From contig CAZWVU010000001.1 of NCBI GenBank assembly GCA_964637575.1, positions 53,009 through 117,008 of the forward strand: a DNA stretch of 64,000 nt. The letters run 5' to 3'. This DNA is from an uncultured Candidatus Saccharibacteria bacterium (GTDB taxonomy: Bacteria; Patescibacteriota; Minisyncoccia; UBA6257; WO2-44-18). Below, piece after piece: positions 1 to 64,000 of this stretch. The stretch's first letter is position 1. Every line of letters begins with the position of its first letter. Below the pieces are notes generated by a model. It did not search any database, was not told the DNA's origin, and was given only the letters and a program-made list of their open reading frames with translations. The translations under genes and the position numbers were made by a program.

Positions 1-297
1 ATTGGGCCGTTTGTAAAAATGCCGGACCGAGGCGAGATAATCAAATTCGTTTACCAAAGAGATACGGAGGAATTTGAAACGATCCCACAGCTTTGGATGC
101 TCCAGCGGCTTTTTTATGTAGGTCACGCCGGGCGACTGAAAATAACCGCCTGCCTTCGCGGCGGCCTCATCCAGCATCGACGTCAGCACCACCACCCGAT
201 AACGCGACGCCAGGTATTCAATATAGTGCGTGCGCAGAAGATCGGAGGTGAAGATGTAGTGGGGGATGCACAGAAAAACAGTTTTATGTGCGGCCAT
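1..297 (-). CDS. Partial CDS (N-terminus in window, continues off the left edge): fourth member of the unassigned GT-B-like paralog family
   Basis: Reverse translation from ATG at 297 gives MAAHKTVFLCIPHYIFTSDLLRTHYIEYLASRYRVVVLTS..., collinear with the N-termini of the 21940-23253 (MKTVFLFLSKEIYALDLLRGDYAKYLSDRYRVVAFV) and 7591-8946 proteins. Not in the ORF track because there is no in-window stop. Confidence 0.5.
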   Translation of the reverse strand, partial: MAAHKTVFLCIPHYIFTSDLLRTHYIEYLASRYRVVVLTSMLDEAAAKAGGYFQSPGVTYIKKPLEHPKLWDRFKFLRISLVNEFDYLASVRHFYKRPN

Positions 298-508
298 ACT
301 TTTGGAGAATTTTTTTAAGGTCCCCCACATTCTTCACTTCCGCCATGTCATTAATATCAAAACGCGTTTTATATTGTTTTTCGAGCTCCTGTATCAGGGC
401 TAGGCCGTTAAACGAATCCCAGCTCGGCGTATTTTCCGGGCTGGTCGCGTCATTGATGGCAGACGGATCGACATTAAAAACTTTTCCTAATATTTGTTCG
501 AGGGTCAT
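284..508 (-). CDS. Acyl carrier protein (phosphopantetheine attachment Ser in WDSFNGLALIQELE)
   Basis: 74 aa, acidic, DSF/DSL-type motif followed by amphipathic helix typical of ACP/PCP. Confidence 0.7.
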   Translation of the reverse strand: MTLEQILGKVFNVDPSAINDATSPENTPSWDSFNGLALIQELEKQYKTRFDINDMAEVKNVGDLKKILQKYGRT

Positions 509-512
509 AGGG

Positions 513-2234
513 TTATTTAGTGGGATTCATTTCCACATCCATCGTGGAAACGTCGCCTGTTTCCATATTCATTTCTTTAGCCCGCAGCACTCTCCGCATA
601 ATCTTGCCGCTTCTGGTCTTGGGGAGTTTTGCAACAAAATCGATTTCGCGCGGCACTTCATGCACCGAAAGATGCTGCTGCACGTATTTCATAATATCGT
701 GCTTCAATGAATCGGCGGCGAGAACGCCCGGCTTCAGAATGATGAATGCTTTAATAATGTTTCCGTAGATATCGTGCGGTTTTCCGATTACACCAGCTTC
801 CGCGACTGCCGGATGGGAAACTAGGGCGCTTTCAATTTCAAACGGACTGATCCGTTCGCCGGCACTTTTGATCATGTCGTCTTCTCTCCCCTGAAACCAG
901 AAATAACCATCCTTATCCTGATAGGCCATATCCCCGGAAATGTACCATTCTTTTTCAAAATAGGACTCGAATTTTTTCTGATTATTCCAGACTGTTTTCA
1001 TAAGCCCCGGCCACGGGATCTTCACGGCCAGACGCCCGATCTGACCCTGAGGCAACTCCTTCGCTTCGTGATCGATGATCGCGGCGGTAATTCCCGGCAA
1101 TGATCTTCCCATCGATCCCTTTTTAATCGGAAGACACCGGTAATTATTGATGAGCTGATGGCCGTTTTCGGTCATATACCAGGAGTCGTGGATGGGGATT
1201 TCCAGATGCTCCATCGTCCAATCGATAAGACTGGGATTGAGCGGCTCTCCGGCGCTGACTATGTGACGCAAATGTTTTAGATTCTCGCGGCCGATAGGAG
1301 CATTATAATAACGCAGAAGCCGGAAGGCGGTAGGCGTGCTGTACCAGACGCTGATATTCATCTTAGCCATAAACTTCACCCATTCAACGGGATGGAAGGC
1401 TCCTTCGTAAAGATGGGCAGCGACACCGAGCAGTAATGGTGCAAAAAAATTATAGACCATGCCAGTGACCCATCCGGGATCGCCCGAGTTCCAATATGCG
1501 TCGTCCGGATGGAGATCGAGGACGTATTGCGCGGTAACGAAGTGCCCGATCATTGCCCGTTGTGCCAGCAGAATTCCTTTTGGCTTGGCGGTCGAGCCGG
1601 AAGTGTAGTGAATGATAAAAGGAGTTTCCAGATCGCCGAATTTGATCACCGAAGCATCGGCCGGACCCTTCAAAAGTTCCTGAACGGGTAAATTGCGTAA
1701 GGACGGGCTGCTCAACTCTGCTGTTCCGTCCGTGACAACATTATGCAAGGTAGGAATATTTTTGAAATCGAGATTTTTCAGCAGCCTCGTATTTACGTAA
1801 ATCCATTCGGCGCCGCAGTCGCCAAGCCGGTCGGTAATGGCATCAGCGCCGAAGGCTTCGAACAAAGGCACGACGACAGCGCCGCACTTGATCGCAGCAA
1901 GCAACACCACCGCATAATCAACGGACTTGGAGGCATAGATACCGAAACGGTCACCCGGCTTGAGTCCCCTGGCCTGCAAAGCTCCGGCCATTATATTGGT
2001 ACGCTCGGCAAGCGTTCGGAACGTGATCCGCTCGACCGCGCCGTCAGCTTTTTGGGCGATCACCGCAGGACGATCTCCCCGTCCCTGGGAAACCTGATAG
2101 TCCGTTATTTCGTAGGCGTAGTTAACTTTGCCGGAAGTATGAAAAGAAAAATTTTTGTGCCATTTTTCCCAGGAAAAATTGCGGCATTCTTTTTCATAAT
2201 TGGTAAAATTCGGCTCCGGCTGCCTGATAGTCAT
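513..2234 (-). CDS. AMP-forming acyl-CoA synthetase (acetyl-CoA synthetase-like short-chain acid ligase)
   Basis: 573 aa; AMP-binding motifs YTSGSTAKPKG, YMTENG, ISGDMAYQDKDGYFWFQGREDDMIKSAGERI. Confidence 0.75.
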   Translation of the reverse strand: MTIRQPEPNFTNYEKECRNFSWEKWHKNFSFHTSGKVNYAYEITDYQVSQGRGDRPAVIAQKADGAVERITFRTLAERTNIMAGALQARGLKPGDRFGIYASKSVDYAVVLLAAIKCGAVVVPLFEAFGADAITDRLGDCGAEWIYVNTRLLKNLDFKNIPTLHNVVTDGTAELSSPSLRNLPVQELLKGPADASVIKFGDLETPFIIHYTSGSTAKPKGILLAQRAMIGHFVTAQYVLDLHPDDAYWNSGDPGWVTGMVYNFFAPLLLGVAAHLYEGAFHPVEWVKFMAKMNISVWYSTPTAFRLLRYYNAPIGRENLKHLRHIVSAGEPLNPSLIDWTMEHLEIPIHDSWYMTENGHQLINNYRCLPIKKGSMGRSLPGITAAIIDHEAKELPQGQIGRLAVKIPWPGLMKTVWNNQKKFESYFEKEWYISGDMAYQDKDGYFWFQGREDDMIKSAGERISPFEIESALVSHPAVAEAGVIGKPHDIYGNIIKAFIILKPGVLAADSLKHDIMKYVQQHLSVHEVPREIDFVAKLPKTRSGKIMRRVLRAKEMNMETGDVSTMDVEMNPTK

Positions 2235-2267
2235 ACCCTCAATAATAGTCGATTTTTAGCTTAAAAT

Positions 2268-2300
2268 CAATTAAAAAATCCACCCCCGAAAGGGTGGATT
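2268..2300 (-). terminator. Intrinsic terminator after the ketopantoate-reductase-like gene
   Basis: 8-bp stem ATCCACCC/GGGTGGAT (2278-2285 / 2292-2299), loop CCGAAA, followed on the minus strand by a U-run (plus-strand A-run 2273-2278). Confidence 0.6.
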
Positions 2301-2311
2301 AGGTGATGTAC

Positions 2312-3280
2312 TTACGACTTCCGGATATCGGACTCAATCGCCTTCATCAGAGAATAGAGCGTCGCGTTGACCGGCACGGAAATGGCATGCTTCTCGGCCA
2401 TTCTCACCACCGCGCCAACGAAACTTTCAAACTCCAGCTTCTTCTTGCGCTTGCGGATATCGTTGAGCGTCGAGCTGATGTACTCGCCGAACGATTTGGC
2501 GGAGCCCAGCACTTCCGCCGTATCCGCCCCGGAAAGACTGACGCCTTCCGCGCGGCCGACTGTCACCACTTCGGCAATCAGACGGTTCAGCATTTCCGCC
2601 GACTCCGTGCATTCGTGCATCCGATTAAAGGGAAGATTGCAGATGGCGGCCGGAATGTTCACGATGCAGTTCCAGAGGAACTTTTTCCAAAGCCGCGTGC
2701 GGATGTCGCGCGGCCGGAAATTCGGAATCCCCGCGTCATCGAACATGTGGTGCAAGGCGTGTGTCCGCTCCGACTCCTGGCCGTCCCATTCGCCGAAGTA
2801 GATCTCGCCTTTGTTCTTGTGCTGAACAATGCCCGCTTCGTCGATGGAAACACCGACGATGGTGAATCCGGGCAGCACCCTCTCAGGGCCGATCACCGCA
2901 GCGATCCGCTCGCAATTGTCGATGCCGTTCTGGAGGGTAAGGATCGCGGTCCGGTCACCGAGCACCGGAAGCATTTGTTCGGCGGCTTCGTCGGTGTCGT
3001 ACGATTTGACCGTGAACAGGACGCAATCGGCGGGCTTTAGCCCATCCATCCGGTCCTTTACGTTCACGTCGCGCACCGCAAAATCGGAATTGACGCTCTT
3101 CACCACGATGCCGTGATCCTTCAGGTGACGGAAATTCCGTCCGCGGGTAATGAATGTGACGTCATGTCCCGCGCGGGCAATCAGGCCGCCATAAAACGAT
3201 CCGATGGCGCCCGCTCCCATTACATGCACCCTCATCAATCTCTCCTTTCCAAAATAATCAAAGTACACTTGCCAGGACAC
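2312..3280 (-). CDS. 2-dehydropantoate 2-reductase family (ApbA/PanE-like 2-ketoacid reductase)
   Basis: 322 aa; N-terminal Rossmann MRVHVMGAGAIGSFYGGLIARAGHDVTFITRG and overall KPR architecture. Confidence 0.6.
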   Translation of the reverse strand: MSWQVYFDYFGKERLMRVHVMGAGAIGSFYGGLIARAGHDVTFITRGRNFRHLKDHGIVVKSVNSDFAVRDVNVKDRMDGLKPADCVLFTVKSYDTDEAAEQMLPVLGDRTAILTLQNGIDNCERIAAVIGPERVLPGFTIVGVSIDEAGIVQHKNKGEIYFGEWDGQESERTHALHHMFDDAGIPNFRPRDIRTRLWKKFLWNCIVNIPAAICNLPFNRMHECTESAEMLNRLIAEVVTVGRAEGVSLSGADTAEVLGSAKSFGEYISSTLNDIRKRKKKLEFESFVGAVVRMAEKHAISVPVNATLYSLMKAIESDIRKS

Positions 3281-3311
3281 GATACTGGATAATTACTGAA
3301 AAATCAAGTCA

Positions 3312-3347
3312 GCAAAAATAAAAACGGCCCGATTGAAATCGGGCCGA
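3312..3347 (-). terminator. Intrinsic terminator after the ICL-family gene
   Basis: 9-bp perfect stem CGGCCCGAT/ATCGGGCCG (3325-3333 / 3338-3346), loop TGAA, U-run on the minus strand from the plus A-run 3314-3324. Confidence 0.65.
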
Positions 3348-3351
3348 ATGA

Positions 3352-4356
3352 TTAGTGAGCGTCTCCTTCGCGGAAACCTTCCGACTGCTTGATCCGCTCC
3401 GCGGCTTCGGGAGAATAGGTCTTCTCCAGCTCCTGATAGTAGGGAGCGTTGCTGAGCTTGTGGTGGCTCTGGGTGGGATGGCCGTCCTTCTGGCGCTCCA
3501 GTTCCCACTGCCCGTGCTCGGCAACCCGCACCAGCGCCTGCATACCGTCCCACATCGCATGGGTAGCCGCGTGGTAGGCGAACAAAGTGATGAAGATGTA
3601 GCGGTAGCCCATCTGCGCCAGCTCTTTGAACGTCATCGGATTTTCCTGCTTGTGCCACTGGAACGAAGAAGAATAATTGAAAGCGAGCGGCAGATCCGGA
3701 TGCGTGCCGCGCACCGCGCCGGCAAACTCTTCGGCTTTCTGCCGGTCGGGAGTGCCGAATTCGCACCAGATGAGATCGGCGCCCGCGTCGGCATACGCAA
3801 TGCCGCGCTCCTTCGCCTTTTCCATACTGCCGCCGACCGCCCCAAGGGAATCGGTTCTCGCGATGACGATGAAATTCCTGTCATTCTCATCGCGGACATC
3901 CAGCGCGGCGCGCAGTTTTCCCAGCGACTCCGCCAGCGGCAGGACTCTCCGGCCCGCCATATGGCCGCAGCGTTTCGGACCCTTCTGATCCTCGATGTGC
4001 ACGCCGGCCACGCCGGTCTTCATGTACTCTTCCATCGTACGCTGCATATGGATGGCGTCGCCGTAACCGTCATCCGCGTCGGCGATCACCGGCGCCGCAT
4101 TCATGTTGTGCGCCTTGGCCGCCAGCTTCAGGGCATCCACCACCCGGTGGGCGGTGTAGACCATTTCAAAACGCTGGATGATGCCGATGTCGGTCACGCC
4201 CCACTGGGCGCTCGCGGTGGAATACCCGCTCAGGTATACCGCCTGATGACCGACCCGCTGGGCGATCTGTGCCCCGACCGCGTCGTAGACTCCCGGCGCG
4301 AACACATAGGGATCGCGCGCCAACTTTTCGCGGAACAGCCTGCTTGCCTGCTTCAT
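3352..4356 (-). CDS. Isocitrate lyase / PEP mutase superfamily C-C lyase (not a PEP mutase)
   Basis: 334 aa; YLSGY, PVIADADDGYG, GVAGVHIEDQKGPKRCGHMAG, IIARTD, YADAGADLI motifs of PF13714-type enzymes. EDQ...KRCGH rather than the PEP-mutase EDKx5NS signature. Confidence 0.65.
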   Translation of the reverse strand: MKQASRLFREKLARDPYVFAPGVYDAVGAQIAQRVGHQAVYLSGYSTASAQWGVTDIGIIQRFEMVYTAHRVVDALKLAAKAHNMNAAPVIADADDGYGDAIHMQRTMEEYMKTGVAGVHIEDQKGPKRCGHMAGRRVLPLAESLGKLRAALDVRDENDRNFIVIARTDSLGAVGGSMEKAKERGIAYADAGADLIWCEFGTPDRQKAEEFAGAVRGTHPDLPLAFNYSSSFQWHKQENPMTFKELAQMGYRYIFITLFAYHAATHAMWDGMQALVRVAEHGQWELERQKDGHPTQSHHKLSNAPYYQELEKTYSPEAAERIKQSEGFREGDAH

Positions 4357-4423
4357 GTGCGTTTCTCCTCAACACGTGAAAAGTTCTGACGGTAATGTAC
4401 CACAAAAAATCAGCCCCGGCAAC

Positions 4424-5473
4424 TCAAAATGGCCGGTCCTGATCGCCGCCGGCCTTCATCGTGTACCAGTCTTTGAGCGGCGCCGGCAGCGAACTTTTCA
4501 CCGCGAAATTCAAATGGGTGCGCTTGAAACTCACCGGGTTGAACAGTATCGGTATTTCCCGATAGGCCGGGTCGTCGCCGTGTACAAAACCCGCGGCGCG
4601 GAGGCCGGCATTGTGGAAATCGCCGCTGGAAAAATAATCGATAAAATCAATGTTCTGCCCGCGGCAATATTCCACCAGCGCGCCGAGCATATACGCCTCG
4701 GCGTCCTTTTCCGCGATGAAATCAATGATCCGCGCGGCGCGGACACCGGTCGGCTGTTCTTTTTTAACATCCTCAAAACGAAGCACGGCGAATGCCTTCA
4801 CGGCATTTCCCTGCTTCGCCACAAACATCGGATACTTCACCAGCGGATTATTCGCAAAACGCCAATTGAGATAGTCAGCGCTGCGATTCACGGTAATCGG
4901 ATAGCGGCCCCGGACTGATGTCCAAAAAACATCCATTTCCTTCCCGAAATGGTGCACCGGTTCAAACGTATAATTCCCCCGAACTGGCGCTGAAGCGGCG
5001 GACGCGGGAAGGTCGTAGAGATTGTTTTTCGGATTAATCACGTACAAAAAACGCGAAAGGTTTTCGCCCTCCCAGCCGGCTTTCATGAAAAGGGGCCAGG
5101 CGGTGTCATTAATGGTGTGATCGATGGAAAGTTCGTTGAGCTTCGCCGCCCGGTCCAAAAGAAGATAGCCATAGCCGAGTGCGCGGAGATTTTTTTTCAC
5201 GATCAGGTTGCACAGCTGGGTGGCCATCACATCCTTCCCGTAATAATTAAAGGGAGTCATGAACAATCCGAACGTCCCAAGCAGATCGCCCCGCTCCGAC
5301 CAGAGACCGAGCGTTGAATATTCTTCCTTATTCCCGTTCGTAAAGCCATCGAACTGCCAGTCGTAATAGGTTTTGTCGGCAAAGATGTGCTCCGGCTTGT
5401 ATTCGGCGGCGTTGAAAACGCGCAATTGTTCCCACTCGGACTTTTTAACCGGTCTTATTTCCATCCCACACAT
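4424..5473 (-). CDS. Unassigned 349-aa protein, candidate acyl/aminoacyl transferase (GNAT/FemAB-like fold suspected)
   Basis: No unambiguous motif. Sits between the carrier-protein gene and the ICL-family gene in the same transcription direction. Confidence 0.25.
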   Translation of the reverse strand: MCGMEIRPVKKSEWEQLRVFNAAEYKPEHIFADKTYYDWQFDGFTNGNKEEYSTLGLWSERGDLLGTFGLFMTPFNYYGKDVMATQLCNLIVKKNLRALGYGYLLLDRAAKLNELSIDHTINDTAWPLFMKAGWEGENLSRFLYVINPKNNLYDLPASAASAPVRGNYTFEPVHHFGKEMDVFWTSVRGRYPITVNRSADYLNWRFANNPLVKYPMFVAKQGNAVKAFAVLRFEDVKKEQPTGVRAARIIDFIAEKDAEAYMLGALVEYCRGQNIDFIDYFSSGDFHNAGLRAAGFVHGDDPAYREIPILFNPVSFKRTHLNFAVKSSLPAPLKDWYTMKAGGDQDRPF

Positions 5474-5528
5474 AACAAAGAGTGCGCTCCGCGCAATCTT
5501 TGCGATACATCATATTTCGACTGTTTTA

Positions 5529-5780
5529 TCATTGGCTCTTTGTTATGTGTGGGATCCATGATTCAACAATATTCGCAATGGTTTCCAGGGAATTAAAATT
5601 TTCCGGCGTGAGCGCTTCCATGCGCGGCACAATCCCGAGACTGCTCTCGATAAATCCGATCAGCTTGATCATGGTAAAGGAATCCAGAACGCCCCTCTCA
5701 ATCAGATTGACGGAAGAGTCCTCGATCTTCTGTTGGGTTTCTTTTTCCAGAAACGCTTTAATGTTTTCTTGTATATTCAT
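5529..5780 (-). CDS. Small phosphopantetheine carrier protein (DltC/PCP-like)
   Basis: 83 aa; GVLDSFTMIKLIGFIESSLGIV with DSF Ser attachment motif. Immediately downstream of an adenylation enzyme. Confidence 0.6.
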   Translation of the reverse strand: MNIQENIKAFLEKETQQKIEDSSVNLIERGVLDSFTMIKLIGFIESSLGIVPRMEALTPENFNSLETIANIVESWIPHITKSQ

Positions 5781-7251
5781 CTTTTAATTTCGGCCGGTCT
5801 ACCTTTCCCGTGCTGGTGCGCGGCAGAATGTCCCGGATCTCGATGATGTGGGGAATCATATAATGCGGCAGGAGCTTTGCCAAATCGGTCTTGATTGTTT
5901 CCGGCGTCATGCCTTTTTCTTTCAGACTGACAAACGCGGCGATTTCAACGCCGCCCGTTTCCGGCGCCTCCACCGCGATTACCCCCGCTTCTTTTATAGA
6001 GGAAAGCGAATAGAGCGCGGCCTCGATATCGCCAAGCTCGATGCGGTTTCCCATCACCTTCACCTGAAAATCTTTCCGGCCGATGAATTCGTAATTGCCG
6101 TCGGGAAGCCGGCGGACCAGATCGCCGGTCTTGTACACCATACCCGCCTTGCCCGGACGCGGATCCGGCACGAACGCTTCCGCGGTTTTTTCCGGATTAT
6201 TCCAGTAGCCCTTGCCAACTCCGGCACCGGCGACATACAGTTCTCCGTCAACGTCGAACACCTCCGCGCCACGCTGGGCTTTTCCGATCGGCACCAGCCT
6301 GGAAAGATCAGCGGGCGGCGCCGGAACGCGGTAGAACGTGCACTGGACGGTCGTCTCGGTCGGTCCATACATATTTATAAATTCTTTTTCCGGATAGGTC
6401 TTCATCCACTCCGCCAGAAACTTTGCCGGGAATCCTTCACCGTTGAAAAATATTTTCTTCACGCTCGCCATCCGTTCCGGCTTCACCAACCCGGCGTTGG
6501 AAAGATATACCATTACCGACGGAACGGAGTCCCAGATGGTAAGCCGGTGGTCTTCGATGAATTTCATGAGCTGGCCGGGAAAAAGCGAAAGCGATTCAGG
6601 CACGAGGTAGAGTGTCGCGGCGGATTTGAACGCGCAGTAGAGATCAAAGGTGGAAAGATCGAAATGGAGCGGCGGGTGCTGGGACATCCGGTCTTCATGG
6701 GTGATGTTGAATTCGTCCACCGCCCATTCGGTCGCGTTAATAACGTTCGCGTGCGTAATCATCACTCCCTTCGGCGTTCCGGTGGAGCCGGAGGTATAAA
6801 GAATGTAGGCAAGATCACCGGAAGAATTTTTGTAATCGAGCGGGGCGGAAGAAAATTCCCGGACAAATTCCCGGTCGTCATCCAGATTTAAAATTGTCCC
6901 GGCAGCGGCGACGGTAGGAAGCGTTTTATTATTGCAGATCACGATTGCCGGCCTGGCGTCGTCGATGATCTGCTTCGCCCGCGCCGCGGGCGCCTGCGGA
7001 TTGAGCGGCACATAGACCGCGTCGGCTTTCAGGATGCCGGCGAGGGCAATCAGCGAGTCGATCGATTTAAAAAGACAGAAGGCCACCCGGTCGCCGCGTG
7101 TTACGCCCAGTTTCTGCAATGCCCGCGCCATCTGATTGCTCCTTTCGTCAAAATCCTGGTAGGAAATAAGTTCGCCACCGAAAACCGCCGCCGGTTTCTC
7201 CGGAAACTTTTTCGCCGATTCGGAAATATAATCCTGAAGCAGGTTGATCAT
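5758..7251 (-). CDS. Stand-alone adenylation enzyme (amino/hydroxy-acid--carrier protein ligase, DltA/NRPS A-domain-like)
   Basis: 497 aa; core motifs YTSGSTGTPKGV (A3), FDLSTFD (A4), NMYGPTETT (A5), YKTGDL (A7), GRKDFQVKVMGNRIELGDIE (A8), PK at the C-terminus (A10). Confidence 0.75.
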   Translation of the reverse strand: MINLLQDYISESAKKFPEKPAAVFGGELISYQDFDERSNQMARALQKLGVTRGDRVAFCLFKSIDSLIALAGILKADAVYVPLNPQAPAARAKQIIDDARPAIVICNNKTLPTVAAAGTILNLDDDREFVREFSSAPLDYKNSSGDLAYILYTSGSTGTPKGVMITHANVINATEWAVDEFNITHEDRMSQHPPLHFDLSTFDLYCAFKSAATLYLVPESLSLFPGQLMKFIEDHRLTIWDSVPSVMVYLSNAGLVKPERMASVKKIFFNGEGFPAKFLAEWMKTYPEKEFINMYGPTETTVQCTFYRVPAPPADLSRLVPIGKAQRGAEVFDVDGELYVAGAGVGKGYWNNPEKTAEAFVPDPRPGKAGMVYKTGDLVRRLPDGNYEFIGRKDFQVKVMGNRIELGDIEAALYSLSSIKEAGVIAVEAPETGGVEIAAFVSLKEKGMTPETIKTDLAKLLPHYMIPHIIEIRDILPRTSTGKVDRPKLKDEYTRKH

Positions 7252-7643
7252 TGTGTTACCGCGATCGCGACCGCGTAATCATGGGTATGCGAAAGGGAAA
7301 CCAGCACCCGGGGCGCCCGGCGGATATTGCGGATTCTGGCGACCGGACGGCCGTCCTTGCGGTTTGAAATTTCAAAATTGCCGGCCTGATACACACTTGC
7401 ATTGAGCGCTTTGGCAATCGCCTCTTTGGCGGCAAAGCGGGCGGCAAAATGCGGATAGGGGTCTTTTTTGGAAAGACAATAGGCGATTTCTTTGGCGGTG
7501 AAAATGCGGCCGTAAAAAGACCGGTTCCGCTGGAATGGCAGCTTCCGGAAACGGCCGACGCTTTCTATATCTACTCCGATATTCTTCATGTTAGGCGATG
7601 CTGTCCCGCAGAAATCCGGCAATACGCTGACCGGCGTGGCCAT
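7248..7643 (-). CDS. acpS: Holo-ACP synthase (4'-phosphopantetheinyl transferase, AcpS type)
   Basis: 131 aa; MKNIGVDIESVGRF...FAAKEAIAKAL typical AcpS. 4-nt overlap with the adenylation gene. Confidence 0.7.
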   Translation of the reverse strand: MATPVSVLPDFCGTASPNMKNIGVDIESVGRFRKLPFQRNRSFYGRIFTAKEIAYCLSKKDPYPHFAARFAAKEAIAKALNASVYQAGNFEISNRKDGRPVARIRNIRRAPRVLVSLSHTHDYAVAIAVTQ

Positions 7644-8946
7644 CCAGTTCGCCGCACTGCTCGCGGACGAGGCGCGCCCGGCCTTCCTCGTCCAGCTCCG
7701 GGTGTTCCAGATAGCGCCGGATCTGGCTGATCAATTCTTCCTCCGACCGGGGATAGGCAATCCCGCCGCTGTTCACCGCATTCCGGTAATGCGTCATCTG
7801 GTAAAAATGCGTCGGTGATTTCGAGAGAAGCTGGCGCTCCTTTACTTCAAAATCAATGTTGATCACCGGCTTGTGGAATACCGCCGCGTCGATACTCATA
7901 CTGGAAGCGTAGCAGATAAAGAGATCGGCGTTGGCGAGCGTGTCGGTCAGTCCCCGGATATCGTCAAAACTCATGTCCCAATCCACGCCGCGGGTGGAGG
8001 AAAAGCGGATGCCGGGACGGTCGTATACAAGATAGGAGCGTTTCCGCAATTCCGATTCGTCCAGAAAATCATTGGGTTGAAAGCGCACGAGAAGCTGGGC
8101 GTTCGGAATCCGCCCCGCGGAAATCGCCGCGTGCAGAAGATCAACGATATCCCAGTCGGAATTGCTGTAGGTTTTTCCCATCGGCGCGTAGACGATTATC
8201 TTTTTTGCCGGATCAAGTCCTTTTTTCGCGCAAAAATCCTTCCGGCTCATCGGCGGGTAATTCACATGCCAGTCATATTGAGGAATGCCGGCCACGAAAA
8301 TATCCCCGGCCTTCATGTCGGCATGCCGGATCGCCTCTTCCTTCACCAGATCATTGAAGACGATCAGCTTGCCGGGGAGAAGCCGCATGATGCCGCGGGC
8401 GGTAAGCTTGTCCCACGAATTGATGAATCCGACCGCGGGCACGCCGCGCCGCTTTGCTTCGCGCAAAAGATCGGTTTCAGTGTCATCGAAAAGATGCGCC
8501 AGAAACACCGCGTCCGGGGAATATTTATCGAAAAATTCACCGAACAGGCCGCTTCCCCCGAAGTGGAAATCAAGCCGGCGGACGATCTGGCGGACGGACC
8601 GGCGGGCCAGCATGCGGTTCAGAAGCCAGTTCGCAGCGTATCCGAGGTAATTTCCGGTTTCCTCCAGAAGCATGCGGCGGCGGAGATCAACTGTGGCGGT
8701 CCGCAGTAAAAGGAATTTCAGATTGCTGAAAAAAGTTTCGCTCCGGCCCGGCGCGCGTTCCGGCGCTACTTCATACACGACATTCCGGCCGGAAAATTCC
8801 TTCCGGTAATATTCGGCCCGCTCCGGCGTCCGTACGAACAGCACCAGGCGCAGCTCCGGATCGGCGGCCAGCGTTTTGTAAATGTCGGTGCGGAGAATGT
8901 TCTTGGCCTCCACTCCCTGAAACAGGGTAATAAAAATAGTACGCAT
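7591..8946 (-). CDS. Unassigned GT-B-like paralog family member (451 aa, SWDKLT motif)
   Basis: Collinear similarity to the 33077-34444 protein: TIFITLFQGVEAKNILRTD / TVFITAFTNFVVRNLLDTD; GVPAVGFINSWDKLTARG / GIPVIGMVRSWDNLTTRG; VAGIPQYD / VVGIPHYD. Confidence 0.5.
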   Translation of the reverse strand: MRTIFITLFQGVEAKNILRTDIYKTLAADPELRLVLFVRTPERAEYYRKEFSGRNVVYEVAPERAPGRSETFFSNLKFLLLRTATVDLRRRMLLEETGNYLGYAANWLLNRMLARRSVRQIVRRLDFHFGGSGLFGEFFDKYSPDAVFLAHLFDDTETDLLREAKRRGVPAVGFINSWDKLTARGIMRLLPGKLIVFNDLVKEEAIRHADMKAGDIFVAGIPQYDWHVNYPPMSRKDFCAKKGLDPAKKIIVYAPMGKTYSNSDWDIVDLLHAAISAGRIPNAQLLVRFQPNDFLDESELRKRSYLVYDRPGIRFSSTRGVDWDMSFDDIRGLTDTLANADLFICYASSMSIDAAVFHKPVINIDFEVKERQLLSKSPTHFYQMTHYRNAVNSGGIAYPRSEEELISQIRRYLEHPELDEEGRARLVREQCGELDGHAGQRIAGFLRDSIA

Positions 8947-8947
8947 G

Positions 8948-9694
8948 TTATTTTACTTTATCGTAGCGGTCGGGTGTGCCGATGTCGTGCACGTAGTCGT
9001 TTACCTGAACCGGATAGCCGTAGTACGGTTCGGAGCGCTTCAGAATATCCGGCAAAAGCTGGTGATCGATCTCGTAATACCGGCCTTCCGGAATGGAGTC
9101 GAGTATTTTTTTATTGAATACGTAGATTCCCTGCATATCATAGAAATCACCCGCCGGCAGCTGCGCGTGCGGTTTCTGGTAGATAGCCTGAAACCGCATT
9201 GCGCCATCCAGCGCGGCCAGGTCGGAATCAAACGAATGTTCGGTCTTCGCGACGACATGAACTCCGAGGCAGGGCTGTTTGCTCCGGTAATATTCGATCA
9301 GCTTCCGGTAATCGACTTTGTTGAACACATCGCCGTAGACGAGAAGGAAGTCTTCCCCGAGTTGGTGTTCGAATTGTTTCAGCCCTCCGGCGGTGCCCAA
9401 GAGAACCGGTTCGTGGGAATAGGTTATCTTCACGCCAAATGCGGAACCGTCGCCGAAATACCCGGTGATCGATTCGGGGAGATAATGGAGATTGATGAAA
9501 ATTTCCCGGATTCCGTGGCGTTTCAGATGCTCGATCTGATGCCACAACAAGGGCCGGTCGCCGATGGGAGCCATCGCTTTCGGCACGGTGTTGGTCAGGG
9601 GGCGCAGCCGCGTCCCCAATCCGGCGCATAAGATAACTGCCTGCATGTGATACAAAGAATACAATAAAAAAGCTCCGATGTCTATCGGAGCCAT
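8948..9694 (-). CDS. Sugar-1-phosphate nucleotidyltransferase (HddC-like, D-glycero-D-manno-heptose 1-phosphate guanylyltransferase candidate)
   Basis: 248 aa; MQAVILCAGLGTRLRPLTNTVPKAMAPI NTP-transferase signature. Co-located with gmhA and the hddA-like kinase. Confidence 0.6.
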   Translation of the reverse strand: MAPIDIGAFLLYSLYHMQAVILCAGLGTRLRPLTNTVPKAMAPIGDRPLLWHQIEHLKRHGIREIFINLHYLPESITGYFGDGSAFGVKITYSHEPVLLGTAGGLKQFEHQLGEDFLLVYGDVFNKVDYRKLIEYYRSKQPCLGVHVVAKTEHSFDSDLAALDGAMRFQAIYQKPHAQLPAGDFYDMQGIYVFNKKILDSIPEGRYYEIDHQLLPDILKRSEPYYGYPVQVNDYVHDIGTPDRYDKVK

Positions 9695-10515
9695 TTTTCA
9701 AAATCGGTCAGGAACTGGCTGATTACTTCGTCGGTTTTGAAGTGCTGGACCATCCTGGAAAATTCGGGGAAAAACTTATACGGCACGGTCACAATGTGGA
9801 CGCCGGCAAGCATGGCGTCACGCATATCCCAGATCGTCCGGATTGAGCCGGCGATGATCTCGCAGCCGAACTTTTCCCGGTCAAACAATGCCCGGGTCCG
9901 GCCGGCCACGGAAACAGGATCGAAATCCTCTTCTCTGGCGGCGCCGCTTGCAAGGAGTTCCCGCGACTTCTGGAGCTGCGCACTGAGAAGCTCCTCGTCG
10001 CCTGGCTTTGCCTTGTTCGCCAGCGGGAAGCTGATCTTCTCCTGGATGACTTTCGGGTTTGCGTCGCGGATCCGGCCCCAGAAAAGACTGGCGTACTTCG
10101 CGCCGGCTTTCGCCGCCCACGCCGCCTGCGACACCGACATGCAGGCCGTGCAGTTCACGCTGATGCCGGACTCCGCAAAAGAACGGATGAGCGCAAGTTC
10201 GTTCCACCCAACCTGAATCTTGATGCTCAACGGATAGTCGAAGGTTTTTTTGAAATGGCGAACCTGTTCTCTGATCTGATCCGGCTCTTTCGCGAATACC
10301 TCAACGCTGAGATGGGGATACTTTCCCTGGATCCTGGAGTATTCCCGTTCGTAGTATTCCTGAAGCACGGCTACGATCTTGCCGATATGCTCCTCGAATT
10401 TGCCTTTCGGTTCTTTCGCGAGAAGCGACGGGTTGGTCGTCACGCCATCCACCCAGCCGGTTTCCAGCGCCTCCCTGATCTCGTCAAGGTTCGCGGTATC
10501 CACAAAGATTTTCAC
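9682..10515 (-). CDS. Transaldolase / fructose-6-phosphate aldolase family (sedoheptulose-7-P supply)
   Basis: MKIFVDTANLDEIREALETGWVDGVTTNPSL is a canonical TalC/FSA N-terminus. 277 aa with a C-terminal extension. Confidence 0.65.
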   Translation of the reverse strand: MKIFVDTANLDEIREALETGWVDGVTTNPSLLAKEPKGKFEEHIGKIVAVLQEYYEREYSRIQGKYPHLSVEVFAKEPDQIREQVRHFKKTFDYPLSIKIQVGWNELALIRSFAESGISVNCTACMSVSQAAWAAKAGAKYASLFWGRIRDANPKVIQEKISFPLANKAKPGDEELLSAQLQKSRELLASGAAREEDFDPVSVAGRTRALFDREKFGCEIIAGSIRTIWDMRDAMLAGVHIVTVPYKFFPEFSRMVQHFKTDEVISQFLTDFEKWLR

Positions 10516-10551
10516 GGAATCTCCTTATCAAAATATCTTCCCATAGAATAC

Positions 10552-10580
10552 ATATAAAAAAGCGGCCCGTAAAGGCCGCT
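10552..10580 (-). terminator. Intrinsic terminator after gmhA
   Basis: Stem AGCGGCC/GGCCGCT (10560-10566 / 10573-10579), loop CGTAAA, U-run on the minus strand (plus A-run 10555-10560). Confidence 0.55.
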
Positions 10581-10591
10581 TCATTGGTGAA

Positions 10592-11236
10592 TTACGAACA
10601 GGCGTTCAGGCCTTCGTAATATTCCCTGATCTTCTCCTTCAGTCCGAAGGTGATGAGGTGGCAGAGCAGGACATGAAAGGATTCCACCTGGGGTGTGTCC
10701 GACGCCGGGACGATAAGGCACACGTCGCAGATATCCTTAAACGCGCCGCCCTGATGCTTTTCGCCGACCAAGCCGATTGTCCGCCCGCCGTTATTCCTGG
10801 CATAGGTCAGCGCGCGCACCAGATTCTGGGAATAGACACCGGCTTTGTCCTGGCCGACGCCGCCGTTCACGCTGATCGCGATCACCACACCTCCCGGCTC
10901 CCAAAACGTCGCCAGCTGGGCATCGTAAACCCGGTCCCACTTCCAGTCATTCGTCAGGGCGCTGACCAGCGGGATATTGTCCACCAGTGCCGTGGCTTTG
11001 AGTCCCGCTTCGCCGGGATTCGCCACCACCGTCTTCACCAGATCGGCCGCGAGATGCGACGCCGTGGAAGCGGAGCCGCCATTGCCGACGATAAACACTG
11101 GCGACCGCTTCTGCCAGGCGGTGAAAAGAATTTCCATCGCCGCGGCGATTTCGTCCGCCCGGCTTTCCAGCATCGTGGCGATCAGCGAAGAATAGCCGAG
11201 AAAACTCTTGGCATAGGCGCGAAATTGCTCATGCAT
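10592..11236 (-). CDS. gmhA: D-sedoheptulose 7-phosphate isomerase (SIS domain)
   Basis: 214 aa; FIVGNGGSASTASHLAADL SIS motif, GmhA length. Confidence 0.7.
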   Translation of the reverse strand: MHEQFRAYAKSFLGYSSLIATMLESRADEIAAAMEILFTAWQKRSPVFIVGNGGSASTASHLAADLVKTVVANPGEAGLKATALVDNIPLVSALTNDWKWDRVYDAQLATFWEPGGVVIAISVNGGVGQDKAGVYSQNLVRALTYARNNGGRTIGLVGEKHQGGAFKDICDVCLIVPASDTPQVESFHVLLCHLITFGLKEKIREYYEGLNACS

Positions 11237-11304
11237 CGGAACTCCTCCAATTCAATGAACTAAGGAACGCCTGTACCTTAATAAAAAAACTGCCGGCGGT
11301 CAAC

Positions 11305-12093
11305 CTAGATTTTTTTGCCGCGGTCTTCCGGTTTGATACGCCGGTAGTTATAGATATCGGAAGAGGCGATCTCTTTCCGGTGCTTCGGGAATTCCCGGTA
11401 ATGATCCCAGACCGCGGAGAAAATTTTCCCGGTAAGGCCGGCGGAATCTTCAGAAACCAAAAACAGCACGAGGTCCGCGGCTTTTTGCGGGGAAACGCCT
11501 CCCTCCTTTTTTTGTTTCAGCGCCTGCTCATATTCTTTTCCCGCGGCCGCTCCCGCGCTGATGACTTCATCCAGCAACTGCGTGTTGACCGCGCCGGGCG
11601 CGATGGCGTTGACCGCGATGTTCCATTCTTTCAGCTCTTCGGCAACGGTTTCGGTAAGACGGGCGATCCCTCCCTTTGAGGACACGTATGCGGAAAAATT
11701 CGGGCGGGCTCCGTCGCCGCCGCCGACAAAATTAATGATCTTCCCGCCCCGCTCTTTCATAAGCGGCGCCATCGCCCGGATCGCGAGAAAGGTTCCGGTG
11801 AGATTGACGTCCAGCGTCTTCCGCCATTCGGCCGGATCAATGTCGGTGATTCTGCCGACAGGGCCGAGCACCGCCGCGGCGTTCACCAAGATATCCAGCT
11901 GTCCCCAGTCTTTTTTAATTCTTCCAGCCAGCGCCGCCACTGACCGTTCGTCCGCCACATCAACCGCAACCGTACCGCCGCTTCGGGAAGCAGTAAGAAC
12001 CTCGGCGCCCTGCGCCGCCAATGCCGCAGCGATTGCACTACCGATCCCGCCGTTGCCGCCGATCACCAGCGCTTTTTTTCCGGAAAGCGTCAT
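11305..12093 (-). CDS. Short-chain dehydrogenase/reductase (SDR)
   Basis: 262 aa; KALVIGGNGGIGSAIAAALAAQGAEV glycine-rich NAD(P) motif, SDR length. Confidence 0.7.
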   Translation of the reverse strand: MTLSGKKALVIGGNGGIGSAIAAALAAQGAEVLTASRSGGTVAVDVADERSVAALAGRIKKDWGQLDILVNAAAVLGPVGRITDIDPAEWRKTLDVNLTGTFLAIRAMAPLMKERGGKIINFVGGGDGARPNFSAYVSSKGGIARLTETVAEELKEWNIAVNAIAPGAVNTQLLDEVISAGAAAGKEYEQALKQKKEGGVSPQKAADLVLFLVSEDSAGLTGKIFSAVWDHYREFPKHRKEIASSDIYNYRRIKPEDRGKKI

Positions 12094-13211
12094 CGGGAAA
12101 TAATTTTTTTCTTTTTCAGATCGCTGAATGTCTTGTGAAGATACTTCTTCGCTTCGGGATACTGCCGCACCCAGGCCACATATTCGCGGACGTTGTCCGC
12201 GAATGTATATTCCGGTTTCCAGCCGAGCGCTTTCAACTTGGATACGTCCATCACCGAATGGCGCGGCGCTCCGACGCGATACTCGCCGGTAACTGGCCGG
12301 AACGGCACGCCGACTTCGCGGCAGACGGCTTTCGCGAGATCAATCACGCGCGTCGGCGTCCCACTCCCGATATTGAAGGCCTGGCCGTCCGCGCGCCGGT
12401 CTTCCAGCAAAATCAGGTGCGCGGCGGTCACGTCCTTCACATTCACGAAATCACGCGATTGCAGACCGTCCTCGTGAATACTGATCGGCTCGCCCGCGAG
12501 CGCCTGCACGGAAAAAGAACGGAGCGCGCCTGAGTAAAAATGCCGGAAAGACTGGCGCGGGCCGTGCGCGATCGAATAGCGTACGGCCACCGTCGGAATG
12601 CTGAGCAACGTTCCGAGATTGAACCCGGCTTTTTCCAGCGCCCATTTGGAAACTCCGTAGGGAATAGTTGGATTCAATTGGTCATCCTCTTCCTGCGGCA
12701 AAGGTTTGATGACTTCCCCGCCGGCCGGGCAGCGCATTTCCCATTGCCGCTGTTTGAGCTGGGTAAGCGGCCGCGGCGCCGGATAGACGATGCCGTGTTT
12801 TGGGCAGCGATATTTCCCCTCGCCATATACCGCCTGGGAGGAGGTAAGAATAATTTTTTTCACCGGCAGCTTCTGCTCGGCGATCAATTCGTAGATAAGC
12901 GCGGTACTTTTCGTGTTGGAATCGTAGTAGGTGCTGAAATCGAGATGATAATCCATGTACCCGGCGAGATGAAACACATATTCCACACCTTTCAGCGCTT
13001 TCGCCATATCCTTTTTATTTCGGACATCGCCTTTCTGGAATTCCGCGCGCGGATTGAACCAGGCGGGAAGTTTTCCGTTATGTGTCGGCGGAGCGAGATT
13101 ATCGAGTGCCCGCACCGCGTACCCGGCCTCAAGCAGGCCGTCCACCAGATGCGACCCGATAAATCCGGCGCCGCCGGTCACCAGCGCCAGACTCTTTTTA
13201 TTTCCGGCCAT
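12090..13211 (-). CDS. NAD-dependent sugar-nucleotide epimerase/dehydratase (extended SDR)
   Basis: 373 aa; ALVTGGAGFIGSHLVDGLLEAGYAVRALDNL; YxxxK region present. Confidence 0.7.
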   Translation of the reverse strand: MAGNKKSLALVTGGAGFIGSHLVDGLLEAGYAVRALDNLAPPTHNGKLPAWFNPRAEFQKGDVRNKKDMAKALKGVEYVFHLAGYMDYHLDFSTYYDSNTKSTALIYELIAEQKLPVKKIILTSSQAVYGEGKYRCPKHGIVYPAPRPLTQLKQRQWEMRCPAGGEVIKPLPQEEDDQLNPTIPYGVSKWALEKAGFNLGTLLSIPTVAVRYSIAHGPRQSFRHFYSGALRSFSVQALAGEPISIHEDGLQSRDFVNVKDVTAAHLILLEDRRADGQAFNIGSGTPTRVIDLAKAVCREVGVPFRPVTGEYRVGAPRHSVMDVSKLKALGWKPEYTFADNVREYVAWVRQYPEAKKYLHKTFSDLKKKKIISR

Positions 13212-14232
13212 AAATTGTTTCCACGATTTTCAATACTTCATACGCGTCCCGGACACCAGGCAGATTCTTCTCTCCCGACGTGAAAGCCTGGAGCTGCCGC
13301 GCGAATGATGTTTCTTTTTTTTCGTCCTTAAATATCATTATCTGCTCCGACGGCGGATTCGCAAAATCGGGATCGCGCTTCCCGATCGTTAACCGCTCCG
13401 GCCCGCGGTACCGCTGATCCAGCCCGTCAATCACCAGGTAGCCGTCGGTTCCGTAAATTTCAAAACAATGCGTCCAGTTCCAGTTCGTCCAGCTGACATG
13501 AATCGAGGCGACGTTTCCTTTCGCCGTGCGAAGCAAGGCGAATCCGTTGTCTTCGACGCCTCCTTTCCAGAACATATTTTCTGCATACCCTTCCACCTTC
13601 GGGAAGTCGCCGAGAAACCAGCGGGCGAGATCGATCATGTGCACTCCCTGGTCGATCAGCTCGCCGCCGCCGCTCATTTCTTTTTTAAAACGCCACTCCT
13701 TTTCATATCCCGGCTTGCCGCCGAACCCGTAGCGCGCCCGGACGAAAAGCAGATCGCCGATAGCACCCGCATCCGCCAGCTTTTTCGCTTCCATAAACGC
13801 GGCGTGGAAGCGGTGATTGAAGCCGATCATGTAGCGGCGTCCGGATTGTTTTTCGGCGGCGCTGATGCGCTCCATTTCTTCGGAGCTGATGGCGCCGGGC
13901 TTTTCCGAAAGTACATGCTTGCCGGCCGCGAGTGCTGCGACCGCCATCTCCGCGAGAAATGTGTGGGGGACGGCGAGAATGACCGCCTCTACTTCTTTAT
14001 CCGCGCACGCCTCCCGCCAATCCGCCACCGCGCGGCATCCGGGAACATCGGCGGCGCGCTGCTCCGCTTTTTTACGGTCAACATCGGCAATGACCCGCAA
14101 AGAATTTCCGGTTTCCCTGATCGCCGGAATCCACGAGGCGCTGATTCCTCCGGCGCCGATAAGTGCCAACTTCATTGCTTTATAGTATGTAAAAAACCCG
14201 CTGATTTCAATCAGCGGGTCAGTTTGATCCAT
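13198..14232 (-). CDS. Gfo/Idh/MocA family oxidoreductase (sugar/nucleotide-sugar dehydrogenase)
   Basis: 344 aa; MKLALIGAGGISASWIPAI N-terminal Rossmann and GFNHRFH-type region. Confidence 0.65.
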   Translation of the reverse strand: MDQTDPLIEISGFFTYYKAMKLALIGAGGISASWIPAIRETGNSLRVIADVDRKKAEQRAADVPGCRAVADWREACADKEVEAVILAVPHTFLAEMAVAALAAGKHVLSEKPGAISSEEMERISAAEKQSGRRYMIGFNHRFHAAFMEAKKLADAGAIGDLLFVRARYGFGGKPGYEKEWRFKKEMSGGGELIDQGVHMIDLARWFLGDFPKVEGYAENMFWKGGVEDNGFALLRTAKGNVASIHVSWTNWNWTHCFEIYGTDGYLVIDGLDQRYRGPERLTIGKRDPDFANPPSEQIMIFKDEKKETSFARQLQAFTSGEKNLPGVRDAYEVLKIVETIYGRK

Positions 14233-15125
14233 GTGAGCAAGTCCTGTGTCGGCTCCCAGTCGAACCAGTTCCTGGCGCGGGTGATATCCGCAAGCGTATC
14301 CGGAGGTTCTTCATAACGCGACGCCACGGATTCGGTTTCGCCTCCCACCGCCGCGGCGATCTCCGCGACGCTGTAATTTTTTCCGGCGCCGATGTTGATC
14401 ACCTCGCCGCGGCCAACGTGCGCTTCCTGATATGCCCGGAAGTTCGCCCGCGCGACATCCAGTACATACACGAAGTCGCGCCGCTGGCGGCCGTCGCCGA
14501 CGATCGTCAGCTTCTGGCCGTTTTTTTTCTGGAAGAGAAAACGTTCCGCCACGCCGGGAAAGGGAGCCCGCCCTTCCACGGCCGCGCGCGATCCATAGAC
14601 ATTGAAGTAACGCAGACAGACCGTTTCCAGCCGGCCCAGCTCGGCAAAAATCCGGCAGAGCACCTCGCCGCCGTATTTGGTGGCGGCGTAGGGATTGAGG
14701 AATTGCGGCGGAAAAATTTCCTTATGCGGCAGGGTCGGATTCTTTCCATACACCGAAGCCGATCCCGAGTAGATCACCCGACGCACGCCGGCGGCGAGCG
14801 CCGCAAGCAGGACGTTCTGGGTTCCGGCAACGTTGATCTGGAACGCGGAATCAAGATTGGCAATGCAGGCATCGATTCTGGCGTACGCGGCGCAATGAAA
14901 CACCGCCTCCGCTCCCGCGAACGCCGATTTCAAACTATCCGGATCGCGGACATCCGCCTGCCGCATTTCCACCCGAGGATTCCCTCGGAACACTTCAAGG
15001 TACGGGTTCGACTCGGCCAATACGCTGTCTACCAGCACCACGTCGGCCGGCGAAGCAATCAGCAGATACTGGCCGATGTTACTGCCGATAAATCCGGCTC
15101 CTCCGGTTACCACCAGTTTTTTCAT
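14211..15125 (-). CDS. NAD-dependent epimerase/dehydratase
   Basis: 304 aa; MKKLVVTGGAGFIGSNIGQYL. Confidence 0.7.
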   Translation of the reverse strand: MKKLVVTGGAGFIGSNIGQYLLIASPADVVLVDSVLAESNPYLEVFRGNPRVEMRQADVRDPDSLKSAFAGAEAVFHCAAYARIDACIANLDSAFQINVAGTQNVLLAALAAGVRRVIYSGSASVYGKNPTLPHKEIFPPQFLNPYAATKYGGEVLCRIFAELGRLETVCLRYFNVYGSRAAVEGRAPFPGVAERFLFQKKNGQKLTIVGDGRQRRDFVYVLDVARANFRAYQEAHVGRGEVINIGAGKNYSVAEIAAAVGGETESVASRYEEPPDTLADITRARNWFDWEPTQDLLTWIKLTR

Positions 15126-15704
15126 CTAGCACCTCCACCGGCGCCTGATAAATATTCCACTGGAAAGATGGGCAAAGATACCGGCCACGGTGGCGAGATC
15201 CTTGATCTCGCCATTCCGCACCATTTCCAGCACGCGCATCTGTCCCGCGCAATACGTCTGCACTCCCTGCACCTCGTCGCCCGCCAGTTTCTTTTTGGAA
15301 GGGCGGCAGTCAAAGGCCAGGAAAAGATGGCAGGGATTGTTCACGCGGTCGGAGAGCGGGAAAAAGTACTTGCCCACCGGCGCGATCCAGCCGGGCTCGA
15401 ACCCGGTCTCCTCGATCATCTCGCGGCAGGCCGCCTTCATCCAGGTCTCGCCTTTTTCGCGGCCGCCGGCCACCGACTCCAGTGTCAGTCCGGCCACCGG
15501 TTTGCACTGCCTGGTCAGAAGAAATGGATTCCCTGCGCCGGCCAGGCGGGCCGAAACCGACACGTATCCGTCGCTGGTGAGGCGCAGGAAGTTTTTGATC
15601 TCCCTGCCGTTGTCGAACTTCACGTCCACCACGTCAGCGGTTACCCATTTGTCGCGGTGTTTCACTTCCCGGACCGAAATTTCCCGGGTGGTCGCAATTT
15701 TCAC
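15126..15704 (-). CDS. NUDIX hydrolase (nucleotide-sugar / ADP-ribose pyrophosphatase-like)
   Basis: 192 aa; Nudix box GGREKGETWMKAACREMIEETGF. Confidence 0.65.
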   Translation of the reverse strand: MKIATTREISVREVKHRDKWVTADVVDVKFDNGREIKNFLRLTSDGYVSVSARLAGAGNPFLLTRQCKPVAGLTLESVAGGREKGETWMKAACREMIEETGFEPGWIAPVGKYFFPLSDRVNNPCHLFLAFDCRPSKKKLAGDEVQGVQTYCAGQMRVLEMVRNGEIKDLATVAGIFAHLSSGIFIRRRWRC

Positions 15705-15737
15705 AAATCCTCCTTCAATGTTCTAACGGCAAATTAC

Positions 15738-15766
15738 AATAAAAAAACCCCGACGGCAAGTCGGGG
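15738..15766 (-). terminator. Intrinsic terminator after the radical SAM gene
   Basis: Stem CCCCGAC/GTCGGGG (15748-15754 / 15760-15766), loop GGCAA, U-run on the minus strand from the plus A-run 15741-15747. Confidence 0.6.
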
Positions 15767-17299
15767 TTAGGATATGGGTTCGGCCGGATTCCAGCGGTTG
15801 CCGATGTTCTGCTTGAGCCGTTCGGCGACATAATCCCTGGGATTGACGGTCCGCCACGCCCACTCGCGCAATTCCAGCACGCGCTCGGCGGAAACGGCCG
15901 TATTCTTCATGACCGGCCGGTGCCAGTTCATCAGATCCGGATCGAAGTCCCGGGAAAGATGTCCGCCGGCGACGGCGATGTCATAGAGCGCGCTTCCGGG
16001 AAACGGGATCGGGATGAAGAAGGAGCAATATTTCGCTCCCGCATCCACCACCCGCTTCGCGTAGTCCACACTCTGCATGATTTCCGCTTCCGTCTCGTCC
16101 GGAAAACCGATCATCATGTTCACGGGACAGGTGATGCCGATCTTGGCCGCGATGCCCACCATTTCAACGATGTCCATCGTCGGCAGATGAAGCTTGCCCG
16201 TCGCATACCGGTCCAGCACCCGCTGGGAACCGGATTCCACAGGGAACGTGATCTGGTCAAATCCGGACGCGCGCAGAAGTTCCAAGTAGTCGCGGTCGGT
16301 TTCCAGCTTTCCGCTGTGTTTATTGCGGACAAGAAAATGAACAAGGTTCACGCCGTTGACGTCGGCGATCTTCAGACCGGCGCTGAGCAGGCGGCCGAAG
16401 ATATCCTTCACCCGCGACTTCTTGGCGAGAAGGCTGTCGTCTTCGAAATAGACCTTTTGCACGCCGAGATCCTTGAGGATCTGGATCTCGCGCATCACCC
16501 GGTCCACCGACTTAAGCCGGAGATTGCCGATATCTTCCTTGAACTCCCGCTCTTTGGAAATGTGGCAGTAGAGGCACTTGAACGGACAGCCGCGCGAGGT
16601 CATGATCGCCGCGTACATCAGACTTTTGTCGAGCACGGTGTCACCGTGCGGCGACGCGATGCGCGCGTACTTTTCCAGCGGCAGTTTGTGCCACGCCGGC
16701 ACCGGCAGTTCGTCCAGATCCATGCTGGTATCTTCGGGAAGGACCGGATTCCGCGCGAGAATTCCGTCCCGCCAGAAAAGCATGCCACTCACTCCGCCGA
16801 TGTCCTGCCCGCGGCTCCACAGCCGGAGCAGTTTCACGATGATCTTTTCCCCTTCAGTGGTGCAGATCGCGTCCACCAGTCCGGTCCGGAAAAACCGTTC
16901 CGGAATATTGCGGGCGTTCACGCCGCCCGCGATTACCAGAATGTCCGGACTGACCTCTTTCGCCGCCTGCGCCACTTCCAGCGCCATCCGCGTCTGCGGC
17001 GTAAAGTTGGAATGGATGGCCACCACGTTATACCCGCGCTTCGCGATCAGCTCCCGGATCATTCCGGACGTCATCCCGATGCGGGTCAGTCCGTTGGGTT
17101 GGCGCACCGCTTTGTAAAAGGTGTCTTCCAGTGTTTCCGCGGGGGAACCCACCGAAGCGTCCACCACATCATTGGCGATGCCTGCCCGATCCAGCGCCGC
17201 CGCGAGATACAGCGGGCCGAGCGAACCGTCCGGCCTTGCCGCCTCCGTCGGATTGAGCTGATTGGGCGGATACATAATAAGAACGTTGGGAGTCCGCAT
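15767..17299 (-). CDS. Cobalamin-binding (class B) radical SAM enzyme
   Basis: 510 aa; N-terminal B12-binding-like Rossmann region, then the radical SAM cluster motif CPFKCLYC (Cx3Cx2C). Confidence 0.65.
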   Translation of the reverse strand: MRTPNVLIMYPPNQLNPTEAARPDGSLGPLYLAAALDRAGIANDVVDASVGSPAETLEDTFYKAVRQPNGLTRIGMTSGMIRELIAKRGYNVVAIHSNFTPQTRMALEVAQAAKEVSPDILVIAGGVNARNIPERFFRTGLVDAICTTEGEKIIVKLLRLWSRGQDIGGVSGMLFWRDGILARNPVLPEDTSMDLDELPVPAWHKLPLEKYARIASPHGDTVLDKSLMYAAIMTSRGCPFKCLYCHISKEREFKEDIGNLRLKSVDRVMREIQILKDLGVQKVYFEDDSLLAKKSRVKDIFGRLLSAGLKIADVNGVNLVHFLVRNKHSGKLETDRDYLELLRASGFDQITFPVESGSQRVLDRYATGKLHLPTMDIVEMVGIAAKIGITCPVNMMIGFPDETEAEIMQSVDYAKRVVDAGAKYCSFFIPIPFPGSALYDIAVAGGHLSRDFDPDLMNWHRPVMKNTAVSAERVLELREWAWRTVNPRDYVAERLKQNIGNRWNPAEPIS

Positions 17300-17337
17300 A
17301 TCACCTCCGTGTATTTCTCAATGTGCGGAATTACTGT

Positions 17338-17376
17338 ACAAGAAAAAAAGAAAACTGGCAATTACATGCCAGTTTT
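17338..17376 (-). terminator. Intrinsic terminator overlapping the stop of the GHMP kinase gene
   Basis: 10-bp palindrome AAAACTGGCA / TGCCAGTTTT (17351-17360 / 17367-17376), loop ATTACA containing the stop codon, followed on the minus strand by CUUUUUUUCUUG. Confidence 0.5.
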
Positions 17377-18360
17377 GGGGGAAAAATCCGGATCAATCGC
17401 CACACTGCCCTGATAGTCGATGGCAAAATGGACGCGCCTCAGTCCGCGCGCGGCCAGCGCGAACGCCATGCGCGCCCGGTCCGTCGGATCGGGACAATAG
17501 AACATGAGGTAGCCGCCGCCACCCGCGCCGATCAGCTTGCCGCCGAGCGCGCCGCACTCCTTCGCGGTTTCGCAGGCGGCGTCAAAATCCGCCGTACTGA
17601 TTTTGGAAGACATCTTCTGCTTAATCCGCCAGTGGGCGTCAAGCAGGCGCCCGAACTGATCAAGGTCGCCTTCTTCAAACGCCCGGAGCACCGAACGGCC
17701 GATTTCCTTCGTCCGGTGTTTCAGCTCAAGCACCGCCGCCGCATCCTGCTCTTTGAGAATGTCTTTGCTCGCGCCGGGGCGCTTGATGCCGGTGTAGAAA
17801 AACAGGGTGTTGCTCAAAAAGCGCTCCGTGGTTTCGCGCGCGATCGCGGGCTTCCGCACTGCGACCCCGCCGTCACGTCCGATCTCGAGCACGGTAAATC
17901 CGCCGAACGCCGCCAGATACGGATCCTGTTTGCCTTCGTGTCCGCGGATGCGCTCGGTAATTTCAAACGATTTTTCCGCGAGAAACTCCGGCGTCTTCCG
18001 CTCCCCTTTAAGGGCGAAAAGAGTATTCAACAGGCCCAGTGCGTAACTTCCGGAGGAACCAAGCCCGGTGCCGGCCGGCGAGTCGGCGTTAAAGGTCACG
18101 CTCACCGCCCGGTCGATTCCGGCGATGCGCAGCGCCTCGCGGCCGATTTCGTGGTGAAGGGAATTCACCGAATCCACGACTTCGCAGTCCGTGTAATGGA
18201 ACTGGATGCGGTCGTCCAGCGCCAGCCGCTTGGCGAAAATGTGGACGTAGGACTGAATGGCCACGCCGAAGATGAATCCGCCGAACTTTTCGTAATACGA
18301 AGGGAGGTCGGTCGAGCCGCCTCCCAGAGGAATCCGGAACGGCGTTCTCGAAATGATCAC
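17362..18360 (-). CDS. GHMP sugar kinase (HddA-like D-glycero-D-manno-heptose 7-phosphate kinase candidate)
   Basis: 332 aa; MIISRTPFRIPLGGGSTDLPSYY (PxGSGLGSS-type GHMP motifs, GTGLGSSGSYALG). Confidence 0.65.
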   Translation of the reverse strand: MIISRTPFRIPLGGGSTDLPSYYEKFGGFIFGVAIQSYVHIFAKRLALDDRIQFHYTDCEVVDSVNSLHHEIGREALRIAGIDRAVSVTFNADSPAGTGLGSSGSYALGLLNTLFALKGERKTPEFLAEKSFEITERIRGHEGKQDPYLAAFGGFTVLEIGRDGGVAVRKPAIARETTERFLSNTLFFYTGIKRPGASKDILKEQDAAAVLELKHRTKEIGRSVLRAFEEGDLDQFGRLLDAHWRIKQKMSSKISTADFDAACETAKECGALGGKLIGAGGGGYLMFYCPDPTDRARMAFALAARGLRRVHFAIDYQGSVAIDPDFSPKTGM

Positions 18361-18409
18361 AACACTCTCTCTTTCTCAATGTAAAAAAACTATCCCAATA
18401 GTAGCCGAA

Positions 18410-19210
18410 CTATTTCTTCTTGGCAATAAAATAAAATCCGGCGGTGATCGTTTCCGCGGACCCGTACCGAGCAAACACGTAATCAAGCAGCTTGAGCGGC
18501 GAAGTAATAATCACCATCAGAATCCAGATCAGGTCTTTCAGGATTTTAATGTTGAAGGAAAGTGCCAGCGCCACCCACTCCTGCATCACCGACAGAAAGG
18601 CGCAGGTCGGGCCGACGTCCGGTTTCAGCTCCAGAATTTCAAACGCGGAGAATAATTCCCGGAGACCGTCGGCCGTCCACCGGTAATAGTCTTTGGGCGA
18701 AGGGTGGTACGGAGTGATGAAGTTGGTGGAAAGATAGAGATGGCCGCCGGGCTTCAGCACGCGGCGCATTTCTTCCGCCACCCGCACGGGATCCTTCATA
18801 TGCTCGAGCACCCAGGCAAACACAATCCCGTCCACCGAATTATCGGCGAAGGGCAGGTCATGGGCGTCCGCCAGAATATCCACGTAGTGCCACGGATGGA
18901 TGTCGACATTCACGATGTCCGGATGAATCCGCCGGTTGCCCGATCCGACTTCCACCACCAGCCCTCCCTTGGGAGCGTAATGAAAAATCGATTTGGGCGG
19001 TTTCCCCAGGAAGAGCGCGGGTGCGACGAAATAAAAAATAAATGAATACAGCCAGGGAATTTTTTTGAGGGCGGTTTTCAGCCGGTTAATGAAACCGGTG
19101 TGGAGATCGCCCCGCATTTCCTCGAATCCGGAATCGGAAATAAAGAGGGGCTTGCCGTCCACCAGCCGTTCCGGATTTTTTTTAAAACGGACCGCGTCAA
19201 GTCTGTTCAT
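18410..19210 (-). CDS. Class I SAM-dependent methyltransferase (type 11)
   Basis: 266 aa; VVEVGSGNRRIHPDIVNVDI motif I, DLPFADNSVDGIVFAWVLEHMKDP motif II/III. Confidence 0.65.
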   Translation of the reverse strand: MNRLDAVRFKKNPERLVDGKPLFISDSGFEEMRGDLHTGFINRLKTALKKIPWLYSFIFYFVAPALFLGKPPKSIFHYAPKGGLVVEVGSGNRRIHPDIVNVDIHPWHYVDILADAHDLPFADNSVDGIVFAWVLEHMKDPVRVAEEMRRVLKPGGHLYLSTNFITPYHPSPKDYYRWTADGLRELFSAFEILELKPDVGPTCAFLSVMQEWVALALSFNIKILKDLIWILMVIITSPLKLLDYVFARYGSAETITAGFYFIAKKK

Positions 19211-21045
19211 TTTTTAATTCTGTAAATTTCCACGGACGGATTTTTGTACACTAATTCTAGGTTCGGATTGTTCCCGAAGTCAACCTGGCTGAATGAACGC
19301 TCCAGCGGGCCCACGTAGACATAGTCAGCCGCAAGATCACTCCAGCGGACATCGGTCTGGCGGTAGCGCGCGAGGAGCTCCTGGATTTTTTCTTCGGGAA
19401 TCGTGGTGATGCCCAGTTTGTAGTAATAGTAGAGCTGATAGAGATGGAGCCGGTCATCCGCCAGATTGCTCGTCGCGTAGACTTTGTCGCAATCCTGGCT
19501 GCAGGGCAGCCCCTTCCCGCCTCGCAATCGCAATTCCAAAATTTTTTCCGAAACGCCGAATATCTTATTGGTTTCCAGATAGCGTTTTTCTATTTCAAAA
19601 TTGGATAACGGCGACAGGCCTCCGATCGGCATCGTCGGCCGCGCGGAACTGAAGGCCATTTCATATACGCCGGTGATGAATGAAGGCGAGACAACCCGGG
19701 GCTCTTTCAGATTGGCGTCCATCCACTGCCAGCTTGCCAGCAGATTTTCCGGCAAACGGTATTCGGAAAGAATCTGCGGGGATGGATGGATAAACCCGGC
19801 GGCGTTTACCAGTTTTTTACCGACCAGAAGCGCGATCATGAGGATCAGTCCGGCAGTAATGAATTTTTTAAGCGCCGGTTTTTTCGCGGCGGCCATTCCC
19901 GCAAGTTCGTACACCAGATCGAACGCCGCCACAAACAGCGGCATATCGATGACGCGCGGCCAGTGATCCGAATGGGGAACAAAGCCCAGCACCACCTGAA
20001 CGTTCCAGACCACCACTGCCGCCGCAAGCAACGACCAGTAGAATACCGCCTTGGATTTCTTTTCCTGAACCCGCCAGAACACGAAATAAATGAGCACCGC
20101 GGCGGCGAGATATAAAAGATAATACGGCCAGGCCGCCCAGCGGAACTGCGACCCCACCTCCAGGCCAAGCCGGTTGATATAGTCTTTGTATCCGAGCTGG
20201 CCGTTGAGCTTCACCTGGCCGAGGAAGTAGGGAATGCTCACGAGCAACACTGTCCCCATCAGCAGGATGAAATTTTTTATCAACGGACGGTTGCCGCGGA
20301 AAAACGCCAGGGCGCCCACAAACATGAAACCGCCGACTGTCACCCAGTAACTCCAGATGTGGAAATACGTGTAGAAAAGCAGGCCGGAAACAAGGCCGGC
20401 AATAATCGCCGTTGAAGGTTTCGGACGCTTCCAGAATATCAGCACCGTCGCGATTGCCGGCAGATACACCAGGCTGGTCAGAAGCGGATAATCCACCCGG
20501 GCAAAAAACAAAAGTGGCAGAAACGTTTTCACCCCGGGGTAGAAATTATTGAGGACAATCGCGGCAAACCGGTCGGGACTGAAGAACGCCTGCGAAAGCA
20601 CGAGCGCCATCGGCGTCAGCGTCCCGACAAACGCCAGGAACAGCGACCAGAGGCGGTTCCGGTCAAATATCAGCCACCCGATCCAGAAAAACAGCAGAAA
20701 GATCCCCGCGGAAAAAACCGCGAGCGCGGCCAGATACGCCGGCGTAATCTGATGAAATAAAAAGACAAAGAGAGAAAGAAGGAGTGGCGGAATTGGCGGA
20801 TAGATATTGGCAAGCGTGTGATCGAAAAACAGATCGGCCGGCGGAAAATGGCCGTCATAAATTTCCCGGGAAAACTGGAAATACGCATCGCCGCCATCAT
20901 CCAGAGTATTAAATTGCGACAATACAAATGTCCGGCCCGAACCGTCGACTGCGCGCTTGATAAGAAGCTGGGGGGCGAGATAAAGGCTGCCCACCAGCAG
21001 GGCGGAGCACGCCACGATGATCCAAAAATACCGGGAACGGCTCAT
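19207..21045 (-). CDS. Polytopic membrane protein, GT-C-like glycosyltransferase candidate (ArnT/PMT-like) with C-terminal soluble domain
   Basis: 612 aa; about 12 hydrophobic segments over 420 aa, then a roughly 180-aa hydrophilic C-terminus. Translationally coupled to the GT2 gene. Confidence 0.4.
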   Translation of the reverse strand: MSRSRYFWIIVACSALLVGSLYLAPQLLIKRAVDGSGRTFVLSQFNTLDDGGDAYFQFSREIYDGHFPPADLFFDHTLANIYPPIPPLLLSLFVFLFHQITPAYLAALAVFSAGIFLLFFWIGWLIFDRNRLWSLFLAFVGTLTPMALVLSQAFFSPDRFAAIVLNNFYPGVKTFLPLLFFARVDYPLLTSLVYLPAIATVLIFWKRPKPSTAIIAGLVSGLLFYTYFHIWSYWVTVGGFMFVGALAFFRGNRPLIKNFILLMGTVLLVSIPYFLGQVKLNGQLGYKDYINRLGLEVGSQFRWAAWPYYLLYLAAAVLIYFVFWRVQEKKSKAVFYWSLLAAAVVVWNVQVVLGFVPHSDHWPRVIDMPLFVAAFDLVYELAGMAAAKKPALKKFITAGLILMIALLVGKKLVNAAGFIHPSPQILSEYRLPENLLASWQWMDANLKEPRVVSPSFITGVYEMAFSSARPTMPIGGLSPLSNFEIEKRYLETNKIFGVSEKILELRLRGGKGLPCSQDCDKVYATSNLADDRLHLYQLYYYYKLGITTIPEEKIQELLARYRQTDVRWSDLAADYVYVGPLERSFSQVDFGNNPNLELVYKNPSVEIYRIKK

Positions 21046-21935
21046 TGTCTGATAATTTCTTTAATCTGATAGGGACGGAGATCGCGGGAGTCGTAATAAT
21101 TTCTCCATAAAAGTTCGGCGATGATTCCCAGCAAAGGGAACAGGGAAATCAGAATCAGGAAAATCCCGATCAGCACCGGCAGGATCATATTCAACCACAC
21201 TGCGAGCGCCAGAGAAGCCGCCGCCAGGGCCGCCACTCCCAATCCCAGTGCGCTGAAAAAAAGCATCGGCCGGGTGCGCGGCGCCAGAACCCGCACCATC
21301 AGCAAATCAGCGATCGCTTTGACGCCGGCGAGAAGATGATGTTTGGAAAGTCCCGATTTCCGTTCGTGGTGGGTTACTTCCACTTCGGTAATCCGGGCGC
21401 CGCGGAGAAACAGCTGGGCCGCCAGAAATACATGCTGAACTCCGGCAAGGTGTATCCCGTCCAGCCAGGATTTCCGGTAGACCTTCAGGGCGCAGGCATG
21501 GTCGTGCAGGTTCAATCCGCTGATTTTTCTTGTCAGCCAGTTGGCCATCCGCGAATGGAAACGCCGGCCGAAACTGTCGTGCCGGTCCCGGCGCCATCCG
21601 GCCACCACGTCATATCCCTCGCGCGCTTTCGCCATCATCGCGGGAATGTCGCGCGGATCGTTCTGGAGATCGCCGTCCATAATCACCACCCACTCTCCCT
21701 TGGCCGCCTTGATGCCGGCATCGAGTGCCAGTGTCTGACCGAAATTCTTCGGCAGGACGACAATGGTAACCGGGTGAAGCGTCTTCAAAATTTCCAGCGT
21801 GGCGTCGGTGGAACCGTTATCCACGACAATAATTTCGTACGGCTCCCCCATCGCGTCCAGGGTTTCCTTATTCAGGCGGTGCAATTCCTTCACATTGCCC
21901 TCTTCGTTATAGGTGGGAAAAATTACAGAAATCAT
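21042..21935 (-). CDS. GT2 polyprenyl-phosphate glycosyltransferase (DPM1/ArnC/GtrB-like) with C-terminal TM helices
   Basis: 297 aa; MISVIFPTYNEEGNV...IIVVDNGSTDAT...VVIMDGDLQNDP (DxD), two C-terminal TM segments. Confidence 0.7.
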   Translation of the reverse strand: MISVIFPTYNEEGNVKELHRLNKETLDAMGEPYEIIVVDNGSTDATLEILKTLHPVTIVVLPKNFGQTLALDAGIKAAKGEWVVIMDGDLQNDPRDIPAMMAKAREGYDVVAGWRRDRHDSFGRRFHSRMANWLTRKISGLNLHDHACALKVYRKSWLDGIHLAGVQHVFLAAQLFLRGARITEVEVTHHERKSGLSKHHLLAGVKAIADLLMVRVLAPRTRPMLFFSALGLGVAALAAASLALAVWLNMILPVLIGIFLILISLFPLLGIIAELLWRNYYDSRDLRPYQIKEIIRQ

Positions 21936-21939
21936 TTTC

Positions 21940-23253
21940 TTATTTTACTATGGTATCCAGAAAATCGACATGCCGCTTATACGACATACCATCTTTCACC
22001 GGCATGAAGACGCTGCTCAATGCCGCCCGCTTATCGGCGTCGATTGCCGGATTTTTCAGGTACATGGCGATATAATCGAGACATTCAGCTTCGGTATAGG
22101 CCATGCGGACCGCCCCCGAACGGACAATCGGCTGGTAATGTTCGTAGGTGTAGTGCTTCAGGGTCGGCTGATCCGGCCAGGCAATGTTAATAACCGGCCT
22201 GTCCAGAACGACCCCGTCGATGGAAAGAGTTGAGGTGTAATTCACGTTTACATCCGAGTACAGAAAAGACGCCTTGAGATTAAGAAGGTCGGCTTCCGGA
22301 TTCTTCGGCGCGAATTCCTCCACATGCAGATCCGGCTCCTGCAGAAATTCCCGATATCGTTCGATTGAATCTTTGTAGTGCAGGCGGACGAAAAGATTCA
22401 CATACTCGATGCGCTTTTCCTTTCGTGCCCGCAGCAGCAGGCGGAGCACTTCATCGTGATGAGGATAGACGCCGTGCGAGGTGGTGCTGAAAAAAATCGT
22501 CTTGTATTTCGGATTCAATCCTTTGCTCTTCAAAAATGCGTCGCGGGAAATAAAGTCGGGATACTTCCGGAAATAAGGATCAAGGCGCATCATACCGGAC
22601 ACGAAAATCCGCTCCGCGGGATGCTGGTACAACCGCACCAATTCATCCTGAATAATGCCGTTCCAGACGATGAAATAATCCGGCCGGCGGAACACCTTGG
22701 TCTTGGTGGTCAGATTGTCCCAACTGGCATCAATTGCCGCCGTCGGTATCCCCGCTTTTCGGCCGAACGCGATCGCTTCGGCATCGAGGTTGCTGATGCC
22801 GGGCGTCGCGGTGAGGATCGCCGCGGGCTGGTACTCCTCAGCGTAGCGCCGGAATGCCGCGTATGATGCGCGGGGCAACAGAAGACGTTCAAGAAAAAAA
22901 ATAGCGTCCACTGAAGTAAGGGGGCCGGCCCAGGCGGCAAGTTTCATGATAATTTTTCGGGGAAGCGTGGTGGCGGCTTTTTCCTTTTTAAACCGCTGGA
23001 CGCGCAGCCTATCGAATTGTCTCACCAGAAGCGCCCTCACCCGCTTGGCCATATCCCAAAAACGCGCGTTTTGCACGCGCCAGGGAATATAGATGATTCG
23101 CGGCGACTTCAGGAATCCTTTGTCGGATTCAAGAAGCTCGCTTCGCACAAAGGCGACGACGCGATACCGATCGCTGAGATACTTCGCGTAATCGCCCCGC
23201 AGAAGATCCAGCGCATAAATTTCCTTGGATAAAAATAAAAATACGGTTTTCAT
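21940..23253 (-). CDS. Unassigned GT-B-like paralog family member (437 aa, SWDNLT motif)
   Basis: GIPTAAIDASWDNLTTKTKVF, collinear with the 7591 and 33077 proteins. Confidence 0.5.
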   Translation of the reverse strand: MKTVFLFLSKEIYALDLLRGDYAKYLSDRYRVVAFVRSELLESDKGFLKSPRIIYIPWRVQNARFWDMAKRVRALLVRQFDRLRVQRFKKEKAATTLPRKIIMKLAAWAGPLTSVDAIFFLERLLLPRASYAAFRRYAEEYQPAAILTATPGISNLDAEAIAFGRKAGIPTAAIDASWDNLTTKTKVFRRPDYFIVWNGIIQDELVRLYQHPAERIFVSGMMRLDPYFRKYPDFISRDAFLKSKGLNPKYKTIFFSTTSHGVYPHHDEVLRLLLRARKEKRIEYVNLFVRLHYKDSIERYREFLQEPDLHVEEFAPKNPEADLLNLKASFLYSDVNVNYTSTLSIDGVVLDRPVINIAWPDQPTLKHYTYEHYQPIVRSGAVRMAYTEAECLDYIAMYLKNPAIDADKRAALSSVFMPVKDGMSYKRHVDFLDTIVK

Positions 23254-24065
23254 TATGGACGTTCCAAAATCGGAAATTTCTTCAGACGCTCCTCTTTATG
23301 CGCAAGAAATTCAGCAATCATGCCACTCTTGAACCGTTCCTGCATCCGCAAGATGGATTCCGGCGTAAGGTCTTTTGACCGGCAGAGTTTTCCCGGCACG
23401 GAGCGGTCCTGCGCTTCCGGCGCGATCCGGCCCTGATCGTAGAGGATCAGGCAGCGCCTGAGAAGCTCTGCCCCCGCCATCACCGTCTTGCAGTTAATAT
23501 CGTAGACAGTATCCGATTTCTTCATTTCCGGACGGACCTGGCCGAGCACGGCCCCCGCATCCACTTTCAGGATCGCCAGATGCACGGTCACGCCGACGCA
23601 TTCCGGCTCCCCGTTCACCAGCGGCCAGAAATTAGTGCCCGCGCCGCGGTAGTAAGGAGAAAGCCCGAGATGCATATTGATAATCCTGTTTTCAAAGGCC
23701 GTGAGCAGGGGGTCTTTAATAATGCTTGAACCGAATAAGAGAATGTACTTCGGCTTACGGGCAGTCACCCATTCATACACCTGTTGATCATTGGCGCCAC
23801 CCCAGGGAACTTCAAGGATATCTTCTTTCGCGATTCCATAATCCTTATACGCACCAAAATACGCCGATTCGGCTTCGGCCCGGTTTTTGTCATGCGCTTC
23901 AACTACGGCATTGGCGCCTGAATTCGGATCCTGAAACAGCGGTTTTTTCTTTTCCGTTACCACGCCCGCCACGCGGAAGGTTTCCCCAAGCTTCGTCACC
24001 ACATACCGATGGCGCGGGGCGTTGCCGGTAAATATAAGAACGGGTATTTTTTCCATGATGATCAT
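23253..24065 (-). CDS. Formyltransferase (N10-formyl-THF dependent, Fmt/PurN/ArnA-N fold), sugar N-formyltransferase candidate
   Basis: 270 aa; catalytic motif INMHLGLSPYYRGAGTNFWPLVNGE (N..H...LP..RG) and downstream KVDAGAVL Asp. Confidence 0.65.
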   Translation of the reverse strand: MIIMEKIPVLIFTGNAPRHRYVVTKLGETFRVAGVVTEKKKPLFQDPNSGANAVVEAHDKNRAEAESAYFGAYKDYGIAKEDILEVPWGGANDQQVYEWVTARKPKYILLFGSSIIKDPLLTAFENRIINMHLGLSPYYRGAGTNFWPLVNGEPECVGVTVHLAILKVDAGAVLGQVRPEMKKSDTVYDINCKTVMAGAELLRRCLILYDQGRIAPEAQDRSVPGKLCRSKDLTPESILRMQERFKSGMIAEFLAHKEERLKKFPILERP

Positions 24066-24793
24066 TATTTTTCCCGGAGTACGTAGACAACATTATAGCC
24101 GACCAGTTCCTTCGCGTTCTTTATATGCCTGAAAAGCGGCCAGCCGAGCAGGAGAAGTTTTTCCACCCAGGTCGCGCTCCGGAAAAATGCCGCGTCCCGA
24201 CGGAGAAAGTAATCCTTCCCGGCCAGGTCGAAATATTTAAGAAATGACTTTTCAAATACTCCTTTCGGAAACGCGCTGATGTGATTGTTTTTCGATTTAT
24301 AGCGCGGAAGATCCCCGTGGCGGAAGAATGTCCAACGGTGCTTGAAGGAAAAGATATTGGGCATGGAAACAAAAAAGAGGCCGCCCGGCTTTAGCACCCG
24401 CCTCACTTCGCGGAGAAGATTGTGGGGATTTTCCAGGTGCGGGAGAAGGCACCAGGCCGCCGCCGCGTCGAATGAAGCGTCCGGCCAGGGCAGTGGCTGG
24501 AGACTCAGATCGGCTGTTTTGAAATCATGAATTGCCTCTCTGCCGGCCGGTTGCCGGAAATCACCGATATCGGTGGCGGAAATACGGCCGAAACCCGCCG
24601 TTTTCAGCTGTTCCGCAAAGACGCCCCCCGCGGTGGCGAGATCCAGAACAGCCAGCCCCGACCGGTCGCCCGGATAGTAGTGCTCCACAAGGTCAATCGC
24701 GAACCGGGACTTCACCAGCCGGCCGGCCGAATAATCGGCCATCGCCTGATCGTACCGATCCGACTTCATCTCCTCTTTCGTAAGATATTTCAT
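24065..24793 (-). CDS. SAM-dependent methyltransferase (paralog group A)
   Basis: 242 aa; LDLATAGGVF motif I, FKTADLSLQPLPWPDASFDAAAAWCLLPHLENPHNLLREVRRVLKPGG shared with the 29505 and 32363 proteins. Confidence 0.6.
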   Translation of the reverse strand: MKYLTKEEMKSDRYDQAMADYSAGRLVKSRFAIDLVEHYYPGDRSGLAVLDLATAGGVFAEQLKTAGFGRISATDIGDFRQPAGREAIHDFKTADLSLQPLPWPDASFDAAAAWCLLPHLENPHNLLREVRRVLKPGGLFFVSMPNIFSFKHRWTFFRHGDLPRYKSKNNHISAFPKGVFEKSFLKYFDLAGKDYFLRRDAAFFRSATWVEKLLLLGWPLFRHIKNAKELVGYNVVYVLREK

Positions 24794-25503
24794 TTCTTCA
24801 TCTTAAGAAGGCAGCGGGCCAGCTCCAGGTCAAATACATCATTGATATCATGGGCGCTTGGCGAATCAACCGCAAAGCCCACCCGCTTTCCCGGCTCCAT
24901 CTTTTTTTCTTTCATAAAAGACTCGCGGCTAAACCAATAAATGCCCCCGAAGGCGTAACGCTTCGGATCGGACTGCCGCGTCGGATGGCTGTAGTGTTCC
25001 GCCGGATTATCATATTCCAGATATCCTTCGGATGTGACGTGCCGGACATGGTAGGGATGGAATATTCTCGGCACCTCCACCGTAGAAATGCCGGAGTCGG
25101 CTCCTTTTTCGCGCATAAGATCGAACACGGCGCGGATATGTTCAGGTTTTACAAAGGCGGAGGTAGGCTGGACTACTAATATATAGTCCGGGAGAAATGC
25201 CTCTTTCTCCTCAAGCCAGCGGACGGCATGATCGATGACCGGGGCGGTGGGCGTGGTATCCTGCGCCAGTTCAGCCGGACGGAGAAAGGGTGTTTCGGCG
25301 CCGTGCTTTCTCGCGGCTTCGGCAATGTCGGAATTGTCCGTGCTGACAAATATCCGGTCCACCAGGCCGCTTTTCCGGATCGCTTCGATGGAATAGGCGA
25401 TCAGAGGCCGGCCCTCAAGATCGATAATGTTTTTCCTTGGAATAGACTTGGAATTGCCCCGTGCGGGCACGATCGCTACGTTGTGAAGCTTGCGGGACAG
25501 CAT
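24790..25503 (-). CDS. CMP-sugar synthetase (acylneuraminate cytidylyltransferase family, NeuA/PseF/LegF-like)
   Basis: 237 aa; AIVPARGNSKSIPRKNI...LIAYSIEA...VSTDN CTP_transf_3 signature. Confidence 0.7.
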   Translation of the reverse strand: MLSRKLHNVAIVPARGNSKSIPRKNIIDLEGRPLIAYSIEAIRKSGLVDRIFVSTDNSDIAEAARKHGAETPFLRPAELAQDTTPTAPVIDHAVRWLEEKEAFLPDYILVVQPTSAFVKPEHIRAVFDLMREKGADSGISTVEVPRIFHPYHVRHVTSEGYLEYDNPAEHYSHPTRQSDPKRYAFGGIYWFSRESFMKEKKMEPGKRVGFAVDSPSAHDINDVFDLELARCLLKMKK

Positions 25504-25518
25504 AAAGTTACTACCATG

Positions 25519-26469
25519 CTATCGCGGATTGGAAGGATAGGCAATCTGATTAAGATAATCGCGCAGATGGTTCGTATCGTAACGCGGAATCATAAACGGA
25601 TCGTCTTCCACCCTGGCCGCCCGCGGTTCAATGGTTACCCCGTAATGGAACCCGGCGGCCTTCAGCAAGGGGAACATCTCGGGACGATAATGGCCGTGCG
25701 GATAGGAAAACACCTCCACAGGCCGGCCGACTATCCCGGCCAAATTTTTCTGCGAAAGCTCAAATTCCCGGCGCAAGGCGGCTTCGTCCAGGCCGCGAAG
25801 CGAATGGTGGGAGTGGGAGTGGCTGCCAATGGCCATTCCCCGGTCGGCCAGTTCCCGGATCTGTTCCCGGGTCAGAAAAAGCTGTGCCGCAATCTCTTTT
25901 TCATTTTGAAAATGACCGCGGAACGTGTCCGCGAGAAATTCCTCCCGGACACTGTTCGGTAAAAGCGCTATTACTTCCTTAAAATTCGCGGTCAGCGTCG
26001 TTTCGTACACCCGGGTCACGCTCATTTTCCGGTCGCGGGAAATCGGATACTTCCCGGCAAGGTCGGGGTGCCGGTCTTTTAAAAATTGTTCCAAAAGGCT
26101 CACGAGCTTCTCCGAAGGAATATTGGAAAGGAGAAAGTGGATTTTATGGGTCGCCGGCAGGACGCCCTCCAGCGTGGAACTTACCGGGAAAAACGTGGCG
26201 GTGGCGCGGTGGCGCATGAGCGCCGGCAGGGCGTACTGATAGTTATCCGCCAAACCGTCATCAAACGTAAGGGCGGAAAATACTCCCGCACGTTTCCCGC
26301 GCGCCGCTTCCAAAACTTCCGGAACCGAAACGATCCGCGAATGCTCCGACAAAAACCGCACCTGCCGTTCGAACTCGGCCACCGGGCAGGGATGAATTCC
26401 GGAATGGTCCGGACGCGGATCCTCCACGTAATGATAATTTACGACCAAATAACTGCCTAGGCTTTCCAT
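25519..26469 (-). CDS. Polysaccharide deacetylase (NodB-type carbohydrate esterase 4)
   Basis: 316 aa; TFDDG motif and downstream His-rich motifs (HSHSHH). Confidence 0.6.
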   Translation of the reverse strand: MESLGSYLVVNYHYVEDPRPDHSGIHPCPVAEFERQVRFLSEHSRIVSVPEVLEAARGKRAGVFSALTFDDGLADNYQYALPALMRHRATATFFPVSSTLEGVLPATHKIHFLLSNIPSEKLVSLLEQFLKDRHPDLAGKYPISRDRKMSVTRVYETTLTANFKEVIALLPNSVREEFLADTFRGHFQNEKEIAAQLFLTREQIRELADRGMAIGSHSHSHHSLRGLDEAALRREFELSQKNLAGIVGRPVEVFSYPHGHYRPEMFPLLKAAGFHYGVTIEPRAARVEDDPFMIPRYDTNHLRDYLNQIAYPSNPR

Positions 26470-27419
26470 ATTTTTTTCATCTCCGCAACCACTAATTCGC
26501 TGATATACGCCTGGGTTCGCCCGGTCGCTTCCCGCGTGGCGCCTCCGAGATGCGGGACAATGAGAAGATTCTGATGCTGCCTGGCGTACCGCACCAGAGG
26601 ATTGTTTTTCAGATGACTACCATCCGGCATCTCGCCCGCAAGCGTGTCCACCGCGGCGCCGGCAATCCATTTTTGCCGGAGTGCTTTGAGAAGCGCCCGC
26701 TCGTCGGTAATTTCACCCCGGGCCGTATTGATGAATACCGCCTCCGGCTTCATGAGCCGGAAATGTTGCTCCTGAATAAGCCGGTAGGTGCGGTCATTAT
26801 ATATAGTATGCAGGGAAACAATATCCGCCGTCCGCAGAAGCTGGCCAACGCTGACTTTACGCGCCCCGAATTTCTTCATCACGGCGGCGGAAACATATGG
26901 ATCGCAGGCGGTTACCGACATGCCGAATGCCCGACTGTAACCGGCGACCATTTTCCCCAAACGGCCAAAACCGATCAGGCCGATCGTTTTGCCGGCCAGC
27001 TCGCGTCCGCCGTATTTTTTCCTTTCCCACTCTCCCTTCTGAATCGACGAAAAGGCCCAAGGAATATTCCGGAGCAGGGCCAGCAATAACGCCATTGTTT
27101 CTTCGGCGGTGGATGGGGTATTCCGCAATACGGGAGAGTCCGCTTTGATATTCACCACAGCAATGCCCCGGCGGCGGCATTCGTCGAGGTCGAGATACCG
27201 CAGCTGGGTGGTCCGGCTGCCGATTACTTTCAGTTTCTTTGCCTTTTTCAAAAGCGCCGCATTGAATTTTATATCCAGCGCGGTGACCACCACACCGGCA
27301 GCCGGCAGGTGTTTCAAAAAATTCTTCCGGGAAGAAAAGTCCACGACCCTCCCCGCGGCGGATAGGATTTTTTTCGCATGCGCGTCGAATCCTTCTTCGG
27401 CAATAAGAATTGTAGGCAT
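26457..27419 (-). CDS. D-isomer-specific 2-hydroxyacid dehydrogenase (PGDH-like)
   Basis: 320 aa; GLIGFGRLGKMVAGYSRAFGMSV NAD motif, catalytic R/E/H region. Confidence 0.65.
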   Translation of the reverse strand: MPTILIAEEGFDAHAKKILSAAGRVVDFSSRKNFLKHLPAAGVVVTALDIKFNAALLKKAKKLKVIGSRTTQLRYLDLDECRRRGIAVVNIKADSPVLRNTPSTAEETMALLLALLRNIPWAFSSIQKGEWERKKYGGRELAGKTIGLIGFGRLGKMVAGYSRAFGMSVTACDPYVSAAVMKKFGARKVSVGQLLRTADIVSLHTIYNDRTYRLIQEQHFRLMKPEAVFINTARGEITDERALLKALRQKWIAGAAVDTLAGEMPDGSHLKNNPLVRYARQHQNLLIVPHLGGATREATGRTQAYISELVVAEMKKIWKA

Positions 27420-27477
27420 CTGGTTATGAGATTAACAAAGGTTGCCCGAACGCGCCAGTTATTTTATAATAAAGGCG

Positions 27478-28443
27478 ATGTTGAGCACCAAAACCATTCT
27501 TGTGACCGGCTGCGCGGGATTTATCGGATCGAATTTCGTTAAAAAATTCAGGCAGGATGTCCCGGCTATTACCGTAGTTGGAATCGACAATTTTTCCACG
27601 GGAAGAAGGGACGCGCTCGATAAAGGAATAGTTTTTTATGAAGGCTCGCTGCTGGACGCGCCGCTGCTGGAAAAAATATTTTCCTCACATGCGCCGGAAT
27701 ACGTGTTTCACTTCGCCGCCGTTCCCCGGGTATCCTATTCGGTGGAACATCCGCGCGACACCACCGAAAACAATATCACCGGCACCGTGGCGCTGCTGGA
27801 AGCCGCGAAAAATCACGGCGTGAAACGCGTAATCTATTCCGCCTCGTCTTCCGTCTATGGAGGAGCGGCGAAGCTGCCGACCAAGGAGTCAGAAAATGCG
27901 CCTGACCCGAAATCTCCCTACGGCCTGCAGAAATATGTCGGCGAAGTGTTTTGCAAAATATTCAGCGATCTTTATGGAATGGATACGGTTTCGCTCCGTT
28001 ATTTCAATGTGTTCGGGCCGGGACAATATGGCGACTCGCCATATGCGAGCGTTATTTCCGGCTGGCTGGACGGTCTTTTCTTTCCAAACGCCGGCCGGAA
28101 ACCTTTTCTGGAAGGCGACGGCGAACAATCCCGGGATTTTTGCTACATCGACAACGTGATCCAGGCGAACCTTTTGGCGATGCGGCATCCGCAACCGCTG
28201 AAAGGCCAGAGTTTTAATATCGCGTATGGCGGAAGAACCAGCGTCAACGAAGTGCGCCGGATGATTGAAGCGATGACCGGCAAAAGCCTGTCCCTTGAAG
28301 GGCGGCCGCCCCGGCCGGGCGACGTCAAACATTCTTATGCCGACATTTCCCGCGCCCGCGAAACACTCGGATACGATCCCCAAGTAAATTTCGAAGAAGG
28401 CCTGCGGCGCACCGTCGCCTGGTATCAGTCCCGAACGTCGTAA
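27478..28443 (+). CDS. NAD-dependent UDP-sugar 4-epimerase (GalE/WbpP-like)
   Basis: Start chosen at MLSTKTILVTGCAGFIGSNF (27478; the ORF track starts at 27442). YxxxK (YGLQKY) and SSSVYG present. Confidence 0.7.
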   Translation: MLSTKTILVTGCAGFIGSNFVKKFRQDVPAITVVGIDNFSTGRRDALDKGIVFYEGSLLDAPLLEKIFSSHAPEYVFHFAAVPRVSYSVEHPRDTTENNITGTVALLEAAKNHGVKRVIYSASSSVYGGAAKLPTKESENAPDPKSPYGLQKYVGEVFCKIFSDLYGMDTVSLRYFNVFGPGQYGDSPYASVISGWLDGLFFPNAGRKPFLEGDGEQSRDFCYIDNVIQANLLAMRHPQPLKGQSFNIAYGGRTSVNEVRRMIEAMTGKSLSLEGRPPRPGDVKHSYADISRARETLGYDPQVNFEEGLRRTVAWYQSRTS

Positions 28444-29486
28444 ATTTTTTTATACGATCGCGCCGCCTTTTCCCAGGACATCCCGTGCGCGAACACGACC
28501 GATTCCTTCGCAAAAGAAGCCTTTATTTTTTGGTCACGTAAAAGAATCCTCATCATCTCCGCCGCCGCGTTCGCGTCGCGCGCCGGCACAAGAAAACCGT
28601 TTTTCCCGTCATTGATCGCGTCTTCGGCGCCCGTGTCGCGCGTGCCGATCACCGGCAATCCGTTGGCCGCCGCCTCCAGAAAGACGAGGCCGAACCCTTC
28701 CAAATCCTTTCCGATATCCTGCGAAAGCAGCATAAAAAGCTCGGCATGCTGATACAGCGCGGCCAAAAAGTCCTGGGGAATATGCTCCAGAAAAATAATT
28801 CTGTTTTCCAATTTTAAATTCGAAATTTTAATTTTTAAATTTTGGTGTTCCGGCCCGCCGCCGACAATCACGTATTTCAAATCGGGAAATTCCCCGGCGA
28901 TTGCGGCAAATGCTTCTATTGAGTAATCAAATCCTTTCCGCTTCTTGAGCGATCCGACGCTCAATACAAACGGCTTCAGAGGATCGAGCTCCTTTTCATA
29001 TCCGGATACAATGTTCCGGAAACGGCTGACATCCACACCATGGTGGATCACTTCTATCGGCAGGCCGGGAATCACGGCAAGAATTTCCCGTTTCGTGTTA
29101 TTGCTTACCGCCACCACCCGATCCGCCCGACGGTAGGCCCACGCCATCAGCATTTTTTGGAACGGCCGGTGGAGCGGTTGAACCGCGCCGGTACCGATCG
29201 CGGTAATAATCAGCTTTTTCTTCAAGCCGATCGAGGCGAGCGCCGCCACGACACCGTAAGGCCAGCCGTCCAGCGCATGGATGACATCGCACTGCTTCAT
29301 TATTCTCCGGATCGCTGGCAGGGCGAGCAATAATTTCAATTTGTTCGGAAAGATAAGATTCTCCGAAGTCAGGATGTCAAATTCCACCCCGGGAATTACC
29401 CGCTCCACCGCCCGGGAGAAATCGTTGAAAAACCGGCCGGCGCCGGTATTAGTCCGGGTGTCGTGGTTAAGATAACAGATGCGCAT
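28425..29486 (-). CDS. GT4 (family 1) glycosyltransferase
   Basis: 353 aa; EGFGLVFLEAAANGLPVIGT EX7E-type motif. Confidence 0.7.
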   Translation of the reverse strand: MRICYLNHDTRTNTGAGRFFNDFSRAVERVIPGVEFDILTSENLIFPNKLKLLLALPAIRRIMKQCDVIHALDGWPYGVVAALASIGLKKKLIITAIGTGAVQPLHRPFQKMLMAWAYRRADRVVAVSNNTKREILAVIPGLPIEVIHHGVDVSRFRNIVSGYEKELDPLKPFVLSVGSLKKRKGFDYSIEAFAAIAGEFPDLKYVIVGGGPEHQNLKIKISNLKLENRIIFLEHIPQDFLAALYQHAELFMLLSQDIGKDLEGFGLVFLEAAANGLPVIGTRDTGAEDAINDGKNGFLVPARDANAAAEMMRILLRDQKIKASFAKESVVFAHGMSWEKAARSYKKIYDVRD

Positions 29487-29504
29487 TACTTAAACCTACC
29501 TCAA

Positions 29505-30281
29505 CTAATCGTTGTCTGTCATCTTGGAGGGTCCTGCTACCGCGGCCTTCTTTTTCAAGACGTAGACAATTTTCGGCCCCCACCGCTGATCGAGTTTTTC
29601 TTTCAGGAAAGGATGCCGGCCGGCAATCCCATAAAGAACTTTACGGATCGCCCCCTTCATGCCTTCGAAAATTCTCGGATTGATAAAATATTCCGTGCCG
29701 ATGCAATCGAAATACCGCAGAACGGTTTTTGTAAAGATCGCGGGTGTCAGAATGGCAATGTGATTATTGCGCTCGTGGTAACCGGGCAGATCGCCGTGCA
29801 TGCGAAAATAATTCCGGTGAGAAGGCGAGGTGATATTAATCGCCGAATAGATAAGCAGGCCATTTGGTTTGAGAACCCGGTGCGCTTCCCGGATAAAATT
29901 GTGCGGATTCTCCAGGTGCGGCACCACACACCAGGCGGTGATCAGGTTAAAAAAATTATCGGTCCACGGCAATTTTTCATAGCTCAAATCCGCGGTCTTA
30001 AATTCCTTCGCAATTTTTTTCGCTTCCGGCTGAAGATAGTCATCAATGTCCACGCCGTACAAGTTATGGAACCCCGCCTCTTTCAGATCAAAAAAGAATT
30101 TTCCGCTCGCGGTTCCACAGTCCAACACGTTCAATTCCGCCGGCGCAAGATTCTCCCGCGCCATCCATTTCTTCACCACGTCAATACTAAACCCGTGCCT
30201 CACGGCCGGACCCACAAACTCCCTGTTGCGCGCTTTTACTGACTGACTGTCTTTAATTTCTTCCGGCCGGAAATAATCCAT
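29505..30281 (-). CDS. SAM-dependent methyltransferase (paralog group A)
   Basis: 258 aa; FKTADLSYEKLPWTDNFFNLITAWCVVPHLENPHNFIREAHRVLKPNG. Confidence 0.6.
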   Translation of the reverse strand: MDYFRPEEIKDSQSVKARNREFVGPAVRHGFSIDVVKKWMARENLAPAELNVLDCGTASGKFFFDLKEAGFHNLYGVDIDDYLQPEAKKIAKEFKTADLSYEKLPWTDNFFNLITAWCVVPHLENPHNFIREAHRVLKPNGLLIYSAINITSPSHRNYFRMHGDLPGYHERNNHIAILTPAIFTKTVLRYFDCIGTEYFINPRIFEGMKGAIRKVLYGIAGRHPFLKEKLDQRWGPKIVYVLKKKAAVAGPSKMTDND

Positions 30282-31064
30282 TTAGGTATTTAAAATGTAA
30301 AAATTTTTAAACAATTCCACCACCAACACCGGGCCGGTACCCCCAGGAGTCGGCGTGTAAAAACCGAGAGCGTCCAGCCCGGAACTTTGGGTGTCGAGGT
30401 CGCCGGAGATTTTCCCGTTGACCATATCGAACCCGAAATCGATCACCCCAGCCCCCGGCTTCAGCATTCCCGGCTTCAGCAAGCCGGCTTTACCGGCGCC
30501 GGCAATCACAAGGTCGCAATCCTTAATTCTCGAAAAATCGGTTTTGGTGTGAAAAATGATCACCTCCCGGCATTGATTATAAAGCCATTTCGCAACCGGA
30601 TCGCCGACCAGCAATCCGCGGCCGACCACGCCGACAACTTTCTCTTTAATGTCCACTTTCGCTTCGGCCAGCACATCCTTCACCACTTCCACCGCCAGCG
30701 CAGAAACCGGCGACTCCGCCGTCAGCGCGTCCACATCCTTTTTCGGGAAAATGGCCGCGAGAATTTTCCCGCGGTTGAACTTTTCCGGCAAAGGCAGCTG
30801 AACCAGAATGCCGCCAATTTCTTTATCGACGCCCAGATGCGTGATCTCGGCAATCAATTCGGCCTGGGAAATATCCGCCGACAGGGTAATCAGCCGGAAC
30901 TCCACGCCAAGCTCTTCGGCGATTTTCCTTTTCTGCTTGAGAAAGCTCTCGGAGGCAGCGCTTTCGCCGACAAACACCGCGGCCAGCGCCTTGGTGGGCT
31001 TGGGCAGTTTCTTCAATTGCTCAATTATTTTCCGGGCAATAGATTTTCCATCGATAACAATCAT
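30282..31064 (-). CDS. folD: Bifunctional methylene-THF dehydrogenase / methenyl-THF cyclohydrolase
   Basis: 260 aa; MIVIDGKSIARKI...LAAVFVGESAASESF; overall FolD layout. Confidence 0.65.
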   Translation of the reverse strand: MIVIDGKSIARKIIEQLKKLPKPTKALAAVFVGESAASESFLKQKRKIAEELGVEFRLITLSADISQAELIAEITHLGVDKEIGGILVQLPLPEKFNRGKILAAIFPKKDVDALTAESPVSALAVEVVKDVLAEAKVDIKEKVVGVVGRGLLVGDPVAKWLYNQCREVIIFHTKTDFSRIKDCDLVIAGAGKAGLLKPGMLKPGAGVIDFGFDMVNGKISGDLDTQSSGLDALGFYTPTPGGTGPVLVVELFKNFYILNT

Positions 31065-31113
31065 GAAAAATTTTAAAGTTTAAATTTGAAATTTAAAATA
31101 AATGATTAAATTC

Positions 31114-32325
31114 TTAATAAGGCAGGGGAAATTTTTTGGCCAGCGCCGTAACTTCCTTCCGGACAAATTCCTTTTTCACAAGCGCCCGCTGGATCAATCC
31201 GGCGATTGTTTTCATCTGCGGTTCTTTCATCCCGCGGGTGGTGACCGCCGGAACGCCGATGCGGATGCCGGAAGGCTTGAAAGGGCTCTGATCGCCCGGG
31301 ATGGTGTTGCGGTTCGCAGTGATCCCGTTTTTCTCGAGCAGCTGCTCCGCGGTCATACCGTCCAGATTGACGCTCCGCATGTCGGCCAGCATTAAATGAT
31401 TGTCGGTTCCGCCGGTGACAAGCGTGAAGCCCAGGCGGACCAGTTCGGCCGCGAGCACCTTGGCATTTTTCAAAATCTGCTGCTGATATTTTTTAAAACC
31501 CGGCAGAGCCGCTTCAAAAAACATCAGCGCTTTGGCCGCGGTGAGATTATTATGCGGGCCTCCCTGCATGCCCGGAAATACCGCTTTATCGATCGCCTCC
31601 GCCAGGTTTATTTTTGAGAAGATTGCGGCGCCGCGCGGTCCGCGCAGTGTTTTATGAGTCGTCATCATCACCGCGTCGCTGTGGAGAAACGGGGATACGT
31701 GCACGCCGGCCAGCACCAGCCCGGCAATATGGGAGATGTCGGCGACATGATACGCACCGACGGAGTGGGCGATTTCGCCGAAGCGGCGGAAATTAATTTC
31801 CCGGGGATAGGCAGTGAGGCCGGAAACGATCACTTTTGGCCTGTGTTCTTTCGCAAGTTTTTCGATTTCGCCGTAATCCAGAAGTCCCGTCCGCTCATCA
31901 ACGCCGTAATGAATTACCTTATACGCCTTACCGGAAAAATTCACTTTGTGTCCGTGGGTGAGATGGCCGCCGGAAGAAAGCTTCAAGCCCATCAGCGTAT
32001 CGCCGAAATTCATGAGGGCCGCGTAGATGGCAATATTCGCCGGCGATCCGGAATAGGGCTGGACGTTCACCGCCCACTCCTCCGGTTTCAGATCGAACGC
32101 TTCCAGGCCGCGTTTCTTCGCGAGATTTTCAATTTGATCATAGTATTCATTGCCCGGGTAATATCGCCTGCCCGGATACCCCTCGGAATACTTATTGGTA
32201 AGCGGCGAGCCGATCACGGAAAGCATGTCTTGGGAAACATAATTCTCCGACGCGATCAGGTCGATGGTTTCTTTTTGCCGCTTGGTCTCCTCTTGTATTA
32301 AACGCCCGAGAATTTTATCTTTCAT
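31114..32325 (-). CDS. glyA: Serine hydroxymethyltransferase
   Basis: 403 aa; DLIASENYVSQDMLSVIGSPLTNKYSEGYPGRRYY, PLP-Lys region HKTLRGPRG. Confidence 0.85.
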   Translation of the reverse strand: MKDKILGRLIQEETKRQKETIDLIASENYVSQDMLSVIGSPLTNKYSEGYPGRRYYPGNEYYDQIENLAKKRGLEAFDLKPEEWAVNVQPYSGSPANIAIYAALMNFGDTLMGLKLSSGGHLTHGHKVNFSGKAYKVIHYGVDERTGLLDYGEIEKLAKEHRPKVIVSGLTAYPREINFRRFGEIAHSVGAYHVADISHIAGLVLAGVHVSPFLHSDAVMMTTHKTLRGPRGAAIFSKINLAEAIDKAVFPGMQGGPHNNLTAAKALMFFEAALPGFKKYQQQILKNAKVLAAELVRLGFTLVTGGTDNHLMLADMRSVNLDGMTAEQLLEKNGITANRNTIPGDQSPFKPSGIRIGVPAVTTRGMKEPQMKTIAGLIQRALVKKEFVRKEVTALAKKFPLPY

Positions 32326-32362
32326 TTTTTATGCGGTTTGGTTACACTGATTTTAACGCACC

Positions 32363-33106
32363 ATGCGCTATTTTACCACTGAAGAATTAAAGGAGAACAA
32401 CCGTGACGAGGTGGCGCGCGTCCTCAAGGATTGCGTGGGAAAAAACGTCCGCTACAACCTCGCGTTTGAACTTATTGAAGACTACGCGAAACGCGCCCCG
32501 GCGCCGCAGGAGGTAACAATTCTGGACCTCGGAGTGGCGAGCGGGTATTTTTTAAAACAACTGCACAAGAAGGGGTACCGGAATCTTTTTGCCCATGACA
32601 TCGATGAATACCTGCCGCCGGAAACAAAAAAATTATTCCGGGAGTTCAAAACCGCGGAACTGAACACGGAGAAGCTTCCCTGGCCGGATAATTCCTTTGA
32701 TTTTGTCACCGCCTGGTGCGTCCTGCCGCACCTGGAAAATCCCTTCCATGCCGCCCGCGAGGCGCACCGCGTATTAAAACCAGGCGGCATCTTTCTTTTC
32801 AGCGCGCCCCATCTGACCTCCCGGGGCAGTATCGATTTTTTTCTGAAATACGGATATTTCGCAGGATACCGGGAAACCAACAATCACATCGCGATGCTGC
32901 CGCCCAGCATTGTTAAAAAAACGCTGTCCAAATATTTTACCGTGCTCGACCTGCAATATCTGGTGGTGCCGAAAATTTTCGCCGGCCTCAAGGGCCGCAT
33001 CCGGGAAGCATTATATGGATTTTCAAAACGTTTTCCCAGGTTTCGAACGTACCTGGGAAAACGCTGGGGTTATAACCTAATTTATATCCTGCAAAAACCG
33101 CAGTAA
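32363..33106 (+). CDS. SAM-dependent methyltransferase (paralog group A)
   Basis: 247 aa; FKTAELNTEKLPWPDNSFDFVTAWCVLPHLENPFHAAREAHRVLKPGG. Confidence 0.6.
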   Translation: MRYFTTEELKENNRDEVARVLKDCVGKNVRYNLAFELIEDYAKRAPAPQEVTILDLGVASGYFLKQLHKKGYRNLFAHDIDEYLPPETKKLFREFKTAELNTEKLPWPDNSFDFVTAWCVLPHLENPFHAAREAHRVLKPGGIFLFSAPHLTSRGSIDFFLKYGYFAGYRETNNHIAMLPPSIVKKTLSKYFTVLDLQYLVVPKIFAGLKGRIREALYGFSKRFPRFRTYLGKRWGYNLIYILQKPQ

Positions 33107-34444
33107 TTCGGAAGCAAGCCGCTGGCTGGAGTTTCCGTCAGTTTTATAACAAATCTGCTCAAGCGTTTTCTCCCGCTGCTCATTGTTCCGCGTCGGATCA
33201 TTGGCGTATGCCCCAATCGATTCAATCAGATCGTCTTCATTGGACGCCACGTGGCAACCGCCCCCGCGCGTCAGTGGCTGAAGATGTTCGAGGTCTAAAA
33301 ATTTCCGGATCCCGCCAAAACCGATCAGGATCACCGGTTTTTTAAAAAGCAGGGCGTCCACCGCGATGGTCGACGGGCCCGGCAACACCACGTCGCTGTG
33401 GGCAAGCGAGTTGATAAGATGCCGGTCGGCTTCGGAGTTCAGCTCTCCTTTTCCAAAAAGTTTTGCCGGCCGGTCAAACGCCATATTGGCAGGCGGGACA
33501 AAATTCCCCAGATCAACTTCGCCGATCAGCGGAAAACGTACCAGCACCTGAAATATTCGCGGGTCCAGCCGGCGCAGTAGTTCCAAAATCCGGCGGTTGT
33601 ATTCCTCATGACGCCCGGAAAACTGCTTATGGAGAAACATATCCGCGACGGCAACAAAAAGAATGGTTTTTTTGCCTGGATCAAGGCCGGCGCTCCGGAA
33701 AAATTCCGCGCGGGAATCGGTCCGGGTATTCAGGTATTTGTCATAGTGGGGAATTCCCACCACCACGACATCCCGCGCTGGAATGTGGTTATAGACCCGG
33801 CACTCTTCTTTGATCACCTCATTCCACACCGCGATCCGATCCGGCACCTCCCGGATAACTCCGCGGGTGGTCAGGTTGTCCCAGGAACGGACCATTCCGA
33901 TCACCGGAATCCCGTTCTTTTTCGCCTCCCGAATCAGATCAATGTCGCTGTCGCCGCTGCTCCGGTCGGTAATATCCGTCGAAAATACCAGCGCCGGTTT
34001 ATAGCGTTCGAAATAAATCCGGAATCTGTCGGACGGCAGGGTGTTCCGGTCCAGCCAGCGCACGAACAGGATTGCCGGCTTCCAACCCGCGCAGACGCCG
34101 GTCACGACCCGGCTGCCATAGTAACTGAATGCGGAAAGAACATTGCGGAAATTAGTGCGCATTTTCAAAAACATCCGGCTGGTATTGGTATTGATCAGAA
34201 GCCGCGACAGGGCGCCGATCAGAATTTTCCGCCGGCTCAACGGCGCCACCGGTACGCCTTCAATAATCACTTTTGCCGAGGAAAAATTCTTTTCCAGATA
34301 TTCCCTTTCCTTTTCCGGAGCGAGGATCACGACGCGCACGTTATCCGGACGCGTGACCATGTTCAGGAAATCCGTGTCCAGAAGATTGCGGACAACAAAG
34401 TTGGTAAAGGCCGTTATGAAAACGGTTTTCTGTTCCTGATTCAT
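33077..34444 (-). CDS. Unassigned GT-B-like paralog family member (455 aa, SWDNLT motif)
   Basis: GIPVIGMVRSWDNLTTRGVI; start overlaps (ATGA-type, 4 nt) the stop of the upstream CMP-sugar synthetase gene. Confidence 0.5.
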   Translation of the reverse strand: MNQEQKTVFITAFTNFVVRNLLDTDFLNMVTRPDNVRVVILAPEKEREYLEKNFSSAKVIIEGVPVAPLSRRKILIGALSRLLINTNTSRMFLKMRTNFRNVLSAFSYYGSRVVTGVCAGWKPAILFVRWLDRNTLPSDRFRIYFERYKPALVFSTDITDRSSGDSDIDLIREAKKNGIPVIGMVRSWDNLTTRGVIREVPDRIAVWNEVIKEECRVYNHIPARDVVVVGIPHYDKYLNTRTDSRAEFFRSAGLDPGKKTILFVAVADMFLHKQFSGRHEEYNRRILELLRRLDPRIFQVLVRFPLIGEVDLGNFVPPANMAFDRPAKLFGKGELNSEADRHLINSLAHSDVVLPGPSTIAVDALLFKKPVILIGFGGIRKFLDLEHLQPLTRGGGCHVASNEDDLIESIGAYANDPTRNNEQREKTLEQICYKTDGNSSQRLASELLRFLQDIN

Positions 34445-35166
34445 TTTTTGAATGCCAATGGCAGAAGCGCTTCCGCCATTTCCAGATCTTCCGCCGAATC
34501 AAGATCGAACGCGCTCAACCCGCTGATGATCAGGGGAAGGCACCGGTCGCCGATCGGTATATTTTTTTCCCGGATTACTTTCGGTGTAAAGACCCATAAA
34601 TTTCCGATCGCGTACCGCTTCGGCTTGGACTGGCGCGTGATATATTTGGCCCTCGCCTCCGGATCAACGAACTGAAGATAGCCATTTTCGTTGATCAGAC
34701 GGAGATTGATCGGATGGAAATCGTTCGGCACTTCCACTACGCTGGTAACCGAATCGGCCTCGGAATGCGCCTTGATTAACTCCAGCGCCGCGTCAATTTC
34801 GGCTGTTTTAATGAAAGGCGACGTAGCCTGGACCAGTATGATGTAATCAGGGATATACGATTCATGCGCTTCCAGCCATTCCAGCGTCTGACGGAGCACG
34901 GGCATGGTCGGAGTGCTGTCAGTGGCGAGCGCTGCCGGTCTCACATATGGAACTTCCGCGCCGAATTGTTTCGCCACGTCGGCAATTTCCCGGTCATCAG
35001 TGTTCACGATCAGCCGCGAAATGTGCCGGCTTTTTTTGACCGCTTCGATCGCGTAGGCGATGAGCGGTTTCCCGCCCAGCGGGACAATATTCTTTCCCGG
35101 TATCGATTTGGATCCTCCTCTGGCCGGAATGATCGCAAGGGTCCGCGGGGTTTCTGACATAACCAT
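34441..35166 (-). CDS. CMP-sugar synthetase (acylneuraminate cytidylyltransferase family), second copy
   Basis: 241 aa; AIIPARGGSKSIPGKNIVPLGGKPLIAYAIEA. Confidence 0.7.
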   Translation of the reverse strand: MVMSETPRTLAIIPARGGSKSIPGKNIVPLGGKPLIAYAIEAVKKSRHISRLIVNTDDREIADVAKQFGAEVPYVRPAALATDSTPTMPVLRQTLEWLEAHESYIPDYIILVQATSPFIKTAEIDAALELIKAHSEADSVTSVVEVPNDFHPINLRLINENGYLQFVDPEARAKYITRQSKPKRYAIGNLWVFTPKVIREKNIPIGDRCLPLIISGLSAFDLDSAEDLEMAEALLPLAFKK

Positions 35167-35202
35167 AAAATAACAGCAACAATGGGTTTTGGCAATTTCC
35201 GG

Positions 35203-35230
35203 TAATAAAAACCCCTCGAAAAGAGGGGTT
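35203..35230 (-). terminator. Intrinsic terminator after the SQD1-like gene
   Basis: Stem AACCCCTC/GAGGGGTT (35210-35217 / 35223-35230), loop GAAAA, U-run on the minus strand. Confidence 0.6.
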
Positions 35231-35235
35231 AGTAC

Positions 35236-36393
35236 TTAGCTTCTGCGCCACTTGATCCTGGGATTGATGATGTCCGGATCGATCTTCTGCTTCGCCTCAA
35301 CGACTTTGAGCAGCATCGAATTTACGAGGTCTTCGGAAAGGTTGATCGGTTTGAGACCGAGATTGAGAAGGTTCCGGTTGACCGCCTCGTAGTAGTGCTC
35401 TTCCTTTTCCACCCGGGGGTTCGGAATGTTGGCGATGTTCACGTCGAGGTTGAGTTTCTCGCCGGCCTCCTTGACCTTGCGCGCGAGCTCAAGAATCGTG
35501 AATGTTTCCGTGAACTGATTGAACACGCGGAACTCTCCGGGCTTCGCGGGATTGGTGACCGCGAGCTCCACGCACCTGATGGTATCGCGGATATTGAGGA
35601 ACCCGCGGGTCTGGCCGCCCTTCCCGTACACCGTGAGAGGAATGCCGGCCGCGGCCTGCACGCAAAACCGGTTCAGCGCGGTGCCGAAGACCTCGTCATA
35701 ATGGAAGCTGGTGAGAAGGTCGGGATGCAGTTCGGTACAGTCCGTCTCGATTCCATACACCACGCCCTGGTTCAGGTCGGTGGCCCGGATGTCCCAGAAG
35801 CGGCAGGCCGCTTCGATATTGGTGCTGTCGGCCACCTTGCTCGCGTGGTAGAACGAAGCCGGACGCTTCGGATAGAGCATGCGATCGGCGCGTCCTTTGT
35901 GAACCACGTCGATCCAGCCTTCTTCGATGGCGATGTTCGGCGTGCCGTACTCGCCCATCGTTCCAAGTTTGACCAGATGCGAATCGGGCATGTAACGCTT
36001 CATCGCGAAGAGCACGTTCATCGTTCCGATGATGTTGTTCTTCATGGTGTCGCACGCCTTCCGGGGACTGGCCATCGAATACGGCGCGGAGGGCTGCTCG
36101 GCATAGTGGATGATCGCCTCCGGCCGGAACTGCTCGAAGATCTCGAACAGAAACCGGTCATTTTCAGCGATGTCGCAGATCCGGTATTCGATGCCCTTGC
36201 CCGTAACTTTTTTCCAGGTCTTGATGCGCACCTGCAGCGTCGGCACCGCCCAGAGCGGCGTGGAGCTGTACTCCGCCTCCCACCGCCGCTTGATCATGTT
36301 GTCCACGATCATCACGTCGTGTCCGGCATTCGAAAAATGCATCGCCGTCGGCCAGCCGAGGTATCCGTCGCCACCCAGCACAAGAACCTTCAT
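35236..36393 (-). CDS. UDP-sulfoquinovose synthase (SQD1/Agl3)-like NAD-dependent epimerase/dehydratase
   Basis: 385 aa; MKVLVLGGDGYLGWPTAMHFSNAGHDVMIVDN resembles the SQD1-family N-terminus; AAGGAGG SD upstream. Confidence 0.5.
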   Translation of the reverse strand: MKVLVLGGDGYLGWPTAMHFSNAGHDVMIVDNMIKRRWEAEYSSTPLWAVPTLQVRIKTWKKVTGKGIEYRICDIAENDRFLFEIFEQFRPEAIIHYAEQPSAPYSMASPRKACDTMKNNIIGTMNVLFAMKRYMPDSHLVKLGTMGEYGTPNIAIEEGWIDVVHKGRADRMLYPKRPASFYHASKVADSTNIEAACRFWDIRATDLNQGVVYGIETDCTELHPDLLTSFHYDEVFGTALNRFCVQAAAGIPLTVYGKGGQTRGFLNIRDTIRCVELAVTNPAKPGEFRVFNQFTETFTILELARKVKEAGEKLNLDVNIANIPNPRVEKEEHYYEAVNRNLLNLGLKPINLSEDLVNSMLLKVVEAKQKIDPDIINPRIKWRRS

Positions 36394-36461
36394 GTCGCCT
36401 CCTTGGTTGTTCTGTAAAAATTACTACCCATATAGTCGCAAAAAATGGCACGTTAGTCAAC

Positions 36462-36496
36462 GCCAATAAAAAATCCCGGACACCTCCGGGATTTTA
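36462..36496 (-). terminator. Intrinsic terminator after the UDP-GlcNAc 2-epimerase gene
   Basis: Perfect palindrome ATCCCGGA / TCCGGGAT (36473-36480 / 36485-36492), extendable by A:T pairs, loop CACC, U-run on the minus strand. Confidence 0.65.
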
Positions 36497-37657
36497 ACTT
36501 TTCCTTAACAGACGATCATTCAACGGGATATACGCGATGACCTGGAAAACTTTTTCCGAGGAGTGCCCGTCGCCGAGCCGGTAGCCGCATCCGTCAAGCG
36601 TTCCGGAATCAAGCGAAAGCGCTTCGTCAATTGTTTCGCTGATCGAAGAAAGGGAAGTGTTGGCATCAAGCACATTGTCTTCCCGATCCCTCCCGCGCTG
36701 GCGGTTTCCGATGTTGACGGCCGGCACATGAAGATACGGCGCCTCCACTAAGGCGCACGAAGAATTCCCGATGATGAGGCGCGCCTCCTTGAGCAGGCCG
36801 AGAAAGTCCTGGTTGTCGATGTTCTTCCGCACCAGAAAAGTCTCGGGGTCTTTTCTCTGCCACGACTCGATGACGTTGATGATGCCTTCATAGCCGGGAT
36901 CGGAACAGGGGTAGACCATCAGCGCCTTCCAACCCTCTACACGCGCGCGGGCAGCCACCGCTGCCATCATATTATGCGCAGCCTGCCAGTTGGCTTCGGG
37001 CGTTTCCAGCGTGTCGGGATGGAGCAGGCCGATGATATAGCGCTGCTCTTTGCCGAAGCCAAACTTCTCCCGGGCAACCGCCGGAGGGGTGTACATTCCC
37101 GCCACAATCCGGTCGATGTACAGAGAGCCGACTTCGTGAATCCGCCAGGCCGGTTCGCCGATCGCCTTCAGCCGTCCGGCCGCCACCGTGGTTTCCGGAA
37201 AATGGAGATGGGCGAGTTTCGAAATGGCGTTCCGAAGCACGTCATCCACGTTGCCGGAAATCTCACCGCCCTGGGTATGCGTCACCGGAATATTGAAATG
37301 CGCGGCCGCCATCGCCATCGCCAGATGTTCGCCGCGGTCGGCATGCACCATCAGGAGATCGGGCTTGAGCCGCCCCAGAATTTCACCCGCTTTATACAGG
37401 CAGGTGCCGAGATTTTCCGTCCGGATCCGTTGCGAATCGCCCCGGCCGGCGCCCATTTCGATGAGCTCGATCCGGGCCTCCGGGAAAAAACTTTTTGCCT
37501 CGTTCGCCGTCGAACCGAACTCTGCCGACGCATGCATGTCCCCGAGGACCATCTGCAGCTCCAAATCCTTGTCGGCTTGGATGCGCCGCATGAGCGGCAG
37601 GTAGGCGCCAAAGCCGCCCCGCTTGCCGGAAAACACGCATATTGTCCTTCTTGCCAT
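36494..37657 (-). CDS. UDP-N-acetylglucosamine 2-epimerase, hydrolysing type (NeuC/LegG-like)
   Basis: 387 aa; VHADRGEHLA and GNSSCALVEAPYLHVPAVNIGNRQRGRD match the NeuC-family signature. Confidence 0.65.
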   Translation of the reverse strand: MARRTICVFSGKRGGFGAYLPLMRRIQADKDLELQMVLGDMHASAEFGSTANEAKSFFPEARIELIEMGAGRGDSQRIRTENLGTCLYKAGEILGRLKPDLLMVHADRGEHLAMAMAAAHFNIPVTHTQGGEISGNVDDVLRNAISKLAHLHFPETTVAAGRLKAIGEPAWRIHEVGSLYIDRIVAGMYTPPAVAREKFGFGKEQRYIIGLLHPDTLETPEANWQAAHNMMAAVAARARVEGWKALMVYPCSDPGYEGIINVIESWQRKDPETFLVRKNIDNQDFLGLLKEARLIIGNSSCALVEAPYLHVPAVNIGNRQRGRDREDNVLDANTSLSSISETIDEALSLDSGTLDGCGYRLGDGHSSEKVFQVIAYIPLNDRLLRKS

Positions 37658-37728
37658 AGTACCCTCTCAATGTTCTGGCTAAACTCTACAAAGGGATTGC
37701 GTGCCGGTCAAGCCGGTGGAAGACCGCG

Positions 37729-39123
37729 CTACTTGAGACGCGGCATGATTGTTTTCACGCTGAACCAAAATCTCTTAAGAATATTTATCAAAAATTCTTT
37801 ATCGTATTCATTGAATACAAATAAACTTCTGATTTTTATCCTGAATTGTTCGTATTTCCTGACTAGCCGGGAATACAGGAACCAGCTCCGCACGATGCAG
37901 CCAAAAATGTAGTCGAACGCGATGCCGGGCAGCTGAAAGAGCGGCATAAACATTACCGCCGAAACCGGGTCGATCAGAAAATCGAGAATCACTCGCGCAC
38001 TGAGCGCTTTGTATTCCCGCAAATTGGTCAGGATCGCGCGCGTTACTTTCCAGGTGGCGTATACGGGCATGGCGAGCACCAGTATCCTGAATAGAAATAT
38101 CGCCGGAGCGTAATTCGGGAAAAGAAAAGTAATGATTACCGGCACGAAAATAAATCCGCCGATGGCAAACAAGACTCCCAGCCAGAACATGTATTTCATT
38201 GAGCGCTTGAATAAGAACGCCAGTTCCTCCAGGTGGCCGATCCGTACAAAGAAAAGCTGGGCGATCCCGTCAATCGGCACGAGGTTCTGCAAAGTTGCCA
38301 CCAGATTTACCGCCAGACTGTAAAACGCGACCGCTTCGGTATTGATAAACAGCTTGATGAACCAGGGCGTGGTATTGGATGAAACATTCACCAGGGCGTA
38401 ATTCAAAAACATCCATTTCCCGTGTGTTTTCACAAAATCAACCATCATAATCCGATTATAAGCCCTGATCCTTCCCAGTGTTTTCAAATAGGGGATAAGG
38501 GAAAGCACAAGCACCAGGATGAACACTTCAATCGCCATGCCCATCATATGCGCGATCGCGACATGCAAAATATCCAGCGTGGAAAAACGCACAAAAAACA
38601 AAATGAAGATCAGCTTGGCGAATTCGCGGATCGCAGGAGCTGCCCAGTAGGAAAACCGGACGATGGATTTTAAAAAAATACTGGCCAGGGATTCCAGCCC
38701 GGACAGGAAAAAGTAAGGGCTGATGATTTTGATCAGCAATCCAATGTCCTTGCCGTACCAGTGGGCGATGATATTCGCGCCGAAAAACACCGCGAGACTG
38801 ATCAGCGCGGTAAGCGGCAGGCGCCATGCGGCCATTTCCCAGAATATTCTTTTGGCCTTTTCCGGCTCTTTGTTATTGAAATGATGCCGCATCTCCGTGG
38901 CGATCGGACCGTCCAGATTATTAATGTCCAAACTGTCCAAAAGAGAAACGAATGCCAGTACGAGCTGGAAGGTGCCGAACTGGAAAATGCTTAACAGGCG
39001 AATCGTAAAAAAGGAACTCACATATCCGATCAGGGATGCCGACATGTCGAAAAACCGGCGCATGCCTTCGCCTTTAAAAAAATAGTATCCCAGCGGTTTT
39101 TTTCTCAATGCCTCGTCGTTCAT
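37729..39123 (-). CDS. Wzx-like oligosaccharide/polysaccharide flippase (MOP superfamily)
   Basis: 464 aa, about 12-14 predicted TM helices, polysaccharide_biosynth-type layout. Confidence 0.55.
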   Translation of the reverse strand: MNDEALRKKPLGYYFFKGEGMRRFFDMSASLIGYVSSFFTIRLLSIFQFGTFQLVLAFVSLLDSLDINNLDGPIATEMRHHFNNKEPEKAKRIFWEMAAWRLPLTALISLAVFFGANIIAHWYGKDIGLLIKIISPYFFLSGLESLASIFLKSIVRFSYWAAPAIREFAKLIFILFFVRFSTLDILHVAIAHMMGMAIEVFILVLVLSLIPYLKTLGRIRAYNRIMMVDFVKTHGKWMFLNYALVNVSSNTTPWFIKLFINTEAVAFYSLAVNLVATLQNLVPIDGIAQLFFVRIGHLEELAFLFKRSMKYMFWLGVLFAIGGFIFVPVIITFLFPNYAPAIFLFRILVLAMPVYATWKVTRAILTNLREYKALSARVILDFLIDPVSAVMFMPLFQLPGIAFDYIFGCIVRSWFLYSRLVRKYEQFRIKIRSLFVFNEYDKEFLINILKRFWFSVKTIMPRLK

Positions 39124-41270
39124 TGTAAAAGCGCGGCGGACAGCTTTTCCATTAACCCGGACAGGCTGTGTTTTTCCTGAATAAGGATACGCATGGTGCG
39201 GCCGATTGCCTCCCGCTCGGAAGGAGCCAGGGCAACAAATTCCCGGATTTTTGCCGCCAGATCATCATAGTCCTTTTCACTGAACATCAGCAATGAACGC
39301 AGCTCCGGAGGAAATATGTCCCGGAACGCCCCGTTACTCACGAGTACGGGAATTCCGCAGGCCATTGCCTCAAGGGTGCTCTTATCAAAACTGCCGGTGT
39401 CCGTGAGATTGATGAAGAGATCGTGCTGATGATACATACCTGGCGTATCCTGGTTTGGAACCGAGTCGCGGAGCTCTATTCTGCCGCGCGCGTCCGACTC
39501 TGCTGCAAGACTCCTGATCCGCGCATAATAATCCGCCTCCACCGGCTTGCCCGCCGTGGGGCTGCCGACAATAGTCAAAGATGCGTTGCCGATTGAAGGT
39601 AGCGCGGCCGCGAATGCCTGGAGCAACCCGTCGACATGTTTTACCGGAGCGATTCTTCCTAAGAATAAAATTTTAAAATGGCTGCCGTCCGCCTGCCGTT
39701 TGTCGTCCGGCCGGAAGCGGTCCGTGTCAATTCCCTGCTGCAATACTCTAAGCTTGCGGCTTGCAAACGGATAGGCCTGCCGCACCGATGTGACAATCGC
39801 TTCGGGGAAAAGCGCGGCGACCCGGAGCTTCCAGGTGCCAAGGTAATGGGCATACCACAACACCAGCCGCTTATGCCAAAGCCTCCAAAGCCATCCGGCG
39901 AGAATGACGTATTCGGGATTCATGTGGACAAAGACCGTGTCATAGTTTTTCCGAAGTCCCCATACATACCGGTAAAAATTCCAAAGGTATTTGATCCGGC
40001 TTTTCCCGCGCTCTTTGCCAAGCGAGTATATGGAAACATTTTCTGGAAGATCGGTTTTCCCCTGATACAGACAGATCACTGAAATGTGGTCGAAATGCGC
40101 CGCCAGTCCCCTGATCCACTGGTGGTAGACGCCAAGCACATCGTCGCGCAGATCGACTTTCTGGGTAATCATCAAAAGTTTTTTGGCGCGCGGAAACCGC
40201 AGGGACGCGGCATAGTCCCGGAGATATTCCTCCCGGCATTCCGGCAACGCTGCCAGAAATTCCCGCTGACGGTGTAATGTTGCCTGCCGCACCCCGGGAT
40301 TGCTGATCAGGCGGTCGACGGCTTCGATAAGCGCCATGACACTGCCGACGGGAATCACCTCGCCGAGGGCGACGCCGACATCGGTCATGATCACCGGCAC
40401 ATTGGCGGCGGCGGCTTCCACGGCGACACGTCCATATCCTTCATAATTTGAGGTCAATAAAAAAATATCGGCGGACTGGTAATAAGCGGCAAGATTGTTT
40501 GTCTGCGGCTCAAGCAGGACGTGCTGATCCAGTTTTAAATGGGCGATGCGGGCTTTAAGATTGTCGCGTTCCGGACCGTCGCCGACGATCACCAGAACGG
40601 CATGGGGATGTTTTTGAATAATGACCGGCATCATTTCAACCGCCATCCCAATATTTTTTTCTCTGGTCAGACGCGAAGCCATAAGCATCACGGGGTGCTT
40701 TCCGGGAAACATTTTTGCGTTCGGTGCCGCAGTCGCCGCGCGATCGGTAAAAATCGGCAAAACAGTAATCCGCTTCTCATCGACAAGATGGCGCCCGATC
40801 AAAGAAGTCCGTATCCGATCGGACACTACGCGCACGCCGTCCGCCTTCGGAAGAATCCGCCGGGCAATCGCGAGCCGGATTTTATTTTTCCAGGATTCCG
40901 CCACAAAAAACGGACTGAAAAGATCCGTGTGCACCTGTAACTGCAAGGGGTAGCCGAACCTGCGCGAAAGCCGGTATGCCGCGAGGCCATTTTCAAAAGG
41001 ATCCTGGGCGGTAATCGTCCATTCCCCGCCGGAAACAAACAGCTGCCTGGCAATGACGTCCGCGCGCCAGAGGGCGCCCACGCCCGTCCACGCAATGGCC
41101 GGATGCGCAGTAACTTTTTCAGAAACGACAACACTGGCTGCAGAATGATCTCGCGTGGGAATAATGATGTGGAGCTCATCAAAAAACGCCCCATATTCCG
41201 CCATTCTTCGCCGCGCCTCCGAATGTTCTTTCAAAATGGCGGCGTCAGTTGAGATCATTAATACTTTCAT
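39120..41270 (-). CDS. Tandem two-domain GT4 glycosyltransferase
   Basis: 716 aa; two GT-B units each with an E..E/Gly-rich acceptor motif (VAVEAAAANVPVIMT; LEAMACGIPVLVS). Confidence 0.6.
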   Translation of the reverse strand: MKVLMISTDAAILKEHSEARRRMAEYGAFFDELHIIIPTRDHSAASVVVSEKVTAHPAIAWTGVGALWRADVIARQLFVSGGEWTITAQDPFENGLAAYRLSRRFGYPLQLQVHTDLFSPFFVAESWKNKIRLAIARRILPKADGVRVVSDRIRTSLIGRHLVDEKRITVLPIFTDRAATAAPNAKMFPGKHPVMLMASRLTREKNIGMAVEMMPVIIQKHPHAVLVIVGDGPERDNLKARIAHLKLDQHVLLEPQTNNLAAYYQSADIFLLTSNYEGYGRVAVEAAAANVPVIMTDVGVALGEVIPVGSVMALIEAVDRLISNPGVRQATLHRQREFLAALPECREEYLRDYAASLRFPRAKKLLMITQKVDLRDDVLGVYHQWIRGLAAHFDHISVICLYQGKTDLPENVSIYSLGKERGKSRIKYLWNFYRYVWGLRKNYDTVFVHMNPEYVILAGWLWRLWHKRLVLWYAHYLGTWKLRVAALFPEAIVTSVRQAYPFASRKLRVLQQGIDTDRFRPDDKRQADGSHFKILFLGRIAPVKHVDGLLQAFAAALPSIGNASLTIVGSPTAGKPVEADYYARIRSLAAESDARGRIELRDSVPNQDTPGMYHQHDLFINLTDTGSFDKSTLEAMACGIPVLVSNGAFRDIFPPELRSLLMFSEKDYDDLAAKIREFVALAPSEREAIGRTMRILIQEKHSLSGLMEKLSAALLQ

Positions 41271-41899
41271 TTTTCTAAAATGAAAAAGTAATGATAATGA
41301 TTGAATGCCGGCCGGACTTCTTTCAGGATATTGAATTGTTTCTTAATTTCGGCACGCACCCGGGAAAGCCGGTAATTTCGCGCGTCAATTTCCCAGTAAT
41401 GTTGGCCGGAAACCTTGATCCCGCCGAATTTCAGGGGAATTCTTACAAAGAAATCCAGGAATAATCTCTTGAATAAGGTGCGGACTCCCGGAAATTTAAA
41501 CGCAAATTCGAATCCGGTCGATTTATACGGGAGCGACAGAACCACATGCCGCCTGGCCACGCGCTTCAGTTGCGCGAGCGCTTTCGGGAAATCCTCGAAC
41601 GGCAGATGCTCGAGCACCTCAAACGCCGTTACCACGTCAAAGCTGTTGTCGGCAAGCGGCAGCGAACGGACGTCAGCCACCACGTCCGGATTCAGACTCG
41701 CGTCAAAGTCACAGGCAGTAACCTGATAGCCGAATTTCTTCATGTAATCAGAAAAGGTGCCGTTACCCTTGCCGATTTCCAAAATAGTTTTCGGGTCCAG
41801 GGAGCCGACGAGGTCGGTTTGATAGAAATAGGAAATAAAACGATTGAGATCGTCGTACTTTTTGCGGAAATAATGCTGCGTATCAACCTGTGGCTTCAT
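41267..41899 (-). CDS. Class I SAM-dependent methyltransferase
   Basis: 210 aa; ILEIGKGNGTF motif I, LPLADNSFDVVTAFEVLEHLP. Confidence 0.6.
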   Translation of the reverse strand: MKPQVDTQHYFRKKYDDLNRFISYFYQTDLVGSLDPKTILEIGKGNGTFSDYMKKFGYQVTACDFDASLNPDVVADVRSLPLADNSFDVVTAFEVLEHLPFEDFPKALAQLKRVARRHVVLSLPYKSTGFEFAFKFPGVRTLFKRLFLDFFVRIPLKFGGIKVSGQHYWEIDARNYRLSRVRAEIKKQFNILKEVRPAFNHYHYFFILEK

Positions 41900-44129
41900 T
41901 GATTAAGTTTACTAAATTATCGACGGTTCGTTGTATGGAGAATTCTTGAGCCTTAGAATGAGCCGCGTGTCCGATATCGCGCCGGAACCCGAAATCGTCT
42001 CTGATTTTCTTTATGGCGGACAATATCTGATCTTTATTATTCGGCTCAACCAATATTCCTTCCTTGCCGTCTTCAATTAGTTCCGGGATGCTTCCTATTT
42101 TTGTGGCAATTACAGGAACATGGGCATTCATCGCTTCAACAATTGCAAATGAGAAACTTTCAAAACTCGTATTGAGGATAAAAATGCCCGCATTATGTAA
42201 ATAGTTGCTCAGCATCTTCTCTCTGCCAATCTCGCCCACCAGCGTAACTCTGTTCTCCAGCTTATATTCTCTAATAATCTCCTCTAATCTTGTTCGATCG
42301 GGACCTTCGCCGACAATAAAAAGTTTGGACTCAACCATTTCCGGATCGGCCATAAGTTTTATTAGGTAATCAAAGCCTTTCCAGGGAACCAGCCGACCGA
42401 CTGACAGTAATACATTATTATTGCGCACCGCCATCACTCCCCCTCTCAATTCAATGCCGTTATATATCGTCTTCACCTTCTCTGGCTGGGCGACCCATCC
42501 TCCCACCAATTTCTGAAAATACCTGCTTGGCGTGATCACTAAGTCCGCCCGGCCCACTACCAGGCGCTGAATCCGCCGGAGCAATTCGGTTTTCCATCCA
42601 TAGCGTCGGTGCTGGAACTCATCAATCGAATCCGATACGCCAAAACGCTGGGTCGCCTGCTCCCAGGCATAGTCGCCGGCGACGCGGATAAAAAACTTCC
42701 TACCGCGCAATTTCGCCGCCAGCATCGCGGGCAATCCCACGCTCACCGGGTCCTGTGCGTAGACAGCGTCAAAATTGTTCAGCATGCTCCAGCACCGCCG
42801 GAAATACGCGAAATGCCTGATGATGGTCGGTTTTTTCCTGAACGGCGTAAATGCCAGAACGCCCACAGACAATCCGCGTTTCGGCAGCTCTTTTTCCAGC
42901 AGGACGGTATAGGTGGCGGGGCCGCCGATATCCGGCGGATAGATGCCGGTGGCAATCAAGATGCGCGGCGCCCGATCCGGGGCATGCATCATCGAAAAGA
43001 TATTTTTCATTCTGGAGGCGATACCGTCCCAAGAATAGTTTCCGCGGGCCAGCGTGCGGCCATTGGCGGCGATCCGGCGCGCCGCGTCCGGATTATCCAA
43101 AAGATAGGTAATTTTTTCAGCGAGATCTTTGGGATTATCTATTTCACAAAAAAGACCGGTCTCTCCGTCTTTAAGAAAATCGGGGATACCGCCCGCCCGG
43201 GTGCCGATAACCGGCAGCCCCGCCGCCATCGCTTCCAGAAAAGAATTTCCCAATCCTTCCGACCGCGACGGCCTGACAAACACATCAGCGCCTGACAAAT
43301 AATCGGGGATTCGCTCCGGCTCAACATGGCCGAGAAATTCCATATTTTCCGCGACCCCAAGCTCCGCTGCCAGATTTTTCAACGATTGTTCATCAGGCCC
43401 GCTCCCGACGACTTGCATTGAGAATCGCGCGCCGCGAGTCTTTTTCAATTCCGCTGCCGCGCGGATTACAATATCAATTCCGTTTTTGTGAACCAATCGC
43501 GACGTGGTAATGATTACCGGTTTTTTGCCGGCATTTTTTGGTTTTTGATTTTCAGTTTTAAATTTACCGAAGTCCACTCCGTTGGGAACCATATCAATGG
43601 GGCATGACGCTCCGTGACGCCGGGCAAAGTCGCCAAGATAGTTGCTGATCACCTGGATGCGATCCGCTTTTGTAAAAATCAACTTCCACAAAGGATAGAA
43701 AATTCCAACCCGGTGAAGGATGTGCTCCTCCGAATCACCCTCCTGAAGGGTAAGCAGCATCGGCACATCAGGGTGGCGCAATTTAAAAAGAAGCGCTGCA
43801 ATTCCGGCATAGGAAGCCATCATCGCCCACGTGGCTGCGAAAGGCCGCTGTCGGTGTTCACGCTCCGCCGCGCGCCATGCCCGGATCACGTAGACGATCT
43901 TTTCCAAAAAACGGCCGTAGTAGTTTCCTCCGCTCCGCCCCTTTCCCACCCGGATTACTTCGGCGTTGCCGGACATTTCCCGCTCCGGCCATGTGGCATC
44001 AAAACGGGAGGTAAAGAGCACAAATTGGGCATCGGGAATCCGTCGGGAAATTTCTTCAATCGCAATTTCCGCTCCACCGACAAACGGCCGGTACGCGAGC
44101 GTAAACACGCCGATGACTTCTTTTGACAT
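41883..44129 (-). CDS. Tandem two-domain GT4 glycosyltransferase
   Basis: Start chosen at MSKEVIGVFTLAYRPFVGGAEI (44129; the ORF track extends to 44267). Two EX7E-type regions: EGLGNSFLEAMAAGLPVIGT and ESFSFAIVEAMNAHVPVIAT. Confidence 0.6.
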   Translation of the reverse strand: MSKEVIGVFTLAYRPFVGGAEIAIEEISRRIPDAQFVLFTSRFDATWPEREMSGNAEVIRVGKGRSGGNYYGRFLEKIVYVIRAWRAAEREHRQRPFAATWAMMASYAGIAALLFKLRHPDVPMLLTLQEGDSEEHILHRVGIFYPLWKLIFTKADRIQVISNYLGDFARRHGASCPIDMVPNGVDFGKFKTENQKPKNAGKKPVIITTSRLVHKNGIDIVIRAAAELKKTRGARFSMQVVGSGPDEQSLKNLAAELGVAENMEFLGHVEPERIPDYLSGADVFVRPSRSEGLGNSFLEAMAAGLPVIGTRAGGIPDFLKDGETGLFCEIDNPKDLAEKITYLLDNPDAARRIAANGRTLARGNYSWDGIASRMKNIFSMMHAPDRAPRILIATGIYPPDIGGPATYTVLLEKELPKRGLSVGVLAFTPFRKKPTIIRHFAYFRRCWSMLNNFDAVYAQDPVSVGLPAMLAAKLRGRKFFIRVAGDYAWEQATQRFGVSDSIDEFQHRRYGWKTELLRRIQRLVVGRADLVITPSRYFQKLVGGWVAQPEKVKTIYNGIELRGGVMAVRNNNVLLSVGRLVPWKGFDYLIKLMADPEMVESKLFIVGEGPDRTRLEEIIREYKLENRVTLVGEIGREKMLSNYLHNAGIFILNTSFESFSFAIVEAMNAHVPVIATKIGSIPELIEDGKEGILVEPNNKDQILSAIKKIRDDFGFRRDIGHAAHSKAQEFSIQRTVDNLVNLINEATG

Positions 44130-44161
44130 TGCCGTTATCTTATCGTACTGTGTACTCAATG

Positions 44162-45295
44162 GCAACCCGGAAAATTGTCTATCTGGTAACCAAAGATGAC
44201 GTGGGCGGCGCGCAAAAGTATGTTCAGGATCTCTGTGAAAATCTCGACAAAAGCCGGTTTGAAGCAAAAATAGTCACCGGCGGGAAAAAGGGGATCCGTT
44301 TTCTTTCCAACGCCTTTCTTCCCTACGCGCTTTTTATGAATGACTGGCTGGCGCTCACCGAGCTGGTGTTGTTTTTCCGCAAAGAAAAACCGGATATCGT
44401 TCATCTGAACAGCTCCAAAGCCGGCGTGGTGGGCGCCATCGCAGCGAAAATTGCCGGGGTTCCCCATGTGGTGTTTACCGCTCACGGCTGGGTATTCAAT
44501 CCCGACAGCCAGCTCGGTGCAGCCCGCAGAACATTCTATATAGCGCTCCATAAGCTGGCGGCGAAATTCCAGGACCGGATCATCAACGTGTCTGAATATG
44601 ACCGCCGTCTCGCGCTTACCCACCGGATCGCGCCTGCCCACAAATTGGCGACTGTATATAACGGCATCGACCGGGAAAAAGCAAAATTCCTGGATAAAAA
44701 AACGGCGCGAAGCGCCTTATCCCAAATGACCGGCCGCCGCATTCCCCTTACCGGCACCTGGATCGGATCCATCGGCCGGCTTGTAAAAGAAAAAAGTTAC
44801 GGTGATTTTATTGAGGCCGCCACCATGGTCAGCGACCCCTCCGCTCAATTTTTTATCATCGGAAGCGGAACGCTTAAAAAAGATCTGGAAATAAGGATCA
44901 GGGAGGCAGGGCTGGCGGAGCGGTTTTTCATCATAGAAAATGTTTCTCCGGCCGCGGCCTATATCCAGGCGTTTGACGTGTTCGCGTTGTCGTCTATCAA
45001 AGAAGGCATGCCCTACACCCTTATTGAAGCCATGGCCGCCGGACTTCCGATTGTTGTCACCCGCGTGGGCGGCATGCCGGAAATTATTGACGCGCTTGAT
45101 GAGGCGAAACGCGGCCTGGCTATGCCGCCCCGGTCTCCGGAAGAACTGGCCCGGGCAATTAATTATTTTCTGGAAAACAAGAAGGAGGCGGTCCGCTACG
45201 GCAGGAACGCACAACAGTATCAAAAGTCCCGGTTGGCGCTTTCCTCGATGGTCGCCCAGACGGAGGCGGCGTACCAGCTTACTGAAGCTTCTTAA
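44162..45295 (+). CDS. GT4 glycosyltransferase
   Basis: Start chosen at MATRKIVYLVTKDDVGGAQKYV (44162; the ORF track starts at 44123). KEGMPYTLIEAMAAGLPIVVTRVGGMPE. Confidence 0.65.
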   Translation, partial: ATRKIVYLVTKDDVGGAQKYVQDLCENLDKSRFEAKIVTGGKKGIRFLSNAFLPYALFMNDWLALTELVLFFRKEKPDIVHLNSSKAGVVGAIAAKIAGVPHVVFTAHGWVFNPDSQLGAARRTFYIALHKLAAKFQDRIINVSEYDRRLALTHRIAPAHKLATVYNGIDREKAKFLDKKTARSALSQMTGRRIPLTGTWIGSIGRLVKEKSYGDFIEAATMVSDPSAQFFIIGSGTLKKDLEIRIREAGLAERFFIIENVSPAAAYIQAFDVFALSSIKEGMPYTLIEAMAAGLPIVVTRVGGMPEIIDALDEAKRGLAMPPRSPEELARAINYFLENKKEAVRYGRNAQQYQKSRLALSSMVAQTEAAYQLTEAS

Positions 45296-46049
45296 TTTCG
45301 TCCTGAATCAATGCTTGTTGAGTCCCGGTAATTTCGGGGTTTTGCAGGACAAGCTCAAAATAAGTGATCGCATCTGCCTTGTCTCCCACCGATCTGTAGT
45401 ATGAGGCGAGCTCCAGGGCTAAATTGGGGTTATTTTTTATATGATCCAACCCGGAAAGCAGTACCTTGGGAATTTCCGCAGATTTTTCAGGATAAAAATC
45501 CCGGTAAAAATCCGCCAGGCCAAGATACGTAAATTCTTCATATGAATCCAGTTGAACTGCTTTGACAAAATTCAGCTCTGCGCTCTTATTATCCCGCAGA
45601 AAACTCGCATACAAGTCTCCCAGATCGTAATAGATTGTCGGATTATTCGGCGCGAGGTGTTTCGTATATTCCAAAACATCCCGAGCTCCCGCATAATTTT
45701 CGACGGACTTTTTGATGATCGCAAGGCCAATCCAGGCATCGATATTATTTCGGTCATCCCCGATCAGTTTTAATTCCGCGGCAAAACGATCCTTTTGCTG
45801 TTGAAGATAGGCCACGGGATACTTACCGGCTACTTTTTCGGCGCCAAGATAGGAAAGTGTCTGACCCTGATATCCTGTACGGGCTGGATTCGTTGAGGGG
45901 GTTTTTGGAAAAAGATCATCGGCTTTTTCATTCGCCGGAGATGTCTGAGCAACGCTTGGAGTTTCTTTATGCAAAAAACGAACGCCCGCAAATGTTGCGG
46001 CCCCCGCGAGCAACACTGCCCCGAAAACAATAAGGATACCTCTCTTCAT
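45279..46049 (-). CDS. TPR-repeat protein with N-terminal membrane anchor/signal
   Basis: Start chosen at MKRGILIVFGAVLLAGAATFAG (46049, AGGA 6 nt upstream). The longer ORF (to 46121) would run through the terminator hairpin. TPR-like helical repeats (YYDLGDLYASF, YLGLADFYRDF). Confidence 0.5.
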   Translation of the reverse strand: MKRGILIVFGAVLLAGAATFAGVRFLHKETPSVAQTSPANEKADDLFPKTPSTNPARTGYQGQTLSYLGAEKVAGKYPVAYLQQQKDRFAAELKLIGDDRNNIDAWIGLAIIKKSVENYAGARDVLEYTKHLAPNNPTIYYDLGDLYASFLRDNKSAELNFVKAVQLDSYEEFTYLGLADFYRDFYPEKSAEIPKVLLSGLDHIKNNPNLALELASYYRSVGDKADAITYFELVLQNPEITGTQQALIQDEIKKLQ

Positions 46050-46059
46050 AATCCTCATT

Positions 46060-46100
46060 AATACCAAAAAACCAAAACCCCCGCAAGAGCGGGGGTTTTT
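46060..46100 (-). terminator. Strong intrinsic terminator after the giant surface-protein gene
   Basis: Perfect 7-bp GC stem CCCCCGC/GCGGGGG (46078-46084 / 46089-46095), loop AAGA, followed on the minus strand by UUUUGGUUUUUUGG. Confidence 0.7.
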
Positions 46101-46123
46101 GGCATCTGCAATAAATCTCAAGT

Positions 46124-49100
46124 TTATTGCAAGGTGATCGTTTCCTGCAATCCAGCATCGCTGTTGGAGAGACCAGGAACGAGGAAACCGTTGTACCAGG
46201 TGAAGTCCACAATGCTCTGGGTCGTCGAAGTCGGGTTGCCGCTCCAGATGAAGTCATTGTCATCCCAGCCATCGGCATTCGCAGCAGTGGTCGCGAAGAT
46301 GTACCGGCCGTTCACAAAGTCATCACCTTGTGCCGTCGGATCATAGCTCGCGCCAACACCGTTTCCGTTGCCGGCTGAACCTAACTGACCTGCATCGAAA
46401 GTAGCATCGCCGTCCATCTTGGTTGTGACGTTCGGAGAGCTGGAAGCACCTGTGATGTCACCGACGAGGGCGAAGTATAACGTCTGACCGGCGCTGACGC
46501 GCACCGTGTCCTTGGTAGAACCACCTGTGCTATCGGTCGGGTTGAAGTATACCGTCACCAGAGTCGGGTTAGTCGTGCTGCCACCTGGGTGCAACGCACG
46601 GCCGGATCCTCCATTGTTCACGGTCGCATTCGCGAGACCACCCTGGTTCAAGAGACCGGAGTTGTCGAAGGCGTTGCAAGCCGCGTTGCTGAAGGCCGCA
46701 TCGGAGTAGCAATACACACGGAAGTTCGTAACTTGGAAGTTGCAAGTGTGTCCCGCAACACCGCTGTTATCGCAACCCTGTGTCGTGCTCGTAGAGACTT
46801 CGAAAGCGTACTTGTACAAGCTGACGCCGTTCGTTCCCGCCGGGGCGCTTACGCTGAAGCGATAAAGCGTCTGGCCGGAAGTGTTGGCGAACTTGCCGCT
46901 CGTTGAAATCTTGGTGATCGTCGGATTGGCACGTGTGATTCTCACGCCGTTCGAGGCAGTGTTGCTGCCACCGGAAGCGATCGTGGAACCAGACGACATA
47001 CCGACACCTACCGCACCGCGGTTGCTGTTGTCAGTGCTGCTCTGGGAATCATAGTTCACAAGAACCAGATGACCAGGCTTGGCCGGCTGACCAACACCAA
47101 TCGGAGCGATATCTCCCTTGATGGTCAAGAGAATCTGGCTGTCCTTCGGAACAGTGACACCACTCAAGCTGACCGTGGCGAAATCACCGCTGAAGACCGC
47201 GCTACCAACCTGCTGGGAACCCACCCAAAGAGTAACCTGGCTGAGATCCTGCGGGGTGTTGGAAGCGTTGCCATAGGCATATGCAGCATTGCCGGAAGTG
47301 GTAGCGAGCGTGAGGCCGATGGTATCCACCCGGATGTCTTCATAGGTAGAGGTCAGAGAGAAGACCGCAAGAGTGTTGCCGGTCGTTCCCGACTGAGCCC
47401 ACCGCAAAGACGGGCTGGAGGAATCCAAAGCCAAGCTCAATGTACCAGCTGTGCGGGCAGTGATGGTGCGGCCGTTATCCGCCGTTCCACCAGGAGTAAC
47501 TGTGGTACCGGAAGTAATACCGGTCGCCACTACGTTCGTGGTGGAAGGAGTCGCAAGGCCCCAACCATATGTCTGTCCAGACAACGCCTGAGCCGTCAGG
47601 TTGCAATACAATCCCAATGTCTTCACCGTTCCTTTCGGAATGATCAAGCTTGAGTCAAACGTGAAGGCAACCGCGTCGGCACTCGCAACCGAGTTGCCCG
47701 GGTTCACGATATTGGAACCGCTGTTCAACGCAGTCGTGCCATCTTTCAATTGGCAGTTGGTCATATCGTCTGCGGTATTCGCAGTGCCGATCGCCACGCG
47801 CAATTGCATCTGGGTAAGACGAATGTCTTCGCCGGAGTTCGAGGCATCGAGTACGTAGTTCGTGAAGAGGTAGTTATTCGTACCTGCTACAACGTTCTGA
47901 GCAGCCGCAGCTGAACCCGTTCCAGGCGCAACGGTTACCGACAACGCGGCCGCTTTCACGGTCATCGTGTTCATAGTAATCGTACCGCCAGTCGGCGTAA
48001 TGGACTGGGAAGAAACCAAGCCCTTGACAGTGGTCCACTGGGAGCTCGGGGTGGTAGAAGCCGAAACCGTATCGTTATTCGCGAAATCGGTGCCCAGTTT
48101 ACCTTTCAAGGTGTAAACGTGGCGGCCAACTTTCAAAGTAACGGTATCGGTGAATTTAATGGCGTTCTTGCCGCCCGCTGCACCATCAACCGGACCGGCG
48201 ACTACATTGCCGTTCTCGTCGTACAAGCTGACATTGGTAATGTCGTTCGAATCAATCGCACGGCTACCAGTGCTCGGCTTCACGAGAGAAAGATCAAAGT
48301 TCATCGCGGCAACCGTGACATCTTCACCCTTCACATCAGCCAAGAAACCGCCCAACACCTGGTTGGAAAGGTTGATAGCAATGTTCTGGGCAGCAACCGT
48401 TACGGCTTTTTCAACAGTCAGCGTACCAGCGCCAATGGTGACTTGGAAGCCATCAAAGTTCGGCTGGGAGCTCTGAAGAGTGCCGTTATGGTTGGTGGAA
48501 GAATCACCGGAATCAGTTGCGGTCGGAGCAAGCGTATAACCGTAAGTCAAACCAACGACCTGGATATCGTTGTAGCGATAGAGGTCAAAGCTGACGGTAC
48601 GATTCGTGCCGCTCACGACATCTCCCTTGATAGAAGCTTCCTTGGAAAGACCCTTTTGAATGGTCAAAGGCGGGTTGAAGACGGCGGTATAGTACTTACC
48701 ATCAGAGCTGACGGTAGTATCATACGCGGTTCCATCAACATATACCTTTACATTCGCAAGGTCAGTCGCGCTCGCAGAGCCGGACTGATACCAGCGGAAG
48801 GACTTCAGAGAAACATCTTCATTGGAACCAGCGGTCAACTTGAGGGAAGAGAACGTGTACCCAGTGGTACCGATCTGTTCAGTCAAAGAAGTACCCGGAT
48901 CCAAAGGACCACGAGTGATCGTGACGTTTCCAATAGAAAGCGTGTCGTTTACGGTCATCACGTTTCCGGTCAGAGGGAAACTGGCACCTACATGGGCGGC
49001 TCCCGCATCGACGCCGATCAAGCTCAAGCTGACAAGCTGTCCAGCCTGGTTGGTCTGGCTCGCCGGGGAATCACCGGCCAATGTAATGATCCGGGACTGG

Positions 49101-49885
49101 CCTGCCTTAACTACGAACGGATTCGAAAGTTTCAGGGTGTGGTCAGAACCGAAGGTCTTGGAATCGCCGAGGCGGATTCCATTCTCATCCAAAGCTACAA
49201 CGCCGCTGAATGCAGCATCGGCGCCCTGGCCAGTTCTCTGAACGGTCAAGCTATTTACCGTAACATCGCCATCAGCAGAGGCCGAGAACACCAATTTGGT
49301 GAACGGGCGGCTCGCAAATGACTTGCCGAAAAGACCAGCAGCTGGCTGATCAGCGGCCAAATTAACAGAAAGTCCGCTTCCAGACGGTACTGGAGTCGGG
49401 CTTGGGGTCGGGACCGGAGCAGGAGTAGTGCCAGCGACAAGCACGGCATACTTCGCTCGTGATTTCGGACCAAAATAACCGACAGCCGGGGAAAGGCCAT
49501 TGGCAGCTTGCCACTTGGCTACCGCAGCAGCGGTCCTTGAACCGAAATACATAGATTCATTGCCTCTTGATCCCGCGCCGCTGGCAGATACCATCGAGTT
49601 GCCACCATCATTCAAGTACTGCTGCAGGCACATAACGTCATTGCCAGTTACACCCACGGTGAGGTCGCGGGTAAACGTGCAATGAACGGCAGAGCCGGAG
49701 CCACCTGTCTGATTAGCAAGCTGTGATTGTAACGCAGCGATTTGGGATAACAAGGCATTGATCTGGGTTTGCAAATCCGTAACGGATTGCGCGTTGGCAA
49801 CCGGTACGAACATCGCAAAGCTAGAAAGCCATACAGCGGTAGTTGCGGTAAGCAATACCGATGTAATTTTATTTGTTATGTTCAT
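46124..49885 (-). CDS. Giant secreted cell-surface protein with peptidoglycan-binding domain and Thr/Ser/Gly/Asn-rich beta-repeat region (S-layer-like, probable glycoprotein)
   Basis: 1253 aa; signal peptide ending VANA-QS, short coiled coil, PG_binding_1-like segment (CLQQYLNDGG...FGSRTAAAVAKWQAANGLSPAVGYFGPKSRAKY), Pro/Thr linker TTPAPVPTPSPTPVP, then repeated beta-domain-like units. Confidence 0.6.
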   Translation of the reverse strand: MNITNKITSVLLTATTAVWLSSFAMFVPVANAQSVTDLQTQINALLSQIAALQSQLANQTGGSGSAVHCTFTRDLTVGVTGNDVMCLQQYLNDGGNSMVSASGAGSRGNESMYFGSRTAAAVAKWQAANGLSPAVGYFGPKSRAKYAVLVAGTTPAPVPTPSPTPVPSGSGLSVNLAADQPAAGLFGKSFASRPFTKLVFSASADGDVTVNSLTVQRTGQGADAAFSGVVALDENGIRLGDSKTFGSDHTLKLSNPFVVKAGQSRIITLAGDSPASQTNQAGQLVSLSLIGVDAGAAHVGASFPLTGNVMTVNDTLSIGNVTITRGPLDPGTSLTEQIGTTGYTFSSLKLTAGSNEDVSLKSFRWYQSGSASATDLANVKVYVDGTAYDTTVSSDGKYYTAVFNPPLTIQKGLSKEASIKGDVVSGTNRTVSFDLYRYNDIQVVGLTYGYTLAPTATDSGDSSTNHNGTLQSSQPNFDGFQVTIGAGTLTVEKAVTVAAQNIAINLSNQVLGGFLADVKGEDVTVAAMNFDLSLVKPSTGSRAIDSNDITNVSLYDENGNVVAGPVDGAAGGKNAIKFTDTVTLKVGRHVYTLKGKLGTDFANNDTVSASTTPSSQWTTVKGLVSSQSITPTGGTITMNTMTVKAAALSVTVAPGTGSAAAAQNVVAGTNNYLFTNYVLDASNSGEDIRLTQMQLRVAIGTANTADDMTNCQLKDGTTALNSGSNIVNPGNSVASADAVAFTFDSSLIIPKGTVKTLGLYCNLTAQALSGQTYGWGLATPSTTNVVATGITSGTTVTPGGTADNGRTITARTAGTLSLALDSSSPSLRWAQSGTTGNTLAVFSLTSTYEDIRVDTIGLTLATTSGNAAYAYGNASNTPQDLSQVTLWVGSQQVGSAVFSGDFATVSLSGVTVPKDSQILLTIKGDIAPIGVGQPAKPGHLVLVNYDSQSSTDNSNRGAVGVGMSSGSTIASGGSNTASNGVRITRANPTITKISTSGKFANTSGQTLYRFSVSAPAGTNGVSLYKYAFEVSTSTTQGCDNSGVAGHTCNFQVTNFRVYCYSDAAFSNAACNAFDNSGLLNQGGLANATVNNGGSGRALHPGGSTTNPTLVTVYFNPTDSTGGSTKDTVRVSAGQTLYFALVGDITGASSSPNVTTKMDGDATFDAGQLGSAGNGNGVGASYDPTAQGDDFVNGRYIFATTAANADGWDDNDFIWSGNPTSTTQSIVDFTWYNGFLVPGLSNSDAGLQETITLQ

Positions 49886-50044
49886 TGATTAATTTTTGTA
49901 ATTACTGAATTCTTTTTTAATTTCTCGTCCAAAATCGTTCTCCATCTTTCTGCCACGTAAAGTGCTGCAGAAATCGACCTTGATAGAAAACCTATCTCAA
50001 TAGCTTATTCTGGTAATGACTCTGCTCGGATATTTTTTTATTTG

Positions 50045-50080
50045 TGAGGAATAAAAAAAGTCTCCCAAATGTGGGAGGCT
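50045..50080 (-). terminator. Intrinsic terminator after the regulator gene, upstream of the surface-protein promoter region
   Basis: Stem TCTCCCA/TGGGAGG (50061-50067 / 50072-50078), loop AATG, U-run on the minus strand from the plus A-run 50052-50059. Confidence 0.5.
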
Positions 50081-50203
50081 GCAAAGCAATGTCGCAATCG
50101 ACAAGAGATCAACATTGCTAATGACTAAGCCTCACACAAAGCCACTACATAGAGTATAACGACCGTATGGGCTATTTATTACGGCAATTATATGCGGCAA
50201 ACA

Positions 50204-50827
50204 CTATCCCTTAAGGGCGTAGTAGCTTCCAGGTCCCCCATTGCCGATTCGTTCAATAAGGCCCTGTAAGCAGAGCTTTTGAAGATCGTAGCGCATGGTT
50301 CTTTCGCTCACTTCAGGAAATGCGGCAATAATGTCTTTAAGCTGGGCTTGCCGGTTTTCGGATTGCCGTATTTTATCTAAAATTGCCGATTGCCGAATTG
50401 TGGATGCCATTCCATTTCCGTTTCCATCTATTGCTACCATTGGCGCAGAATTGCCGTTTTCTTTTTTTGCAAGATCGTCACTTATGATAGTAGGGACCTT
50501 AGAAAAAATCGGCGCAACATCGGAAGTGTTTTGAGATTCAGATTCTATTCCGGTGATTTGTTCAAGTGACTCCTTTACTGACCGCAACTCGCCAATTATT
50601 ATCTTGGCATTCACTGGTTCGATTTCATACATTAACTTTCCAAGACTGATCAAAGACTCCAAAACAACGATTGATTTTAAAGCGTCCTCGAAATTTTGCA
50701 TGCCTACATTTTCCAAAAGCTGAAAGGCATATTTTTCGAGACGTTGCCGAAGTTCCACCCGCCGAATGTAGGGGGCAATGCGGGTCAGTGCATAGCTAAT
50801 TTCCTGCGTTTTCTGATTCACAAACAT
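50204..50827 (-). CDS. Putative DNA-binding regulator with C-terminal DeoR-like winged HTH
   Basis: 207 aa; C-terminus AAFPEVSERTMRYDLQKLCLQGLIERIGNGGPGSYY is HTH-like. N-terminal domain unassigned. Confidence 0.35.
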   Translation of the reverse strand: MFVNQKTQEISYALTRIAPYIRRVELRQRLEKYAFQLLENVGMQNFEDALKSIVVLESLISLGKLMYEIEPVNAKIIIGELRSVKESLEQITGIESESQNTSDVAPIFSKVPTIISDDLAKKENGNSAPMVAIDGNGNGMASTIRQSAILDKIRQSENRQAQLKDIIAAFPEVSERTMRYDLQKLCLQGLIERIGNGGPGSYYALKG

Positions 50828-50853
50828 TAGAAATTAATCTAGAATAAAAATGT

Positions 50854-51678
50854 ATGGAAGTCAAAGTTGCTGTATTGCCGGTTGCCGGATTAGGAACAAG
50901 AGTAATGCCGCTTACCCTGCACCAACCAAAAGCAATGATTGGCATTGTGGACAGGCCAATGATCCATTATGTCATTGATGAGATAGCTGCCGCGGGCATC
51001 CGGCGGATAATAATTGTTGCCGGACCGCAACAGCACGAGTTCAAAAGATACGTAGAGCATCTTGAGAAAAGCTGGGATAAAAAATACAAAATTCAATTTC
51101 AGTTTGCCGTTCAAAAAAACCAATGGGGCAATGGCGATGCCATCTATGCGGCAAGGCATCTTCTGAAAAATGAGCCGTTTCTGGTTTGTTTTTCGGATGA
51201 CCTGCTTGTCGATGCTGTCCCGCCAATGCAGACCCTGGTCAAGCTTTTTCATAAAACCCAGTCACCGATTGTTACGCTGGAACGCGTGCCGAAATCGCGT
51301 GTCTCCTCTTATGGCGTGGTAAAGGCCACAAAGCATGGGGTGTCGGAGCATGCCTATCGCATCAGCGACGTCGTAGAAAAGCCCAAAATAAGCGAAGCGC
51401 CTTCTAATCTGACTATTATTGGAAGGTACGTGCTGACTCCGGAAATACTCGCCCACATTGGAAATCTTTACCCTTATCGAGGCCGTGAGATCGGCCTCGC
51501 CGATGCGCTCAAAAATTACGCTCGTGCCGGAAACGAGCTCTGCGGCTGGCTTTTTCAGGGAACACGCTTTGATGCAGGATCCAAGCTGGGAATATTAAAG
51601 GCACAGGCTTATTTCGGAACGCATCATAAGGAGTTTGGGGCTGAATTTGTCCGCTATCTCAAAAACCTGCGGAGCTAA
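50854..51678 (+). CDS. galU: UTP--glucose-1-phosphate uridylyltransferase
   Basis: 274 aa; AVLPVAGLGTRVMPLTLHQPKAMIGIVDRPMIHYVIDE. Confidence 0.7.
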   Translation: MEVKVAVLPVAGLGTRVMPLTLHQPKAMIGIVDRPMIHYVIDEIAAAGIRRIIIVAGPQQHEFKRYVEHLEKSWDKKYKIQFQFAVQKNQWGNGDAIYAARHLLKNEPFLVCFSDDLLVDAVPPMQTLVKLFHKTQSPIVTLERVPKSRVSSYGVVKATKHGVSEHAYRISDVVEKPKISEAPSNLTIIGRYVLTPEILAHIGNLYPYRGREIGLADALKNYARAGNELCGWLFQGTRFDAGSKLGILKAQAYFGTHHKEFGAEFVRYLKNLRS

Positions 51679-52376
51679 ACTCCCCAACGGGAAAACACGA
51701 ATACCAGGAGCGTGAGCGTCGTAAGAAGCGTGCCATGAATTAATACTGTTCTTTTGGTGAGCTTGTGTTCCTGATGATAGTAGGCGATATCGGCAAGGAG
51801 TATCCAAGAAAGAGCGGCTAAGCCGGATTGGCTGAGAAAGCCGATAGGTAATAATGAGATAGCCCAGGCGATTTGAAGTCCGAGAAAGCTGACTAACCAG
51901 CGGGCGGCCCTATGGACAATGACCTGCTTCATAAGAATTACAAAGCCTATAAAAATCCCGAAAAGTCGCAGGAACTCGCTTGTGCCGGGATAGTAAAAAA
52001 ACATGATAAAAAGCGGGTAGGACAACAAGAGCACCAGCACTCTCTGCCAGCTTTCCCGGTCAACAAGCGCCAGATCCTTTATGCCCAGAATCAGATAGAA
52101 CAGAACGGCAAAATAGAGCATCGGAACGATTCCTGAAGAAAATGTCTGCACGGTCATAATTACCTCCGCTAAAAGAAGAATAAAGGGCCCGCCCAGCTCA
52201 AACGTGCGGAAAAAAGGAATTGCATATAAAAACCCGGCGCATATTCCAAAAAACAGTATCGGGAAAAAACCGAGGCGCCCGGACGAGAGCGTTCCCAACA
52301 GGAACGCGAACACCAGGGTTTTAACTGCTAACCGTAATTTGGGATTCTGAAAAACCAATTTTAACTTTGTCTCCAT
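51675..52376 (-). CDS. Integral membrane protein of unknown function (start may lie downstream of 52376)
   Basis: 233 aa, 6-7 hydrophobic segments. The annotated start overlaps the clpB 3' end by 56 nt. Confidence 0.35.
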   Translation of the reverse strand: METKLKLVFQNPKLRLAVKTLVFAFLLGTLSSGRLGFFPILFFGICAGFLYAIPFFRTFELGGPFILLLAEVIMTVQTFSSGIVPMLYFAVLFYLILGIKDLALVDRESWQRVLVLLLSYPLFIMFFYYPGTSEFLRLFGIFIGFVILMKQVIVHRAARWLVSFLGLQIAWAISLLPIGFLSQSGLAALSWILLADIAYYHQEHKLTKRTVLIHGTLLTTLTLLVFVFSRWGV

Positions 52377-54936
52377 TGTTCAGTTCTCCGCCGATAATTT
52401 TATCGGCTAATTTGTCCAGGATTGCTTTTTGAATGAGGCGCTTGATCGGCCGCGCGCCATACTCCGGATCGAAACCGTTATCAACAATGTACTTTTTCGC
52501 GGCGGGATCGATAGTAATTTTAATATCGCGCTCTTTGAGCTTCTCCTTCACCAATTCTAATTGCAAATCCACGATCTTTTCAATTTCCTTCTTGTGAAGC
52601 GGGTTAAAAATGATGATTTCATCGAGACGGTTCAGAAATTCCGGCTTGAATGTCCGGCGAAGCGAATCCATGATCTTATCCTTATAATTCCCCTCCTGGG
52701 CCTGTGCCTCTCCGTCGAAAAGCGAGGCAAAGCCGATGTTGGAGATCTGCTTGAAGAAGTGACTCCCCGCATTTGAGGTCAAAAGGATAATTGAATTTTT
52801 AAAGTTAATCACCTTCCCTTTGCCGTCGGTAAGGCGGCCGTTATCCAATATCTGGAGCAAGATATTAAACACTTCCGGATGAGCTTTTTCTATTTCATCA
52901 AACAAAATCAAACTGTAGGGACGATGGCGAACCATCTCCGTAAGCTGGCCCCCTTCTTCAAATCCCACATATCCCGGAGGCGATCCGATCAGGCGGGCGA
53001 CGGAGTGCTTTTCCATGTATTCGGACATATCAATGCGGACCAGCGCTTTCTCGTCATTAAACATAAACTCCGCAAGCGCCCGGGCCAGCGCAGTCTTTCC
53101 CACGCCGGTTGGCCCTAAAAATATGAAGGATCCGAGCGGCCGGTGTTCATCGGCCAATCCGGCGCGCGCCCGCCGGAGCGCGTTCGCAACTGAGCCGATC
53201 GCCTCTTCCTGGCCGACTACCCGGCTCTGCAGAGCCTCTTCAATTCTTGTCAGTTTTTTCGCTTCCGACTCCAGCATCCGGTTCACCGGAATTCCCGTCC
53301 AGCGCGAAACCACCGTCGCGATATCTTCCGCGTCAACTGCTTCCTTAATAAAACCATGGTCCTTGGCCTGCTTCTTTTCAAGATTTTTATAATCTTTTTC
53401 CGCTTGCGGCAGACTGCCGTACAAAATTTCCGCCACCCGCTCCAGATCGCCCTCCCGCTCCGCCACTTCGGCGTCACGACGCAAATCCTCTATTTTTTTC
53501 CGAAGATTGTGAAGATTTTCAAAGGCGATTTTTTCCGCATGCCACGTCGCGGACAATTCGTCATTGCGCGCTTTTAATTTCTCAATCTGGCCGCCTACTT
53601 CCTTAATCCTGGCTTTATTTTTGGTGACGCCCTCTTTTTGCAATGCGGAGCGTTCAATTTCCAATCGGGTCATTTCCCGGCGAAGTTTTTCTATTTCAGC
53701 GGGCAGACTTTCTGTTTCCAGCCGCCGGGCCGCCGCCGCTTCATCAATCAAATCCACTGCCTTATCAGGCAAAAAGCGGTCGGTAATATAACGGGCGGAA
53801 AGATTCACCGCTTCGGTAATTGCCTCGTCGCTGATACGCAGTCCGTGATGAGTCTCGTATTTTTCCTTCAGGCCGCGCAAAATCGCGATCGTGTCCTCAA
53901 CGGTCGGCTCTTCAACCATAATCGGCTGAAAGCGGCGTTCCAGCGCCGGATCCTTTTCAATATGCCGCTGGTATTCCCTGATTGTTGTGGCGCCGACCGC
54001 ATGCAATTCTCCGCGCGCCAATGGGGGTTTCAGCAAATTAGAGGCATCCACCGCTCCCTCCGCGGCGCCGGCTCCTACAATCATATGTATTTCGTCGATA
54101 AATAAGATCAATCTGCCGGCCGCGTTCTGTATCTCCCGGACAAATGCCTTCAGTCGGTCTTCAAATTCGCCGCGGAATTTCGTTCCCGCGATCAGCGATC
54201 CAAGATCAAGCATGATTATTTCCTTACCCTTCAGGGTCTCCGGGACATCTCCGGAAATAATCCGCTGGGCCAGTCCTTCCACGATTGCGGTCTTTCCGAC
54301 GCCGGGCTCTCCGATCAATACGGGATTATTTTTGGTGCGGCGGCTCAACACCTGAATCAGGCGGCGCAATTCTTCGTCCCTGCCGATTACCGGATCAAGC
54401 TTCCCTTCGCGCGCCCGATCAGTAAGATTGATGGCGTATTTTTCCAGAACCTGAAATTTGCTTTCCGGGGTCTCGTCAGTAACGCGCGTGGATCCGCGGA
54501 GCTGGGCCAGCGCCCGAAACGCAACATCTCTCCGCAATCCCGCCTTCTCCAGAAGTTTCTGGGCGGCGGAAGAGGAATCCAGGACACTGAGCAACAGGTG
54601 CTCGCAGGAAATATATTCATCCTTCTGCTGAAGGGCAATTTTTCCCGCGCGATCCAGCACCTGCATCAGCTCAGGCGAAAGATAAAGCTGGCCGACGCTG
54701 GAAGCCCCGAAAATTTTCGGCATTTTTTTAAGTTCACCTTCCACTTCCCCATGAAGCGTGTCGATATTGACTCCGGCTTTTACGAGCATCGGACGGACCA
54801 GCGTCTGCTCGTCTTCAATGAGCGTGTACAAAAGATGGAGGACTTTGAACTCTCCGTGATTCCACTGACCGGCAAGCTCCTGCGCCTGCTGGAGCGCTTC
54901 CTGGGCGCGGATGGTAAAACGATTAAATGATGGCAT
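52321..54936 (-). CDS. clpB: ATP-dependent chaperone ClpB
   Basis: 871 aa; two AAA+ modules ([16 protein letters not shown]), ClpN N-domain, middle coiled coil. Confidence 0.9.
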
Positions 54937-54970
54937 GGTGGTTTATATTAATTTCCGCAGAATTTTATCA

Positions 54971-56212
54971 TTATATTTTTCTTTCAGCAAGAGTGACCGA
55001 CACTGTCATCTCTTTTCCTGCGTGCAAAAGAGTAATTGACACGGTATCGCCGACAGAAAAGCTCTGCAATAACTCCGCCGGCGTGTGATCGGCATCCACT
55101 GTCCGGCCGTTGATCGCGATAATAATGTCCCCGGCCTGGATGCCGGCATTCGCGGCCGGAGATTGTGGAATAACTGCCGGACCACCCGCGCCGCCGCGCA
55201 CAATCACGCCTTTATCGGTGGGAAGTTTGTCCCGTTTCGCAATATCGGAAGAATTCAGGACGTAGCGGATGCCGAGAAATGGCGTCTGGATTTTTCCGGT
55301 AGCCTTTACGGAATTAATGTCGCGTTTGGCAAGATTGATCGGCAGGGCAAATCCGATATTTTGCGCGCCCTCGGCGGTAGCGGTGTTGATACCGATCACC
55401 TCTCCCCGCAAATTCAGAAGCGGCCCGCCGGAATTGCCGAGATTGATAGCCGCATCGGTCTGAATAATCCCCTTCAGTTCTTCCTCAAAACCGCTCTGTT
55501 CCCCTGCGGTAATTTTCCTGGAAAGTCCGGAGATAATTCCCACTGATACGGTGTTTCGGAATTCCCCGAGCGCATTGCCGATGGCAATTGCAGTCTGTCC
55601 AAGCTTGATCGAGTCGGAATCGCCCAAAGTGATCACCGGCAACCCGCCGGCGGGGGCTTCAATTTTTACTACTGCGAGATCCTGGACGGAATCGCGGGCG
55701 ACTACCTTGGCGGAATATTTTTTCCCGTCATTGGTAAACACCGTGTAAGAAGCGTTGGTGTCCTGCACCACGTGTTTGTTGGTTAAAATCAGTCCGTCGC
55801 CGGAAATAATGAATCCGCTGCCGCCGCCCACTTCCTGAAGTTTAGTGCCTTTCTGGCACGGCTGGGAAAATTGGACATTCCCGAAAAATTGCTGGAATTC
55901 CGGCGGAAGATCACCGAACGGATTAACAGGGCAGTTTTCTATAATAGGAACGTTTTTGCTGATGACGATAGACACTACTGACGGCGAGGCCTGCTGGACC
56001 GCGTCAATAATATGCTGTTCGTAATCGACCGGCGCCCGGTATTCCGGCGCAGGCGAGGTTTGCACATTTGGCGTGCTCGAGCCAACTCCGAAAAGATTAT
56101 GAAGAAAATCCTGGAAAAAACTTGCATGCGCGGAAGGACTCGCAAACACCAGGAGCGCCGCTACGACGACTACGGCACCCCCGCCAAGCCATAGAGTGCG
56201 GTGTTGTTTCAT
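54971..56212 (-). CDS. HtrA/DegP-family serine protease with PDZ domain
   Basis: 413 aa; N-terminal TM/signal, catalytic GNSGGPLLN, C-terminal PDZ. Confidence 0.8.
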   Translation of the reverse strand: MKQHRTLWLGGGAVVVVAALLVFASPSAHASFFQDFLHNLFGVGSSTPNVQTSPAPEYRAPVDYEQHIIDAVQQASPSVVSIVISKNVPIIENCPVNPFGDLPPEFQQFFGNVQFSQPCQKGTKLQEVGGGSGFIISGDGLILTNKHVVQDTNASYTVFTNDGKKYSAKVVARDSVQDLAVVKIEAPAGGLPVITLGDSDSIKLGQTAIAIGNALGEFRNTVSVGIISGLSRKITAGEQSGFEEELKGIIQTDAAINLGNSGGPLLNLRGEVIGINTATAEGAQNIGFALPINLAKRDINSVKATGKIQTPFLGIRYVLNSSDIAKRDKLPTDKGVIVRGGAGGPAVIPQSPAANAGIQAGDIIIAINGRTVDADHTPAELLQSFSVGDTVSITLLHAGKEMTVSVTLAERKI

Positions 56213-56217
56213 ATTCT

Positions 56218-57375
56218 TTATTTTAATACGTTTCTGATGATTTTGACCACATAATTTATATCTGTCTTCCGGATCCCGCGGCCAACGCTGAAGCGAAGGC
56301 TGCCGCCAGCCCGACTCTTGGAAAATCCGAGCGCCTCCAAAACGTATGATGTTTTGGAAACACGGGTGGAACAGGCCGCCCCCGGGGACGCCGCAATGCC
56401 GGCAAGATCCAATTTGATCTGAAGATCATGAGCCGTCTGTCCGGGGAAATAAATATTCAGATTATTCGGCAGGCGGTTTTCCCAGGATCCGTTTAGTTTC
56501 AGCGAAGGCACGGCGTCGTGCAAAGCATCCCAAAAATAATTGCGGATCGCGGCCACCCGCATCCCCTCCGATGCGCGCTGCGCTGCGGCTATTTCCACCG
56601 CCCTTGCGAATCCCGCCAGGTACGGCACGTTTTCAGTTCCGGAACGCCGCCCCGCTTCCTGACCGGAGCCGGTAATGATCGGGCTGAGGCCTACGCCCTT
56701 TCGCACATACAAAGCGCCGACGCCTTTGGGTCCGTAGATTTTATGGGCGGAGATAGTAAGAAGGTCAACGCCAAGATGTTTCGGCACGCACTCCAGATAT
56801 TGAAACGACTGCACCGCGTCGCTGTGAAATAACGGATAGGGCGAACCGGGCGCGCGACGCGAAGCCAAGAGCCTGGCAATTTCCTGGACAGGCTGAATGG
56901 TGCCAATTTCATTATTGGCATGCATCACCGAAACAAGGATGGTCCATTCATTCAGCGCAGAAGCAACTTTTTGAGGATCAACGATTCCTTCTTCCCCCAC
57001 CGGAACATATACCACCTCCGCCAATCCTTCTCGCTCCAGATCGCGGCACGTCTCCAATACTGATTCATGCTCGATGGCGGTAGTAATAATTCTCGGCATG
57101 CCTCCTGCATTGTTATATGCCTTCACCGCTCCCCTGATTGCCAGATTGTTGGCTTCCGTGGCGGACCCGGTAAAAATAATCTCCCGGTAATCAGCGCCGA
57201 GCGCGGCGGCTACCGCCCGCCGGGCGGCAAATACCGCGGCGGACGCTTCCTGGCCGAACCGGTGCAGAGCGCTTGGATTGCCGTATACCGCTCCGAAATA
57301 AGGAGCCATCGCCCGCTCCACCCGCCGGTCTACCGGAGTCGAGGCCGCATAATCAAGATAGATTCGTTTAGGCAT
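56218..57375 (-). CDS. Cysteine desulfurase (class V aminotransferase, IscS/NifS-like)
   Basis: Start chosen at MPKRIYLDYAASTP (57375; the ORF track runs to 57438); SAHKIYGPKGVGALY PLP-Lys motif. Confidence 0.75.
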   Translation of the reverse strand: MPKRIYLDYAASTPVDRRVERAMAPYFGAVYGNPSALHRFGQEASAAVFAARRAVAAALGADYREIIFTGSATEANNLAIRGAVKAYNNAGGMPRIITTAIEHESVLETCRDLEREGLAEVVYVPVGEEGIVDPQKVASALNEWTILVSVMHANNEIGTIQPVQEIARLLASRRAPGSPYPLFHSDAVQSFQYLECVPKHLGVDLLTISAHKIYGPKGVGALYVRKGVGLSPIITGSGQEAGRRSGTENVPYLAGFARAVEIAAAQRASEGMRVAAIRNYFWDALHDAVPSLKLNGSWENRLPNNLNIYFPGQTAHDLQIKLDLAGIAASPGAACSTRVSKTSYVLEALGFSKSRAGGSLRFSVGRGIRKTDINYVVKIIRNVLK

Positions 57376-57436
57376 TTTAGTCTCACCTACTATAATAGTA
57401 GACAAAGTTTCCGTAAAGTTGTACTTTATTAGCAAC

Positions 57437-57934
57437 ATGAGTGCATCTTCGGAACTGTTATTTTTTAATAGCTCGCTGGGAATACAATTAAACGCCGAAC
57501 AGGTCAGCCGGGAAATTGTGAACTTTATGAACGAAAAGCCCGACTATGAATATAAAGTCACGCTGGGCACCGATTCCGAAAAAGATCCGGACAATCATGC
57601 CGACTTTGTGACCGCCATCGTGGTGCATCGGGTGGGCAACGGGGGCCGCTACTTCTGGCGCCGGATTGACGGATCAGAAAAATACCACACCCTCCGCAAC
57701 CGGATTACCCAGGAAGTGCTTATTTCCCTGGACATCGCCAAATATTTTCTCGAAGTGATGAAACATGTCGGCGCGCCGAAATTCGATTTTGAAATTCATG
57801 TGGACGTCGGCGAAAACGGGGCCACGCGAATGCTTATCCAGGAACTGGTCGGCATGATCCGGGCCAACAATTTTGAAGTCCGCACCAAGCCGGACAGTTA
57901 TGCCGCCTCCAAAGTGGCGGACCGGCACGTGTAA
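57437..57934 (+). CDS. YkuK/DUF458-like RNase H-fold protein
   Basis: About 165 aa; KVTLGTDSEK...HADFVTAIVVHRVGNGGRYFW pattern reminiscent of the YkuK family. Confidence 0.35.
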   Translation: MSASSELLFFNSSLGIQLNAEQVSREIVNFMNEKPDYEYKVTLGTDSEKDPDNHADFVTAIVVHRVGNGGRYFWRRIDGSEKYHTLRNRITQEVLISLDIAKYFLEVMKHVGAPKFDFEIHVDVGENGATRMLIQELVGMIRANNFEVRTKPDSYAASKVADRHV

Positions 57935-57950
57935 CGACATATCGCATCCG

Positions 57951-58514
57951 ATGGACAAACTTGTAATTGATATCGAAACAAAAAATACGTTCGCCGAAGT
58001 CGGCGGACAAAGCAATATCCACAAGCTGGACGCTTCCTTTGTAGGCGTCTACTCCTATAACAAAGATCGGTATTTCTCGTTTTACGAACACCAGTTTGCC
58101 GAACTGGGGGCGCTTTTTCAGACGGCCGGCCTGATTATCGGCTTCAGCATCAACCGGTTTGATATTCCGGTCATGGAAAAATATTTCAAATTCAATCTGA
58201 AGGCGATTCCCTGCCTGGATCTGCTTGAAGAAATTGAACTTGGCCTCGGCCAGCGCATCAGCCTGGATATTCTCGCGAAAACCAATCTTGGCATCGGCAA
58301 AACCCATCACGGATTGGATGCGATCAAATTCTACCGCGAGGGCAATCTGGAAGAACTGAAAAACTACTGCTTGCACGACGTGAAAATCACCAAAGATCTT
58401 TATGATCTCGCGAAAAAGCAGGGGCATTTGCTGGTTCCCCGCAAATATTCCGATGAAATCGTAAAGGTTTCTTTTGACTGGAAAGAACAGATCCTGCCCG
58501 CGACATTATTTTAA
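57951..58514 (+). CDS. RNase H-like 3'-5' exonuclease domain protein
   Basis: Start chosen at MDKLVIDIETKN (Exo motif I D-x-E; the ORF track starts at 57873); later YCLHDV motif III-like. Confidence 0.4.
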   Translation: MDKLVIDIETKNTFAEVGGQSNIHKLDASFVGVYSYNKDRYFSFYEHQFAELGALFQTAGLIIGFSINRFDIPVMEKYFKFNLKAIPCLDLLEEIELGLGQRISLDILAKTNLGIGKTHHGLDAIKFYREGNLEELKNYCLHDVKITKDLYDLAKKQGHLLVPRKYSDEIVKVSFDWKEQILPATLF

Positions 58515-58542
58515 AAAAACGCCTCCGGTTTGCCGGAGGCGT
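58513..58542. terminator. Bidirectional-looking intrinsic terminator between convergent genes (the U-run favours the minus-strand lipoprotein gene)
   Basis: Perfect 10-bp stem ACGCCTCCGG/CCGGAGGCGT (58519-58528 / 58533-58542), loop TTTG, A-run 58513-58519. Confidence 0.6.
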
Positions 58543-58546
58543 TGGG

Positions 58547-58771
58547 CTAGTCCTTATCCTTGTCGCCCTTGTTCTTTCCCTTTCCCTTGCCGTGATCGTC
58601 GTTGTCGTCGCCGCTGTGTCCGTGGCCGTTGCTGTTGCCCGGCGGATCGTTCTGACCCGGCGGATTGGTCACGGTGGTGTTGATCACCGTGTAATCATTG
58701 CGATGGCTGCGATGGCAGCCGCTGAACACCAGCACGCAAAGAAGCGCGAGAGCGAATCCGAAACGCCGCAT
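58547..58771 (-). CDS. Small secreted/lipoprotein-like peptide with His/Gly/Asp/Lys-rich tail
   Basis: 74 aa; signal MRRFGFALALLCVLVFSGC then ...NGHGHSGDDNDDHGKGKGKNKGDKDKD. Confidence 0.4.
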   Translation of the reverse strand: MRRFGFALALLCVLVFSGCHRSHRNDYTVINTTVTNPPGQNDPPGNSNGHGHSGDDNDDHGKGKGKNKGDKDKD

Positions 58772-58805
58772 GTATCACCTCACAAAAATCTAAAGGCAGT
58801 CTAGA

Positions 58806-59699
58806 TTATATTTCAGAGAAAATCAAGCGCCGGAGTTCGGAAAATCGATCCTTAAAAACCTGCTCACGCGTCGCTTCCATGTTCAGGCGGATCAGATTTT
58901 CCGTGTTGGAAGCGCGGACGTTGAACCACCAATCCGGAAATTCCATGGAGAGTCCGTCCAGCTCCTGTATCCGTGACGCCTGGCTCGCATAGGCCAGATG
59001 CAATTGTTTCAATTTCTTTTCTTTATCGGCAACTTCAAAATTTACCTCGCCGGATATCCAATGCGGCGGAAGCTGCCGGATCCATTCGGAAAGAGGCATG
59101 GGAAGGGCGCTGACGGCATTTGCGAATTGGATTGCCGCAAAAATTCCCGAATCAAAATAAAAAAAGTTTTTAAAATAGTAATGGCCGGACTGCTCCGCCG
59201 CAAATTCCATCCCTCCTGCCCGCATTGCTTGTTTCACGAAATGGTGCCCGACGCGGACATCCACCGCGGCTCTCCCCTGCTGCAAAAGTTGGCTTCTGAC
59301 GAAAGGGCCGATGTTTACCGGTAAAAGGACATCCCCGCGGAAACAATTGGCCAGAAAAAGAATCGCCGCCGCGGGCTCCAAAGAATTTCCTTTTTCATCG
59401 ACAAAAAAAACCCGGTCGCCATCGGCGTCAAAAATGACTCCGGCATCCGCATGGACGCGAATGACGGTCCGGCGGAGCTCCTCTTGGGCTCCTTCCGCCA
59501 GGGGATTAGGGCCGTGCGCGGGGAAATTCCCATCCGGACGGTCATGTAGCATCTGGACGGTAAGATGTGGAATACCGGCGAATAATTCTTTGAGTACCAG
59601 GCCCGCGGTGCCATTTGAACAGTCGCAGACCAGCGAAATTGGCCGCGAGGGATGAAGGTTCTTTTTCAGGAAATCCGCGTACAGTCGTATGTAGTTCAT
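58806..59699 (-). CDS. Phosphomannomutase/phosphoglucomutase, C-terminal part (domains II-IV) of a split gene
   Basis: Begins MNYIRLYADFL...DCSNGTAG (domain II start). Its ATG overlaps the stop of the N-terminal part (ATGA). Confidence 0.55.
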   Translation of the reverse strand: MNYIRLYADFLKKNLHPSRPISLVCDCSNGTAGLVLKELFAGIPHLTVQMLHDRPDGNFPAHGPNPLAEGAQEELRRTVIRVHADAGVIFDADGDRVFFVDEKGNSLEPAAAILFLANCFRGDVLLPVNIGPFVRSQLLQQGRAAVDVRVGHHFVKQAMRAGGMEFAAEQSGHYYFKNFFYFDSGIFAAIQFANAVSALPMPLSEWIRQLPPHWISGEVNFEVADKEKKLKQLHLAYASQASRIQELDGLSMEFPDWWFNVRASNTENLIRLNMEATREQVFKDRFSELRRLIFSEI

Positions 59700-60085
59700 A
59701 GAGAAGCGACCAGCTCCGCAACCGCGGTGCCGCTCATGGTTTCAGTCTTTGCCCCGACTATTTTGAAGCCGTTGTACTCTTTGGGATTGTGCGAGGCCGT
59801 CACCATGATTCCTCCGGCCGCCGCCCGTTCGTGCGCCAAAAAATAAAACATCGGAGTAGTTGCCAGATCAATTTTTTCCACAGTGATAGCGGGATTGGTC
59901 GCAAGACCTTCTATTACCGCGGCATAGAGCATCGGGGAGCTTAGCCGCGCATCGTGCGCGACCAGCACCGTGCCCCGCCTCCAATACCGCGCCAACGCTT
60001 TGCCGATAATCCGCGCGGAATCCTCATCAAGCTCTTCGGGATACCGCCCGCGGATGTCGTATGCTTTAAAAATAGCGGTATTCAT
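59696..60085 (-). CDS. Phosphomannomutase/phosphoglucomutase, N-terminal part (domain I with active-site Ser)
   Basis: MNTAIFKAYDIRG...GGIMVTASHNPKEYNGFK (TASHNP phosphoserine loop). Start chosen at the M of MNTAIF (60085). Confidence 0.55.
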   Translation of the reverse strand: MNTAIFKAYDIRGRYPEELDEDSARIIGKALARYWRRGTVLVAHDARLSSPMLYAAVIEGLATNPAITVEKIDLATTPMFYFLAHERAAAGGIMVTASHNPKEYNGFKIVGAKTETMSGTAVAELVASL

Positions 60086-60086
60086 A

Positions 60087-60674
60087 TCAGATAACTTGGG
60101 CGAGAAATTCACTCCAGCTTGCGACGCAGGTCTGCGCCGGGGACGAACCTTTGAAATTACCGAATTGGTCCAGTAAAAATTTTCTCGGCACGCTTGTTAT
60201 GTGCTCCAGCACGCTCGCCTGATCGTCAAAATACACCGTCACGCCAAGCGCGCGGGCTTGGATATTTTTCTCCTGGGCAGTTTCAACAAAAAAAACGTTC
60301 TCTTCATTAAAGTATGACGCCCAGAGGCCGTGCTTTTTCAGAATTGCCTTGGGAATGTCGGCATCTTTCCGCCGGGAAATAAGATAGAAGGGGATGCCTT
60401 TGGTTTTCAGGGCGGCAAGCCCGTTTTTCGCGCCATCAATAATACCGGCGCGAAGCGCGGTTGCGGGATTTTGATACAAAAGAAATTTTAATGTATCCAG
60501 GTCTTCCGGAGAAACGATCTCGCCTATGCGGTCAGCCGCGGTATCTTCAGGGGTGAGCTGGTAGCCGAGTTTCTTGGCGAAGGCGATCTTGGATCGGGTA
60601 TTGTCGATAATCACGCCATCCATGTCCAAACCCACTATTAACAAGTTATCCACATTTTTAGCTTTCGCAACCAT
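60087..60674 (-). CDS. HAD-superfamily hydrolase (phosphatase)
   Basis: 195 aa; motif I LDMDGVIID, later K and DD motifs. Confidence 0.55.
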   Translation of the reverse strand: MVAKAKNVDNLLIVGLDMDGVIIDNTRSKIAFAKKLGYQLTPEDTAADRIGEIVSPEDLDTLKFLLYQNPATALRAGIIDGAKNGLAALKTKGIPFYLISRRKDADIPKAILKKHGLWASYFNEENVFFVETAQEKNIQARALGVTVYFDDQASVLEHITSVPRKFLLDQFGNFKGSSPAQTCVASWSEFLAQVI

Positions 60675-60754
60675 CTACTTCATATTACTTTTAAAATAGC
60701 TCGTCACACAATAGAATCGCGCAGGTTACTCACCGTTTGCGAGAGGAGAGGCCT

Positions 60755-61480
60755 ATGAAGTGCGCGGTGAGTGAGGGTTGCTTTGAGCAGAGGTCAAAAC
60801 GGATCCAAAAGTATCTTTGCACGGACATCCGCTACAATAAGAAAATTCTCAAGCGGCCGTTTTTCTTTGAATTCACCGGAACGCCATCGGCGGGAAAAAC
60901 AACCACCATCACCGAACTCGACAAATTCTTGAGGAAGATGGATTTCCGGGTATACCGGCCTCCGGAAGGCGCCGAGGTGATCAGGCACATTACCCGGGAC
61001 ACGCCCCTCTTCAATATCCGGACGGGAAATTACTCGGTTGACCTGCTCATGGACCTTTCTCAGGGCCACCAATATGATATCGTCCTCCTTGATCGCGGTC
61101 CTTATGACGCGTATTGCTGGATGATTCATTGGCGCGAGAAGGGATTGCTGACTCCACACGACCAGCGTCTCTATCAGCGTTACTATCTTTCCAGGCTCTG
61201 GACGCAATACATAGACGTTGCCTACTTCATGGTATGCAGCGCCGAAGCGGCGATCCAGCGGGAATTGAAGAACGCTCCGACACGAAAACTTGGTTCGACC
61301 ACCAATCCGGAATCAATTCAGATTCTGGAAACCCGGTACCGACAAGCCTTCCGCCAGTTGCGGCAAAAACACCCGCAATTACGATTCTTTGACACCACCC
61401 GATTTGATGAACGCAGCATGGTCGACGAAATCGCCAACCAACTGCTCGTCATTATGGAGAAAAAAGCCGCCAACCGCTAA
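60755..61480 (+). CDS. P-loop kinase-like protein (dNK/NMP-kinase fold), function unknown
   Basis: Walker A GTPSAGKTT, later LLDRGPYD (Walker B-like). Start at MKCAV with GGAGAGG SD (the ORF track starts at 60737). Confidence 0.35.
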   Translation: MKCAVSEGCFEQRSKRIQKYLCTDIRYNKKILKRPFFFEFTGTPSAGKTTTITELDKFLRKMDFRVYRPPEGAEVIRHITRDTPLFNIRTGNYSVDLLMDLSQGHQYDIVLLDRGPYDAYCWMIHWREKGLLTPHDQRLYQRYYLSRLWTQYIDVAYFMVCSAEAAIQRELKNAPTRKLGSTTNPESIQILETRYRQAFRQLRQKHPQLRFFDTTRFDERSMVDEIANQLLVIMEKKAANR

Positions 61481-61495
61481 GGCGGTATTTTTTTA
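61473..61495 (+). terminator. Weak intrinsic terminator after the P-loop gene
   Basis: 5-bp stem ACCGC/GCGGT with TAAG loop, then ATTTTTTTAT. Confidence 0.3.
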
Positions 61496-61509
61496 TATAT
61501 TTGGGTATA

Positions 61510-63648
61510 ATGAGGAGTATACAAACAGGCATGGCAAAAAAAGATAAGCAGAAACAAAGCTTTCTTATAAATCCGGAAACAAAAAACAGCATTGTCGCTA
61601 TTTTTTTAATTGGCATTGCGGCAATCCTGATCCTTGCGGCCTTTGAAAAAGCGGGTCCGGTCGGAATTTTTATTCATAGCATTCTCAATAATCTTTTTGG
61701 CTGGGGATATTATCTTCTTCCCACCATCGCGCTTCTTATCGCGGCGTTTTTTCTTTTTTCCCGCCAACGCGTCCTGATCGGAACGAGTATGATCGGCGCG
61801 CTTATGTTTATCGTGTTTGGCCTTGGCCTTATCGACATCGCCCTGTCGGGACACGGCGGAATAGTCGGAAAAGTTATTGGGTTTCTGCAGGTACCATTCG
61901 GCTACACTGCTTCGATGGTACTTACTTTTATTCTCTTATTGGTATCTCTTCTCATAACGTTTAATGCTTCGATCAAATTCAGGAAAGTGGAGAAGAATGA
62001 AAAAGAAACAGGGCAGCGCGCGTCCGATGAAGATTTGGACAAAGCGGTGATTGCCGCGTCGGAAGAAAAAGCCGCACCAATTCACCTTAAAAAGGATAGG
62101 GACAGCGAAGTTCAGAAAAAAGAAATCATTGAAGAATCGCCCGACTTTACGGCAGCGCTTCCCGCGGCAAGTAAAAAATCATTTAAAGTAAAAGCACCGG
62201 CGAATTACGTGGCGCCGCCCTCTGATCTTTTGAAATCCTCCGTGGAAAAGCCTACTTCCGGCGATCTTCGCGCAAACGCCAACATTATCAAACGCACCCT
62301 GGAAAGTTTCGGCATCCCGGTGGAAATGGGAGAAATCAATATCGGGCCGAAGGTCACGCGCTATACCCTGAAACCGGCCGAAGGGGTGAAGCTGAGCAAG
62401 ATCCTCGCGCTCAATTCCGATCTGGCGCTGGCCTTGGCCGCACATCCAATCAGGATCGAAGCGCCAATTCCTGGAAAATCCCTGGTGGGTATCGAGGTGC
62501 CGAATAAATCAGCGGCGATTGTTCGCCTTGGCAGCCTGATCGCCTATCCGGAATTCCGCGAATCAGGACCCCTGGCATTTGTACTGGGACGGGGCGTAAG
62601 CGGAGAACCGATTATGGGTGATATTGAGAAAATGCCCCACTTGCTGGTAGCAGGAGCGACGGGAAGCGGTAAAAGCGTGGCAATTCATGGATTGATTGTT
62701 TCGCTGCTTTACAAAAACTCTCCGGACACCTTACGGCTGGCGATGATCGACCCGAAACGCGTGGAGCTTTCGATATATAACAACGTTCCCCATCTCATTG
62801 CTCCGGTGATCACGGATGGGAAAAAATCGATCGGGCTTTTCCGTTGGGCGATTAAAGAAATGGAACGGCGCTATGAGGTCCTCCTTGGCGCGGGGGCCCG
62901 CGATATCCGTTCATATAACCAGCGCAGCAAAGAAGCACTTCCCTATCTTGTAATTATCGTGGATGAAATGGCGGATTTAATGGCCGCGTACGGCAAAGAA
63001 ATCGAAGGTTCCATTGTCCGGCTTGCCCAAATGGCTCGCGCAACCGGAATTCATCTTGTTCTCGCGACGCAGCGTCCGTCGGTGGAAGTAATCACCGGCC
63101 TGATCAAGGCAAATATTACCGCCCGGATGGCGCTCCAAGTGGCCAGCCAGATTGATTCCCGAACAATCCTGGATGCCGCAGGAGCGGAGAAACTTCTTGG
63201 CGGCGGAGATATGCTTTTTATATCGTCAGAATTTTCCAAACCGAAACGCATTCAAGGCGCGTACATTTCGGAGGATGAAATCAGTAAGGTCTCTTCTTTT
63301 ATCAGCGACAATAATGAGAGCGCTGGCTGGGCAAGCGGCGCCACCAGCGAAAACATTCCTCTCCCGATGAAATCAGATGATGGAAAAACGAGTTCAGATT
63401 TTCTTGACGAACTCAGCGGCGACGGGGAAATCGATGATGAGATGTTTGAAGAGGCAGTGAAGGTGGTGACGGAAGCTCAAAAAGCATCTGCTTCTTTGCT
63501 TCAGCGCCGCCTTAAAGTCGGGTATGCACGAGCCGCCCGGCTTCTCGATCTCATGGAAGAAAAAGGGTTGATCGGTCCTGGCGAAGGAGCTAAGCCGCGC
63601 GAAGTCTTCCTAAATCAAAGTAGTAGTGATACAATTGAGGGCGTATAA
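61510..63648 (+). CDS. ftsK: DNA translocase FtsK/SpoIIIE
   Basis: N-terminal TM helices, Walker A VAGATGSGKSV, Walker B LVIIVDEMADL, C-terminal gamma wHTH; TATAAT hexamer at 61506-61511 just upstream. Start could also be 61531 (MAKKDKQ). Confidence 0.85.
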   Translation: MRSIQTGMAKKDKQKQSFLINPETKNSIVAIFLIGIAAILILAAFEKAGPVGIFIHSILNNLFGWGYYLLPTIALLIAAFFLFSRQRVLIGTSMIGALMFIVFGLGLIDIALSGHGGIVGKVIGFLQVPFGYTASMVLTFILLLVSLLITFNASIKFRKVEKNEKETGQRASDEDLDKAVIAASEEKAAPIHLKKDRDSEVQKKEIIEESPDFTAALPAASKKSFKVKAPANYVAPPSDLLKSSVEKPTSGDLRANANIIKRTLESFGIPVEMGEINIGPKVTRYTLKPAEGVKLSKILALNSDLALALAAHPIRIEAPIPGKSLVGIEVPNKSAAIVRLGSLIAYPEFRESGPLAFVLGRGVSGEPIMGDIEKMPHLLVAGATGSGKSVAIHGLIVSLLYKNSPDTLRLAMIDPKRVELSIYNNVPHLIAPVITDGKKSIGLFRWAIKEMERRYEVLLGAGARDIRSYNQRSKEALPYLVIIVDEMADLMAAYGKEIEGSIVRLAQMARATGIHLVLATQRPSVEVITGLIKANITARMALQVASQIDSRTILDAAGAEKLLGGGDMLFISSEFSKPKRIQGAYISEDEISKVSSFISDNNESAGWASGATSENIPLPMKSDDGKTSSDFLDELSGDGEIDDEMFEEAVKVVTEAQKASASLLQRRLKVGYARAARLLDLMEEKGLIGPGEGAKPREVFLNQSSSDTIEGV

Positions 63649-63655
63649 CGCCCCA

Positions 63656-64000
63656 ATGAATCCCGATCAAAAATCTCTTAAAGAACTTTTACTGGAACGC
63701 TTGGAAGGGAAAAATTTAAACGTTGAGAAAATTTTCCAGGCCACGGAAATCCCGAAGCATTATTTAGAATCAATGATGCGCGGGGATTGGAAAAAACTTC
63801 CCGCTGCTCCTTATACGCGGGGGTATTTTAAAAAACTGGCCGGCCTTCTGGATTGGAGCGACGGAGAGATGTGGCTTCTGTATCAAAACGAGGTAGACAC
63901 TTTGAAAGTCTCCGGCGCAACTGACAGGCTGCCGGAAAATCGCTTTGCCATTAAAAGGAAGGCGCGCGCCTGGACTTGGCCGGTGATCGCAGTCGTGCTG
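63656..64000 (+). CDS. Partial CDS: HTH-domain protein (RodZ-like), continues past the window end
   Basis: MNPDQKSLKELLLERLEGKNLNVEKIFQATEIPKHYLESMMRGDWKKLPAAPYTRGYFKKLAG resembles the HTH_25 / RodZ N-terminus. No stop before 64000. Confidence 0.45.
   Translation, partial: MNPDQKSLKELLLERLEGKNLNVEKIFQATEIPKHYLESMMRGDWKKLPAAPYTRGYFKKLAGLLDWSDGEMWLLYQNEVDTLKVSGATDRLPENRFAIKRKARAWTWPVIAVVL

Follow-up and report, generated by a model that had tools for sequence, protein, structure and literature searches.

A putative S-layer protein gene of an uncultured Parcubacteria/Paceibacteria bacterium, with its partner gene, upstream RNA elements and neighbouring glycan genes

We analysed a minus-strand gene (46124..49885) in a 64,000-nucleotide stretch of DNA, referred to here as the window, and propose, with a probability of roughly 0.75, that its product is the S-layer protein made by an uncultured Parcubacteria/Paceibacteria (Patescibacteria, CPR) bacterium. 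This is the most likely assignment based on the domain order, the lack of a catalytic fold, the constant length of the family, the synteny with a TPR gene, the 3' terminator and the structured 5' region. The initial annotation had described a peptidoglycan-anchored S-layer-type surface protein of a CPR-type envelope, and the distribution of the family, the structure prediction and published work all support this. Because a 2024 preprint has already predicted an S-layer role for proteins of this sort, the gene is an ordinary member of a known, computationally predicted kind.

The ORF starts with ATG and specifies 1253 amino acids; the mature form has a computed mass of ~124.6 kDa and a pI of 4.9. 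All protein features given here are on the minus strand. Amino acids 1-32 (49790..49885) resemble a signal peptide: MNITNKITSVLLTATTAVWLSSFAMFVPVANA, which is followed by QS, shows by eye a basic n-region, a hydrophobic core and an A-x-A site, with predicted cleavage after VANA. The n-h-c pattern with A-N-A before Q is kept in the family consensus, in agreement with the Sec signal first reported. Amino acids 33-60 (49706..49789; LQTQINALLSQIAALQSQL) form a short heptad-like coiled coil with conserved Q, I, L and L columns in the family alignments and weak Pfam matches to the coiled-coil FlxA and TPR-like families; its role may be in oligomerisation. Next is a PG_binding_1 domain (PF01471, aa 80-133, 49487..49648), which scores 28.5 bits (E 1.7e-6) against a curated cut-off of 23 bits and is precomputed on most homologues, so that the means of envelope anchoring expected of the S-layer class is present. 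Both the 1253-aa product with a PG_binding_1-like domain and the Pro/Thr-rich linker (GTTPAPVPTPSPTPVPSGSG, aa 150-170, 49376..49438) had been described before and are found as described. The remainder consists of five tandem, mutually homologous beta-sandwich (Ig-like) domains (aa 171-955, 47021..49375) and a distinct C-terminal beta-sandwich domain (aa 956-1253, 46127..47020) with four Cys and conserved FIWS..NSTT and DW.NGYLVPGL motifs. The C-terminus, ending in SNSDAGLQETITLQ, has neither the LPXTG motif nor the hydrophobic tail of sortase-anchored (MSCRAMM-type) proteins, and no SLH domain was matched by Pfam up to E 1. The composition (T 12.2%, G 11.2%, S 10.9%, N 6.8%) gives 23.1% T+S vs 9.7% in 33 other window proteins; the acidic pI, 0.6% Cys, 1% Met and richness in Thr, Ser, Gly and Ala are typical of S-layer proteins. 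The Thr/Ser/Gly/Asn-rich region, first estimated at about 1000 aa, extends over ~1080 aa and is all-beta.

The AlphaFold2 model of the protein is all-beta (pLDDT 86.9), with five mutually homologous beta-sandwich domains and a distinct sixth; the six Ig-like domains in series of the preprint family (10.1101/2024.05.28.596244) are thus seen in the AlphaFold2 models as five homologous domains plus one distinct. Concerning the earlier description as a beta-repeat protein, the beta content and repeats at the profile level are confirmed, but self-BLASTP detects no sequence repeats. By hhalign the five domains, each ~150-170 aa, are homologous to each other with probabilities of up to 98.5% (E 2e-15); eight of the ten pairs lie at 82-98.5%, the others being d1-d3 (20%) and d2-d3 (12%). 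Profile-profile comparison shows the C-terminal ~300 aa to be unlike these five. Tandem Ig-like arrays are the sole Foldseek matches, and the fold matches of the predicted structure are only Ig-like, cohesin-like or pilin-like. In Pfam the Ig-like repeat families (Big_1/2/3, DUF11, Cadherin-like, FN3) give no match; only PG_binding_1 passes, and the next-best match is DUF5643 (E 0.13). NCBIfam and PDB sequence searches returned nothing. An extracellular enzyme or toxin is hence very improbable: Pfam, NCBIfam and PDB sequence searches contain no catalytic family, Pfam and NCBIfam show none of the enzyme or toxin domains that would have spoken against a surface protein, both AlphaFold2 models are pure beta-sandwich, and the toxin matches are weak and restricted to a non-catalytic sandwich domain.

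The protein has more than 1400 full-length homologue clusters and 399 relatives among GTDB species genomes. Where named, the sources of the homologues are Patescibacteria, except one entry labelled candidate division KSB1, and the family spans many candidate phylum-level lineages; Kaiserbacteria proteins of 1165-1180 aa belong to it. Homologues are ~1150-1300 aa long, with 40-66% identity across 98-100% of the length. Synteny is conserved, the genes lying beside core genes such as ClpB, and some of the best-conserved motifs of the family lie in the C-terminal domain. A variable repeat adhesin was considered and rejected, as the family is constant in length and conserved end to end. A different proposal is a host-attachment adhesin, in which a long Ig-like stalk anchored in the symbiont wall would carry a distal C-terminal domain binding the host surface, with no lattice formed. 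The authors of a metatranscriptome study (Kuroda et al., PMC10936435) read highly expressed Paceibacteria proteins of this same kind, with peptidoglycan-binding domains, as attachment factors, which speaks against the S-layer reading, as does a second paralogue in the genomes of some relatives. The fold matches include the adhesin/pilin Ig-like domains of PrgB, CppA and Fap1, and CPR bacteria have an episymbiotic lifestyle (PMC7906910). However, adhesins are usually variable in repeat number, copy number and sequence, whereas this family keeps its length, domain number, level of identity and core-gene synteny across these lineages; their hosts also differ (archaea, various bacteria), yet the C-terminal motifs are among those most conserved. 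We therefore regard the adhesin proposal as unlikely.

The S-layer assignment is consistent with published predictions. The supplement of the preprint (Table S2, section S3) lists a Patescibacterial S-layer protein built from six Ig-like domains, with examples of 1131-1274 aa (Nealsonbacteria A0A1G2EN61, Kaiserbacteria A0A0G1WWP5 and Parcubacteria GMX59286.1), for which p6 'hexagonal spiral pyramid' lattices are predicted; homologues are described as numerous across Patescibacterial classes and as ranking in the top five signal-peptide genes by expression in two Paceibacteria species (bioRxiv 10.1101/2024.05.28.596244). Kuroda et al. report peptidoglycan-binding-domain proteins among the top-expressed genes of those two species (PMC10936435). 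The protein of the preprint resembles that of the window in taxon (Patescibacteria), length, signal peptide, six serial beta-sandwich domains and a distinct C-terminal domain, and the highly expressed proteins counted there as homologues carry, according to Kuroda et al., a peptidoglycan-binding domain, as the window protein does. The probable link between the two families is one of architecture, size, anchor domain and taxon, not of sequence comparison with the preprint's accessions; cluster look-ups of 1173-aa and 1185-aa family members led to accessions other than those in the preprint. The TPR partner, the glycan neighbourhood and the upstream RNA elements apparently are not described in the passages of the preprint that were consulted. 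Groundwater ultra-small cells imaged by cryo-TEM have periodic surface layers and lack an outer membrane (PMC7906910).

Similar architectures are found in better-known systems. The SbsC/SgsE type of Geobacillus stearothermophilus also has an N-terminal wall-anchoring module followed by a string of Ig-like beta-sandwiches ('beads on a string', PMC13635256). Its genes are monocistronic, as we infer for the window gene. It differs in the anchor, which in the window protein is PG_binding_1 and not a secondary-cell-wall-polymer-binding module or SLH domain; the PDB sequence search detected no similarity, and no WsaB-like transferase was found among the 44 neighbouring window genes scanned. The csg protein of Haloferax volcanii has, according to the preprint, the same basic architecture, in which six Ig-like assembly domains wind into a left-handed spiral and build hexagonal pyramids (bioRxiv 10.1101/2024.05.28.596244), but it is archaeal, has a C-terminal PGF-CTERM lipid anchor and is proven to be N- and O-glycosylated.

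Under the S-layer proposal, the protein would leave the cytoplasm through Sec, and its N-terminal domain would attach it non-covalently to the thin peptidoglycan. Adjacent subunits might be bundled through the coiled coil, and the six beta-sandwich domains would assemble themselves into a hexagonal lattice. In a cell that has no outer membrane, this lattice would be the outermost layer of the envelope. The gene would be transcribed as a highly expressed monocistronic unit. At its 3' side lies an intrinsic terminator (46064..46099, minus strand) with an 11-bp GC stem and a T-run, the hairpin of which is at 46099..46074; 69 of 72 related loci have a similar hairpin and T-run no more than 160 nt from the stop codon. 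The terminator scan of the region gave 14 terminator-like sites vs 7.2 +/- 2.7 in shuffles. Beyond the terminator, a gene on the same strand (45279..46058) encodes a 259-aa TPR protein (Pfam TPR_8, TPR_14) with one N-terminal transmembrane helix; in 58 of 72 loci a TPR gene follows on the same strand, at a distance of at most 1.5 kb. This membrane-anchored protein would be a dedicated assembly or anchoring partner. Judged from the sequence, the conserved 3' terminator and the long structured 5' region may be the gene-level marks of a strongly expressed unit.

The glycan island reported as directly abutting the gene is present, but the TPR gene and an opposite-strand GT4 gene (44123-45295, plus strand) intervene. 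This GT4 gene belongs to a proximal, partly conserved module identified by Pfam (37729..45295), which also contains a double GT4 gene (41883-44132, minus strand), a methyltransferase, a second double GT4 and a Wzx-like flippase, in an order common to several loci (L001, L003, L005 and others). Of 56 loci, 32 have GT4 genes no farther than 6 kb away, this neighbourhood being conserved only in closer relatives. Pfam also identifies in the island three TagF-like enzymes, two CTP_transf_3 proteins, a UDP-GlcNAc 2-epimerase, a polysaccharide deacetylase and a PEP mutase; SHMT, FolD, transaldolase and AMP-binding enzymes are encoded there too. The initial annotation considered the protein a probable glycosylation target of the island, that is, an S-layer glycoprotein sensu stricto: the island would build a lipid-linked glycan, the Wzx-like protein would flip it and it would be transferred to Thr/Ser/Tyr of the protein, which would add to the S-layer explanation. 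The high T+S content, the linker and 73 Ser/Thr positions at which at least 80% of homologues retain Ser or Thr agree with this, and wherever a locus has at least 6 kb of downstream sequence and a protein at least 46% identical, GT4 and Wzx-like genes lie next to the gene. Glycan clusters adjoin the structural gene in SgsE, and slg clusters adjoin S-layer genes in Geobacillus and Paenibacillus. Against it, Pfam scans of the 44 neighbouring window genes contain no oligosaccharyltransferase (Wzy_C/WsaB-like, PglL-like, PMT_2, STT3) and no initiating phosphoglycosyltransferase (WsaP/Bac_transf, MraY-like), so the WsaB-type transferase and WsaP-type initiator of an SgsE-type slg cluster are both missing from these genes. 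The sole candidate transferase, a 612-aa polytopic membrane protein of no detectable family, is not conserved near the gene, and most relatives at 40-44% identity are without GT4 adjacency. The TagF-like glycerophosphotransferases, PEP mutase and cytidylyltransferases are typical of teichoic-acid-like wall polymers. Glycosylation by the island is plausible but unsupported, and we give the glycoprotein proposal distinctly less than even odds.

Owing to the three TagF-like enzymes and the Wzx-like flippase, the island fits a wall glycopolymer at least equally well. It may make a secondary cell-wall or teichoic-acid-like polymer that underlies or co-anchors the S-layer without decorating it, in which case the adjacency of the genes would reflect envelope co-assembly. 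The epimerase, deacetylase, PEP mutase and CTP_transf_3 proteins point the same way, and secondary cell-wall polymer gene clusters adjoin S-layer genes in Bacillus. The anchor is PG_binding_1 and not an SLH- or CWB2-type polymer-binding module, and no LCP-family ligase was found in the window; both count against such a polymer, which we consider a real possibility at somewhat under even odds.

Upstream, the two flanking terminators noted at first both exist, the upstream one (hairpin 50077..50062) having a 6-bp stem and a T7 run (50059..50053). It need not insulate the S-layer gene, as had been suggested; it closes, at the 3' side, a conserved hairpin-terminator RNA unit (50050..50148, minus strand; the window and 26 distinct loci) that has its own -10-like box and is located between a DeoR-like gene and the S-layer gene. 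The unit comprises a 5' hairpin (50123-50143) with an invariant GUGAGG loop (50130-50135), a variable hairpin and the terminator (50062-50077 plus T7). Conservation is position-specific, and no Rfam family matches it. By stem covariation, 87% of cells are paired, five of seven pairs have double-sided changes and none of 500 shuffles equals this. Just after the terminator, a CCTCAC box (50044..50049, minus strand), complementary to the GUGAGG loop, lies in the loop of a T-run/A-run hairpin; the box follows the terminator in 17 of 26 loci and in most of them is wholly or mostly within a predicted hairpin loop. From the T-run end (50053) to the ATG at 49885 there are ~165 nt, and the GC content of 49886-50050 is 33% vs 53% for the window, which matches the AT-rich leader of ~160 nt originally described. 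The Shine-Dalgarno sequence reported as absent is indeed absent; this is the norm of the genome and not special to the gene, because an SD core is found in only 13 of 49 window genes. The leader holds a structured element (49932..49997, minus strand) with an invariant unpaired GGUCGA (49974-49979), for which RNAalifold, applied to 10 close loci, yields 24 pairs, of which 10 show compensatory changes; matches of its covariance model are confined to those loci, and 45 of 75 loci carry GGTCGA upstream of the gene vs 0.046 expected per locus. The DeoR-like gene (50204..50827, minus strand) encodes a 207-aa candidate regulator with a C-terminal HTH (PF08220, E 2.4e-5); in the closer clade it is conserved as the immediate upstream neighbour, and it occurs together with the GUGAGG hairpin.

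Lactobacillus slpA also has a long untranslated region with a 5'-proximal hairpin ahead of a very highly expressed S-layer gene. The window region differs from it in its internal intrinsic terminator and complementary GUGAGG and CCUCAC loops. The hairpin-terminator unit may act as a small RNA or, for the S-layer gene itself, as an attenuating leader. Tentatively, and with doubt prevailing, we suggest that the ~320-nt region from the DeoR-like gene to the S-layer gene is a previously undescribed Parcubacteria cis-regulatory RNA system, arranged as a promoter-proximal GUGAGG hairpin, an internal intrinsic terminator, a CCUCAC-loop hairpin and the GGUCGA element, and controlling S-layer mRNA read-through and/or stability, possibly together with the DeoR-like protein. 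Alternatively, the hairpin-terminator unit would be a stand-alone small RNA targeting the leader. If the cis-regulatory proposal is true, attenuation or a kissing-loop interaction would control the envelope protein that is most abundant in these minimal cells.

The ORF at 46124..49885 on the minus strand was confirmed, and its product has 1253 amino acids. The N-terminus (MNITNKITSVLLTATTAVWLSSFAMFVPVANA/QS) looks like a signal peptide by inspection, in agreement with the Sec signal proposed in the initial annotation, and the family consensus shows the same pattern. A heptad-like segment (aa 33-60), likewise conserved, is followed by a PG_binding_1 domain (aa 80-133; 28.5 bits vs a curated cut-off of 23, E 1.7e-6), which is the sole Pfam family above its curated cut-off in the protein and which had been anticipated, as had the Pro/Thr linker found C-terminal to it (aa 150-170). 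The remainder is indeed rich in Thr, Ser, Gly and Asn, with Thr plus Ser at 23.1% vs 9.7% in 33 other proteins of the window. The mature protein has a mass of ~124.6 kDa and a pI of 4.9, and contains 0.6% Cys, 1% Met and only 1% Glu. Searches against NCBIfam and the PDB sequences returned zero matches for the large protein, and Pfam returned none for its body.

Concerning the predicted structure, the AlphaFold2 model of aa 166-1253 is of good confidence (mean pLDDT 86.9) and entirely beta. The family alignment was cut at the domain boundaries of the model and the pieces were compared profile against profile: domains 1-5 (~150-170 aa each) are mutually homologous, with eight out of ten pairs reaching 82-98.5% probability (E down to 2e-15) and only the pairs d1-d3 and d2-d3 scoring low, and the C-terminal ~300 aa form a domain distinct from these five. 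The repeats described earlier are present at profile level only; self-BLASTP detected no internal repeats, and 'variable repeat protein' is the wrong description. When the 1088-aa model was compared with the PDB using Foldseek, only generic tandem Ig-like arrays were matched (PrgB, the MG domains of alpha-2-macroglobulin, integrin legs and mastigonemes), all with TM < 0.2. No catalytic fold was among them, so the enzymatic or toxin domain that would have spoken against a surface protein was not found in this comparison. The names which the family carries in public records ('DNA topoisomerase IV subunit A', 'SpoIID/LytB protein' and 'Beta-galactosidase') are unsupported by the sequence or the models.

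The homologues are ~1150-1300 amino acids long (1165-1180 in the Kaiserbacteria members) and align over 98-100% of the length with 40-66% identity. All of those with a named organism belong to Patescibacteria, the one exception being an entry listed as candidate division KSB1; the lineages named are Parcubacteria, Harrison-, Sung-, Kaiser-, Giovannoni-, Lipton-, Yanofsky-, Lloyd- and Taylorbacteria. Screening a single genome for each GTDB species gave 399 relatives. In some related genomes a second, more divergent paralogue is located near the first (loci L032, L042, L048, L054, L061 and L064).

Cryo-TEM of ultra-small cells from groundwater has revealed a periodic surface layer and no outer membrane (PMC7906910). 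A putative S-layer protein, derived from a scan of a Nealsonbacteria genome, is described in a preprint whose supplement contains examples of 1131-1274 aa (bioRxiv 10.1101/2024.05.28.596244); according to the same preprint, homologues of it rank in the top five for expression among the signal-peptide genes of two species from the metatranscriptome study of Kuroda et al. The top-expressed genes of that study include proteins with peptidoglycan-binding domains and similar predicted structures (PMC10936435). Matched by description, the large protein agrees with the putative S-layer protein of the preprint in taxon, size and anchor domain, as well as in the number and kind of its domains. We consider that it is an S-layer protein with a probability of about three in four. 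The main rival, the reading of Kuroda et al., is an adhesin for host attachment, and this fits poorly with a constant length, a mostly single-copy synteny and a distal domain strongly conserved across lineages which have different hosts. As a probable S-layer protein, it joins a kind already predicted computationally and only partly backed by experiment, and its identification largely confirms the proposal of the preprint as described there. Of the earlier interpretation, the S-layer-type, peptidoglycan-anchored CPR protein is supported; its role as a glycosylation target and the simple insulation by terminators stay hypothetical.

The gene order around the putative S-layer gene recurs in the loci whose large protein is 46-61% identical. 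Upstream are ClpB, a membrane protein of ~240 aa, a DeoR-like HTH protein of ~210 aa and a long intergenic region; downstream are a TPR protein, a GT4 glycosyltransferase on the opposite strand, a double GT4 (~750 aa), more GT4 and a Wzx-like protein. Neighbours were counted in related loci with enough flanking DNA. GT4 genes are found within 6 kb downstream in 32/56 loci, and they occur in all counted relatives with at least 46% identity and are mostly missing at 40-44%; the GT4/Wzx neighbourhood is clade-restricted. The TPR gene is kept as a neighbour more widely than the glycosyltransferases, on the same strand and at most 1.5 kb downstream in 58 of the 72 loci. [quoted passage not shown] The TPR protein of the window (45279-46058, minus strand) has a basic N-terminus followed by a single N-terminal transmembrane helix, which is why its TPR part should face outward, and the protein is a candidate for a partner in assembly or anchoring. 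Most loci (69/72) also have a strong hairpin with a T-run no more than 160 nt from the stop codon of the S-layer gene; its counterpart in the window is the expected downstream terminator (46099..46074, 11-bp stem and T-run), right after the stop codon. Separately, one of the related loci, on a Parcubacteria contig (L004:1730-3550), has a NifU/IscU-like gene (606 aa) into which a LAGLIDADG-type domain resembling an intein is inserted.

A glycan island is present downstream of the S-layer gene, as initially annotated. It contains GT4 and GT2 transferases, a Wzx-like flippase, a UDP-GlcNAc 2-epimerase, several epimerases/dehydratases, two cytidylyltransferases of the CMP-sugar type, seven methyltransferases, a B12-radical-SAM enzyme and a polysaccharide deacetylase. 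Three TagF-like glycerophosphotransferases and a PEP mutase of phosphonate synthesis (3352-4356, 7591-8946, 21940-23253 and 33077-34444, minus strand) point to a teichoic-acid-like polymer in a CPR bacterium, possibly decorated with phosphonate. The presence of a formyltransferase, SHMT and FolD (23253-24065, 30282-31064 and 31114-32325, minus strand) suggests that N10-formyl-tetrahydrofolate is supplied locally for an N-formylated sugar. In a related locus (L005:16856-18766) a 636-aa protein is a fusion of FolD with a GT4 glycosyltransferase, with SHMT adjoining.

The initial annotation had regarded the large protein as the probable glycosylation target of this island. Among the 44 neighbouring genes of the window that were scanned, no O-oligosaccharyltransferase of the Wzy_C/WsaB/PglL type, PMT_2, STT3 or initiating enzyme of the Bac_transf type was found. 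Within the window, just one protein is a candidate extracytoplasmic transferase or polymerase: a polytopic membrane protein of 612 aa inside the island (19207-21045, minus strand), which is not conserved near the gene in other loci and has zero matches in Pfam, NCBIfam and the PDB sequences. One of its early loops reads LDDGGDAY, like the acidic motif of GT-C glycosyltransferases, and from this DDGGDAY loop it might be a GT-C enzyme. N-glycosylation was rejected, given that STT3/PglB was not found in the genes scanned and that a single sequon is conserved: N-D-T at aa 313-315 (48947-48939, minus strand) is kept in 64/64 aligned homologues, and the other eleven N-x-S/T sequons of the aligned part (aa 166-1253) are unconserved. 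Since STT3/PglB was not found, the N313-D-T sequon is probably structural. In favour of glycosylation are the 73 Ser/Thr positions conserved as Ser/Thr and the Pro/Thr linker. The content of the island, though, suits a teichoic-acid-like or secondary cell-wall polymer no less than a protein glycan, and for this reason glycosylation of the large protein by the island is a tentative proposal, somewhat doubtful at present. Gene clusters of both kinds occur beside S-layer genes in Gram-positive bacteria.

The region between the DeoR-like gene (50204..50827, minus strand) and the S-layer gene has a GC content of 33% in the ~165-nt stretch upstream of the ATG, vs 53% in the window, in line with the AT-rich leader noted before. 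The missing Shine-Dalgarno sequence, also noted, is a habit of the genome and not specific to the gene, as only 13/49 window genes have one. The upstream terminator exists as a hairpin (50077..50062, 6-bp stem and T7) ~165 nt 5' of the ATG, and it is more than the end of the DeoR-like gene. It closes a unit (50148..50050, minus strand) in which a GUGAGG hairpin, a variable hairpin and the intrinsic terminator follow one another; the same unit is found at L013:9212-9316, L007:9251-9369, L036:9173-9308 and ~20 further loci, and it co-occurs with the DeoR-like gene. Its length is 78-184 nt and it ends 140-280 nt before the ATG, with one exception (L031, 414 nt). The 7-mer GTGAGGC, which is the loop and closing base of the first hairpin, lies ~220-560 nt upstream of the ATG in 26 distinct loci and the window; the loop GUGAGG is invariant and the stem covaries. 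In the stem 87.4% of the cells are paired vs 73.7% in shuffles (0/500 as high) and 21-55% in slid controls, with double-sided changes in 5/7 pairs. Across 1.65 Mb of related loci GTGAGGC occurs 109 times, and a good stem is formed by 27 of the 35 occurrences located 150-700 nt upstream of the gene on its strand vs 2/74 elsewhere. A -10-like box (CGTTATACT in the window) is found ~5-25 nt upstream of the hairpin.

The exact complement of the loop, CCTCAC, follows the terminator in 17/26 loci (50049..50044 in the window, minus strand), in most of these wholly or mostly inside a predicted hairpin loop; L024 and L025 have CCTCGC instead, and pairing is still possible via G-U. The two could be a kissing-loop pair or inverted protein-binding sites. 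Closer to the gene, a structured element (49997..49932, minus strand) is common to ten close loci, with an invariant unpaired GGUCGA and compensatory change in 10/24 predicted pairs. Its covariance model matches the ten training loci and gives only three weak hits besides, so this structure is clade-restricted. The GGTCGA box (49974-49979) occurs upstream of the gene in 45/75 loci vs 0.046 expected per locus, in some as the palindrome GGTCGACC. No tRNA was detected, and no Rfam family was found in the whole window at gathering thresholds or in the 401-nt upstream region at E up to 10; the best match to the latter, Phe_leader (E 0.9), is a chance, terminator-like one. The upstream region may be either a small RNA followed by a promoter of the gene itself, or a single long leader that is both attenuating and stabilising.

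CPR/Patescibacteria account for a large part of bacterial diversity. Their envelope, with a periodic surface layer and without an outer membrane, is the interface with their hosts. A gene family tied to this layer offers an entry point for cryo-ET, proteomics, antibody- or FISH-style labelling and work on phage receptors. The additions to the preprint are modest (the TPR partner, the clade-restricted GT4/Wzx neighbourhood and the structured 5' region with its covarying hairpin), and it is the TPR partner and the RNA structures conserved upstream that merit follow-up.
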